Assembly: GCF_964194025.1 (NCBI RefSeq) | Contig: NC_134470.1 | Location: 76,880,001-76,944,000 of the forward strand | DNA length: 64,000 nt | From: Convolutriloba macropyga | Lineage: Eukaryota | Direction of reading: 5' to 3' | Shown here: in pieces, positions 1-64,000 of the stretch | Layout: each line of letters begins with the position of its first letter | How positions within the stretch are numbered: the first letter of the stretch is position 1 | Made by a program: the position numbers and the translations under genes | The notes under the pieces: generated by a model | What the model was told of the DNA's origin: nothing | Databases searched by the model: none | The model's input: only the letters and a program-made list of their open reading frames with translations

Positions 1-2690
1 TCAGTCGCGTGACTGTGTTTATTGAAATTTTGTTGTTTTTATGCGCTATTTATTATACCAACATAGCTAGGTCTAAATAACTACTACTTAGTACTGTGAC
101 TTGTAGAGTGGTATTGGATTGTATGCCTGCCTTTTATATTACTGCTTCTTATAAGAACACAATAAATGACATTCATGGATGGATTAGCAAACTGAGAAAA
201 GGATTTGTCCTGAAATCCACAGATTTCACCTATTCCACCCCACCCCCCCCCCCCTGATCCAGAAGAAAACAATGACCAGTACCTCAAATTGAACTTAGAA
301 CTTATTTTCTTTAAAGGCAGTCATGACAAACGATAACGAGTCAAATGCAAAACATAAGTACGAGAGTAAGTTTTTCGAGAAAGTTACTTACCAGCTTTCA
401 GTTTGAGCTCAATTCTCACATTTCAATCTATAAATACGTTCAACCCTAAGTGCTGATAATTGACTAGTAGCTTCATATGTACAAAAAATCAAGTTTTTGA
501 AAGAAGCATAAACACAAACATGACAAACTCAATGCTTGCCTGTCAAAAACAATAAATAAGAAAAACAATTTTGAGTTTTATTTTTTGACTAGCTATCATA
601 AGTTCTACAATATGTCATTGGTGTTAATTGAGTGCCCAAATCTGGTTGCATAGAACTAATGTACCATTATTTCCTGCAATTCGCATTTTTTTCCCTGGAA
701 TTTGCAGCAGAAAATTGACACAGCAATCAATTAGAGATTAAGTTTTGTTATTTGAGGAATGACCAAACTGAGGCTACCCTTGCTATTAAAAAAACAATTT
801 AGTGAGACAAGAAAGAACTCTTGGCAAATTAACCGATGCAGATTACCCGATGCAGAAAAATTCATCTACGTGAAAAAGACATAGTTTTTCAAATAAAAAG
901 AGCGTGTTCTGAAAGACGTTTAACTCATAGGGAAAAAAGAATCAGTCCAGCAAACAAATTAGTTTTGTAAACTACTGTTAGTTCTGTAGACATTTATTCT
1001 GTAAGGAGACAAACATGGAGCACTTGAAATATCTCTAGAAAGAAATTGGGGCGAAACCAAACCTGCGAAAAGAACAGTAGGAATATCTTTGATTTCCCAA
1101 ACCGTTTTTTTTCTAAGGCTCATAAAAACAATAATAGTAAATGATATTCAATAATCGTTATTGACATTCGTGGGATATTAAAGGACATTCATGGGATGAT
1201 AAACATTGGTTTTATCATAGTGCTTTCGTTAGTGTTTTATCATAGTTAAAATTAAATTTCCGTGCTTTTCCTGTACAGGGCACGTCTTATTGCAAGTTTT
1301 TCAGTTTATCAGATAACATTTGCAAGCTGATTCCCAAGACAAAACACACTTTAAAAAGCACTTTAAATTTTCGAATAGCGGAAAATAGCGGAAAAAAAGT
1401 GCCACGATTTCAATACAAATTTTCAGCCATTTACCTGGGATTTCGAAAATTGATATGAAACTGAAACCAAATGAGACCAAACAGTAATCCAGGAACCCGA
1501 AAGGTCACAATGGGTCTGGCGTTTTGAGCCGTATCTGCCCGTTGAACCGAATTTTACAAAAAAATGATGCAATGAAATTTTGATGCAGTCTTGAGACGTT
1601 CTGTGACGTTCTGCTAAAGTCTTGTTAAAGAGTTGCAATTCCAAATGATAGTCTTGGTTAATTCTTGTAAGTTTAAGTGCCAGTCTTAGCCATGACTTGC
1701 GTTTCGACTTGCAAGTCTTAACCAAAGACTTTCTGTGAACGTCTAGGCCACGATTTGCGCATTTAGACAATCATGTGATGACGAAGACTTGACCTTAGAC
1801 TGTTAAAAGTAATTAGTGTCATGATCATAGCTCTGAACAAGTACTGATTTAGGACTTGCAATTAGAGGTCGTTAGTACTGATATTGGCTTGCCGTGGGGT
1901 CCCGATTCTCGCTTCGATTTTTTAGCGTTCGATATCAGACCAGTAACGCAGAATGAAATCTTACATTTCCTCGTTTTGAAAACAATAACGAAGAACATAA
2001 ATGATGCCCATATCAGATTTAATGCTCGGGCCGTAAGAGCTGCAAGCATGTATTATTGATTCAATTACAGTTCCTGGTTCAAAGTTGCACCAGTTACAAT
2101 AGTTGTTCTGCAACCATTTAATTACCCTGGAAAAGGTTCTAATGATTCAACATAAATTTCTAAGTTCTACTTTTTATTATTCTTGTGCTCTGAATGCTCG
2201 TTTTGAGTTGCTTATATACTCAAATACAAAAAATGTTACTGGCCCAGAACTTTGGAAACGTTAATCCCCAACCCGATTCTGTTTTTTTTAAAAAAAATGA
2301 TAAAAGATCATTAGGAGAACTACATTACATACTCATAGATTTTGCCAAAAAATTAATTTCTAAATTGAAACATATTCTTCAACAAGTTATCCAGATATAG
2401 AAACATAGATAACGCTGCAAAATTGATTCCATCTTTTATTCTGCCGATAAAAGACAACAAAATCAATAAAACGAATCACAGTCCAATTGCGTAACTAGAA
2501 CTGGAGTTTTCCTCGAAAATCAATTTTTCAAAAAAAAGTTATTTTCGTTCCAATTAAAACAATGACGAATTACACAAAGAATGGAAACAGTCTTCCACAG
2601 TAACTGAAAAAAAACTTTCTTATAAATGGCGAAAAAACCGGGCTAAAATTTGAATTTTTGGAATGATTGATTTAACATTATAAAAACCAT

Positions 2691-2802
2691 GTACCCTAAA
2701 AGAGCAGACACTTTTGAAAAATAGTTTACTAAGCTTTTCTATGGTCAATTGAACAAAGCCCCCTCTAAGTTGGAATTCTGTAAATGACTTTAATTTGAAT
2801 TG
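2691..2802. repeat. Short dispersed repeat, second copy at ~6437-6553 inside the BEL remnant
   Basis: Shared CTATGGTCAATTGAACAAAGCCCCCTCTAAGTTGGAATTCTGT core. Confidence 0.85.
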
Positions 2803-5379
2803 GAATTTTGACTTGATACGACATTAACGCTGGATAGATGGTGGTAATCAGTTAAAAAACTTTATGTCGATTCAACTTTCAACAGATATCTTATCAGAAA
2901 ATGTGTTTTTTTTTATAAGTTGTTCACTCGAACAGACAAAAGAAAAAGAATTAGGTTTGGCTTTATATTTGCATTAATTTGACAATTAATTTGAGAGGTT
3001 ATTGCTCATGCGTTTTTTCATGGAAGTCCCTGATCTATAACTCAGACAGTTTTTGGAGGGGTTGGTTGGTTAGAAATGATTCAGAGTCTCTTAGGCAACC
3101 AAGAAGATCCTGCTCCCCCCAAGACTTGTCTATTTGCTATTGTTCATTTTTAGTATAAGTTATGTTGAATTTCACGTTTTATTTCAAGATTCTTTGTTTA
3201 TGTTTGTGCGGAACCTTCTAAGTGAAAACCTCTCTCTAAAGTGCAAAACCAAATCCATTATGTTTCGCCCCTAGTCTCGAAGCTCCCATTACAATGTATA
3301 CACCTTGCTATGCAAAAAATTAGCACGTGCGCGGTGGTGTGTAGAAGATATTTGCCCACTAAGATGGGGGAAAACATCCAATTAGATCCGCAAAATCTTA
3401 TCAACTTTCAAATTTTTGAAAGTGAATTTGTGAAACAAAACAAAGATTAAAGCGCAAATTAAACTTTTGGTCTCAAATTGTCTCAAAATTGGCATTAAAT
3501 TGTCAATCATAATTCAAATCAACCACGATAAATTACCGTACGTGAAAGTTGAGAAATTTCCTCCCGCAGTATCAAAAATTTCAACCAAGTAAGGCCCTGG
3601 ATATGTATGAAAATTAGGACGTAAACACTCCTAATACTTTTTGCCAGTCTCGTAGATTTCCTTATTACTTGAGAGACAAAATCTTTTATTAAAAGAACAC
3701 AAACTACAAAGGAACTGAGACGAAAACAAGCATCCCAAAAATATAAATCATGAGTGATAAATTTTTACCAACACCATTAATCCCAAAGCCATTTGACGCA
3801 ATTCACTTTGATTTTATCGTTCAATAATTGGACTGCTCTTTCGCAGTCGTTTTTAAGTTTATCCTGAAATTTACTTAACGAAAAAAGAAAAATTGAATAC
3901 TTGAAAATTGTGAATTTTAGTCTTGTCTTGCAAATAAGAAGCCAAATTCATACGTAAATGTTTCTGGTAAAAATGGATCTAAGAGCTTTCTCCAATTTAA
4001 GGCTTCAAAAAATCTCAATTTGAAGAAAATTTCTTTTAGATCATTTTTTGATACGTACAACGCTTACAACTAGCTTAACTGACATTTTTCTGACCAAAAT
4101 AAGCTTTGATAACTTAAGTTCTGTTTTGAGGAGGTTTTTATCTGCTTTTGTCATTGAATTTACCTACAAAGCAAAAACAAAATCAATAATTTCCATTATA
4201 CTTATTTTTGGAGGTCATTCAAATTTCATTATTCAAGTTGACGAAGTGATTCAAATTTACTCAAGATCAGGAGTTTCTAGAAAAAAAACAGTTTTTAACG
4301 TAATCCAGGCAAAAAACTGAATTCAACTCTGCCTTGTCAAAAGTTTTTTGGCTTGCTCTAAAATATCCAGAATCGGACCCTATCCATATAATCTCAAAGC
4401 CCTCTTGTTTACCTCCTCGTTTTTGGATTTTGAAAACAAGAGGGCCTTAATCAACTTTCTCAATATGTTTAATTCAATCGAGCTAAGTAATCATATATAA
4501 AGTAATTCTTTCTCCAATAACTTTGTCGAAGATATTTTATTTTGAATTGAAACATTTAACCATTAACTTTCTGCGTGTTTTGAGCAGTAGGGTTGTGTTT
4601 TAGTGTAACGCTTGCTCTCCCAATTATGACAAAGAAATTTTTACACCACCCGATTTGTTTTAGCGATTAAAAATCAGTCCAGATATAACGTTTTCGCCTT
4701 TTGTTTTTGTGACTCTATATCCACTATGATTTAATATTTGCATTACAAATTCCGTTTACAAACGTTCGTTAAGCTGTAATTTTTCATTACCACAGTCGAC
4801 TGGGATTGCTACGGATTATACCTTACGGGATCATTTTTTGCAACATATTAATCTGATAGATAAAGAAATCGGTGATAAAGATATATTCGTATGAATTGTT
4901 TCAGCAAAACAATATAAACCTAAACTTAACTCAAGGGTTGCTCTAGACAATCTATATGATCATGAGCTCAAGCAAATAAGCCGGAAACATCACCAGTGGA
5001 ATTGCGGCTCAAAGGATTTGTAGATGTATACAGAATAACAATTGTTTTTACTAATCAAGAAGAATTTTTCATACAACACACATTAAAAGTTCGCTGCTCA
5101 AGGGCAATTATAGCGCAAGAAATTGTAACACAGTTTTCCTTGCTAATGTCAATTTAATTTTGCAATAGATCTGCTGAGTTATTATAACAAAATCCTCATC
5201 TGCTGCCGTTGATGTGGCTGATACGTTGCAGTGTTGCAGTTCTTTTGCCGTTCGTTGATTTTTCCGCATGACTTTGACTATAATTATTACTAGCGCTATA
5301 ACTACATCTTATGAATAATACTATGACGTAAAAATTATCTATGATAACAGAAGAATGTTAAAGATAAACACGGATTAAT

Positions 5380-8300
5380 TTTTAGTTTGGCCCTGAGAAC
5401 TACAAATATTTGTAGACTCTTGTTTTGTTACAATTTTTGGCAATTGAAGTGCTTCATCAAATTTCCTCAATTCCTTTGTAATTCGATGGTACAAACACAA
5501 TGGCCTTCCTGCAGTTTTCTGTTTCATTCGTTTTGCCATGTTCGCAGAGTTTTCAGTGTTAGAGGACACGCTTTTCGGAAATTGTTCGAGATGAGATTTA
5601 ATTTCGTGTAATTTTGTGTATGTTGCCTGCGCTTTCGATTAATACCAAACTAACCTGCGCATGGTTGTTATGGAAGGCAGGTATTGTATTAGCAAGCCAA
5701 AAGTGGTTGGTGGCAATAACGTCGACGTCTAGTGCGAATGGTCTTGTACTCAATGACTGCTAAATAAGGCCACATTGTTGTTCAAAGAACGTCTTCAGCA
5801 ATTGATGTGTTCACCAGCGCTCTATACCTTGTTTCCGTGCAACTATTGACAAAATGCTCCCATGCTTTTGCAAAGTGGACAACTTTAACTGGTTCGCTGA
5901 TCTACAAAGTTATCCTCAATATTCTCTTTCTTCGATACTGCCGCATAGTTTTTGAATTCCTGGTATGTCCAAACTCTTTTTGAGCTATGTAAAGCATAGT
6001 TCCGTTTAGATAACTGTCAGTATCTACTGGTTTTACGGTTTTGAACATCTGAGCAAACATTATCATCGCGTTTCAATTTTGTGCCGAATTTTTAATGTTT
6101 AATTTCTAGAATGCTCTGTAAATTTTCAGAGGGGCCTACTCCAACACTTGCAAAAACCATTGAGGCAACAAGCCGTGCTCTTGATTACTCGACCATCACT
6201 AGAGCCGCCTTTGATGCTTTGACTATTCCGCACATCAAACGTTTTGTTTTGTGTCAAATAAACAAATGGCATTTGGTCAGCAAACAATTCATAACAGTTG
6301 CAGATTTATGCATTCAACATATTCATTTTCCTCAATAAAATTTTTTGGGCTCGTTAATCAAGAAATTTTTGACAACCTGAAATTTCCAATGAAAGAATTT
6401 TGGATGACCAAGGATTCAAAAAATTTGGAAAACCAAGTACCCTAAAATTGCAGAAACTTTTGAAAAATAGTTCACTAAGATTTTATATTCTATGGTCAAT
6501 TGAACAAAGCCCCCTCTAAGTTGGAATTCTGTGAATGATTTTATTTTGAATTGAAATCACACGTTTCGCACGTTCTCCCTTTGGCGCAAAAAAGTTTCAT
6601 TTCGTCAATGAAAGGTCAGAACTGAACCGCTCTTCTCCATTCTATTCAGTATCCTCTATACTGTTGAGATTTCTAAATTGTTCCCACTGGTTTCTATTCT
6701 TCAATCTAAGCTAGGAATAACGATACGGGTATGTTCTCTTCATCTTAGGCAAAGAATATGTCGGCCATTTCTCAAACTTTTCACTTTATGGTTTTTCTAT
6801 AAGTCATACAATTAAGCAACTCACTTCCTTCAATTTTCTTGGCAATTATTGCTCTGGTGGTATTATCCGCTGGGTTTCAATTACCACTCACCTTTTTAAT
6901 TGTGATAAACAGTTGTAAGTGCACAATCACAGCCACTTAAATGGCCACAAACTCTTTATGTTTGCAATGATAACTATGGGTCCATAGCATTACTGTTTTT
7001 TATCCACCCTAGAAATTGCTAATATGTATCTTCTTCTGTTAATCATGGACAATCTGTTTTTTTTAATCTCACTGTCAACGCCGCTGCTTGCAATTCCCAA
7101 CAAGGTATCAAAATATTTCTCATCTTTTCTATTGCACTCATCGTGTCTTCAGATGCATCACAAAACAAATGGAGTTCTATTCTGTCCTTCTCTGTTTTGA
7201 AGAAATTTCCCTCGATGCCGGTTATAGGTACAATAGCAAGTTGTTTGTTCCACTTAAAAAATTCTGCTAGTGCAACTGGTTCCACTTCGGTGTCCCAAAA
7301 GTTCTTTCATGTAAACATGAATGTAGCTGTTAATCGAAATTGGTCAAATACAGAAGATACCGCAGACAGGAACTTCGTTTGGGTTATGGGAGTCTCATTT
7401 TGTTTGTTGCTTCCTCTACAGACCTCAAAATTATCGTTGGTAACTTTTCACTGGCGCCAAAGTAAGTATGAGACTTCTGTATACAGCTTAAATTCAAGTT
7501 GCTTGTTATAGTTGATCGATTTGAAGTCTTCCTGTATCACTGCAGCGAGTTCGACATTTTTCTAAAATGAATTTCTAAAACTCAAATAGGACAATTTTCA
7601 TTAGCTATGCGGCTTTAATAGTCAGGGTTGGAGAGCTTTTCATTCGTACCCATATTACTTTACGGGTTTATTAGTTTCTGCTCTTGTTATTGTCTGCTCT
7701 TGCCCTGTTCAATAACATGCACTTGTGGAGACATTGATTCGATATCTGTCATCAGCTAATTGGCTGTTCAAGGTTTCTGAAAACTGTCTCAACCAACGCT
7801 TGCATTAAGTGAGGTCCGGCTAGTAGCATTTCGTTCAGATATGCTTCATTATAATTTATGCAGCGTTGCAAACACGGTTGATTTGGCGGGCTTTTGGCTC
7901 AACATTGGAGGCTGTGGCAAAAACCAGTTTTCATAAAATGGTCTTACAGTTCTGCTCCATTCAGTGTCTCCATCAATGTTTCCTCATCATCTGTGTTTTC
8001 TGACTGATGAAATTTTTAGGGTTTGAGTTAATGGCCGTCATTAAATCTGAAAAATTTTTCTATCATCTCATTCAAATAATCAGCTCTGGTTCATTGCTTG
8101 TCGTTCAAGCAAATTTTTTAATACTTAATGCATTGTTGAAAAAGCAGTTGAATTTGCCCGAATTGTCCGGGTTTAGCTTAGGATGGTGTGGCAAAAACCA
8201 TACTTTCCAAAACTGCATCTATTGACCTTTCAAACAAACTTCAAAATTGGTTTTCTCTATGGAATCTTCGCTCCAATAAGTAAAACTGACCTGGGGCTGA

Positions 8301-8620
8301 AGTGTGATTTTTTGAAAAGATCGGTTCACTCAAGAGTATTCTCGTTCGCCTTTAAACTTAGGCATAGTCTCCAGCTCCAACTTGTGATTGTAGTTCTTTT
8401 TTTTGACTGACTGACGGAAGACGTTCAATTTTGAAGCGTAGGCCTCTGTATCAAACCGTTCATGGATATTTTACACCTTCTGTGCTGGCGAAATCATATA
8501 CTTTTTTGCCGGTAATGGGTTCTTTTACTACCCGTCCTAATTCAGTCAGGACAGCCAAATGTTCACCACGCGTTCTTATCGTGGTCAATTACGTAGTTTT
8601 TTGGTGGTGGTGTGAAAAGC
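5380..8620 (-). mobile_element. Heavily decayed BEL/Pao LTR retrotransposon pol remnant
   Basis: Minus-strand motifs in BEL order: LAVLTELGRVV (~8530), RVCNAA (~7870), YLNEMLLAGP (~7825), RNase H LHLFCDAS...IPCWELQAA (ORF 7043-7285), integrase tail RPF..DVDVIATNHF (~5720). Many stops and frameshifts; no LTRs identified. Confidence 0.75.
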
Positions 8621-9229
8621 TAGAGGTTTTCATTTTTTTAGAACATCAGTTAATTGCAGATAGGCAGTTAAAAGACAGTTAATTGAAGTTCGACAAGTGA
8701 GATAGTTATAGTATTTTCAAATTTCATATGCTAGTTAAGGATGAAGTAGAATTGCTGTAACCATCGATATCTTCAAACTCATAATAGTATGATTTTGGCA
8801 GGAATATAGGACAAATTATGTTGATTAGTTTAAAGAAATCTCTTCTGTCAGCTCAATCGAGATGTTATCAAAAGAATTGAAAGAAATAAAAGCAGCTGTG
8901 CTCATTATGCCAACTGACCGAGTACAGAAGATCCAACAATTGGTTTCTAAAACGATTGATAACGATTGAGAACGGATTGAGCGTTACCAGCATACGACAA
9001 GATGAAGAAGAATTGTCGAGAATCTCAGCGACGAAAAAGCTGCATGGGCGAAATATGGGATTGAACAATTAAATTCGAAAATAACTTTGAATAATGCTGA
9101 TCAAAAATTGAATTACTTCCAGTTTCTTTAGCGATAGTGAAGCTTAGAAATGGCATCCAGCTCGCAAGGTTTTCTTGCTGGAAGAGTGCCATTATACTCT
9201 TCTACCAACAAAACATTGCGACCTGGATT

Positions 9230-9519
9230 CAAAAAAATTTCACCGCAAAGCGCCCTCATCTTAGCGATGAATGCGGTGAAAGCTGTGAATTTTTGTAAGA
9301 TTTGCGTTTCTTAGCGGTGATTTTTTTCACCGCATTCAACTGGTAGCGATTAATTTTTTTAACCGCTATCAGGCGAATTCGCTGCTGAAAAAAAATCACA
9401 GCTTAATTCACCGCTTTCACCGCATTCAACGCTAAACGATGCGGGCGCTTTGTGGTGAAATTTTTCACCGCTGTTCACCGCTAATATTACATTATTTTAT
9501 GACCAAACCTCGACCCGAG
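9230..9519. mobile_element. Right-end fragment of the TTCACCGC-repeat DNA element
   Basis: Many TTCACCGC/GCGGTGAA motifs, ending CCTCGACCCGAG. Confidence 0.7.
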
Positions 9520-10129
9520 AAGGTATAACAAAACTCTTAATCGTCAGAAAACCAATCTAATCGATAATTTTTTGAAAAACAAAAATTTCATAAACAGGTC
9601 AAGATCGAAGAGACCGTTTATCTCATCTGTATGGGGAAGACATTACTGCATAAAAATCATTCCTGAAGAACGTTTCGCTAAGTTGCAAATCTTGAAATAT
9701 ACCCCAAGAAGATTAAATTTCAAAAATTTCTGAGAGGCTAAAAGTACTGATATCATTTAGTTCAATGAAAATGCTTGAGTACTATCTCGTTCAAAATTCG
9801 ACGTTCAACTGAAACCTAGAGGTCATCCTGCTTAATTTTATTTAGTAGAAATGATCATTCTGACGTCAAACTCGTAAGAACCTTAATTGGACGCAATTCA
9901 GAAACTTGCCATTAATCTATGCATGAAAATTACTGGAAACTACTGACTAGTTGGAAAAGTATTTAAAAAGTGTTTTTGTCCCTCAATTCATTACAGCAAT
10001 TTTGCATTTGCAGTTGCAAATATTTTGCAAAATTCCCGCAATTTTGCAACTACAGTCCTAGTTTTTGGAAACTACTAATTCAGTTGGAAAAGTAATTAAA
10101 AAGTGTTTTTGTCCCTTAATTCATTATAG

Positions 10130-13100
10130 TTTTTTGGCGTTCCACAGACACTCAGGAGAAAGATTTTCAAAAGGAAAAATTTATTCGTTGATTCTTTCCA
10201 AGAGCCAAACAATTTTCACCTCATTTTTTGCAGCAGTTAGCACTTTTGCAGTTCCAACGCTGGATTTTGATCAAACTAGCCAATCCAACTTTAGCTGGGA
10301 CGAACAATTTGTCCCGGCATTGAATTTCAAATAATTTTCGCAAAACCCAAAGCACAAATTTGTTCTTTTTGATCATTTTCGTCTTCTATTGCTCAGACCT
10401 GTTGAAGAAACCATTGTTTCTGAGGTTACCTAATTGCTTCGCACATTTTCTGTTCCGTCAATTTTCGCGAACTATTGAAAGGCAGCAACTAAAAAATCAT
10501 TTGCAGAAAAATTTTTTTCTATTTTTGTTTTTACTATTTATTTTTTGAGACATTTCTGACTGTCTAGACTTTGCACTGAAAATTGCAGTGGAAACATTTA
10601 CAGGGTTTTACTGTCAGTGTTTTTTCTTCGGCGGATGAAAAAGTTGTAAAAAATGGTACTCTAATTAGCGTTATACTTTTTGCTGTAATTCTGAACAAAT
10701 TTACTTTGTTTTGACAGCAATCTTTTCTTAACGTGCATTTCTTCTGTTTTGTGGATTACAAAACTCCTTTTTTATCTAATGCCGGGTTACACAAAGACAA
10801 TTGTTGAATCAAAAAAAATTGGAAAGTCTTTTGCAATTGTTTCAATTTAATCTAGATTTTTAACTCAACAAATAGCTGAAAATAAAAAGCGTGTTTATCA
10901 GTAATATATTCTTTGGCGACTCCTAACTCTTTTGAGGGCCCTAGTTGGCAAACTATTGTAGGGTCAACTGATTAAAAAGTAGTGTGAAATCAATAGCCAT
11001 TATGTAGAAGTTTTTTTTCAAGTATGTTTAATTCTCTCGCACAGGTAAACCTAATTTAATTTGTTCGTATCGCTTTTAGGTGCAAGTTATGCTCAATGTT
11101 TTTTGATTGGGTTAACTTGATGATAGTTTTTCCATGATACATCGCAGGTAAAGAGAAACTCGTCAGCTTCCTTTGACTCACCTGAAAAATCCTAATTTTA
11201 TCACTGCTTTCACTACATTTTTTTGGCTTTCCACAGACACTAAGGATAAAGAATAAAGATTTTCGGAGGGCAAAAGTTATTCAGTAATCTTTCCCAAGAG
11301 TAAATGTCTCTAACGCATATTTTCCTGCAGTATTCAACTATTTTAAAATTCCCCATTGAGTTGTGATAACGCTAACATTTCCATCATTTGCTTGGATGAG
11401 AAATATAATCTGGTATTGAATTTCACAAATTGAAGTTAAATCCCAGATACCAAAAATTGTACGATTAATTCGTACGATTGTTTTCATCCTTTCCTACTTT
11501 AGCGTGGAGAAAGAGCAATTGATTTTTTTGTTATCTAACTATTCTACACAATTTATGTTTTGCAAAACTTTGTAAAGAATTCAACGACAGCAAGTACAAA
11601 AACATTCAAGAAAAAGTTACCATTTGTTATTTTTAATAATTCCCTCTCAACACATTTTTCTCTGTTTAGATTTTGAAGTTCTCATTGAAAACTGATTATT
11701 GCGCATTAGCCTTAGACCCTTGCAATCAACAGTTAGAAAAAACTTTGAATTTGCATAAAGGTCTTATATGTTCCAACTCAAAAGAGTCCAAAATTAATTG
11801 TTACCTGGAATTTACAAAATGTGATCATTAATAAAAAACCGTAAAAGTTTCAAAAAATGCTTTCTCTAATATTTGGCCCTAGATCAATTTTGTGAATTTA
11901 ACCTTTATTTTTTAACAATAGATTAACTTTTGTCAGAGGTAGCAATAACCGGCAGCGGAACTCAGTGCACAAAAATAATAAATTTTATGTCTTTGTATAT
12001 GTTAACAACCTTCCTGCTTTAATTAAAACAGTTTTAAATTATCTGTTGATGTCAACAAAGCATATGGGAGTAATATAAAAAAATCGCTTCAAATTTTTTC
12101 CAGCAACTTAATAAATGCCCGAAGTAAATAAAGCATAGGCCATGATGGTTTTCTTTGATGTCGTTTGTTTTCAGCTACAGCACAATGAGCATCTTTAACA
12201 TAAAGGGACTTAAGGAAGTTAAATATCACTTTTCAATTATTAAGTAAAATTTGTTGCTGCTATTCTGGTTAAATGTTTGAGTTAGAAGATCACAAAGAGC
12301 ACACATTTTGAGGGCCTCATGAAGCCCGCATCTTCTAGAGAAAAAAAGCATTCCTAAAAAAATAGCACAATACTCAAAGTAAATTTTTCTGAGCTTAAAT
12401 TTATAAACTCGTCTTCAAATTTGTAATTTCTGCAGTTTTGTTTCTCCAAACTGTTGAAGTTAACAAAAACGGATAACACCAAAAAAATGTTTTCAAAGCT
12501 GAACAAAAAATCCCTCATCAATAATAAGCACGAACAAAGTCATGTTGGGAAAAACTGTTTGCATTTCACATCTTTCTCTCCAGAGCTAACGCACAAAATT
12601 GTTCTGTATGATCTTTTTCAATTTTCTGTTCTCTGAAAGACAGCAACCAAAAACATAGTTTTACCGGAAAAAATTACTCCATTTCAATATTTACTATTTT
12701 TTTAATGTTTAAAAATTGCACTAACATTTTCAGTCGAAACATTTAGAGGTCTTTCTGCTAAGAGTCTTTCTTCGGTGAAAGAAAAAGTCGGTAAAAATGG
12801 TACCCTAAATAGCGCTTTATTTTTGCTGTATTTCAGAACAAATTTACTTTGTTCTGACAGCAACTTTTTTTTAACTTGCATTTGTTCTGTTTTGTGGATT
12901 ACAAGACTCCAGCTTTACCTCATGCTTGGTTAAACAAAGACAAATGATGATTCAAAAAAACTTGGAAACTCTGTTTAGTCTGTATCAACTTAAATTAGAT
13001 TTTTCGCTCAACAGATAGCTTCAAAAGAAGAGTTCGCATAATAGTAATATATTCTTTGACGACTCTAAAGGGCTCAGTTGGCAAGCTACTTTGACGTCCA

Positions 13101-14035
13101 CTGATTAAATAGTAGTGTGAAATTAATAGCGTTTATGTAGAAGTTTCAGAGGAGCCTGTCAGCTTCCTTGGACTGACTCTTGAAAACTTTAAAATTGTAT
13201 TCTTATCCCTGATTTCACTACCCTGCTTCCTGTTTTTTGGTTTCCAAAGACATTCAGTATAAAAATTTTCAAAGGGTAAAATTCATTCGATGATCTTTCC
13301 CAAGAATAAATGTCTTTAACGCATATTTTCCTGCAGTCTTTAGCGGTTTTTGAATTTCCACTTTGGATTGTGATAATGCTAACAATTTCATCATTTGCTT
13401 GGATGAAAAATTAAATCTGGCATTCAGTTTCACAATTTGATTTCAAACCGCAGATACCAAAATTGTTTTGTACGATACTTTTCGTCGTTTCCAACTCTGT
13501 TCTTTTGAAAGAGCAATTGTTTCTGTTGTTATATAACTATTCTAGTCAAATTCTGTACTGAAATATTTTGCAAAGAGTTGAACGACTGCAAGTATAAAAG
13601 TTTTCAAGAAAAAGAAACTATTTGTTAATTTTAATAATTTCTTCTCGGCCCAATTTTGACTGTTAAGAGTTTTGAGTTCTCATTGAATAATTATTATTGT
13701 GCTTTAGCCTTAAACTCGTGCAATATGCAGTTAGGAAAAATTTTGATTTTGCATAAAATTTTTTAATGTTTCAATTCGAAAAAGTCTAAAATTGTAACCC
13801 GTGGTTTAAAAAATGTGATGATGCAGAAAACCGTAAAGGTTTCCAAACATACTTTCTCTGTTTTAATGGCCCCAAGTATTTTTTTTGTGCATTTAACGTT
13901 AATTTTTCAACAATAGATGAACTTTTGTCAGAAGTAGCAATAACCAGCAGCGGAACTCTGTGCACAAAAATAGCAACTTTTCTGTCTTTTTATATGTTAA
14001 CAATCTTTCTTCTTTAATTAAAACAGTTTTAAGCT
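10130..14035. repeat. Diverged ~2-kb tandem duplication with older internal repeats
   Basis: Anchors 10625/12766 and 11925/13921; a ~450-bp sub-block recurs at ~10130, ~11220 and ~13235. Confidence 0.8.
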
Positions 14036-17000
14036 AGTGAAATATTTTTTCCTCAGCCTTGACTGGGTAGCAAAAAATTGCCGGTTAGAGGTTGATATTG
14101 CAAAATTGGATTCAGAAATTGGTTTTTAACCCTAAATTTATCCAGCCACATGATGGTGATTTTGCGCATTCATTTTTTACCCTCAATCAAGGTGCATTAA
14201 GCAGCCTTCACCCCTCCTCCTTACCCCTCGCCCACCTTAAAATGTACCCTTTGTGTACATATCCCCGCAACTTATCAAATTGCAACATAGATAGGCCGTA
14301 TGCGGACTGGGTTACAAACAGGGTATTCGGTATTCCTGAAAAGGAAGAAAACCAACCCGAGTGAAATAAAAAAAAACAAATAAACTAACTTAGCACAACA
14401 TACAGAAAACGGTATATAGCTATTCAGCAGGCCTGTGTTGCCTTTTTTGTCAACATACAGCTATGTTGAAAATGATTAACATGGGGGGAAATAAACAAAA
14501 GAGGGAAAAGCGGAGGAGGAAATTCAGAGAGCGGCTAAGGGTACCATAAAATAGCAATATATAATCCCCCCACTCTGTGTTGTGTATATATGGTCGCTAT
14601 AAGAGCAAATGTAGCGAGCAGAGTATTGCGCTTATTTTATTTCGCTTCTTTTTATATTTTGGTTTTGGGGATTATTACGGCACACAACACCGTGTCTTGA
14701 ATGGAATTACCAAAATTATTTTGTTCACATTTTTTTCACATTCCCCCCGTCACCTCCAAAAACACCAGAATTATTTTAAAAAGTGTCACTATTTTCCTAC
14801 CAAAGTGTGAAAGCTTTTCCCAGGTTGAAAAATCCACTCCAATTTTCCCAAACCTGAACTGCGCGGAATTGCGCTAAATTAAGTTGTATAAATTGTCTTT
14901 AAAGAAGTGACGGTAGGTTAATGTTTCATCTATATAGTTTAAATGGACGGTTATCGACAATCATTACCCTAAAATAACAACATATCCAAAAATCAAACAT
15001 TTCACGTCAACTTTGTTTATCGTCAATGTTTATATCAAAAAAAATTACCTAATTTTGTATCGAGTTTCAAGTTTCAACTTTCGAAAACTTTGCTAACTTT
15101 TATCTCAGTACATTCATATCATTTTTGTGCTTTTTTACAACTCAAAGTTCGTTTGATATTGAGTGTTCTCAGATTGCCGAAAAAATTTGAACCAAATTAT
15201 TACAACAACGATTATGTTCACATTTTTGGCCTCTGATTACATCACATAGCGTCTCTGGTGAATTCGAAAAAAAAACGATGAACAGAGTTTATTACTTTTG
15301 CTTGTTATGATTTTGCGATGTTATGATAGTTTATTATTCATAACTCGGCTGTGTTATATCTATCACCAGATTGTTTCGGCTTATCATCAACATATACGTT
15401 TATGCATGTACACCTTTCTAATATTTTTGTGTCTTTTCAATGCGATGCTCGCTTTAGTTATTTCTGAACCAAATTATTGTCAATAGTTTTTTTGTTGTAA
15501 TAACCAAAACTTACTATAACCAAATAAGTTATTTTAGCATTATTACGATTCTTATTTTCATCAGAGCTTTAGCTTTGCTCTTGCTAAGCTGAAAGCATTG
15601 CCAAATATAATCACGCAAAATCATATCAGAGCGCATAAGTATCAATTTTATATGTTATTGCGTTTCGTTTTGTTAACTTATAAACAAAATTGGTCTTTTT
15701 TCGAATACTTTTTCTTAATTCTTGTGCCAAAAAGTTTGTGTTCACTTTTTGCTCTTTACTATATTGCGTTGCGTTATTGTATTTTTTCACAATTTATTTT
15801 TGCATTCTTAGCTTTTCTCTAATTATTTAGCATTGTCGTTGCTTTTGTATAATATTTTTCAATTTCACTTTCAACCATTTTGCTTACACATTCACAAACA
15901 TAAATGATATTTTGGACTGATTTTACAGTAAGCGTTAAATCACTCTTTCGGTATTATAGATTAAGTAAAACAGGCCAAGGTACCATTGGTATAAAAATTA
16001 TAGAGCAAAATATTGGACGAAATAAAAGAATACGAAAAACTACATTCATGCAGTCATAGTTGCTATATATATTAATCAAATTTTGGCACAGGTATTTAAC
16101 TAAATAACTATCGCCAGTTATAACTTAAACTCGTCGACAATTTAAGCATTTTTGTTGATTCTTGAAAATATTTTGTTTCGACTTGCTTAAACTTGGCGGA
16201 GCGAAACACGCGCATAATAACCGCAGCAGTAAAAATATCACTATATAGATAAATATCTTTGTTGGTTTTATTTGGCTATTTTATTGTTTTAGCTCTTTTT
16301 ATTCAGCAATTTTAATTACCAATTCAATTAATAATTGGAATTTTTGTATATTTCTTGGCAAGCAGAAACATATTTCTGGTTATTATCCAAATTGTCAATA
16401 TTTGCTAAACTAACATATCTTGAAACACTATCACACAAAATCGCCAAATTACAAATTTATCTAAAAATCATCATATCCGATTAAAAAATATCGCCAAAAT
16501 TATAAATTTATTGAATCAGTTATTTTGCCAAATTAATTCCGAAACTTATTCTTTGAGAACAAATTGATTGATATTGTAAAAAATTCAAATTTGCATTATT
16601 TCATTCGATTCTTGCAAAATTTTTGCTGAAACTTAAAATTACGGTGATAAAAAAGAAACTTATAAACTCTCCTAGTTATTTGACCTCTCACATTGTTATT
16701 TATAACTTGGGTAAATTATAACCAGCGGCATAGCTTTCTGAATAAAACCGAAGCGCGATTATTTAAGAACTAGAAAGTGTTGTGTGTAAATCAATTATCT
16801 CGATACACAAAATAATTTACTTAATTTCAAAGTATATCAACATTATTTCTGCCGTTATTTCAACTTTCCTATCGCAATTTTATAACTCTGATATAGCTAA
16901 TTTGCAGCGCACAAAAGCCCAGTAAAGCTAAACTGCAAGCCACTTAACTGGCCGGTTATTACAAAACGTTCCCGCTAGTTATAAATAGTAAATAAGTCCC

Positions 17001-20000
17001 AATTTATAACTTTTTATTCCTTAAGTGCGGATGATATCTCCAGCAGTTTGTTAATTATACAGTTTATTTTGCATCATCTCACTCAAATTTTGCTTTTTTG
17101 GTAAGTTTTATATTTTCGGGTGTTTCAAGCTGACATAAGCATGAGTAATATTTGTTTGTTTAGTGTTTACTTTTAAGGTGAAATTGTTATTTCAGGCTTT
17201 GATCACACTTGATGAACACGTTCTTGTGAACAGACATACAAATAATTCATACACATACATATCGACAGTATTTCATATCGAATACGCAAAAGCGAGAATT
17301 TTGCTATTTCGTCACCAAAATCGCAGAAGTCGGCTACGTTTAAAGGACTACTGCTTGACCAAAATCCACCCGAAGTCCACCCAAAATCCACCCTAATCGT
17401 CATTTGATTGGTTTGCTCTGGTTGGCATAAAATTCTGGATCTCTCATCGAAATCGGGGGAACCGTCTAACGAACTCCTCAAAGAGGTCAGACTTTTTCGA
17501 TATACTTTAGTATCTTAATGCTGGTTAAAAAAAACGCTGGGTCTATCCCCACGGGGGTTTTAAGCCCCCAGTTACAAACTAAGTATTGTTATTACGTCTT
17601 TACGTAACTAAGTAAAGAATGAGCACGTGCGCCTCGGATGGGGGGGGGGGGGGTAGATCTCCGAAATGCTTGTGTTGCTTTTGCCCTAATTAATTCAAAT
17701 TGAATTTTTTGGTCGCTTATTATTAAATTAATCTTGATCTCAAGAAAACAGCCTTCTTATTTTCAGGTCTTAATTATTTTGTTTGAGATCCTGCGCGGGA
17801 AAATAACATGTGTATTAAGTCCAGATTTTGGGGTTTTGTCCTCACATTAATGGATAACTTTTAATCACAATTAACTTATTAATAAATAATTATTAATTAG
17901 CGAAACATTAGTTCTATTATAAACACATTGAAATGGAAATTGAGATAGAAAAATTAAGACAAAGCTTTGACGTGAGACAAAAGTTAAAAGTTTAAAGAAA
18001 CCATTATTGCTAACTATAGTTAGTTTTAATCGTTAAAAATATGTCAGCTTTGTTAAAAATTTTGGCTCTTTTCTGTTATTGCCCCCCCCCCCCCCCCCAG
18101 CCTTATATAGCCAGTCTATTTGCACCTCCCAAATATGTACTTTTTGGTCCTTAGAGATCCCTTATGTTATAGTCATAATAAAATGCCGGTACCGGTAGAC
18201 GAATATATAAATTTTTGTTTCCAGTGTCAAAAAAAAAATTAGTGTCATTAAGCTAAACAAGCAATAACAGAAAAGAGCCAAAATTTTCGAGTCGTTTGAA
18301 TTTAGAAAATATTCTTTTTGGGACTTGAAATTTTTGCTATATTTCAACATATTCGCCTGTAAGTAAACTGAAACAGTTCAATTCAAGTTTCCTTTCTAGT
18401 GTTTATTTGCTAAGACGATGAATGTTTTAAAACGAAACAAAAGTGCCGATTTTGTCGCTACATTTTTTTAGCAAATATACAAAACTGCGTATACCTCCTC
18501 CATAGTGAAATATTGTATGTTGAAAGCTGTAATTTTTCCATCTTTATAGCTAATTTTTCCTCTTTCGCTCTAAGACGCAATAGAATTCCTTTAACATAGA
18601 ATGTATTTGTATTTCACAAAAAAATTATAGTGGATAAAATTTTCCGCGTTTTTGTCCAATTTTTGCAAAAAAATTTTGCGCAATAAAACTAACAGCAGAT
18701 GTTGCGTTCAAATAATAATATTTTTATTCTATTTTGGCTCGCAACCAAATATTCAAATTCAACTTCTTATCAGCCATAAATATAGTTATATATAGGCCCT
18801 GTTAAGGTTACATCTCGAAATGAAATCTTGTGAAATACTCTTTAATATATTTGTAAACTCATAGCCTGAGAAATGATTTCATTTCAGTTTAAGATACCGC
18901 TTGAACAAATATTATATCAGCCTGTATTTCAACACATTTGATGTAGAATTCAGAATATATAGCTAATATAGACTGCACTACTGTTTAAAATGGTAGCTGT
19001 TTGGTTATTATGTTTTGCAGTTTTATATCGTGGTTATGGTGCTATTATAAAACAATAACTGTCGCAATATAGCTCTATGTCGATAGCTAGATTTTATTAT
19101 TTTCCTTCAAAACGACGTTTTTAAATCTTCAAAATGGAAAGTCTTGCGACATAAAAGCCGAATGGAATTCGAAAGGTACGTGGATAGTTTTTTAAAACTC
19201 GCAACCGTTGTTTTGAACTCAATTATTAAACGAAATAAGGCTCATTTTAAAGAGAATTATTTAAAAAAAATTGGGGAGTCATTATATCTCATATGACCTT
19301 TCATCATTACTAGGATTATGTATATATCGGAAATAGACAACGATTATCAATCCATGGAAACAAAATCTTCTACGGTCGTCACTATAATTAATTTTATTTT
19401 TAATAGCCGCACAGCGATAGCTGGGGCTATTATTGGCCTTCTCTTGGTTTATTTTTTTTTCGTCGTCATGATTTTTGTTACGACCATATGACGTCACAGC
19501 CACTTTTTGTTCATTCGTTCATGCAATTTCAACTGAATTGCATGTGTGACGTCATTTTTCGCTCTTAGTGGAGCGAGTTTTTTTGTTCATGCGCGTGATT
19601 AAATTTTTGGTCACACTTGACTTACCTCACTCTCAAAAATGACTTCCTCACTTTGAAATTGACTCTTATTTACTTTAATTCAAAGAGATAAGGTCAAATG
19701 GGTGTGTGTCACTCTAAATGAAGGTTATTTGAGATCAGCTAATAGAGGCAGCAATAACTTATACAGATTTTCAATCAAAATATAACAGATCAGCCTTCAA
19801 TGAAAAGACGAATTTTTTTGGTCTGTTTTTTTTAGACTGCCGATCTACGAATCTATTGCGGCTATTTTCTGGCAATCTGCCGGCTATGTTTTGAAATTTT
19901 TGTGAAAAAAACATTCAATCAAAAAATTTGATAAGTTAAGGGCTAAAAGATGCAAGTTTTTAATTGAAATTTGTATTAGCTAGCATGCAATCAAAAAAAG

Positions 20001-20109
20001 GATGCTCGTGCGACAATTCATAGCCAAAGAATACGCATGAAATAAAGTATAATTTTGGGAGTGAACTACATTAAGATTTCGGTATAATTCAGTAGCATAT
20101 TGTTTCTCA

Positions 20110-21203
20110 ATGTACTCTTGGTCGAGTTTGTTTAAATAAACTTTTAATTTTTTAAATGTATATCAACCATTTCCTAGAAAAAATGGGGAAAAAAGGACGT
20201 TTTACAGTTTGCAGATGATGCATGCATTATTTGTCATTCCAAATCCGATGAAAATCTCTTATGCGAAAGTAAGAGTGTATGTGAAAATACTGACAGTTAC
20301 ATGAGGCAGAATATGCTAACTTTAAACCGAGATAAAACAGAAATTGTGGTTTTTTCAAAAAATGGTGAATCCAAAATTTAACAATTGCCTTATGATGGAA
20401 TTTTTTCATAGAGTCAAAAACAAGTTGTTGTTATTTAGGTATAATGATTGATAACAATCTAAATTTTGACACACAGCTAAACAAAACTCTAACGAAAATG
20501 GCAAATACTATTAGGTCAATTTTTTTAGTAAGACATCTTCTACCATTAAAAGCAGGAATCGGTCTTTTGAAGTCACTTGTTTTTTTCCCATCTCAAAATC
20601 AGTGCAATTTTTTCGAATCGTTGTCGTTTATGTCACTTCAGAGAGTTAATAGACAAATAAAGTGGGGACTAAAGGGTTGCCACCTGCACAAAGAGTTTGA
20701 CAGTGCAAGAGATCTATTATTGAAAGACAAAATTTTACCAGCAGAGCTTTTTATTAAAAAAAGTTGTCTTCTCAAATTTTTCGACCTCTCACAATATAAA
20801 GAAAGCAGTCGAGAAGCCCAAAACTCCTCATTCAGGATTTTTGGAAAGTACGAATTGACCAAAAACACCCAACTGTCCAAACTTTTCCAAAGATTAAGTG
20901 ACAGTCTCAATGAAGTGACAGGTCACTGATCAGAAATTTTTTTAGGAAGTGGAAAAATTTCCAAATCGATATCTGAAAAAATTTTTTTAAAAAATTTAAG
21001 GAAAAACTAAGCAGCAAAATGGTCAAAGTGTATGAATGTGTTCTAATAGATAGACAAGTAAGATGCTTTAGGATTTTATTCTACTGAAGTATAAAGACCA
21101 AACTATTCACATATCTACGAGGCGATTTTGAAAATGTAATTATTTAAACAAACGTTCCTGCTGTGTTTATAACTTTGAATTTAATTTTTTGATGAATAAA
21201 AAA
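20110..21203 (+). mobile_element. 5'-truncated non-LTR retrotransposon (CR1/L2-group-like) RT 3' fragment
   Basis: LQFADD at ~20202-20219, NMLTLNRDKTEIVVF, YLGIMIDNNLNF (ORF 20444-20929), AATAAA plus A run at ~21195-21203. Confidence 0.8.
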
Positions 21204-21751
21204 CTAGGCTCTAACAAGTCTCACCTGCAGCAGACTAAAGTTTTTGGAGAATCTTTTTTAAAAGATGGCAAAACGTTTTAGTTTCTCTGACAAGATAACA
21301 ATGCCTCTTTTGCGGTAGTTAAGCAAATTTGCGCTGTAAAGCAGCCGCAGATGTTATTTCAAACAACTTGTAAAGCATAGCGAATTTAAATAAGAGATTT
21401 TTTGCTCTTAGTTGAAAAATACAGTCCCAATATTGATGATTGATCGCTAATTTTCTTGATTTTTGGGGTGTTGCCTTGTTGCCTGTGTGTCGTTTTGTTT
21501 TGTAATCTTACGACTTATTACCTTGAATTCCTCTTTCGCTCTAAGACGCAATAGAATTCCTATAACATAGAATGTATTTGTATTTCACAAAAAAATTACA
21601 GTGGATAAATTTTCCGCGTTTTTGTCCAATTTTTGCAAAAAAATTTTGCGCAATAAAACTAACAGCAGATGTTGCGTTCAAATAATAATATTTTTATTCT
21701 ATTTTGGCTCGCAACCAAATATTCAAATTCAACTTCTTATCAGCCATAAAT

Positions 21752-22247
21752 GGTTACGTGACAATTTACCCAATTCCATTTTACCCAATGCCATTTTACC
21801 CGACGCCATTTTACCCAACCTGCCATTTTACCCAATGCCATTTTACCCAATGCCATTTTACCGAATACCAACTTACCCAATGCTCTTTGATCTTTTCGTT
21901 CAATTATCCTATAACAAATTAGCAGTCGCTATTAGAAGGATGATTTAAAATATTTGTGGACAATATAATCCCATGTTCGGTTGTGATAGTTTCATATCAA
22001 GTCCCACGGGCCATTTAATTATATAATCGGCTAATCCCATGTTCGGTTGTGATAGTTTCATATCAAGTCCCACGGGCCATTTATATTATAGTCGGCTAAA
22101 TAGTCGTTCTGGTTAATTTAGCAAGGAGGTAAATTGGGTAAGTTGGCATTGGGTAAAATGGCATTGGGTAAAATGGCAGGTTGGGTAAAATGGCATTGGG
22201 TATAATGGCATTGGGTAAAATGGAATTGGGTAAATTGTCCTGACACC
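21752..22247. mobile_element. 496-bp foldback/Mutator-like MITE with 9-bp TSD
   Basis: TSD GCCATAAAT at 21743-21751 and 22248-22256; empty site at 18773-18781; GG...CC ends; TIRs >100 bp built from 15-bp TTTTACCCAATGCCA units. Confidence 0.92.
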
Positions 22248-23587
22248 GCCATAAATATAGTTATATAGGCCCTGTTAAGGTTACAGCTCGAAATGAAATC
22301 TAGTGAAATACTCTTTAATATATTTGTAAACTCATAGCCTGAGAAATGATTTCATTTCAGTTTAAGATACCGATTGAACAAATATTACATCAGCCTGTAT
22401 TTCAACACATTTGATGTAGAATTCAGAATATATAGCTAATATAGACTGCACTACTGTTTAAAATGGTAGCTGTTTGGTTATTATGTTTTGTAGTTTTATA
22501 TCGTGGTTATGGTGCTGTTATTATAAAACAATAACTGTCGCAATATAGCTCTATGTCGATAGCTAGATTTTATTATTTTCCTTCAAAACGACGTTTTTAA
22601 ATCTTCAAAATGGAAAGTCTTGCGACATAAAAGCCGAATGGAATTCGAAAGGTACGTGGATAGTTTTTTAAAACTCGCAACCGTTGTTTTGAACTCAATT
22701 ATTAAACGAAATAAGGCTCATTTTAAAGAGAATTATTTAAAAAAAATTGGGGAGTCATTATATCTCATATGACCTTTCATCATTACTAGGATTATGTATA
22801 TATCGGAAATAGACAACGATTATCAATCCATGGAAACAAAATCGTCTACGGTCGTCACTATAATTAATTTTATTTTTAATAGCCGCACAGCGATAGCTGG
22901 GGCTATTATTGGCCTTCTCTTGGTTTATTTTTTTTTCGTCGTCATGATTTTTGTTACGACCATATGACGTCACAGCCACTTTTTGTTCATTCGTTCATGC
23001 AATTTCAACTGAATTGCATGTGTGACGTCATTTTTCGCTCTTAGTGGAGCGAGTTTTTTTGTTCATGCGCGTGATTAAATTTTTGGTCACACTTGACTTA
23101 CCTTACTCTCAAAAATGACTTCCTCACTTTGAAATTGACTCTTATTTACTTTAATTCAAAGAGATAAGGTCAAATGGGTGTGTGTCACTCTAAATGAAGG
23201 TTATTTGAGATCAGCTAATAGAGGCAGCAATAACTTATACAGATTTTCAATCAAAATATAACAGATCAGCCTTCAATGAAAAGACGAATTTTTTTGGTCT
23301 GTTTTTTTTAGACTGCCGATCTACGAATCTATTGCGGCTATTTTCTGGCAATCTGCCGGCTATGTTTTGAAATTTTTGTGAAAAAAACATTCAATCAAAA
23401 AATTTGATAAGTTAAGGGCTAAAAGATGCAAGTTTTTAATTGAAATTTGTATTAGCTAGCATGCAATCAAAAAAAAGGATGCTCGTGCGACAATTCATAG
23501 CCAAAGAATACGCATGAAATAAAGTATAATTTTGGGAGTGAACTACATTAAGATTTCGGTATAATTCAGTAGCATATTGTTTCTCAA

Positions 23588-24681
23588 TGTACTCTTGGTC
23601 GAGTTTGTTTAAATAAACTTTTAATTTTTTTAAATGTATATCAACCATTTCCTAGAAAAAATGGGGAAAAAAGGACGTTTTACAGTTTGCAGATGATGCA
23701 TGCATTATTTGTCATTCCAAATCCGATGAAAATCTCTTATGCGAAAGTAAGAGTGTATGTGAAAATACTGACAGTTACATGAGGCAGAATATGCTAACTT
23801 TAAACCGAGATAAAACAGAAATTGTGGTTTTTTCAAAAAATGGTGAATCCAAAATTTAACAATTGCCTTATGATGGAATTTTTTCATAGAGTCAAAAACA
23901 AGTTGTTGTTATTTAGGTATAATGATTGATAACAATCTAAATTTTGACACACAGCTAAACAAAACTCTAACGAAAATGGCAAATACTATTAGGTCAATTT
24001 TTTTAGTAAGACATCTTCTACCATTAAAAGCAGGAATCGGTCTTTTGAAGTCACTTGTTTTTTTCCCATCTCAAAATCAGTGCAATTTTTTCGAATCGTT
24101 GTCGTTTATGTCACTTCAGAGAGTTAATAGACAAATAAAGTGGGGAATAAAGGGTTGCCACCTGCACAAAGAGTTTGACAGTGCAAGAGATCTATTATTG
24201 AAAGACAAAATTTTACCAGCAGAGCTTTTTATTAAAAAAAGTTGTCTTCTCAAATTTTTCGACCTCTCACAATATAAAGAAAGCAGTCGAGAAGCCCAAA
24301 ACTCCTCATTCGGGATTTTTGGAAAGTACGAATTGACCAAAAACACCCAACTGTCCAAACTTTTCCAAAGATTAAGTGACAGTCTCAATGAAGTGACAGG
24401 TCACTGATCAGAAATTTTTTTAGGAAGTGGAAAAATTTACAAATCGATATCTGAAAAAATTTTTTAAAAAAATTTAAGGAAAAACTAAGCAGCAAAATGG
24501 TCAAAGTGTATGAATGTGTTCTAATAGATAGACAAGTAAGATGCTTTAGGATTTTATTCTACTGAAGTATAAAGACCAAACTATTCACATATCTACGAGG
24601 CGATTTTGAAAATGTAATTATTTAAACAAACGTTCCTGCTGTGTTTATAACTTTGAATTTAATTTTTTGATGAATAAAAAA
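23588..24681 (+). mobile_element. Second copy of the non-LTR RT fragment, produced by the tandem duplication
   Basis: Near-identical to 20110-21203; ORF 23922-24407. Confidence 0.8.
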
Positions 24682-27517
24682 CTAGGCTCTAACAAGTCTC
24701 ACCTGCAGCAGACTAAAGTTTTTGGAGAATCTTTTTTAAAAGATGGCAAAACGTTTTAGTTTCTCTGACAAGATAACAATGCCTCTTTTGCGGTAGTTAA
24801 GCAAATTTGCGCTGTAAAGCAGCCGCAGATGTTATTTCAAACAACTTGTAAAGCATAGCGAATTTAAATAAGAGATTTTTTGCTCTTAGTTGAAAAATAC
24901 AGTCCCAATATTGATGATTGATCGCTAATTTTCTTGATTTTTGGAGTGTTGCCTTGTTGCCTGTGTGTCGTTTTGTTTTGTAATCTTACGACTTATTACC
25001 TTGAAACAAAAATCTTTCGGTCTTCTTTAAAAGCTATACGGGAACCTATCTAATGTTTTGAATTGATACCTAATGACTCTTTTGACTTGGAAAATAGTTT
25101 ACCTTGAATATAATATGTGTCTGCATAGTATCTTTAAAAAATTTAATGCTGGTTGATGTTCTTGGTTCTTTTTATTGTTTTCATCAGAATCCGTTTAATT
25201 ACAAGTCACATTGATTTGAAAAATAGAGCAAAATGAACATATAAACACTTTTCATTTAATAGCCAATGATTATGATGACTTAAATACTTTGTAGTAGTTT
25301 TTTTTAGATTTTGCCTGTATTTGTTGTTATTCGGTATTTCCATCTCTTTGCCTCAATAATGACAGGTCACCTTGGTTTCCTATGGTGTTATATGCGTATC
25401 AATTTAGTACTTTTTCATTTAAAAACTCATTGTTATCATTATTATGGAGTTATTTGGTTTCCAAAGTTCAATGGTTTTTTTTTAAATTTGTTCCCTTTTA
25501 CTTATTATTGCTGACATGCCACGTAGTCTCATTAATGACAACTTCTTTTTTTCTAGTGAAAAAAGTCATATTAAAAAAAATGTTTTATCTAACATTCTCT
25601 TGATTTTCTCATGAATTGTTTTTAAAATTATATATTGCGCTTTGGTCGTAAATCAAGCTTTTTTCGTTTATAATGCTGTTTCTGTTATCTCGTAGTCTCA
25701 GTCTCCATAATGACAGGTCTCATCGGCACTATAATACTATAAAGCAACTTGGCATTATTATCTTGCTTGATGGTTTGAGATTCTAAATTTTTTGCTTAAG
25801 CACCAAATATTTTTGGTACTTAAGGTGTGCGGGGTGGGGCTATAATGTGCAAACGTACATTGAAAGCCTTCTGGTTTGAGATAATGCTAGATATGAGCAA
25901 TTTGTTTGAAAAGTGACCAAAATTTTTTCCTTTTTTGTAAAATTGAAATTCAAGATGCAATCGCTGGTAAATAAAGTTTGTCTTGAACTTTCAAATTCTT
26001 CAGTGGCTTCTCTTTATAACCAGTTATGGCGTTGAGTTGATTTGCAAAATCAAAGAGACCCGAATAGGCTGCCATTCTCTTAAAAGGGGGCCGGTCCTCA
26101 AAGCTGGCTGATACTGACAATGGTCATCCAAGTGCTTTAAAAATTGTTTTTGGCAATTATTTTTGACTGAATTAGTTCTCAATTTTCCAAGATTGACATC
26201 TTAAACAATTTTGGCATAAATTTTTTGAAAGTGTAGTGACCGTCGAATTATAAAGTTTGTTTTATACATTGAAAAGTCATTAATCAGTTGTTCAAAGGAT
26301 TTACATTTTAACTACTTTAACAGAATAAATATTAACTTGTCCTGAAAAATTTTTAAAATGGACTATTTCGGGGTGAATATAGTTCGAAATGATTCATCAA
26401 GCCTCATTTCAACATCAAGATTGAACTTGAAATTTTGTTAAAGTTGTTTGTGAATTAGAGATTTTGGTTCCTAACTTTTGCGACTTATTATTTGTGTCAT
26501 CAACAAATAATATTTGAGCTGATTTGATAGATGTCAAACATTTCAAAACGCCTTTATGTTTGCGTAATATCATTACGTAACAGACATCCCATTATGTAAT
26601 ATCTCGCAATACTAATATTGATGTATATAGACTTTTGCTATCACATGAAATATTCTTTGCCTAACCAGTGGGTTCAAAATCAGTTAAATTGGATGGATTA
26701 GTTGCTCAGAGATTTTGTGCCTAGATTTACCAAGACTATATTTAAACATATTGTTATAGAATGCCGATTTATGGAAAATTCCTAAACTTTGTTTAAACAT
26801 GATATGCAACAAGTTGCTTTTGAAATAATTGAACTTATGAACTGTGATACCTGTTGCCTAACCAGAAAGCTCCCCGATTGGTTAATTTTCTGGGCTGTTG
26901 TTTGTTCATAAACACTTTAACCAAGTTTTCTGTAACTTTTATCAGTTGCTATATGGTATGGATGTCCAAATATGAACACGTATGGCGTGATTGTTGTCGA
27001 AAGAATGAGAAATAAAGTCATGTCAGACTATGGGGTCTGTTTGTTCAGCTCTAACAAGGTCTTTAATATTTATTTCTTCAAATCGGGTCACTCTAATATT
27101 GTATGACAAAACTATTTCTAGATCGGTTAGCGATCAACACGTTATCTGCAACTTAATTGCAACTAGATTGACTCGGTTCTAGTCCTTAGATTATTTAGAA
27201 ACATTTATACAGAATTTCATCGAAAGCTAGTGTTGGCTTTTCATCTAAACATTGTTGAAACTCGCATCTTAGATTATTTAGAGAAGTTTCCTTATTGTTA
27301 TTTCAACACAGCTTGCGATTGGAGTAAACTAAACATTTTCCCTGAGGTCGTAATTAACTAGACTTACCTGTTACTAACTTGGTTATAAATAAATAAATAC
27401 CCACTGTCTTATCCTGATAGGGTTTGTCAACTCGAGTTCGAGTTCGATAAATGTTATTTTGGTCTCATTCGGATAATGTATGCTATAGTAAACCCCGGAC
27501 CGTTGCTTCAGCTTAGA

Positions 27518-27824
27518 ATGGTGGGACTAGACGCAGGAATTATGGAACATATAAGTCACTACGCAAACGGATTCCTGAATAATTCGGGGGCTTTTGCAAC
27601 GTCGGGGGCTTTGATTCCCTCCCCACCGAGCAAAGCAGTAGCTGCCGAAATTGACCTGGAGGATACAGAAGAAGTTGGGCTAAATTTGACACAGCCGAGC
27701 AAAGTTGGGCGTGTGGGGGACGATGAAGTTTCTCCCCAGCCGATGTCATTGACGAAGAATGAACAAACCCACCTCCATCACCACCATCACCATCATGAGA
27801 ATTCTAAAGGACAGTGCACAAAAG
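27518..27824 (+). CDS. MADF-BESS transcription factor, coding exon 1 (low-complexity N-terminus with His run); an in-frame upstream ATG at 27476 is an alternative start
   Basis: Part of ORF 27476-27859, GC-richer than its flanks. A TTCAG acceptor-like site ends at 27511, just before ATG 27518. Donor AAAG|GTAAAT at 27824/27825 is phase 1 and joins in frame to the acceptor ATTAG| at 28435. Confidence 0.75.
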
Positions 27825-28042
27825 GTAAATTTCAGGTGACATTTACAGAAAAAATTTAGTTTGTATGTTGTTAGACGGTTGAGAGAGAACAATGTAAATT
27901 GTTCATAAAAAAAGCTTTACCTAGCTTGACAAGAAGCTCTACTTGTTCAGCGTATACTTGGCTAGAGAATCGAAGCCTTGAGGAACAAGAAAGAGCGTAA
28001 GAACGGGTTATAAGAGATGCCCAAGTTCGAGAGCTTAATTAA

Positions 28043-28115
28043 GACTAGTTGGTGTAAATGGGTAGCACACTAGGCATGCAAGTAAGAGATGCTGGTTCGA
28101 ATCCAGTACTGGTCC
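28043..28115 (+). ncRNA. tRNA-like element (tRNA pseudogene or SINE head, TGC at the anticodon position) in an intron of the MADF-BESS gene
   Basis: Acceptor stem GACTAGT/ACTGGTC, D stem GTGT/GCAC, T arm GCTGG-TTCGAAT-CCAGT, downstream T runs; the anticodon stem CTAGG/GTAAG does not pair well. Confidence 0.65.
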
Positions 28116-28435
28116 AGAATTTTGTCAGTTTTTTGCTTCAAGAATTTATGCTGTTCGCTGAGCGGAGAGATCAACCATACGATATTTTCCTATTTCCTAA
28201 TAATCTTTTACAATGCCAGATTTCAAATTTGCAAGTTTGTGTTTCAAATTCTGACTTATATCTCAAACCGTTTCACGGTCCTCTATTAATGAAAGATTTT
28301 CTCAGTGAATTCAAGCAGAGTCATGTAAACTATAAATTTTTTTAGATTACGGTTTTATTGTCCGTCTGTGATTACGTAACATATTAATGACTAATGATAT
28401 GATGTAATATTATGTAATCCCATTGTTATTATTAG

Positions 28436-28663
28436 GAAGCTCCAAAACAGGGGGTGATTGCACGACCTGCAGCACCTGTTCAGTCAAGTCCCGTCTGTAC
28501 CTCAAGGGGGAGAAGACAGAACTGACGATGGCTGAGAAAGAGAGACTCCTGGAGTGTATCAAGATCCACGAGGTCATCTTCAATCCGGAACACCCCTCCA
28601 GGTCTGTCCGCGACCTCGTCACCTCTGCTTGGGAGGATGTGGCCGAGAAGACTGGATTCCCAG
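28436..28663 (+). CDS. MADF-BESS transcription factor, coding exon 2 (CxxCxxC motif and N-terminal half of the MADF domain)
   Basis: Acceptor TTATTAG| at 28435; donor CCAG|GTAAAC at 28663/28664, phase 1 on both sides. Encodes KERLLECIKIHEVIFNPEHP...AWEDVAEKTG, matching the MADF pattern LIxxVxxxPxLWDxxxxxY...AWxxIAxxLG. Confidence 0.88.
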
Positions 28664-28971
28664 GTAAACTTTCCACCCAACCCCCCCCCCCCCCTCTCGA
28701 ACTCTTTCATGGGAACTGATCTGAGTCGTGTTGGTAAGATTAGTGGTTAGAGCAAGTCAAAATTCTGAAAAATTTTATACGATTCAGAAATTCAAGACAA
28801 GTCACAGTTCATCGTGAAAAATTAACTTTACAAGATCTTGATCTAGTTTTGCCTCACAAGTTTTGATCTAAAATCTTAATCAAGATCTTGCACGTTTTGT
28901 CAAGATATTTGGTTCGTATTGAGAGTATTGCAATTAAAATGACCTGTAACTCCCAGATTGAAATCCCAAAT

Positions 28972-29102
28972 TGGATCTTTTCAACAATTGCCCCCCCCCC
29001 TTGGTACCTAGTAGAGAATCGCCACCCCTTCTGTGCTATACTTTACCACAATATTACTTGGCCTACTTTACAAAGGGGGGGGGCAATTGTTGAAAAGATC
29101 CC
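28972..29102. mobile_element. 131-bp GGATC...GATCC MITE with 6-bp TSD, intronic
   Basis: TIR GGATCTTTTCAACAATTGCCCCCCCCC; TSD CCAAAT at 28966-28971 and 29103-29108. Confidence 0.88.
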
Positions 29103-29199
29103 CCAAATTTTGCCTCATAATTCTGAGCCTTAATGTTCCTCCGAGGATAAAATAGCGACATTTTTATGACGTATAGAATAGGGTCTGTTTTTCTTCCAG

Positions 29200-30158
29200 T
29201 GGAGCTGTGCAAAGAAGCCTGGCGCAAAATCAAACTTGCCTACCAGAACTCACAGCGTCACGCGAGGTCAAAGGTCAATGCAGACGGCAGCATTCGCAAA
29301 CCCTACTACCTCCACAAACAGATGACCTTCTACGAGCCACACCTGCGGGCGCGTGACGTCATGAACCAACTCGTCAAAGTGGACCAACAAGCTGCTCAAG
29401 AACGCAACCAAAAGAACCACTCCTCGTCCGGGGTCTCAACTGGAAGTCTGTCGCCTCAACCTCAACCTTTAAACCTCCAAAGCCGCAACTCAATGTCATC
29501 GCCCGATTCCTTCATGTCGCATCGATCCAACGAAGATTGCAACTCGCCCCTGGCTCTCGACAGCAGGGTTTCAGTCATCGAGTCTTACGTCACAAGTCCG
29601 AACCCGATTGAAACGACATCAACCTCAGGTATGGTCGCTACTGAGTCGTCACTACTTACGTCACAGCCTATGACGTCACTACCGCCATTCGTCACTACTT
29701 CGCTAGCCAATCAAATGCTTCCGCCTCCACCGACTGCGAGCGACTTTAAAACACAAACTGAAAGAGTTTTGAAACGAAAATTAGAATCAGAATTTTATGT
29801 TCCGCAGCATCATAATGGCCTTTCGGCACCTAAACAGCCTCATCTGGTTGCCCAAACGGGCCATTTGCCTTTTAACGGTCACATAAGCCCCGTGGAGCAG
29901 GCCCAAATAAATACCCCCGCAACCAGCGTTCCCCAAGTTTCAATTCAAACATCACCTGTAGCCAGTACCACCCAAAATATGGCGCGACCAACTCCAATTA
30001 CGGACGCCACCCCTCCACCCCTTGAAGTCGACGCTGATTTACAATTCCTTTTATCGCTTCACGCCGACATCAAGAGTCTAAATTACAAGCAGGAATTCGG
30101 TTTCAAAAGGAAAGTTTATGCTTTGATGGAAGAAATTCTAAATGGACAAAATGATTGA
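29200..30158 (+). CDS. MADF-BESS transcription factor, coding exon 3 (C-terminal half of MADF, S/T/P-rich linker, BESS motif)
   Basis: Acceptor TTTTTCTTCCAG| at 29199, phase 1. VELCKEAWRKIKLAY...PYYLHKQMTF completes MADF; DADLQFLLSLHADIKSLNYKQEFGFKRKV matches BESS. Spliced CDS is 307+228+959=1494 nt, i.e. 497 aa plus stop. Confidence 0.9.
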
Positions 30159-30572
30159 AAAGTGTTCACGCTTTTGACCACTCAAAACATTGAAGGTTGT
30201 CTTGTTGTTCGCAATTGCGCGTTCACTTAGCCGCAAGAGCGATTAGCAGACAACGAGCTGTAATCAATTGTACAAAGAAAACTTTTCTCTATCAAAACTT
30301 TTTGAAGTAACGTAAAAATACGTTCCATTAAATTCTAACGACACATAATTAGAAATTGGTGATAATTTCGTGTAACGAATGTACTAATGTGTCAAAAAAG
30401 CAGCGGAAAACCAATATGATCGGCTCTTTCTGTGCTGTAAAATTCGTAAACAAGTGAACGAAAATTCGAGGCAGTTTATTTTTCGCTTTTGACAAAAAAA
30501 CGGATGTTATTTTGCTGAGCATTGTACAAATTTTGTGACCATAATTAAACAAGTAGCCTAACAAATAGTTGA

Positions 30573-30735
30573 CTGATCTTTTCAACAACAACCCTCTCCT
30601 CCCTCCCCCCCCCCCCACCACCCCCCCCCACCACCCCCCCCCCACCACCACCACCATCACCATTGCAAAAGGGGGAGGCAATTCCTGAATAGAATTTAAG
30701 CTAGAAAGAGGAGGCGAAAGTGTTGAAAAGATCGG
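30573..30735. mobile_element. Degenerate relative of the GATCTTTTCAACA MITE with an internal poly-C/(CCA)n tract
   Basis: GATCTTTTCAACA ... TGTTGAAAAGATC inverted ends; no clear TSD. Confidence 0.6.
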
Positions 30736-31099
30736 TAATAACAGTAACAATAAGGATTGTGATATATAGTAATAATGATGAATTATCTACCTCATATCAG
30801 ATTACAGATGATATCTTTTCTTCTCTCTCTCTCTCCAGCCATACCATACAGTCCCATATCTTTCTCACTATCTAATTTTCTCTCTCTTGTCTATCTCTAT
30901 TTTTATGCACTCGATCTCTTGTAACATACAATTTAATATTTGTTTGGATCTCTTTTTCTCACACTTTTTTTGCATCTTAAAAAAAATTGTCTTTGTTATT
31001 TTCGAAGGAAACGTAAATTAAGAAGCGTAACCGTTAATTTAAATAATATGCCCACAAAAACTTATGACCAATCACCAGGAACTGCGCGCTAAGCAAGCA

Positions 31100-31579
31100 A
31101 CTGGGCCGAGGAGTGTCCCCAAAAATGTTGCTGAAAAGAGTGTAAAAGTACAGAAATTACACGCATATTTCTCCGTTTAATTAACGGTGGGAGAGTGTAA
31201 TTACAAGAAAGTAGTTGAAACCAAACCTTTTTGAAAACAAAGGTGGAAGGAGGTAGTGATGATCGATCCCCCCACCTTCCCTTTGTCCAACATGTTCCTT
31301 TCGCTTTCTGCATTAACCACTGCACCAACTGCTACAACAATTGAACGTTTCATTTTGGTTATAATGGTAATTCCATGAGAGTGTAATTTTTTATCAGTCC
31401 ACCCTAAATAACACTTTTTGCAAAGACTGTAAAAAGAGTGGAGAAAAGAGTGTAAATACAGTGTAACTTTTTAAAATTACACTCTAACACTCTCTTCCCC
31501 GATAAATAGGAGTGAAACTTTCATTACCCTCTAGTCCCACCTATTTAGGGATGGCTTAAGGATGAACCCTTGGCCCGGG
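31100..31579. mobile_element. 480-bp CCCGGG-terminal MITE with GAGTGTAA subterminal repeats and 2-bp TSD CA (EnSpm/CMC-like)
   Basis: Right end CCTTGGCCCGGG; left end ACTGGGCCGAGG (CCCGGACCGAGG in the truncated paralogs at 32274 and 33669); CA on both flanks; empty site ATG-CA-ACATTGG at 35274-35275. Confidence 0.85.
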
Positions 31580-31912
31580 CAACATTGACAAGTAATGAGA
31601 TATAGCCGGTTCAATAAAGATGCAACGCAAGCAAATGTTCAAAAAACTACCGGCGTGCAAATGAACATTGAACTGCAGATCCCAGCATGTTTTAATTTTG
31701 AGTTTTGACCTTTTGAACATTTGATAGCGTTGCAACTTAATGGGTCCGACTATATCATGAAATATCATGCATTAAACACATGAACTACCAAAAATCAAGA
31801 CTAAAACTAACTAGAGCATTTAATTGAATAGAAAAAGCAACGGTAAAAATATTAAGATTAACTAAACGTCCTCTTAGATAGGCTACCATTGGCGGCTTTA
31901 ACTGGGTTTTTC

Positions 31913-33921
31913 TTGAATGCCTCGGTGAAAAACAGTTTGAAATGATCTGTAATAACAGTAATAATAAGGATTGTGATATAGTAACAATGATCATATAAAT
32001 TTTTATAGTAACAATGATCAATTATCTACCTCAAATCATCTTTCTCACTATCCAACTTTCTCTCTTTTGTCTATCTCTATTTTTATGCTCTCTATCGCTT
32101 GTAACGTACCATTCAATAATTGTTTGGATCTCTTTTTGACACTTTTTGCAGCTTAAAAAATTGTCTTTGTTATTTTCGAAGGAAACGTAAATTAGGAAGC
32201 GTAACCGTTAATTCAAATGCCATGCCAACAAAAACAAATGACCAATCACCAGGAACTGCGTGCCAAGCAAGCACCCGGACCGAGGATTTTCCCCAAAAAT
32301 AATGGGGAAAAGAGTGTAAAATTAAAAAAAAATTACACCCCCATTTCTCCGCTTAATTAACGGTGGAAGAGTGCAATTACAAGAGTGTAATTTTGGAAAA
32401 AAGTTAAAAAGAGGTAGTGAGGATCGATCCCCTGAAGTTGAACAGCGTTCCATAGCGTTGCAACGTTATAAGAAGACTGATTATATCATGAAATATATCA
32501 TGCAATAAACACATGGACTACCAAAAGTCTGTCGCCTCAACCTCAACCTTTAAACCTCCAAAGCCGCAACTCAATGTCATCGCCCGATTCCTTCATGTCG
32601 CATCGATCCAACGAAGATTGCAACTCGCCCCTGGCTCTCGACAGCAGGGTTTCAGTCATCGAGTCTTACGTCACAAGTCCGAACCCGATTGAAACGACAT
32701 CAACCTCAGGTACGGTCGCTACTGAGTCGTCACTACTTACGTCACAGCCTATGACGTCACTACCGCCATTCGTCACTACTTCGCTAGCCAATCAAATGCT
32801 TCCGCCTCCACCGACTGCGAGCGACTTTAAAACACAAACTGAAAGAGTTTTGAAACGAAAATTAGAATCAGAATTTTATGTTCCGCAGCATCATAATGGC
32901 CTTTCGGCGCCTAAACAGCCTCATCTGGTTGCCCAAACAGGCCATTTGCTTTTTAACGGTCACATTAGCCCCGTGGAACAGGCCCAAATAAATAACCCCG
33001 CAACCAGTGTTCCGCAGGTATCAATTCAAACATCACCTGTAGCCAGTACCACCCAAAATATGGCCCAACCAACTCCAATTACGGACGCCACCCCTTCACC
33101 CCTTGAAGTAGACGCTGATTTACAATTCCTTTTATCGCTTCACGCCGACATCAAAAGTCTAAATTACAAGCAGAAATTCGGTTTCAAAAGGAAAGGTTAT
33201 GCTTTGATGGAAGAAATTCTAAATGGACAGAATGATTGAAAAGTGTTCACGCTTGTGACCACTCAAAACATTGAAGGTTGTCTTGTTGATCGCAATTGAA
33301 TGCCTCGGTGAATGCCTCGGTGAAAAACAATTTGAAATGATCTGTGATAACAGTAATAATAAGGATTGTGATATAGTAACAATGATCATATAGATTTTTA
33401 TAGTAACAATCATCAATTAGCTACCTCAAATCATCTTTCTCACTATCGAACTGTCTCTCTTTTGTCTACCTCTATTTTTATGCTCTCGACTTCTTGTAAC
33501 ATACCATTCAATAATTGTTTGGATCTCTTTTTGACACTTTTTGCAGCTTAAAAAATTGTCTTTGTTATTTTCGAAGGAAACGTAAATTAGGAAGCGTAAC
33601 CGTTAATTCAAATGCCATGCCAACAAAAACAAATGACCAATCACCAGGAACTGCGTGCCAAGCAAGCACCCGGACCGAGGATTTTCCCCAAAAATAATGG
33701 GGAAAAGAGTGTAAAATTTAAAAAAAATTACACCCCCATTTCTCCGCTTAATTAACGGTGGAAGAGTGCAATTACAAGAGTGTAATTTTGGAAAAAAGTT
33801 AAAAAGAGGTAGTGAGGATCGATCCCCTGAAGTTGAACAGCGTTCCATAGCGTTGCAACGTTATAAGAAGACTGACTATATCATGAAATATATCATGCAA
33901 TAAACACATGGACTACCAAAA
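31913..33921. repeat. ~610-bp direct repeats (31913-32526 and 33308-33921) flanking the exon-3 duplicate
   Basis: Offset 1395; identical predicted 60-aa ORFs at 32120 and 33515. Confidence 0.9.
32525..33298 (+). pseudogene. Partial duplicate of MADF-BESS exon 3 plus start of 3'UTR; contains an intact 221-aa BESS-only ORF (32574-33239)
   Basis: Colinear with 29444-30217 (offset 3081), no indels, 19 substitutions in the ORF; lacks the MADF domain. Function unknown, so labelled pseudogene provisionally. Confidence 0.8.
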
Positions 33922-33959
33922 ATCAAGACTAAAACTAACTCGAGCAACTAACTGAATAG

Positions 33960-36480
33960 AAAAAGCACAGGTAAAAAGCACAAGAGACCCGGCTGAAAGA
34001 CTAAAACCGAAACCCGTTTGATTCCCTTCTTCGCGGCCGTAGTTTGAAATTATTTGCTTGAAAAAAGCTGAGGTGATTGAAAATGTGTCCTGTTTTAGGC
34101 CACTGATAACTTCAATTTTTGTTTGTTTTTAGAGACAATTACAAGATGCTTGGAAATTAATCTGTTTTTTGTGCTTTTTTGGAAAAAACAAGGTTCATTT
34201 CGAAGAGCTAATACAGTCTCTCTAAGAAAATTTTGCCTATCATTTTCTTGATTAGATTTTCCGTTGTTCGTCAAACTGTCAATTTCGCACGATTTTTGAA
34301 TAATGCTCAATCTACAATGTGTTTAAGGTTTTCAATTGATTTACTTGGTACTTGAATATTTGGTCATTTTTATCTTCTCTCGCAAACTTATACCCCCTCT
34401 TGATTTCACGTAGAATAGGTTATATAGTTACACTTATTAATAACTTGACCTGCAAACCAAGCAAATTGAGTCCAGCGTATCATGGTCTTCAAGTGACTTG
34501 TAAAAACTAATGAAGCAGATGAGCAGGATACCAATATTTTCTGATAAAATGAAACAAAGGGGAGATTTCATTTTTGGCTATGAGAATAAAGCTGAACAAC
34601 TCAACGAAAGGTTTTCGAAATCTTGTAAATAAAGACAACGCAAACATTTGACTGCAAATTTCATCAACAGTAGAAATTTTTTGGGATGATATGCATCTAA
34701 CAAAATTTAGTTGACGATGAGATTGAACACATTAAAATCGGCTCGCATTAAAATAAGTCCTCAAAAGAAGCTTTTTTTCAAACATTTCAAAAAAAAATGT
34801 TTTTTTTTGTTTCCTTGCAGCTGTATAAAAAATATGAGTCCTCAAAACTTTTTAAATAGTCCATGTGCATGCGCTCAAAAGTGAAGGCAAACCAGACGAG
34901 ACGTGAAGCAGAGCAAAAGCAAAAGCTCACAAGAAACAATAATTGCAAAATTTTACATGAAATATCTAATTCATATCAGATTACAGACAATTTCTTTTCT
35001 CTTTCTATCTTTCCAGGCATACCATATTGTCCCATATCTCTCTAACTTTCTAATTTTCTCTCCTTGTCTATCTCTATTTTTATACACTCGATCTCTTGTA
35101 ACACACAATTCAACATTTGTTTGGATCTCTTTTTCTGACACTGTCTTGTATATTAAAAAAAATTAGTCTGGTTATTTTTGAATGAAACGTAATTTAAGAA
35201 TCGTAACCGTTTAATTAAAGGTCATGACCACAAAAACAAATTACTAATCACCAGGAACTGGGTGCCAAGCATGCAACATTGGCAAATAGTGAGATATAGC
35301 CAGTCCCATATAGATGCAACGCAAGCAAACGTCCGAAAAGCTCCCGACGTGCAAATGAAAAACGAAGTGCTGATCTCTACATGTTTTATTTTTTAACTTT
35401 GACCCTTGAAACGTTCGATAGGGTTGTAACTTTTTAGACTGAGAAATATCATTGCATTAAACACATGAACTACCAAAAATCAAGACTAAAATTAACTAAA
35501 GCAACTAACTGAATAGAAAAGCACAGGTAAAAGTTTTAAGATAACCTAAACGTCCTCTAAGTTAGACAAGTAATGGTGGCTATAGCTGAGTTTTTTTAAA
35601 TGCTTCAGTGAAAAAATTCAGGGATGATTTTGCTAGCGCTTAGCATGATTCCACGGGTGATAATCTTCGACAGATCATCTGCCCAGAAATTTATGCGTAG
35701 CTTGATATGAGAGGGCGGGTTGAAAAATGAAGATCTAACCTGTTTGATGCTCTTTTTCGGCTTTAGTTTCAAAACGTTCGAAAGCCCTGCTTGAAAGAAA
35801 GGAAAATATGTCTTGTTATAGGCCAACGATAACTTCAATTATTGTTTGATTTCAGAAACAATCACAAGCTGGTTGGTAGTTAATAGTTTTAGTTTTTTTT
35901 GTAGAAAAAAGGTTTTACTTTTGTCAGATTCTATCAAGATCCAGATAATTCACATTAATAATTCATTGCATGATATTTTGAAGATCAAATTTTGTCCCTC
36001 TAAGATAAATTTGCCTACCATTCTCTTAGTTAGATATTCCGAATTTTGACAAGCAGCCCATTTCGAACAGATTTTGATTGATGCAGACTCTGCAATTTGT
36101 TTAAAGTCTTCAGATAATTATTTTGGTATTTAAATATTTGATCATTAAAACCTTCTCTCACAAATTTATAACCTCGTTGAGTTCACGTAGAATAAATTAT
36201 ATAATTAAGTTTTTATTAACTTGATCTGCAAACAGATCAATTTGAGTCGAGCCAATCATAGCCGTCAAGTGACTCCGAAGAACAGAAGAAGAGGAGCAGA
36301 ACACCACTACTTCTTGGGGAAAAAATCAAATATAAGGGAGAAGACTTTTTTTGGCTGTATTGATATTGTCGAACGAATCAACGAAATTTTTTTGTCTCCT
36401 TCATATTAAATATGATGCGAACATTTAACAAAAAAGGTAGTAGAAGATGAGATTAAACACATTCAAATTGGTTCGCAGGT
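33960..36480. repeat. Older diverged duplication (~33960-34750 vs ~35515-36480) plus a fourth copy of the 3'-flank unit (~34965-35600)
   Basis: Shared anchors such as GGCCA..GATAACTTCAATT (34098/35821), TTCACGTAGAATA (34405/36183) and AATCACCAGGAACTG. Confidence 0.75.
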
Positions 36481-36939
36481 CTACGATGAAATATAACAGA
36501 AACTATTGAAATCTTCATTTCAAAAGATCAAACAGTAGTATTTTGTTCATTAGCAGCTCTATAAAAAAATCCAAATTGTCAAAACTGTTCAAAAAGACCA
36601 TGTTCCTCTGCATACAAAATGTTGCAAACAAGAGACTTAACCAACTACTGACCAATTACTGTTCTAATTTTTTATCAAATCTGTTTGAGCTGCTAGTCCT
36701 TGAGCAGTTCAAAGACAGCTCCTGCAAAAAAATTGGTACGCAACATCATGTTCCAAACAATCACTGAAATTCTGATACATTTCATTGATCATTGTAATCA
36801 TTTAGAAGAACAAAAGTTTCCAGTTAATGTTTAGGAACCGCGAAAAGTCATGTGTAAAAAATTACTTCCAGACTGACACAGTGCGGCAATCGAAAAGGAA
36901 CAATCTTTGCAATATTATCATTTTCAGTCAACATTTTTG

Positions 36940-37450
36940 AATATTCTGATGTTTTCGTAAACGAATAATTTGTTCACAAAGATTGCAGGATCGGCGAAAC
37001 AGCAAACTGATCTTCAAATTCACATCAACAATGCCATTAATTGGAGCAAAGAGAATCTTCGTTACTTCAATTTTTCGGGTTTGAATGCGTTCAATTTAGT
37101 CTAAAATAATAAAACAGAGTGCAATTTCATATTTCGAGACAATGAAACAAAAAATTGTGAAATTCAAATAAAAACCTTTGGAACCTAATTTCCAGCTATA
37201 TGCATGACGAACATCATTTGTATTACGTTATAAACAAACAAAAGCAAAAATTGGACAAATAAAAGAACAAATAGATCTTCATCTCCAAAAAAGATTGAAA
37301 CCTACGCACTATCGGTATTGTTTTGTGGAAGGAACATCTGGGTTTCAACCAAGACAAATTTAGAGAGAATGAAAAAGACTCTACTAGCTTGTGCCGCATG
37401 GGCATGTTCCATAAATCCTTTCATCAATTGAGAACACATTGTGTGTTTGC
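36940..37450 (+). mobile_element. Possible very old non-LTR RT fragment
   Basis: DLQIHINNAINWSKENLRYFN at ~37009-37072 resembles the LQxDLxxxxxWSxxNxLxFN motif; the remainder is too decayed to read. Confidence 0.4.
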
Positions 37451-39419
37451 AAACCCTAGAACTGCTGCCAATTTATTTCAATATATTTGAATGAAATATT
37501 GGTGGCAGGTCTACTGTCTGCAGACACGAAATATGTTCTCCATCGCTCAAATAATTTGAGGACGACAAATCTACGCAATTATCATATACTTAAGTACAAA
37601 AATCAAAAGTCAAACACAAAAAAACGATGTCGCAATTGGGAATTCAAAAAACGATGTCACAAAACAGGACTCATTGATAAAAATTTTGTCATCTGAGAAG
37701 ATAGCAGTCATGTTAATTGTCAAAATATTTTTAACGCTGCTTAGCTAATTTGGACGACTCGTTATCAATTTTCTCATTTTTTGGTTACTATATTTTTGCT
37801 TTTCCAGCCACAAGTGAAGAAGAATTACAAATTTGTTTTATGACTGAACTGACGTCAAATTTCCGACATTAACTTCATCCATACGGATTTTCACCTTCCA
37901 AAAACTCTAAACTTTAACAATTAAACTGGGATACTCCACACAAGTGTTTAGGCATTAGATAGAAACCAAGCTTGGTTAAATTAGTGTCATTATTATTATT
38001 ATTTTTTTGCTTTCAAAACAGTGTTTAAAAAAAATCACTCTTTTTGCTTACAAACCGCTGAAAATGCACACTAAATATGCTGCGTGGCAAAAATATATAT
38101 GGTGGAATGAATAGTAGGATGGCAGTAGAAATGGATTTTCAGCAGATTTTCAACCTTTTAGATGCTTGTCACTCAAAAAGCTATAATTATTTGAATTAGC
38201 GTTTCCGTGTTTTTCAATCTCCGTCTCTGCTGATTAAGAAAGCTCATTTGAGAAATTCTTCATGCCTCTTCTTACTTCGATATTGTCTGCATCACTATAA
38301 CAATTGCGTTTTTGCTTGTGTTTTGAAAATATGAATGAAATGGAAACAAGAAAAGTTTGAAGTCAAAACCAACAAAATGATGGTAGTATTTTGATATAGG
38401 AAAGTATGCTTTGTCTCAAGAACTATTATGTAACTGACCACTCATTTATGCTTGTTCGAAATCTTCTTTATTCCATGATTGACATTAAATGGTTATCAAA
38501 TGTTATGACTAAAATCCAATTCAGTTTGTGGAAAGATTTGTATTAAGAAATGAAGTAAACAAAGCATTGACAAAACTGCTTTTCAGGTCAATATTTTCTG
38601 ATTTTCATACTTTTTGTCCCATGTCACAAACGTTTGAAGAGAAATTAGATATCCAACGTTTGCTCTACTACATACAACAGCAGAAATTTTTGTTAAAAGT
38701 TGCTAATTTTTTGACGAAAATGTGAAAAAATTTCTTCCAGACCATGGTTGTCATACAAAAAATAAAACCAGCAAACAGTTGTATAGATTGATTCAAAGTG
38801 TTATTATTCAAAAGAAACAAAATTCAACCTTCTGAAGAAAAAATGTAAAATTGAGATCAAGGGATCGGAACAAAATTCAGAAAGTTTTTAAAGTTGAAAA
38901 AAGAACAAATATTTTTGAATTATTGAAAAGCCTCAGTTTTTGTTAGAAAAAACTTATGAATGCATGAAACAGATAACATGAGTCGCATTTTCGTCTTTTA
39001 TGGCAATGGAGAAGAATTAACGCGTTGAAAATTATGCAAATTTAAAGAGTAAACAATGGCGCACCTGAACAAAAAGTTTAGCAAAAGAACGTCTTTTCTC
39101 ACAAAAAAGCATTAAACGAAACTGCCCTTCACTTGAACTTGATTTTCAGATTTTTTTAAATGCTTTTTGTACCTCCAGTACTTTAAGTACAATGGTACAA
39201 CCAAGTTTTAATTGCTTTATTCAATTTTGCCTGCGATTGAGAGGTAAATTTTTCATTGCACTGCTATCAGGCAAAATTGTGTTGAGAATGAGATTCTTTT
39301 CCTATTGCAGATTATAACAAATGAAAAGCGTTTATCATGCAACACATCAGTAATCTCGGAACGAGTTTCCAGTTTTGATCAGTATTTTTCCAGTTTAAAA
39401 CACATCTTCATTTGACAAA

Positions 39420-40075
39420 TCAGTACTGATCACGTCTTCTTTCAAGTCTTGAGACTTGTGAAGACTTGCTTAAGACTTGACAAGTCTTGAGTCATTTCTT
39501 GACCAAGACATGCCAGTCTTGAAACTAGTCTTGACCAAGACTTGACTGGTCTTGGTTATAGCGCAGTATATAAGCAAAGTAGCGTTTTGAGAAGAAATGA
39601 TTTTTAATTAATGCATTTCAAAACCATCTAAAATTGGCAAAAATTTTTTACGAGAAATTTGTTAAAGCTATATCTGATACGAGCATATACCAACTCAAAA
39701 TTTCCCATATATTCACTCTGAAACCATTTTGTTTCAATGGGCAGAAATAAGTGGCCAGGCTTGGATCTTTGGACGATATAAGAATTTTTCAATCTCTATC
39801 AATTGACCTTTTTAAAAGTGTGCTTCCTTTTTTGCGTTTTGGAGTGTATTGTAGGCAAGCACCTGTAAATGGCGGTTTTATCGTTACGAAACGAACAAAA
39901 ACAACTAAAAGTTGTGGTGAATACTTGAACCAAGACTTGTGAGGTCTTGGCCAACAATTGTGCACGACTTGTCAAGTCTCGGCTGAAACTTGACTCAAGA
40001 CTTGTCATGACTTAACACCTGATTCAAGACGTGCCAAGTCTAAAAAGTGACATGACCAGAGCTCGATCAGAGCAT
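39420..40075. repeat. AAGACTTG/CAAGTCTT-motif dispersed repeat (also ~1580-1880, ~41150-41290, ~53530-53640 inverted)
   Basis: Dense short inverted motifs shared between these loci; termini not resolved. Confidence 0.6.
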
Positions 40076-42273
40076 AAAGTTATCCAGCACATCTAGGTTT
40101 TTCGCACATTTTTAAGCACTTTTAGCAGACACAATTAAACAATGAAATGCGAGTCTGCTTATAGCATCTAAAATAAGTTCAAAAATTACCATTCCTTAAA
40201 TTGCACTGCTTTCGCAAAACTGCTACCTTTGTCTTTTTTCTTATTATGGAGTTTTTCAGAAACTATAAACATTGAACGATAAGTGTCTTTGTGTCCGAGT
40301 TTCTACAAAAATATCATTATGAAATATTTCGCGAATGGTTAAGGTTCTGCATAAATAAAGCGGCTAATCAAAGCTTAGAAAAATCTCACGTTTCCAATGC
40401 AATTTAATGGGGAAATTTACAAAATTGTTGTTATAATATTTGCTTCTTTTCAAGGTAGGCTTTCAACCGTCCACACTAAGAGACTACCAGAAGTTCTCAC
40501 AACTGAGGAAAAATAAACGCAAACAAATTTTAGTTTTTAATTTATCCTCCTAAGCTAAAAAACTGTTTTAAAACACTTTTATTCTGAGAACAGAAAAATT
40601 TTGATTTCAATTTTGAAAAGGCGCTGAAACGGGCAAAGGCTGTTTTTTTGGCCCCCTTTTTCGAAATTTAACTTCCAAAAACACTGTAATTCTATAAAAC
40701 CAAGTAATTAAAAAATAGTTAGAGAAAGATCAAAATGTTGAAGCTAAGGGAGCTGATGTATTGAAGTGCCGAACTGGAGATGAAGCACTGCTTGCTCAGA
40801 ATAGTTTCCATTGCTGAGCCTATCTGAATGCATTTACGTGCACAAGGTACTTCCAAATTTCGAAGATGAAAAGGAAGTCCCATAAACGGAAAGTTCAGTC
40901 AGTGTTTTTCACTTTTAAACTAGATGTTGAAAAGTGGAGTGTACTTTCCTCCGCAACTTACTTTTTGCGGAAGCTAAATTGTGCTAAATTGTGCGGCAGA
41001 TTAATTGTAAAATTTAAACGCTTTCCTTATTTTGCGTCAAAAGTGTGCTTCCTTTTTCATTTTGGAGTGTATTGTAGGCAAGCACCTGTAAATGGCGGTT
41101 TTCTCGTTACGAAACGAAAAAAAAACAATACAAAGTTGTGGTCAATACTTGAACCAAGGCTTGTGAAGTCTTGGCCAACAACTGTGCACGACTTGTCAAG
41201 TCTCGGCTAAAAATTGACTCAAGACTTGCCATGACTTAACACCTGATTCAGGACGTGTCGAGTCTAAAAAGTGACATGACCAGAGCTCGATCAGAGCATA
41301 AAGTTATCCAGCACATTTAGTCTTTTCGCACATTTTTAAGCACTTTTAGCTGACACAATTAAACAATGAATTGCGAGCCAGCTTATAGCAATTAAAATAA
41401 GTTCGGAAAGTACCATTCTTTAAATTGCACTGCTTTCGCAAAATTGCTTCCTTTGTTTTTTTTCTTATTATGGATGTTTTTTTTCAGAAACTATGAACAT
41501 TGAACGATAAGTGTGTTTGTGTACGAGTTTCTACAAAACTATCATTATGAAATATTTCGCGAATGGTTAAGGTTCTGCATAAATAAAGCGGCTAATCAAA
41601 GCTTAGAAAAATCTCACGTTTCCAATGCAATTTAATTGGGAAATTTACAAAATGGTTTTCATAATATTTGTTTCTTTTCAAGGTAGGCTTTCAACCGTCC
41701 ACACTAAGAGACTAGCAGAAGTTCTCACAACTGAGGAATAATAAACGCAAACAAATTTTAGTTTTTATTTTATCCTCCTAAGCTAAAAAAAACTGTTTCA
41801 AAACACTTTTTTTCTGAGAACAGAAAAATTTTGATTTCAATTTTAGAAAGGCGCTTAAACGGGCAAAGGCTGTTTTTTTGGCCCCCTTTTTCGAAATTTA
41901 ACTTCCAAAAACACTGTAATTCTATAAAACCAAGTAATTAATAAATAATTAGAGAAAGATCAAAATGTTGAAGCTAAGGGAGCTGATGTATTGAAGTGCC
42001 GAACTGGAGATGAAGCACTGCTTGCTCAGAATAGTTTCCGTTGCTGAGCCTATCTGAATGCATTTACGCGCGCAAGGTACTTCCAAATTTTGAAGATGAA
42101 AAGGAAGTCCCATAAACGGAAAGTTCAGTCAGTGTTTTTCACTTTTAAACCAGATGTTGAAAAGTGGAATCTACTTTCCTCCGCAACTTACTTTTTGCGG
42201 AAGCTAAATTGTGCTAAATTGTGCGGCAGATTAATTGTAAAATTTAAACGTTTTCCATATTTTGCGTCAAAAG
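39815..42273. repeat. Tandem duplication, ~1.23-kb unit
   Basis: AAAAGTGTGCTTCC at ~39814 and ~41039; second unit ends TTTGCGTCAAAAG at ~42273; shared AAAAG at the junction. Confidence 0.92.
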
Positions 42274-42440
42274 GTGATGAGAAAAGCGAGCCACATTCTT
42301 TTTAACTAGTTTTTTCTGGTACCGGTAGACGCTAGTAATGGGATAACTTGAGAGGACCTGATTCAAAATTTGAACATTTCAATCTTCTTGATGAATCGTT
42401 TTTTATTCCAACAATTCAAGTCGATCTTCAATCCAAAAAA

Positions 42441-42601
42441 CGGATCTTTTCCGTTTGTGTCCCACCGGTTTACTGGGCGCATATTATTTGCACCCCCCAG
42501 ACGCACGTGCCATTTTTTTCAAAATTATTTACTATGTAATGGCACGTGCACTATAACTGAGGGTGGCATAACGTACTGGGGGCACAAACGGAAAAGATCC
42601 C
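42441..42601. mobile_element. 161-bp GGATC...GATCC MITE with 6-bp TSD
   Basis: TIR GGATCTTTTCCGTTTGTG; AAAAAA on both flanks; a related partial copy ends at ~47073. Confidence 0.8.
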
Positions 42602-44148
42602 AAAAAACATTCAAGGAACAGATGGAGCAAAAACCATTCTTATGTTGAAAGTAGTGCTGACTTTTCCTCTGCTTCCAGACAAGATTTGTAGTTTTTTTAC
42701 GCAAAAAAGAATCAGTCAACCTGAAATCAGCAAACACTGAATAACGATTACTTGAGTTTGCTTATTGGGTGTTCGAGTTAATGTAAACGCAGAGCAGTCT
42801 TAACCTAAACATAATTTAAATGCAAAAGACTGTACGATTTAAGAGAAAATTCTCTGATGATATTTATAAGTATTTCCAAATTGAATGATATAAATAATCT
42901 GATTAACATACTTAAACTAAAGAAACTTTGCTTGTTTCTCGCAGAAGAAACAAAAACATACAAATGCAAAAAATTTGTTTGACATTAGTCATTTAGTTTC
43001 TACAGTTACTATTAAAATTATAAAATTTCTGGAGATATAATTATGTTTAGTAATATTTATTTAGTAAATTTTTGTTGTCACCGCTCCCATTTAAATTTGT
43101 TCTTTTAATTTTTCGGCGTGCAGCATTGCAAATAAATTTTTATAACATCGCTTTTTGCACATTAGTTGCAAAAAAAACAATTGCTGGGACAGGAATTAAT
43201 ATGACCATCTTGGTCAATTTTTTAAAAGTACTTTTTTTAACAGAGATATTACATACGTCTCCGAATGGAACCAAGGCCTGTTTAAAATTTTTGTTCTTGC
43301 TTTGTGTTTTACAGCTGAAACATCAATCAGTGCAAAAAAATTTGCACAGAAAGAGAAAAAGAGAAAAAAAATCTAGCGAGACTTGAAAAATTCATTACAG
43401 AAATGAGTCTTTTCTCACCTGATATTACCAATACAGTGACAAAACAGTAAGAAGTTGGTTAATATGGGACGTTTCTGTTTTATACAATGCTGTTTTATAC
43501 AATAGTAATTTCTGTTTTATACAATGCTGTTAAAGTTAGAGTGGTCAAATTGGAAAAAAATAGAGTTGTAAACAAAACTCAGGTACAATATACAGAACAT
43601 TGATCTATATGTGACATTTGAAATTGCCAAAACAATAATAATTATGTCTTTGAGAAGAATTAGGAACGTGACCGACAGAAACAATTTTGTCTTGATCCGT
43701 CTACAGATAATTTATTATATAAGATGATTATTCATACAAGAAAAATGAAAATGACATTTGATGAAATTCTTGCATGCTTTTCCCGGTGGATCAAAGAGGA
43801 GCAAAAAAATTTCTCTCGAACTTATTGGTTATCATTGAAATGAAAAGTCGCATCTTTTGCCTTGCGGAATCAACAATATAATAAAACATTGATTGGATTA
43901 TTGAAAATGTGTTCATTCTACAATCGCAATTAAAAAATTCCTTGAAAACAGTTTCCTTCATCAGAAGATGTTTTTATTAAACGTCTTTACAATTTAATTT
44001 TTAAAATAAAATAGAACTAATGATTGTCCCGTCACTTGAACATTTTTTGAAGTTAGAGCTGTTTGAATTAAAAGAACTCTAATAAGTCAAAAACTAGCCG
44101 ATATAATAAGCCGATATATCGGTCGGCAAAAATTGGGCGAACAAAACA

Positions 44149-44500
44149 CCCGGGTCGGGATGTCACCGCTAGAAATCGCTATAAGACGTAAGATTTGCGG
44201 TGAATTTGAGTGAAAGTGTAAGATTTGCGTTCAAGGCGATGAATGCGGTGAAAAAAAACTATTAAGCGGTGAAAATTTTTTCACCGTTTAGGTGGTGAAA
44301 AAAACGTTCAGCACTACCAGCAGAATGCGGTGAAAAACATTTTTTCACCGCTAAAATTGCAAATCTTACAAATATTCACCGCTAATTTCAACGCTTATCT
44401 TAAACTCAGAGGAAATATCATTGAGATTAGTGACAGATGGCGCAGTGGAATAAAAAGGTGTTGACATGCAGTAGGTTAGAGGTTCGAACCCGAACCTAGG
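44149..44500. mobile_element. Left part of a TTCACCGC-repeat DNA element with internal Pol III A/B boxes
   Basis: Starts CCCGGGTCGGG; GCGGTGAA repeats; TGGCGCAGTGG at 44438 and GGTTCGAACCC at 44481. Confidence 0.7.
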
Positions 44501-47487
44501 GTTTATCATCAAAGTTTCAGAAAATGATTTCTTGTAAAATCGCATGTAAAAAGGGCTGTTCAGCATGTCATCTGAATTTCTGCCTATTTCGCGAGTCTAT
44601 AAACAAGTAGTTGTTATTTTCCATTGCACGTAAACGATAATTATTTTGATAGACTGCTGTAAAAAGTGACTGTAAAATTGTCATTAAAATGAAGTCTATC
44701 ACACAGCAGAGATCGCGTCATACATACGTACAAGCACTGTGTTAATTTTTCTCGTGAAGTTTTAGAAAACTGTACTTCAAATTTATACAACATCACGTTA
44801 AAACTTTAAAACGCGTAACTAAATTTTCGATTGAACACATAAAGCGTTCCTCCATAGAAGCTAATAGTGGTTTGCGCAGTCTAATATTGATTACTAATTA
44901 GTTGGCTAGTTTTAGTTATTATAGATTGATTGAGAGAGAAAGAACAAGAGCTGGAGGGTTATGTCTTCTGATAGTCGCCTTGCCCGTCTCAAGAAGATCA
45001 GTTTGGGGGGTAAGTGTGAAAATACGTACCCCCACCCCCCCCCCCTCCAAAAATAGCAAGCAAAGTGTTCTTTATGGTTACATGACAATATACCCCCAAT
45101 ATGGCAAAATATCCAATGCCTATTAGTCCCACCTTGAGCGGACAATATAATCCTATGTCTGGTTGTGTTAGATTCATATCAAGTCCAATGAGCCGCTGAG
45201 GCATCATGGCTACTCTAATAACCCCTGGTCGATATAATTGGTTTTTAAACATAAGTTCTTGTCAGTATCGTCGGCGGTTTTTCCAACCAAAAACAATGAG
45301 AAATCCTGCGATTTTTTAGTCGAAATCATCGTTTTTGTTCGGTCTTTAACATAAGAAAGATTCGGTATCGTCGTTTTCTAAAAGTGAGCGAAATTCGGTA
45401 TCGTTGAAAGAAGTACCAAGAACTTTTATCTACTGGGTTTTAAAAGCAGATTATTTCAGCAGACTCAACAAAAAAACAGTTGGCACATTTGGTTTGAAAG
45501 GTAACCAAGCTTGTGTATTTTGACAGTTGGTATTTTCTCATGACACGATTCGTTAATGCAACTTGTTAGTTAAAGTTGATAAATATTTTAAATTGTTTTC
45601 ATAGAAATAATTCTACCTTTTTTTTCTAATATTTCACTAGGAGGTCTAATATTTCACCAGATCGACTTTAGAACACGAAATCTCATTTTCAAAAGTAAAC
45701 CTAGAAGAGATAAAGTGAAAGGAAAGAATAGCGATTGCCATTTTGTTCAAATAACGTACAATGGATTTTCGAATGTCAAGCCTGAATATATTTGATTTCC
45801 AAGATATCAAAAATTTTGTGAAAATATATAAGTTTTCCTTAAATTTGATGCCTTTTCCTTAAAGAAAAACAATAGCTCTGTTTAATGCGCATTTACAATT
45901 AGTAATTACTTTGGAAATTTTTTCGTGTTTTTCTCAAAATTTTGCTCTTTTTCCTGAAATACTGTCTCTAGGACCAAGTTGGCAGCGGAAACTCCATCAT
46001 CAGCAAATTAAACCTTTTCGAAGCAATATTCTTTTTTTTCTGAAAAATAGGATGTTTATCTGGAGGACAAACCTGGAAGACTAATCTGGAGTTGAATGAC
46101 TTCTGATCAAATGTTTTAAACATCTATAAACTTCTAAGCTCTTTCGAGTTTAAATTTGTCTCTGATTAAATGTTTCAAACATAAGCAACTTTTTTTGAGA
46201 TCTTTGTTCAATGTTGTCTTCAATGTTCAATATGGCTTTTTCCGGGCTAAACTATTAGTTTTTGAGATTGAGTTCTTTTCCTATATGTTTTATATTAGAA
46301 CGTTATTTTTGTAAATTTCAATAAGTGTTCATTCTTTTACACTGTAGCTGTTTTGAGAACAAAAATTTTATTTTTACAGTTTGTTGACAGTTGTTTGATT
46401 CTCGTTGTTTGAATCTCGTTTTTTGAAAACAGTTCTTTTCAAAAACTTGATTTTTGATGAAAAAATTTTTGAAGCAGTTTTCTAGCAGTCGGTTCAGAAA
46501 CTATAAGAAATAAAATCCAAAAAACACATACTTCACTGTTTTCGTTGCAGCCGCAAGTTCTACATTGCATGTTTTTTGGAGAGTAAAACGTTAAAAAAGT
46601 ACTTAAAAACGTAAAAAGGTTAAAAATACGTTAAAAAAGTGATTTACGCACACAATTTACGTTAAAAGGCTCAGAACTGGGAAAACTGTAATTTCGTAAA
46701 TTCATTTTCACTAGTGGCCAAAGTTGCTCTAGAAAGATGGCAAAAACATGACCGTTTTCAAGATTTTGATTTTGATACTGTTTTTATTATAAAATGTACG
46801 AAATTATAGGAGACGAATTTATGTGTCGTTTCCATTGTGTTCATTTGTTGAAGTTGTTACAGCGTCCTTGTAACAGCAAAAAGTAGAAAAATAGAAAAAA
46901 GTTTTCGGGGACTAAAATGGCACACTTCAAGTCTATTACCATAGCGGTCAAGTTTTTCCTTTTCCCTGCTTTCATTATGTAAAAATATGGCAAGCGCGTC
47001 TGGGGGGTGCAAATAATATCTACCCACTCTGCTGGGGGGGGGGGGGGGGGGGAGGCACAAACGGAAAAGATCCCACTTTGTTCCAAAATTTATCAGTTCG
47101 CGAATACCTAAAAATCAAGGTCTGTTAGGAATATAATGCAGCTCTAGGAAGCGGAGATCATTTTTTGTCCGGATCTTTAACGTTTTAACCCCCCCCCCAC
47201 TCCCCACCCCCCCTCCCCCCGCTTAGTGGGTTGTGCATAACCGAATTTCCGAATTTGGTACTTGGGGGGGGGGTGGGGAGGGAGGGTGCACTAACGGAAA
47301 ATATCCCCATTTTTTTCAAGATAGTAATTTATGCTCGTTTTAGCTAAAATCGCTGGTGCATTTGAGAAGCAGCAGACCGAAGATCATGACACCAGAGATG
47401 GTAAGTTGACATTTATCAAAATGGCATCCAGGTTGAGGTATCGCCCCGTTTCCCGTTTCTGCCCCACTTTCCACAGCTTAGTGGGTG

Positions 47488-48270
47488 CCCGCGTCGAGGT
47501 TTCACCGCTAAAAATTGCTAAAAGACGAAAGGTTTGCGGTGAAATTGATTAAAAAGTGTAAGATTTGCGCTCAATGCGATGAATGCGGTGAAAAAAGCTT
47601 TAAAGAGTTGAAAAATTTTTATTCACCGCTTATGCTTTGGAAAAAAAATTCACCGCTAAAAATCGCTTAAGCGGTGAAAGAAAAATTTTTCACCGCTTGC
47701 AGCAGAATGCGGTGAAGAAAATTCCACTGCTACTAGGATGCGGTGAAAAAATGAGCGCTACTAGGATGCGGTGAAAAAAAAATTCACCGCTAAAATTGCA
47801 AATCTTACAAATATTCACCGCTAAAATCAAAGCTTATCTTAAATTCACAGGAAATATCGGATCTATTCTGTTTCGTCCCCCCCAGTGTTTTTTATGCCCC
47901 CAGTTACAAATTATATGTTGCTATATAGCACATTACTATGTAAAAAAATAGCACATGCGATTGGGGGGCGTAAAAATATAAGCCAACTAAGTTGGGGGGC
48001 GGTGGGGGGGGGGGGAGGGGGGAGGGGGGGCAAAAAGAACAGATCCGAAATAGTATTGAATTAAGTGACAGATGGAGCAGTGGAATAAGAAGTTGTTGAC
48101 ATATACGAGGTGAGAGGTTCGAAACCGTTTGCGGCAGTATCTTTTTCGTAAGGAATGCGGTAAAAAAAAATTCACCGCTAAAAACTGCAAAAATTCACCG
48201 CACTCAACGCTAAAAGATTTTTTTTTCACCACTTTTCACCGCTAATCTTACATTGTTAAAATCCGAGGTA
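47488..48270. mobile_element. TTCACCGC-repeat DNA element with nested MITE and A/B boxes
   Basis: Starts CCCGCGTCGAGG; colinear with the 44149 copy; its right portion resembles 9460-9500. Confidence 0.75.
47858..48047. mobile_element. GGATC...GATCC MITE nested in a TTCACCGC-repeat element
   Basis: CGGATCT...AGATCCG ends; flanks AAATAT/AAATAG; uninterrupted paralogous site at ~44412-44435. Confidence 0.8.
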
Positions 48271-48401
48271 TCTTTGAGAAATAACTTAAGCGTTTGGATG
48301 AATTGCGGAAGAACGCTTAAAACCGCAAAACGTCAATATCTTTCAGCGGTGAATGCTGTAAAAGCTGGGATGGTTGGGCGAGATTAGGGGTAAATTCAGC
48401 C

Positions 48402-51400
48402 AATTGAAGCTACAAAGTTAGCTAAAAATGGTAATGGTCAGTATTTGATATTTGAAGGTTAAACCCCAACTGAAATAACTCTAAACACGCAAACACAATA
48501 TCTGAAGATACGACAATAAAACAAGGGGCGTAAAAACACTGCCCCCCAGTGTTTTTACGCCCCCAGTAACAAATTATAAAAACAGCACGTGCGCCTGGGG
48601 GCGTAAAAAATATAAGCTCATTGAGGTTGGGGGGGGGGGGGGACAGAATTGATTGGAGCTTTTTTCTGGAAGCATGATGCAGCAAGGCCTAGACGACCCG
48701 GACTAGACGTCAAGTCCTAATCAGTACTGGGATCTATTTTGATTCTCTCTCTCCCCCCCTTGTTTCTTATGACCCCCAGTTAAAAATCATATGTTGTTAT
48801 ATAGCATGCTACTATGTAAAAATAAAGCACCTGCGCCTGAGGGCGTAAAAAATATCAGCTCACTGAGGTTGGGGGGAACAGAATTGTTCCAAACTTTTTT
48901 CTGGAAGCATGATGCAGCAAGGCTAAGACGACCCGGACTGAATGTCAGGTCTTAATCAGTACTGGGATCTATTTTGATTCTCTCCGCCCCCGTGTTTCTT
49001 ATGACCCCCAGTTAAAAATCATGTGTTGTTATATAGCATGCTACTATGTAAAAGTAATGCACGTGCGCCTTGTTTCTTATGACCCCATGTTTCCTTTGAC
49101 CCCCAGTTAAAAATCATGTGTTGTTATATAGCATGCTACTATGTAAAAGTAATGCACGAGTGCGTAAAAAATATAAGCGCACTAAGGTGGGGGGGGGGGG
49201 CAAAAAAGAGTAGATTCCAGTTCTGACTCAGACCTAATCAGAGTGAAATTGCTAGTCTTGGATCAGTACTGTATCAGCTCGAGAAATTTGAGAATTTTTG
49301 TCGTGTAAGATATTACAAAATTCAAACAAAATTGTATTATAAGTTCTTATAAGATTATGCATCGCCTGACTGAGACTTTGTACGAAAATATATCAGGTCT
49401 TACCCGATAAGTGTTTTTCATCAGGTCTGATAAGATGCTACACAATACAAATTCATTTTTGTCCGATTTAACAAGATAAAAATTCTTCCTGTTAAAGATT
49501 CTGCCTGAATGTTTATCGTGTATGATCTTATAAGAATCTTATACGATCTTGTAAGATGAACATTAGGAAATCAATGACTCTTCTTTTTGATAAGATATTT
49601 ACCAGATTTTAAACGACAAAGTTTCTTTAAATTTCGCATGTTCTTCATATTGAGGACAACTCACAGTTGCTTTCAAGCGGTAGCCACAAATCTACAGCTT
49701 GCAACACTTAAGTGTCGGAGCAACAAAGAAAAAAATATCTTATATTGTCTTCTGAGATTTATAAGAGCTGGTGAAAAAGTAAGTGGAGTGTCAGGAGCTT
49801 TCTCTGAAGCACTTATTATCAAAACAAGGCTGAAAAATATTTTTCAAAGACCAAAACTATCTTGGATTGGTAAGATTAGCCATAGTACTCAGCTAAGACT
49901 CACAAAAAACCGCCGCCAAAATAGAATAAAAAACATTTTTATAAATGTTTAGTTGACCAATTTTTTTTTTTGCTTTTAAAGGAACTTGACTACGTTATTC
50001 GATAAAACTGAAATCATTAAAACATGTCTTATCAGATTTTTCACGATAAAAATTCTGCCCTATGTGAACTTTTATTGTGTAAGATCTGATAAGATACTTA
50101 CCAGATTTCATAAGATAACAAATTACAAAACTGAATTATTATCCTATAAAATCTGATAGGAAACTTACCAGACCTTATAAGATAATAATTCAGCAATGTT
50201 GAACTATTATTTTATAAGATCTGATAATTATCTTATCAGCTCATACACGATTAAAATTCACGTATTGCAAAATTGAAGCTACAAATTTAGCTACAAATGG
50301 TAATGGTCAGTAATTGAGAGTAAATTCCAAATGAAATAATTCTAAACACGCTAACACAATATCTGAAGATACGACAGTAAAACAAGGGGGCGTAAAAACA
50401 CTGCCCCCAGTGTTTTTACGCCCCCAGTACAAATTATAAAAACAGCACGTGCTCCAGGGGGCGTAAAAAATATAAGCTCATTGAGGTTGGGGGGAACAGA
50501 AATGATTGGAGCTTTTTTCTGGAAGCATGATGCAGCAAGGCCTAGACGACCCAGACTGAACGTCAAGTCCTAATCAGTACTGGGATCTATTTTGATTCTC
50601 TCCCCCCCTTGTTTCTTATGACCCCCAGTTAAAAATCATGTGTTGTTATATATCATGTTACTTTTTAAAAATAATGCACGTGCTTTGGAGGGCGTAAAAA
50701 TATTGGCTGACTAAGGGGGGGGGGGCAAGAAGACTAGATCCCAGTACTGACTCATAGTTAATCAGATTGAAATTGCAATTCTTGAATTGGTACTGTATCA
50801 GCTCGAGACATTTGAGAATTTATGTCGTGTAAGATATTACAAAAAATTAAAACAAAATTGTCTTATAAGTTCTTATAAGATTATGCATCGCCTGACTGAG
50901 ACTTTGTACGACAATATATCAGGTCTCACCCGATAAGTTTTTTAATCAGATCTGATAAGATGCTACACAATACAAATTCACCTTTGTCCGATTTAACAAG
51001 ATAAAGATTCTGCCTGTTAAAGATTCTGCCTGAATGTTTATCGTGTATGATCTTATAAAAATCTTATAAGATCTTGTAAGATAAACCTTAAGAAATCTCA
51101 GACTCATCTTTTTGATAATTCATTTACCAGATATTCAATGACAAAATTTCTTTAATCTTGGCATGTTCTTCACATTGTGGACAATTCACAGTTGCTTTCA
51201 AGCGGCAGCCACAAAGCTACAGCATGCAACACTAAAGTGTCAAAGCAACAAATAGAAAGGTATCTTATATTGTCTTTTGAGACTTATGAGATGTTGTGAA
51301 AAAAGTTATTAGAGTGTAAGGGGCTTCTCTGAAGCACTTATTATCAAACCGGGCTGAAAAATATTTTTCAAAGACCAAAACTATCTTGGATTGCTAAGAT

Positions 51401-53280
51401 TAGCCATAGTACTCAGCTAAGACTCATAAAAAACCGCCGCCAAAATAGAATAAAAAACATTTTTTTATTAATGTTTAGTTGACCAATTATTATTTTTACT
51501 TTTAAAGGAACTTGACTACGTTATACGATAAAACTGAAATCATTAAAACATGTCTTATCTGATCTTTCACGATAAAAATTCGGCCCTATGTGAACTTTTA
51601 TTGTGTAAGATCTGATAAGATACTTACCAGATTTCATAAGATAACAAATTACAAACCTGAATTATTATCCTATAAAATCTGATAGAAAAATTACCAGACC
51701 TTATAAGATAATAATTCAGCAATGTTGAACTATTATTTTATAAGATCTGATAATTATCTTATCAGCTCATACACGATTAAAATTCACGTATTGCAAAATT
51801 GAAGCTACAAATTTAGCTACACATGGTAATGGTCAGTAATTGAGAGTAAATTCCAAATGAAATAATTCTAAACACGCTAACACAATATCTGAAGATACGA
51901 AAATAAAACAAGGGGGCGTAAAAACACTGCCCCCCAGTGTTCTTACGCCCCCAAGTACAAATTATAAATACAGCACTTGCGCTGGGGGGCGTAAAAAATA
52001 TAAGCTCATTGAGGTTGGGGGGGGAACAGAATTGATTGGAGCTTTATTCTGGAAGCATGATGCAGCAAGGCCTAGACGACCTGGACTTAACGTCAAGTCT
52101 TAATCAGTACAGGGATCTATGATGATTCTCCCCCCCCCCGAGTTTCTTATGACCCCCAGTTAAAAATCATGTGTTGTTATATAGCATGTTACTTTGTAAA
52201 AATAATGCACGTGCACTGGAGGGCGTAAAAATATAAGCTGACTAAGGGGGGCAAAGTAGACTAGATCCCAGTACTGACTCATAGTTAATCAGATTGAAAT
52301 TGCACGTCTTGGACCGGTACTGTATCAGCTCGAGACATTTGAGAATTTTTGTCGTAAAATATATTACAAAATTCATACAAAATTGTCCTATAAGTTCTTA
52401 TAAGATTATGCATCGCCTGACTGAGACTTTGTACAACAATATATCAGGTCTCACCCGAAAAGTTTTTTATCAGGTCTGATAAGATGCTACACAATACAAA
52501 TTCACTTTTGTCCGATTTAACAAGATAAAAATTCTTCCTGTTAAAGATTCTGCCTGAATGTTTATCGTGTATGATCTTATAAGAATCTTATACGATCTTG
52601 TAAGATGAACATTAGGAAATCAATGACTCTTCTTTTTGATAAGATATTTACCAGATTTTAAACGACAAAGTTTCTTTAAATTTCGCATGTTCTTTATTTT
52701 GAGGACAATTCACAGTTGCTTTCAAGCGGCAGCTACAAAGCTACAGCATGCAACACTAAAGTGTCAAAGCAACAAAGAGAAAGATATCTTATATTGTCTT
52801 TTGAGACTTATGAGATGTTGTGAAAAAAGTTATTAGAGTGTAAGGGGCTTCTCTGAGGCAGTGACTATCAAACTAGGCTGAAAAATTTTTTTCAGAGACC
52901 AAAACTATCTTTTATTGCTCAGTTTAGCCTTAGTATCTAGTTATATTCAGAAAAACATATATTTCATAATTGATTTTTTGACCGATTATTTTTTTCACTT
53001 TCATAGGAACTTGACTGAGTTATACGATTAAATTGAAATCATTAAAACATGTCTTATCAGATCTTTCACGATAAAAATTCTGCCCTATGTGAACTTTTAT
53101 TGTGTAAGATCTGATAAGATACTTACCAGATTTCATAAGATAACAAATTACAAACCTGAATTATTATCCTATAAAATCTGATAGGTAACTTACCAGACCT
53201 TATAAGATAATAATTCAGCAATGTTGAACTATTATTTTATAAGATCTGATAATTATCTTATCAACTCATACACGATCGAA
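48402..53280. repeat. Three tandem ~1.5-1.9-kb units (starts 48402, 50271, 51797) made of nested MITE fragments and ATAAGAT/ATCTTAT repeats
   Basis: Each unit starts AATTGAAGCTACAAA; the first unit has an extra internal ~240-bp duplication. Confidence 0.9.
50582..50742. mobile_element. 161-bp GGGATCTA...TAGATCCC MITE with TSD AGTACT (paralogs near 48729, 48965-49218, 52112-52269)
   Basis: AGTACT at 50576-50581 and 50743-50748; repeated with the 1.5-kb tandem unit. Confidence 0.8.
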
Positions 53281-54416
53281 TAAGATCTTATAAAATACTT
53301 ATCAGATTTTATAAGATCACAATTCACAAAAATTGAATTATTACCTTTTATAATCTGATAAGAAACTTATCTGATCTTATTAGATAACAATTAAGCAAAG
53401 TTGAATTTTTATCTTATAAGATCTGATAAGTATCTTATCAGCTCTTATACGATTAAAGTTCATGTATGGCAAAATTTTTATCGTGTATGACCAGATAAAA
53501 TCTTACACGATAAAAATTCCAGAATCACTGGAGAGAGCTCTGATCGTGTCGCTTTTTAGATTTGGCAAATCTTTAGTCAATTCTTAAGACTTGACCAACC
53601 CAAGACGTCTATTTCAATGAAAAAGTACTGATTAAAATTTGAAACTCGTTCATGGGAGAAAGAAATTCAGACTCAGCATCGCGAACTGCACCCGTGTTCT
53701 CGATATACGCCAGAAGCTCTCAGTGACTTCAAGAAGAGTCACGTATCCTATACTGAAAACTTGAATCGGGTAGTATAGGGATGAATTTATTGATCTGACG
53801 GACCATGCAGACTAACACCCAATCACCTCTTCAATCAATGTTGATTTTTAAATATACATTTAAACCATTCTTGATGCTAGGTATATTGGCCGACAGGGGT
53901 TTAGCCGACGTTCAATTGTTTTTGGTCAACAAACCGGATTAGAAGAAATGTCAGTATTCGCTCCAGGCACTGCAATTGACGTCTGGTAAGGTTGTCGGCT
54001 TAAATTCTTTTCAGTTAGTTTTCGGCTAAAAACCCCATGTCGGCCAATTTGGCTATCGCCCATTTTCTTATTAACAATAAGCGAAACGAACTTCATCTTC
54101 AGGCGGCAGTACAGCCAGAAGCAGCACTTTCTCTTCACGTGGACTGTATACAATGCCAGATGATTACGAGAGTGATCCAGAGCCCCCTCCCTCGGCCCGA
54201 CGGGCCAAAAAGCGAATCCAGGTACAGATAATAACTAAATTTAACATAACATGTGAAGACAGTAAACACTGAATGTTTCGACTCTTTTTACAAGATATAG
54301 TTGGTTTTTAAACCATACGTATATCAAGTTTTGGTTCACTGAGCCATCTAATATCTTCTTCTACAGTGTGTGGCCGATGTTGAAGTCCCAGACGGATTCA
54401 AGTATGTTCAGATCGA

Positions 54417-54813
54417 CCCGGGGGGAGGATTTTCCCCGAAAATAACGGGGAAAAGAGTGTAATGAGTGTGAAAATAAAAAAATTACCCCCCTATTTCTCC
54501 GCTTAATTAGCGGTGTAAGAGTGTAATTTTAAGAGTGTAATTTTAAATAATAAATAAAAAGAGTGTAAATTCAAATAATAATTCCATTTTTAATTTTCTT
54601 TTACTCTTATTTCTATTACACCTTAAAATTATTTTTACACTCTTTATATTCCGCCTTTACATTATTTTTACACTCTTGCACTCTTATTTTTAAAATTACA
54701 CTCTTCATAATTACACTCTTACACTCTTTTCCCGGATAAATAAGAGTGGAAAACGGATTACACCCTAATCCCCGCTAATTAGGGGTGAAATAGGAGTGAA
54801 ACCTCCTCCCGGG
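54417..54813. mobile_element. 397-bp CCCGGG-terminal MITE, TSD GA
   Basis: CCCGGGGGGAGG ... CCTCCTCCCGGG; GAGTGTAA repeats on the left, TTACACTC on the right; GA on both flanks. Confidence 0.85.
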
Positions 54814-55200
54814 GAAGATGAACGCATGAATGGGGGAGGAGGGGGGATTCTCACGTTCAAAATTACGTAGCCTGGAAATATCGAAAATCGCATGAATGTC
54901 CGAACATGCACTTCAGCCTGAGGGGGGCGTGGGGGGGGGGGGTTAGGCATGCAGTTAATTTTGCCTATGTGAAACGATGGTCTGAGAAGGCACAAGTCGA
55001 AGGCCCCAAGCTAATCAACTGAGCTACTCTTTTTTTCCCACTTCATCGGTTTGAATTCTCATAAATTACCAATTTACAATTGCGTTTTGCCCGCATGTGT
55101 TATTCTATTTGTTGTCTTGCTACTTATTTCCGTTAATGATACGTCTCATTTCCTCATTTTTAATTGATTTAAAAGGATTCTTCTTTATTTTTCCTGTTAT

Positions 55201-55703
55201 TGTAGTGTCGTGGTCGATAACACGGGTCAAAGAATTCAATAAGTTGAATTTTAAATTAAATTTTTGAACTGAAAATATACAAAAATTAGCTTGTATTTAT
55301 GGTAGTTATCTATGCGAAAATATACAGAGAAAACTTAGATTAGCTAAAAATATTTTATATGATTGGCATGTGAATAGATCTTAACTCCGAATCCCGGAGG
55401 TGATTTTCTATTTTCATCAACATTTCATGAGAATCATATATGGCTTGGGTACAATTGAGTTCAATAGTTGGAGGTCAGTTGATTTTAGAATCAGGTTTCT
55501 ATTGGTGGGAGAATTTACTTCTGACATATGATTGATAGGTCAATAAGATAATGATAGCGCCGAAACAAAATTAGAATTGAGTTTAGTTTTGTGGCCATTA
55601 CTTATCGACACAGCAATAAAGTTCGTCAGGTAAGTTCTTCTTTCGTTCTTTGAAACTTTAATAAACCGTCTAAGTTTCTTGTTGTTTCTTTGAAACCATC
55701 ACA
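55201..55703 (-). repeat. 3' LTR of the Gypsy element (left boundary inferred)
   Basis: Starts TGTGATGG on the minus strand immediately after the PPT and ends ...CACTACA at 55201 (inverted termini). An alternative end at 55211 gives a perfect TGTCG 5-bp TSD. Confidence 0.7.
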
Positions 55704-58670
55704 TCCTCCCTCCTTTTTTAAGCAAGTTTGTGGGTATAGCTTCTCCAAATCTGTTGGGTTGTTTTCTGTTTCTTATTGATTTTCGTGAAGGCTCCGAGAT
55801 TTTGGGTTGTTGGTGCTCTGCAAATGATGTGGCTGCAGAAGCTTCATCTTGAAGTGAAGGTCCCACATCTGTGCTCTGAAGTTGTTGTTCTGATTGAGAT
55901 ATGGTCTCCTCCACTGCTGGTTCAGTTTTCACATTGTCCTCGTCTAGTCTCGCAATTTGGTTGTCGATCACTAGAATAATCTGTGCTGAGTTTTCGGGCT
56001 GTATGAAAGATGTGTTCAAGCCCTTCCTGATGATGAAGGTAGCAGGAACTATCTTTGTCTTTTCGTTGGCCTTGAATAGAATGAGTTCGCACAAGTCAAA
56101 ATCTGCTATTGTTGTACAAGAGTTCAACTGGAGTTTTTCTCCACGTCTTTGAGGTCTTGCGATGTGTCATTAGTGCCATTTGCAGGAATGCTCCAAATGA
56201 CACATTAAGGTTGGGACTCCACGCTTGAAGTGCCCGCTTCACTGTCCGAAATGCTCTTTCAGCTAGTCCATTAGCTCTTGGATGATAGATGGGTGATTCC
56301 ATTTTCTTAATTCCCAGTGATTCACACCACTGTTTAAGGTCACCACTTACAAATTCAGGACCATTATTTGATACTAAAGTTTTTGGTATTCAGAATCTTG
56401 CAAAGATTTGACTAAGATATATTTTAACTGTTTCTGATGTTCTCTATCCAGCGGGGAAGGCTTCTGTCCAACCAGAACCTGCGTCAACAATTACTAAGAT
56501 ATTGCCTTGGTCCTTAACATAACCCCAGTCCATGTGGAGCCGTTCCCAAACGTCGGCTTCTGGCCACGTAGAGACTGTTTTTCCCAGGCTAGGCCTGTTC
56601 AACTGACAATTCTTACATTTACTAACAAAGTGTTGAACGTCTTGGGTATGCCAGGTCACCATGCTATCATTCTGACTGATGCCTCAGTTGCTTTCTTCCC
56701 GGGATGTGTCTAACGCGCTTTTGCCAAAACCAAGTGTCGTAGTTTGGGTGGAATGAAAGGAACAACACCTCTGAAGATGATTCCACTATGTTAAGTAAGC
56801 GCATCATTTTGTTGTTCGAATCATTTTTCCGCTTCTGAACATTGTTTCCATTTGCCGCTTTTGGTTCGTTTCATTATGTCCTGGAAGAGTCTGTTTGTTC
56901 CAAGTTCAGTTTTGATTTTTGCTTTGGTCACCAAATCACTCTGGGCGAAGTAGATGTTATTGATTGCGAAGCACACTTGACCGTTGTCCGATTCGTCTTC
57001 GTCGAAATCCATTCTGCTCAAAGCATCTGCATGGGGGATCTGCTCTCCTGGCGTGTACTTCAACTCATAGTCAAAACTCATTAGAGCTATTGCCAATCTT
57101 GTGATCCTCGCTGATGCTGTCTTCGGGATCTCCTCGTCTGGTGCAAAGAGATATTTGAGTGGTATGTGATCAGTCTGAAGGGTAAATCGTCTTCCAGGAA
57201 AAAATTGTTTTAGTCTTGTGACCACAAACACAATTGCCAGTGCTTCCCGCTCTATGTTCGAGTAGTTTTGCTCCGCTGGAGTCAGTTTTCTCGATACATA
57301 TACGACTGGCTGTCCTTCTTGCGAAAGAACCCCGCCAATGGCTTTTTCAGAGGCGTCAGTAGTAACTGTGGCTTCTTTTGTAGACTATATGGCTGTACTA
57401 GTGGTTTAGCACATAATTCATTTTTATGTCTTCAAAGGCTTTTTTTGCATTTTGCCCCATGAGAAATCAAAATTTCTCATGTTATTTAAGGGTAGCATTT
57501 TTGTTGCAAAATCAGGAATCATTCTTCCGTAAAAATTAGCTAGCCCAACAAACGATTTGAGTTGTTTGTTGTTAGTTGGTGCTTTTGCATTTTTTAAAAA
57601 TTTTTCTCAACATTGTTGGGATCTGTTGCTATTCCCTCCTTTGAATTGGAGTATCCCAAAAAGCTAACGCTATCGACAGGTTTTGAGTTAGATTTCTTCT
57701 CATTAATAATAAAACTTTTCTCACGTAGTCAACTCTTGACTGCAAGCATTCTCTTGTCGAACTCCTCCTTGGTAGTTCCATACATAAAAACATCGTCTTG
57801 AAAGATCACAACACCTTTGATTCCTTTGATTGTTGATTCGATGCAATTCTGGAAGAATGAAGAAGAGTTTTTCAATCCCTGAGGTAGTCGGCACATCTTG
57901 AACAGTCCCTGAGATGTGTTGATTGTGCATATATCTTTTGCTTCTTCGTCAAGTTCAATTTGATGGTAGGCATCTGAGAGGTCAATTTTGCCAAAGTATG
58001 AGGCCCCATGTAGGTTGTGGAAGATTGTCTCCATGTCTGGTATTGGGTAGTCCACATCCATGACCTTGCAATTGATGTGCACTTTCAAGTCCACGCAAAG
58101 TCTCAATTCTCCACTCCTCTTTCTCTGCCAAACCACTGGAGATGCATTAGTGACTCTTCCTGGCTGTACAAGTTCAAGGATGCCTTGTCTGGCCATTTGT
58201 TCCAGCTTCTCTGTGACCTTGTCTTGAAGAGGTAGAGGTATTTTTCTGGCTTTGCAGAACATTAGCGGTGTTCCTGGTACAAGCTTCAGATGAGCTTTGT
58301 AACCCTTCACAGCAGGTAGGTGTTCGGCTGTGATGTTGCTCACACCGTGCTTAGTTAGAAGGTCTCTACCAAGTAGTCCCAATTCTTCATCAGACTGCAC
58401 AACTTCTAGTTGTTTTTGCATGAGCTTGTTTCCGTTCCACTCAACGTCACAAGTAAATGACCCCAGAAGTGTTAATTGATGACCATCATAAGCTTCGAGA
58501 TGTCTTATCGTACCATCCAACTGAGGTTTGCCAAGCTCAGTCCATATTTTTGATGATATCACTGTGCTATCTGCACCTGTGTCTACCTGCCTTTTTAATT
58601 TGTAGTTATTTATTGAGATATATTCCCATGTCACAGACATGTTAAAGATTTGTTCTTTAGTATAAAACAT
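55699..58670 (-). pseudogene. Gypsy pol (protease, RT, RNase H, integrase), broken by stops and frameshifts
   Basis: Protease VDTGADST; RT LRLCVDLK, KIDLSDAYHQ, RLPQGL, FQDD; RNase H TTDAS, YSNIEREALA, TDHIPL; integrase CKNCQ, WERLHMD, NNGPEF, HPRANGLAER. Confidence 0.92.
55704..55719 (-). promoter_or_regulatory. Polypurine tract of the Gypsy element
   Basis: AAAAAAGGAGGGAGGA on the minus strand directly abutting TGTGATGG. Confidence 0.85.
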
Positions 58671-58751
58671 TCTAATCTCCGAAGCTGGAGATGCTTGCTC
58701 TGAAGAAACATTTTCTTCTTCGCAAAAGTTATTCTGTCTATTGTACTTACC

Positions 58752-59527
58752 TCAATTTGGTTGGGGTTTATTTCTACACATTTTTGAGAAGTGTCCCATA
58801 TTTTCACAGGGGTTGCATTTTTTAATTAGCACTGGACAGGGTCTACTAGAGTGTGGCTTACCTCCACACCTAGTGCACATGTTGTTGCTTTTATTAGCCT
58901 TAATTTTTTCATTTGGTTTTCGAAATGTTTTTTTGAAGTTGAACCCAACTTCTTCTTTCACTTTAAAGGGCTTATTACCTAATGAAGAACTTGCAAAAGC
59001 CATTGCTTGACTTCTGAACTGTAAATTCTCAGTCATTTCAGTAACCGACATTGCTGGTTTTGCCCTAATACCGTCTAGTAGTCTAAGTTTTGCTTCAGGG
59101 TCCCTCAAACCTGAGATAAACTTTATTTTTACCAACTCCTCTTCGGGGTTGGCCGCTTTTTTCAGTTTTTCGAAGTCACAATAGCGTGCTTCTTCTCTTA
59201 AACGTAATAGGAAGTCGTCGTATGACTCCCCTACACTTTGTACTACGAACAGAAAATTAGCTCTTTCTGCCGTTACTACTCTCTCTTTAGGACAAATATA
59301 ATTTTGAATAGCCAATCTGATGTCTTTATACGGAGTGTCTATTCAATTCAGAGGACTCACTAGGCTCCTAATATTAATAATTGCATCTTGCCCGCACCTA
59401 CTAAGGAAGAGATTGGTTACCTGTAGGTCCTGTACAGTACCATCGTTGTAGACCTTGTCCTCTTTCTTCTCTGCGCGACATTTCACCACAAAAGACATAA
59501 TCCACGCAGTAGATGATTCTGCATTCT
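58752..59527 (-). pseudogene. Gypsy gag, 5'-truncated and frameshifted
   Basis: ORF 58752-59315 with two zinc knuckles (CTRCGGKPHSSRPC, CNPCENMGHFSKMC). A more N-terminal segment (LENAESSTAWIMSF...FLSRCGQDAI) runs up to the repeat junction at ~59527. Confidence 0.8.
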
Positions 59528-60344
59528 CCAGACGGATTCAAGTATGTTCAGATTGACCCGGGGGGAGGATTTTCCCCGAAAATAACGGGGAAAAGAGTGT
59601 AATGAGTGTAAAAATAACAAAATTACCCCCTATTTCTCCGCTTAATTAGCGGTGTAAGAGTGTAATTTTAAGAGTGTAATTTTAAATAATAAATAATAAG
59701 AGTGTAAATTCAAATAATAATTCCTTTTTTAATTTTCTTTTAGACTCTTATTTCTATTACACCTTAAAATTATTTTTACACTCTTTATATTCCGCCTTTA
59801 AATTATTTTTACACTCTTCCACTCTTAATTTTAAAATTACGCTCTTCATAATTACACTCTTACACTTTTTTCCCGGATAAATAAGAGTGGAAAACGGATT
59901 ACACCCTAATCCCCGCTAATTAGGGGTGAAATAGGAGTGAAACCTCCTCCCGGGGAAGATGAACGCATGAATGGGGGAGGAGGGGGGATTCTCACGTTCA
60001 AAATTACGTAGCCTGGAAATATCGAAAATCGCATGAATGTCCGAACATGCACTTCAGCCTGAGGGGGGCGTGGGGGGGGGGGGGGGTTAGGCATGCAGTT
60101 AATTTTGCCTATGTGAAACGATGGTCTGAGAAGGCACAAGTCGAAGGCCCCAAGCTAATCAACTGAGCTACTCTTTTTTTCCCACTTCATCGGTTTGAAT
60201 TCTCATAAATTACCAATTTACAATTGCGTTTTGCCCGCATGTGTTATTCTATTTGTTGTCTTGCTACTTATTTCCGTTAATGATACGTCTCATTTCCTCA
60301 TTTTTAATTGATTTAAAGGGATTCTTGTTTATTTTTCCTGTTAT
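59528..60344. repeat. ~0.8-kb copy of 54388-55200 lying between gag and the 5' LTR
   Basis: Colinear from CCAGACGGATTCAAG onward, includes the same MITE, and is continuous with the LTR in both copies. Confidence 0.9.
59557..59954. mobile_element. Duplicate of the 54417-54813 MITE
   Basis: Same flanks and TSD, about 97% identical. Confidence 0.85.
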
Positions 60345-60857
60345 TGTAGTGTCGTGGTCGATAACACGGGTCAAAGAATTCAATAAGTTGAATTTTAAAT
60401 TAAATTTTTGAACTGAAAATATACAAAAATTACCTTGTATTTATAGTGGTTATCTATGCGAAAATATACAGAGAAAACTTAGATTAGCTAAAAATATTTT
60501 ATATGATTATCATGTGAATAGATCTTAACTCCAAATCCCGGAGGTGATTTTCTATTTTCATCAACATTTCATGAGAATCATATATGGCTTGGGTACAATT
60601 GAGTTCAATAGTTGGAGGTCAGTTGATGTTAGAATCTGGTTTCTATTGGTGGGAGAATTTACTTCTGAAATATGATTGATAGGTCAATAAGATAATGATA
60701 GCGCCGAAACAAAATTAGAATTGAGTTTAGTTTTGTGGCCATTACTTATCGACACAGCAACAGCAATAAAGTTCGTCAGGTAAGTTCTTCTTTCGTTCTT
60801 TGAAACTTTAATAAAGAAAACTTCTAATTTTCTTGATGTTTCTTTGAAACCATTACA
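60345..60857 (-). repeat. 5' LTR of the Gypsy element
   Basis: Roughly 96-97% identical to 55201-55703 by eye. Similarity stops exactly at CATTACA| (60857), the LTR boundary. Confidence 0.75.
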
Positions 60858-62308
60858 TGTCGTTTTGTTTGTTGTCTTCTATTTTAGTCTTTATTATTCG
60901 ATATTGGAAGGCCTCATTCGCTCTCTGGTGGGTTATAATTGAAAATTTTTTTGTTTTCATGTCATAAGTAATGATCTTAACAATATTGGCACAATTTATT
61001 TTCATCAAAATAATCTTTAGTTGAGTTGTTTTTTACTGGCATTTTTTTGGTGTTTTTTTACCCATTTTGATCAGCATCAGGTCTGCATTTTTGTTCCAGA
61101 AAGTTGAATTATATGAATGCGGATGATTCTTATTGCTAATTTGACAATTTTTTTTAAACAAAGTTCCTTGAATTTCTGAGAGTTTTCAAGTTTGATGTAT
61201 GTCTGTTTCTCTTTCTGGTGTCACCATAGAGATCTCTGATCAAACAGAAAAACAAATTACACTATGGTCTGGCTTCAGTTTGCGGCTATTGCTTTTAAGA
61301 CTTCGGTACCATTTAGTTTCCAAAACTTCAAGTAAAACTTCCTGCTTATTTTTTGTTAGATTGGTTGCGCAGTATTTTAGTTTTGTTTGTTAAAGCTGTT
61401 ATTTAAAGGCTTTCTAATAACGAAAAAATGTGTGCTTAAAAAATTGCCTAATTTAGTTATGTATTTAATGAGTTGGATGGACGACTTTTGTTCTAAAACA
61501 TTGTAAGTGAAACATTCATAATTTTTGGCTCTGGTTTTAATAATGCCCTGTTATAAATCTCAATCGGCTTGCGTACCAAGGGAGTACCAAGGGAGTACAT
61601 TTTATCATGTATAGATTTAAAATGTATAGATTTTTAGTCCTATAAAATTTTGGATTTTCTTTCATTTTCTTCAACAATATAAACTATTATTAATTGTATA
61701 GAAGGATTTAGAAAGAAATCGAAACGCTATTGGTATATTGACTTTGTTCTATTTCACATCTAACTTTTGTAAGGTTAGAATAAAAGAAAGTCAGCCGTCC
61801 AAATAATAAAAATAAGAGCATACTGGGAACTTGATTAAAAAACGTTTTTTCAATATGTCTTATCGTCGCGGAGTAATCGTTGTCACTTTTTCCATGTCAT
61901 TTGTTTTTTTTACGTAATCTTGTTTTGACAGAGCAGAGATACAAAAGTGACATCATTAAAAAGATCTTGAAAAAATGAATAGGTTAATGTTGAGACTTTA
62001 CCAATTTCTCAATTTGTCGAGGAAAGACTGTCGAGGCTGTCTTTTGCAAGTTTCAAATACGCCACAGGTAAAAAAAAAAGATAAAAATTATTTTTGTTTA
62101 CATGTATTCATCAGATATATCTTTAATCAAATGTCACAAATATATTACATCTGCGGCTACTGTGCTTTTAAATATTTGAGCAAAAATTTCCTTACTACAT
62201 TTATCCGCAAACTCAATTTATAATAATCTGTTTATATTGAATAGTAATCAATCTCTGCAACGATGTTTTTCTTTCTTTTCAAATTTGAGGTTTGAAATTG
62301 AGGATTTT

Positions 62309-62815
62309 NNNNNNNNNNNNNNNNNNNNNNNNNNNNNNNNNNNNNNNNNNNNNNNNNNNNNNNNNNNNNNNNNNNNNNNNNNNNNNNNNNNNNNNNNNNN
62401 NNNNNNNNNNNNNNNNNNNNNNNNNNNNNNNNNNNNNNNNNNNNNNNNNNNNNNNNNNNNNNNNNNNNNNNNNNNNNNNNNNNNNNNNNNNNNNNNNNNN
62501 NNNNNNNNNNNNNNNNNNNNNNNNNNNNNNNNNNNNNNNNNNNNNNNNNNNNNNNNNNNNNNNNNNNNNNNNNNNNNNNNNNNNNNNNNNNNNNNNNNNN
62601 NNNNNNNNNNNNNNNNNNNNNNNNNNNNNNNNNNNNNNNNNNNNNNNNNNNNNNNNNNNNNNNNNNNNNNNNNNNNNNNNNNNNNNNNNNNNNNNNNNNN
62701 NNNNNNNNNNNNNNNNNNNNNNNNNNNNNNNNNNNNNNNNNNNNNNNNNNNNNNNNNNNNNNNNNNNNNNNNNNNNNNNNNNNNNNNNNNNNNNNNNNNN
62801 NNNNNNNNNNNNNNN
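62309..62815. other. Assembly gap (507 N)
   Basis: Run of N. Confidence 1.
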
Positions 62816-62989
62816 TCATGAAGTAGTAGCAAGAAAAAACAAACATTGTTCAAATACAATCGATTATAATTTGCGACACTACAAGGTCGCCATTAAAGTT
62901 ATCTGACTTGTTTTCAGGCGCCACACGGAAGAGTTGTGCAATTTTAGTTGAAATTATGAAAAAAATGTTTAAAAACGAAAAATTATCCT

Positions 62990-64000
62990 TTCTAGTAGAG
63001 GTTAACTATTGTAGAAACTGTGTTTGTAGCAGTCAAAATTTTGCTCTTGTGAGCATGAATGAGTCTGTCTAGCAATTCCTGGTTACCTGTTATATAAACT
63101 TTCAAAAATGTATGGCAAAATTCTTTTATGTTTGCCTCTTTTACTGTTCTAACATCTTCAATAAAAGAATTGTTATAATTCAGTGCAATTTTTGGCATCC
63201 CAAGAACTCTACAATTCAATGAAATACTATCGACTCTTCGTCTGCTAATTTTTACATAATGTCCACGATTTCTCTTTTTCATGATCTCATTAAGGTCCAA
63301 GTTCACTATTATGGTTGCAAACACTTCACCGAGCCGTTGCTTTTTTATTAGTGTTATTATTAATTTGAATGTTTCAAAAGCATTTAACTTTGAGGCGTTT
63401 CTTATCAAATTGTTGACTCGTATTGGTTTGATTGATTCGTATTTACGTTTCCAGAAAAACTTTTTTGAAATTCTTTTAATTAAAATGTTGATTGATTTTA
63501 ATAAATTTAATTAGTAGATCCGTAGACCAAATTTCCGTTTTGTACTATTGGTTTCACATAAATTTTAAAAATTCTTAGAAGTTGTGTTCTCGTAAAAATA
63601 AGGCGTAAACGGTAAAAAACGGAACAAAATTATAAAACTTCTTTTTGACGTAGTTAATAGGATCTTTGAATTTCAACTGGTTGTCTAATTTTAATCCTAG
63701 ATACCTAAAAGAGCTGGTTTGTTCAATTTCTGCTCGATCGGTTGTCGTGTTGTGCTAGTTTAGATTGCGTCCTTTCCCAAACACCATGTGTTTTGCTTTT
63801 GTTGTTTTAATTGTAAATTTGTTTTTAAGAAACCAGCTCGCAACTGCGGCTAGTGCGGCATCGTGTTTTTTTCCTACAGTCTCAATACTACTTTTATTAG
63901 AAAGAACTGTATTGTCAGCATAAACTATAACCTAGTTTTTTTTTTATTTTAGAGTTGGAACGTCGTTTAGGTAGATAATGAAAAGCAGTGGACCAAGAAT
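62990..64000 (-). mobile_element. Decayed non-LTR retrotransposon RT, continuing beyond the window end
   Basis: Minus strand reads ILGPLLFIIYLNDVP, IVYADNT, SWFLKNKF, FRYLGLKLDNQLKF, YVKPIVQ; ORF 62992-63408 is the probable C-terminal tail. Confidence 0.85.

Follow-up and report, generated by a model that had tools for sequence, protein, structure and literature searches.

A MADF-BESS gene and a truncated copy of its last exon

The window analysed here is a stretch of 64,000 nucleotides of Convolutriloba macropyga DNA with a run of Ns at 62309-62815. Positions 27518-30158 of the window encode a product identical to the 497-aa RefSeq protein XP_075241452 (LOC142336472), which we found as a member of the 90% cluster of the first hit and which is named in RefSeq only as an "uncharacterized protein". 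Four RefSeq transcript variants of LOC142336472 have one protein in common. Using Pfam, on single exon pieces and then on the whole RefSeq protein, we find a MADF domain (PF10545; 40.2 bits) at residues 140-222, followed by a BESS domain (21.2 bits). This gene, which we call the parent, is like the MADF-BESS transcription factors Adf-1, Dip3, Stonewall, and CP60 in that it has both Pfam domains in the canonical order, with MADF at the N-terminus and BESS at the C-terminus, and it is unlike them in being an acoel gene known to RefSeq only under its uncharacterized-protein name. A sequence search of the BESS end against PDB gave no match, and an Rfam scan of 26-37 kb of the window identified one tRNA and no other RNA family. 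The parent stop codon occupies 30156-30158, and between it and the copy described below there are poly(A) signals at 30327, 30544, 31613, 31771, 32321, and 32504.

Downstream of the parent lies a 774-bp partial duplicate, referred to here as the copy. It is on the same strand, about 3 kb downstream of its source segment and 2.4 kb past the parent stop codon, and it differs from the source at 21 of 774 bp (2.7% divergence) with no indels. Its anatomy can be read directly from the window, and the features of the locus are collected in Table 1.

Table 1. Features of the parent gene, the copy, and the flanking repeats (positions in the window)
Feature	Position	Strand	Basis
Parent coding exon A, aa 1-103	27518-27826	+	tblastn of the RefSeq protein, 100% identity
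Parent coding exon B, approximately aa 103-179; first half of MADF; GT donor at 28664	28435-28663	+	tblastn; Pfam; splice sites read in the sequence
Parent last coding exon C; second half of MADF, linker, KRKLE patch, and BESS	29200-30158	+	tblastn; Pfam
Segment from which the copy derives, aa 261-497 with 59 nt of 3'UTR	29444-30217	+	ungapped match to 32525-33298
Repeat unit R1, directly upstream of the copy; breaks off at ...ACCAAAA	31914-32524		self-comparison; junction read in the sequence
Low-divergence block, 3' part of R1 plus 5' half of the copy; 3 differences in 802 bp	32107-32908		comparison with counterparts
Copy, 774-bp DNA-level partial duplicate, all within parent last-exon sequence	32525-33298	+	ungapped match; second haplotype contig; unitigs
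Copy ORF, 221 codons, from parent internal M277 to the parental stop	32574-33239	+	ORF list
High-divergence block, 3' half of the copy plus 5' part of R2; 33 differences in ~583 bp (5.7%)	32909-33501		Fisher P = 4e-10 versus the low-divergence block
BESS match in the copy, aa 180-207, ending right before derived G208	33111-33194	+	Pfam PF02944
Right junction, 3-nt microhomology (TTG), then 12 extra nt that duplicate the opening of the repeat unit in tandem	33299-33310		read in the sequence
Repeat unit R2, adjoining the copy on its downstream side; shares 97.5% identity with R1 and continues past the R1 break point	33309-33921		self-comparison

The reading frame of the copy is uninterrupted over 221 codons from an internal ATG, as the preliminary description of this DNA had reported, and that ATG corresponds to M277 of the 497-aa parent. 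The encoded product is 97% identical to the parent protein. The same description had held that the linker, the KRK patch, and BESS are kept and that MADF is absent, and this agrees with what we find: the basic patch is retained as KRKLE, the BESS domain (PF02944) scores 24.8 bits and is thus above the gathering cut-off of 21, and Pfam gives no MADF (PF10545) match in the copy ORF, the copy beginning at parent residue 261. The copy therefore shares the BESS end with Adf-1, Dip3, Stonewall, and CP60 and, lacking MADF entirely, stands outside the two-domain family. The residues specific to the copy are T47, L126, N141, Q165, S175, and G208. An AlphaFold2 model of the 221-aa ORF, used only for the layout of disorder and helix (shallow alignment, mean pLDDT 49), predicts a mostly low-confidence chain, in which about 165 residues are linker and residues 181-218 form a C-terminal helix.

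The copy has no promoter, 5' exon, or MADF of its own. Immediately upstream of its ORF are out-of-frame ATGs at 32488, 32500, and 32513 and the AATAAA at 32504, and between these and the copy start codon there is a single acceptor-like AG, which ends at 32563 and is also present in the parent exon. NCBI has no protein model for the copy, although the 90% cluster does include the parent RefSeq protein; as negative evidence this is weak.

The copy is present in both haplotypes and occurs once

A mis-assembled alternate haplotype had been named in the preliminary description as a finding that would overturn its reading. We compared the window with a contig from a second assembly (L001; ENA ERZ25071359; 158 kb, 47x) that represents a different haplotype. 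L001 carries both the parent and the copy in the same layout and with the same unique junctions as the reference, and it is 99.73% identical to the window over 11.9 kb from 28367 on. The copy sequence is letter-for-letter identical in the two haplotypes.

Short-read data point the same way. The copy-specific 3' half is found in four sequencing runs, all DNA-like Logan contigs from two samples of one study; no RNA run was among the matches. In three runs covering both samples, there is one copy-type and one parent-type unitig for 32909-33050, with copy-type versus parent-type depths of 6.4 versus 7.2, 12.5 versus 16.6, and 7.5 versus 11.3, or about 1:1; the two samples are possibly one clonal culture and do not count as independent population samples. 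In X2 and X4, two of these three runs, the two types together come near the depth measured over the shared 5' half, and in the other (X3) they exceed it. There are thus two copies in the genome and no third paralog bearing the letters of the copy. At the right border, unitigs extend from the copy-specific letter 33289 into repeat R2 and reach 30 letters into the copy. Based on the L001 layout and the nearly equal unitig depths, the copy is real and mis-assembly was ruled out.

Origin of the copy

The repeat units on either side of the copy, R1 and R2, belong to a local array of 1.2-1.6 kb repeats that starts just behind the parent gene. The junctions can be inspected directly: on the left, two nucleotides (AA) are common to R1 and the source segment, and on the right there is the arrangement given in Table 1. 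The only highly repeated sequence near the copy is short, at 32341-32381, where unitig depth reaches tens of thousands, and the immediate flanks are low-copy. Collinear with its source, ungapped, close to it, and bounded by microhomology, the copy has the features of a non-processed partial duplicate. The microhomologies and the 12-nt local duplication, together with the lack of an A-tract and of a target-site duplication, form the signature of a templated insertion or template switch. We propose that a microhomology-joined event of this kind at the DNA level would have copied a 774-bp segment lying 3 kb upstream and inserted it between two units of the local repeat array.

Two other origins were ruled out. 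A retrocopy or processed pseudogene does not fit a sequence that has no poly(A) tract and no target-site duplication and that ends 59 nt past the stop codon; the loss of introns is uninformative here since the copy lies within a single exon. Capture by a transposon of the Pack-MULE or Helitron type is at odds with the low-copy flanks and with the unitig depth, which gives two copies only and hence no fragment carried on a multi-copy element. We also looked at related species. Symsagittifera roscoffensis (XP_063718415) and a third acoel each have one gene at the orthologous locus, and a second BESS copy is absent from the 10 kb around it; the absence of the copy at these two orthologous loci is a direct observation.

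Divergence between the copy and the parent is mosaic

The differences between the copy and the parent are distributed very unevenly: the first 384 bp have 1 and the last 390 bp have 20 (P = 1.2e-5). The repeats on either side, which are neutral and also free of indels relative to one another, present a mirror image of this pattern: 13 of the 15 differences between R1 and R2 fall in the first 193 bp and 2 in the other 420 bp (P = 1.6e-5). The low-divergence and high-divergence blocks of Table 1 are each contiguous across the copy/repeat junctions, a pattern that is seen directly in the alignments. Four-fold degenerate sites repeat the contrast: none of the 72 in the 5' half differs from the parent, against 6 of the 47 in the 3' half. 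Given that the high-divergence block crosses the junction between the copy and R2, the diverged 3' half of the copy shares its history with the adjacent non-coding DNA.

Two histories fit this mosaic. The 5' half of the copy and the 3' part of R1 may have lost their differences through recent gene conversions, or a tract of about 600 bp of older or other-haplotype ancestry may have been built in. Error-prone repair synthesis as the source of the dense 3' differences was ruled out, as it would not favour third codon positions, where 12 of the 19 coding changes lie (P = 0.007). The preliminary description had counted the changes correctly by aligning the copy to the parent, and an even spread along the copy does not hold, with 20 of 21 in the last 390 bp. 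It follows that one dN/dS value over the whole copy is not a description of a single uniform process since the duplication.

Silent changes and pairwise dN/dS

Recomputing the coding comparison, we obtain the same result as the earlier manual alignment: 19 differences between the copy and the parent, of which 12 are synonymous and 7 non-synonymous, and no indels. Pairwise omega is 0.17-0.23 by site counting (kappa of 1 or 3.4), and neutrality of both sequences (omega = 1) is rejected (P = 0.0003-0.002). The silent excess is present in the poorly conserved linker as well (9 silent versus 4 replacement differences). The low omega and the excess at third codon positions indicate that the differences were filtered by selection on this reading frame.

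Whether that selection acted on the copy is a separate matter. The null in which the parent is constrained and the copy is neutral is no more than marginally rejected (P = 0.025-0.078). Over an expected pairwise omega of 0.5-0.6 we obtain P = 0.009-0.078, or 0.003-0.039 for the 3' block alone; for an observation that was picked out as odd, this rejection is marginal. Half of the path between the two sequences, or more if allelic coalescence is included, belongs to the constrained full-length gene. Allelic divergence is considerable at this locus. Between the haplotypes there are 6 changes in the 309 sites of parent exon A, 3 of them synonymous and 3 non-synonymous, and 22 in the 709 sites around it; upstream of the parent, identity is 92-98%, with differences of 2-8% over much of the sequence as far as about 14 kb from the gene. 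Divergence between alleles here is as large as that between parent and copy (2.7%). The null of 0.5-0.6 is consequently too strict, and allelic coalescence can push the expected value well below 0.5. The use of dN/dS proposed in the preliminary description thus holds against strict neutrality, and it does not carry over to selection on the copy, as the parental path and allelic diversity had been left out of account.

We propose that the differences would largely have accrued on full-length, selected lineages. One of these would be the parent's own lineage since the duplication, and another is very plausibly a source allele that had diverged, or a tract acquired by exchange; later gene conversion may then have erased the divergence of the 5' half. 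Should a divergent functional allele have served as template for the copy, or exchanged sequence with it later, a large part of the silent excess is older than the truncation, a case that the preliminary description had itself listed as refuting its reading. We infer the allelic part of this explanation: apart from the letters at 30074 and 30093, which occur in the other parent allele, no parent allele with the silent variants of the copy was seen. The direction of the silent changes could not be assigned, with S. roscoffensis and another acoel saturated at four-fold sites and too few sites for a CpG-decay heuristic.

The open frame is in itself not surprising. When substitutions are simulated on the parental sequence, the ORF stays intact in 82% of cases after 5 hits, in 67% after 10, and in 46% after 19. 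With a chance of 0.46-0.82 of remaining open, and with the R1/R2 pair equally free of indels, the intact frame carries little weight.

Replacement changes and the BESS domain

Amino-acid changes at columns conserved among orthologs can be polarised, and the direction of four replacements is directly readable from them. Three are derived in the copy. P126L falls in the linker motif GHLPFNGH, at a residue conserved in every ortholog that aligns there, and P175S and V208G fall in the BESS block, at residues invariant in the five other sequences (the parent K allele and four orthologues). V208G also lies within the BESS helix predicted by AlphaFold2. In the fourth case it is the reference parent that has changed: its E201 is derived, and the orthologs, the other parent allele, and the copy all have K. 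The motif KQKF is therefore ancestral, and the reference parent carries a derived K-to-E polymorphism. Pfam BESS scores are 28.9 bits for the parent K allele, 24.8 for the copy, and 21.2-22.0 for the parent E allele, placing the copy about 4 bits below the ancestral-type allele. The preliminary description had read KQKF in the copy, versus KQEF in the parent, as a step closer to the usual BESS pattern; since K is the ancestral state, there is no such gain by the copy.

The BESS block is otherwise strongly conserved, with 2 of 46 residues changed relative to the S. roscoffensis orthologue, compared to 96 of 184 in the rest of the region. The share of replacements expected to fall in this block is 2% under parent-like constraint and 19% under neutrality, and 2 of the 6 fixed replacements are found there. 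Finding two or more of six there has a probability of 0.0055 if the block is constrained as in the parent and of 0.33 if it is neutral. The domain on which a BESS-only antagonist would depend has thus not been protected, and with two replacements at invariant residues the copy's own BESS does not have the profile of a domain under purifying selection. The protein of the copy is most likely evolving without constraint.

Interpretation of the copy

Based on these data, we favour the reading, which we regard as reasonably probable, that the copy is a young, non-processed, microhomology-joined partial duplicate of the last exon that is drifting. It is probably non-functional. A duplicate of this type is an ordinary kind of object. 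Against a drifting relic stand the pairwise omega, which is below the simple expectation of 0.5, with P down to 0.01 in the 3' block, and the intact ORF, KRKLE patch, and BESS domain. The preliminary description had offered, as its fallback, a relic of a once-functional allele or paralog, and this comes close to what the mosaic, the allelic divergence, and the polarised changes suggest.

A second reading is that the copy is transcribed and not used as a protein, as part of a long 3'UTR or read-through of the parent or as a non-coding RNA; its close match to the parent might then act through a small-RNA or decoy effect, or make it a donor for gene conversion. We consider this unlikely. In its favour are the position of the copy on the parent's strand, 2.4 kb downstream of the stop codon, and the existence of four RefSeq transcript variants for one protein, which implies UTR variation; the series of poly(A) signals ahead of the copy, from 30327 to 32504, speaks against such a transcript. 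For a donor role, the single difference in 384 bp of the 5' half is consistent with ongoing sequence exchange, and the letters that the other parent allele shares with the copy at 30074 and 30093 are compatible with a short conversion tract. At 30093, however, outgroups identify K as ancestral, and a new mutation in the reference allele is the simpler account.

The headline of the preliminary description was that the copy encodes an expressed BESS-only protein that is dominant-negative, similar to a microProtein, and kept by purifying selection; on the evidence above we hold this to be quite improbable. Such a protein would consist of 221 aa with a disordered linker, the NLS-like KRKLE patch, and BESS, and BESS-BESS pairing would titrate the full-length factor into complexes with fewer DNA-binding domains. 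In principle the premise is sound. For BEAF, BESS is enough to mediate self-binding, and removing the DNA-binding domain turns the protein into a dominant negative (PMC5021357); BESS also homodimerises in MADF-BESS proteins (PMC10573801). The omega of 0.17-0.23 with its P = 0.009-0.078 against a neutral copy, the third-position excess, the intact ORF with a BESS above the Pfam cut-off, and the location downstream of the parent on the same strand all lean towards it. On balance, the reading gains no positive support. P175S and V208G change invariant BESS residues, the Pfam match stops before G208, and P126L alters a conserved linker motif. There is neither a promoter nor a 5' exon, three out-of-frame ATGs and an AATAAA stand just ahead of the ORF, and RefSeq has no protein model for the copy. 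The copy is not present beside the orthologue in either related acoel examined, and the mosaic together with the high allelic diversity accounts for the silent bias without selection on the copy. At 221 aa, the product also exceeds the usual definition of a microProtein. In a narrower form of this reading, putative expression by read-through or from a weak start of its own, perhaps with the weak acceptor-like AG 10 nt before the ATG accepting a spliced leader, would make the copy a young microProtein antagonist at its birth, with the changes at P175 and V208 tuning the interaction; we give this a slim chance.

That the copy is an assembly artefact, an alternate haplotype of the parent's last exon put in the wrong place, has almost no probability: the 2.7% divergence does fall in the allelic range of this genome, and short-read unitigs do break at the copy borders, falling one letter short of the 31 set as the criterion for bridging 33298|33299, but the other-haplotype contig, the roughly 1:1 unitigs in three runs of two samples, and the unitigs running from 33289 into R2 all contradict it, and the copy is truncated and placed between repeat units and not in an allelic context.

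Comparison with known systems

A close parallel is an engineered Drosophila BEAF protein without its BED domain (PMC5021357). Like it, the copy would encode a predicted C-terminal BESS module for self-interaction with no DNA-binding domain, an arrangement that has dominant-negative action once expressed. The BEAF case, in contrast, is an artificial transgene of a BED-BESS protein, while the copy is a natural MADF-BESS fragment with a predicted product, and unlike the dominant-negative BEAF the copy carries substitutions at invariant BESS residues.

MicroProteins are a second point of comparison. These include plant miP1a/b and LITTLE ZIPPER and the animal Id proteins (PMC4807768, PMC9638782), with a size limit of about 20 kDa (PMC9638782). 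The copy resembles them in part: its ORF has one recognised domain, an interaction module, is related in sequence to a bigger transcription factor with several domains, and came about through partial duplication. It is unlike them in that its 221 aa (~24 kDa) are mostly predicted disordered linker and lie over the usual size limit. If the copy is expressed, it would be a rare natural animal transcription-factor antagonist born by partial duplication, in Acoela, a group of phylogenetic interest, and directly testable against its parent.

The copy more closely matches non-processed pseudogene fragments and template-switch partial duplicates, consistent with the drifting duplicate that we favour. 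As with these, it reproduces part of a single exon locally and at the DNA level, without a poly(A) tail, target-site duplication, or promoter of its own, and with 2-3 nt microhomologies and a short local duplication at its junctions. It is also young, not being found in two related acoels, and still exchanging sequence with the parent. It departs from typical non-processed pseudogene fragments in having a frame that is fully open from an internal Met, a low pairwise dN/dS, and a sharply mosaic divergence that runs on into the flanking repeat. This has a bearing on the use of dN/dS between a gene and its truncated copy, which can look "selected" when the ratio is lowered by constraint on the parental lineage, by high allelic diversity, and by gene conversion. 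The locus also illustrates how templated insertions of the repair type make gene fragments that bear ORFs.

Allelic variation and haplotype structure

In the reference haplotype, the parent MADF-BESS gene (LOC142336472) carries two linked derived letters in the BESS region, spaced 19 bp apart. One is silent; the other turns the KQKF of BESS into KQEF by replacing an invariant K with E. K occupies this position in the other haplotype (second-assembly contig L001), in the copy (the partial duplicate of the parent's last exon) and in all orthologs. Either the reference allele is new and mildly deleterious, or the pair of letters was left by gene conversion over a short tract between the copy and the parent.

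Around the copy, divergence falls into two blocks, each contiguous, of about 0.4% and about 5.7% respectively, and both extend over junctions that join repeat units to the gene fragment. This continuity of the block boundaries over non-homologous joints is unexplained by any single simple event.

Identity between the reference and L001 changes abruptly within an intron of the parent gene, from 92-98% upstream to 99.73% downstream. This step resembles the boundary of a tract of lost heterozygosity or recent coalescence; asexual reproduction also occurs in Convolutriloba macropyga. Upstream of the parent, a segment of about 3.5 kb is present as two tandem copies in the reference haplotype and apparently as a single copy in L001 (L001:3220-6699), which suggests that the two haplotypes differ structurally here. 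Each tandem copy contains a 161-aa ORF, and these ORFs have no Pfam match.

Repeat-array elements and an intronic tRNA gene or tRNA-derived element

A long poly-C run containing CCA repeats sits a short way past the 3' end of the parent, where the repeat array starts. A stretch of about 40-80 bp with GAGTGTAA-type inverted motifs, also found in repeats R0 and R2, reaches a unitig depth of 40,000-54,000, where single-copy DNA has about 15-20. Every repeat unit contains this highly abundant MITE- or SINE-like element. Lastly, a tRNA gene or tRNA-derived element lies in the intron that separates coding exon A of the parent from coding exon B.

Window coordinates of the features described
Feature	Position	Strand	Detail
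Lower-identity interval	14739-28355
Higher-identity interval	28367-40245
Identity change	about 28360
Tandem segment, first copy	about 18372-21527		ORF 20444-20929
Tandem segment, second copy	about 22248-25847		ORF 23922-24407
tRNA-Ala (TGC) gene or tRNA-derived element	28043-28115	+	ARAGORN; Rfam 40.8 bits
Derived letters	30074, 30093
Poly-C/CCA run	30580-30650
Low-divergence block	32107-32908
High-divergence block	32909-33501
MITE- or SINE-like element	32341-32381
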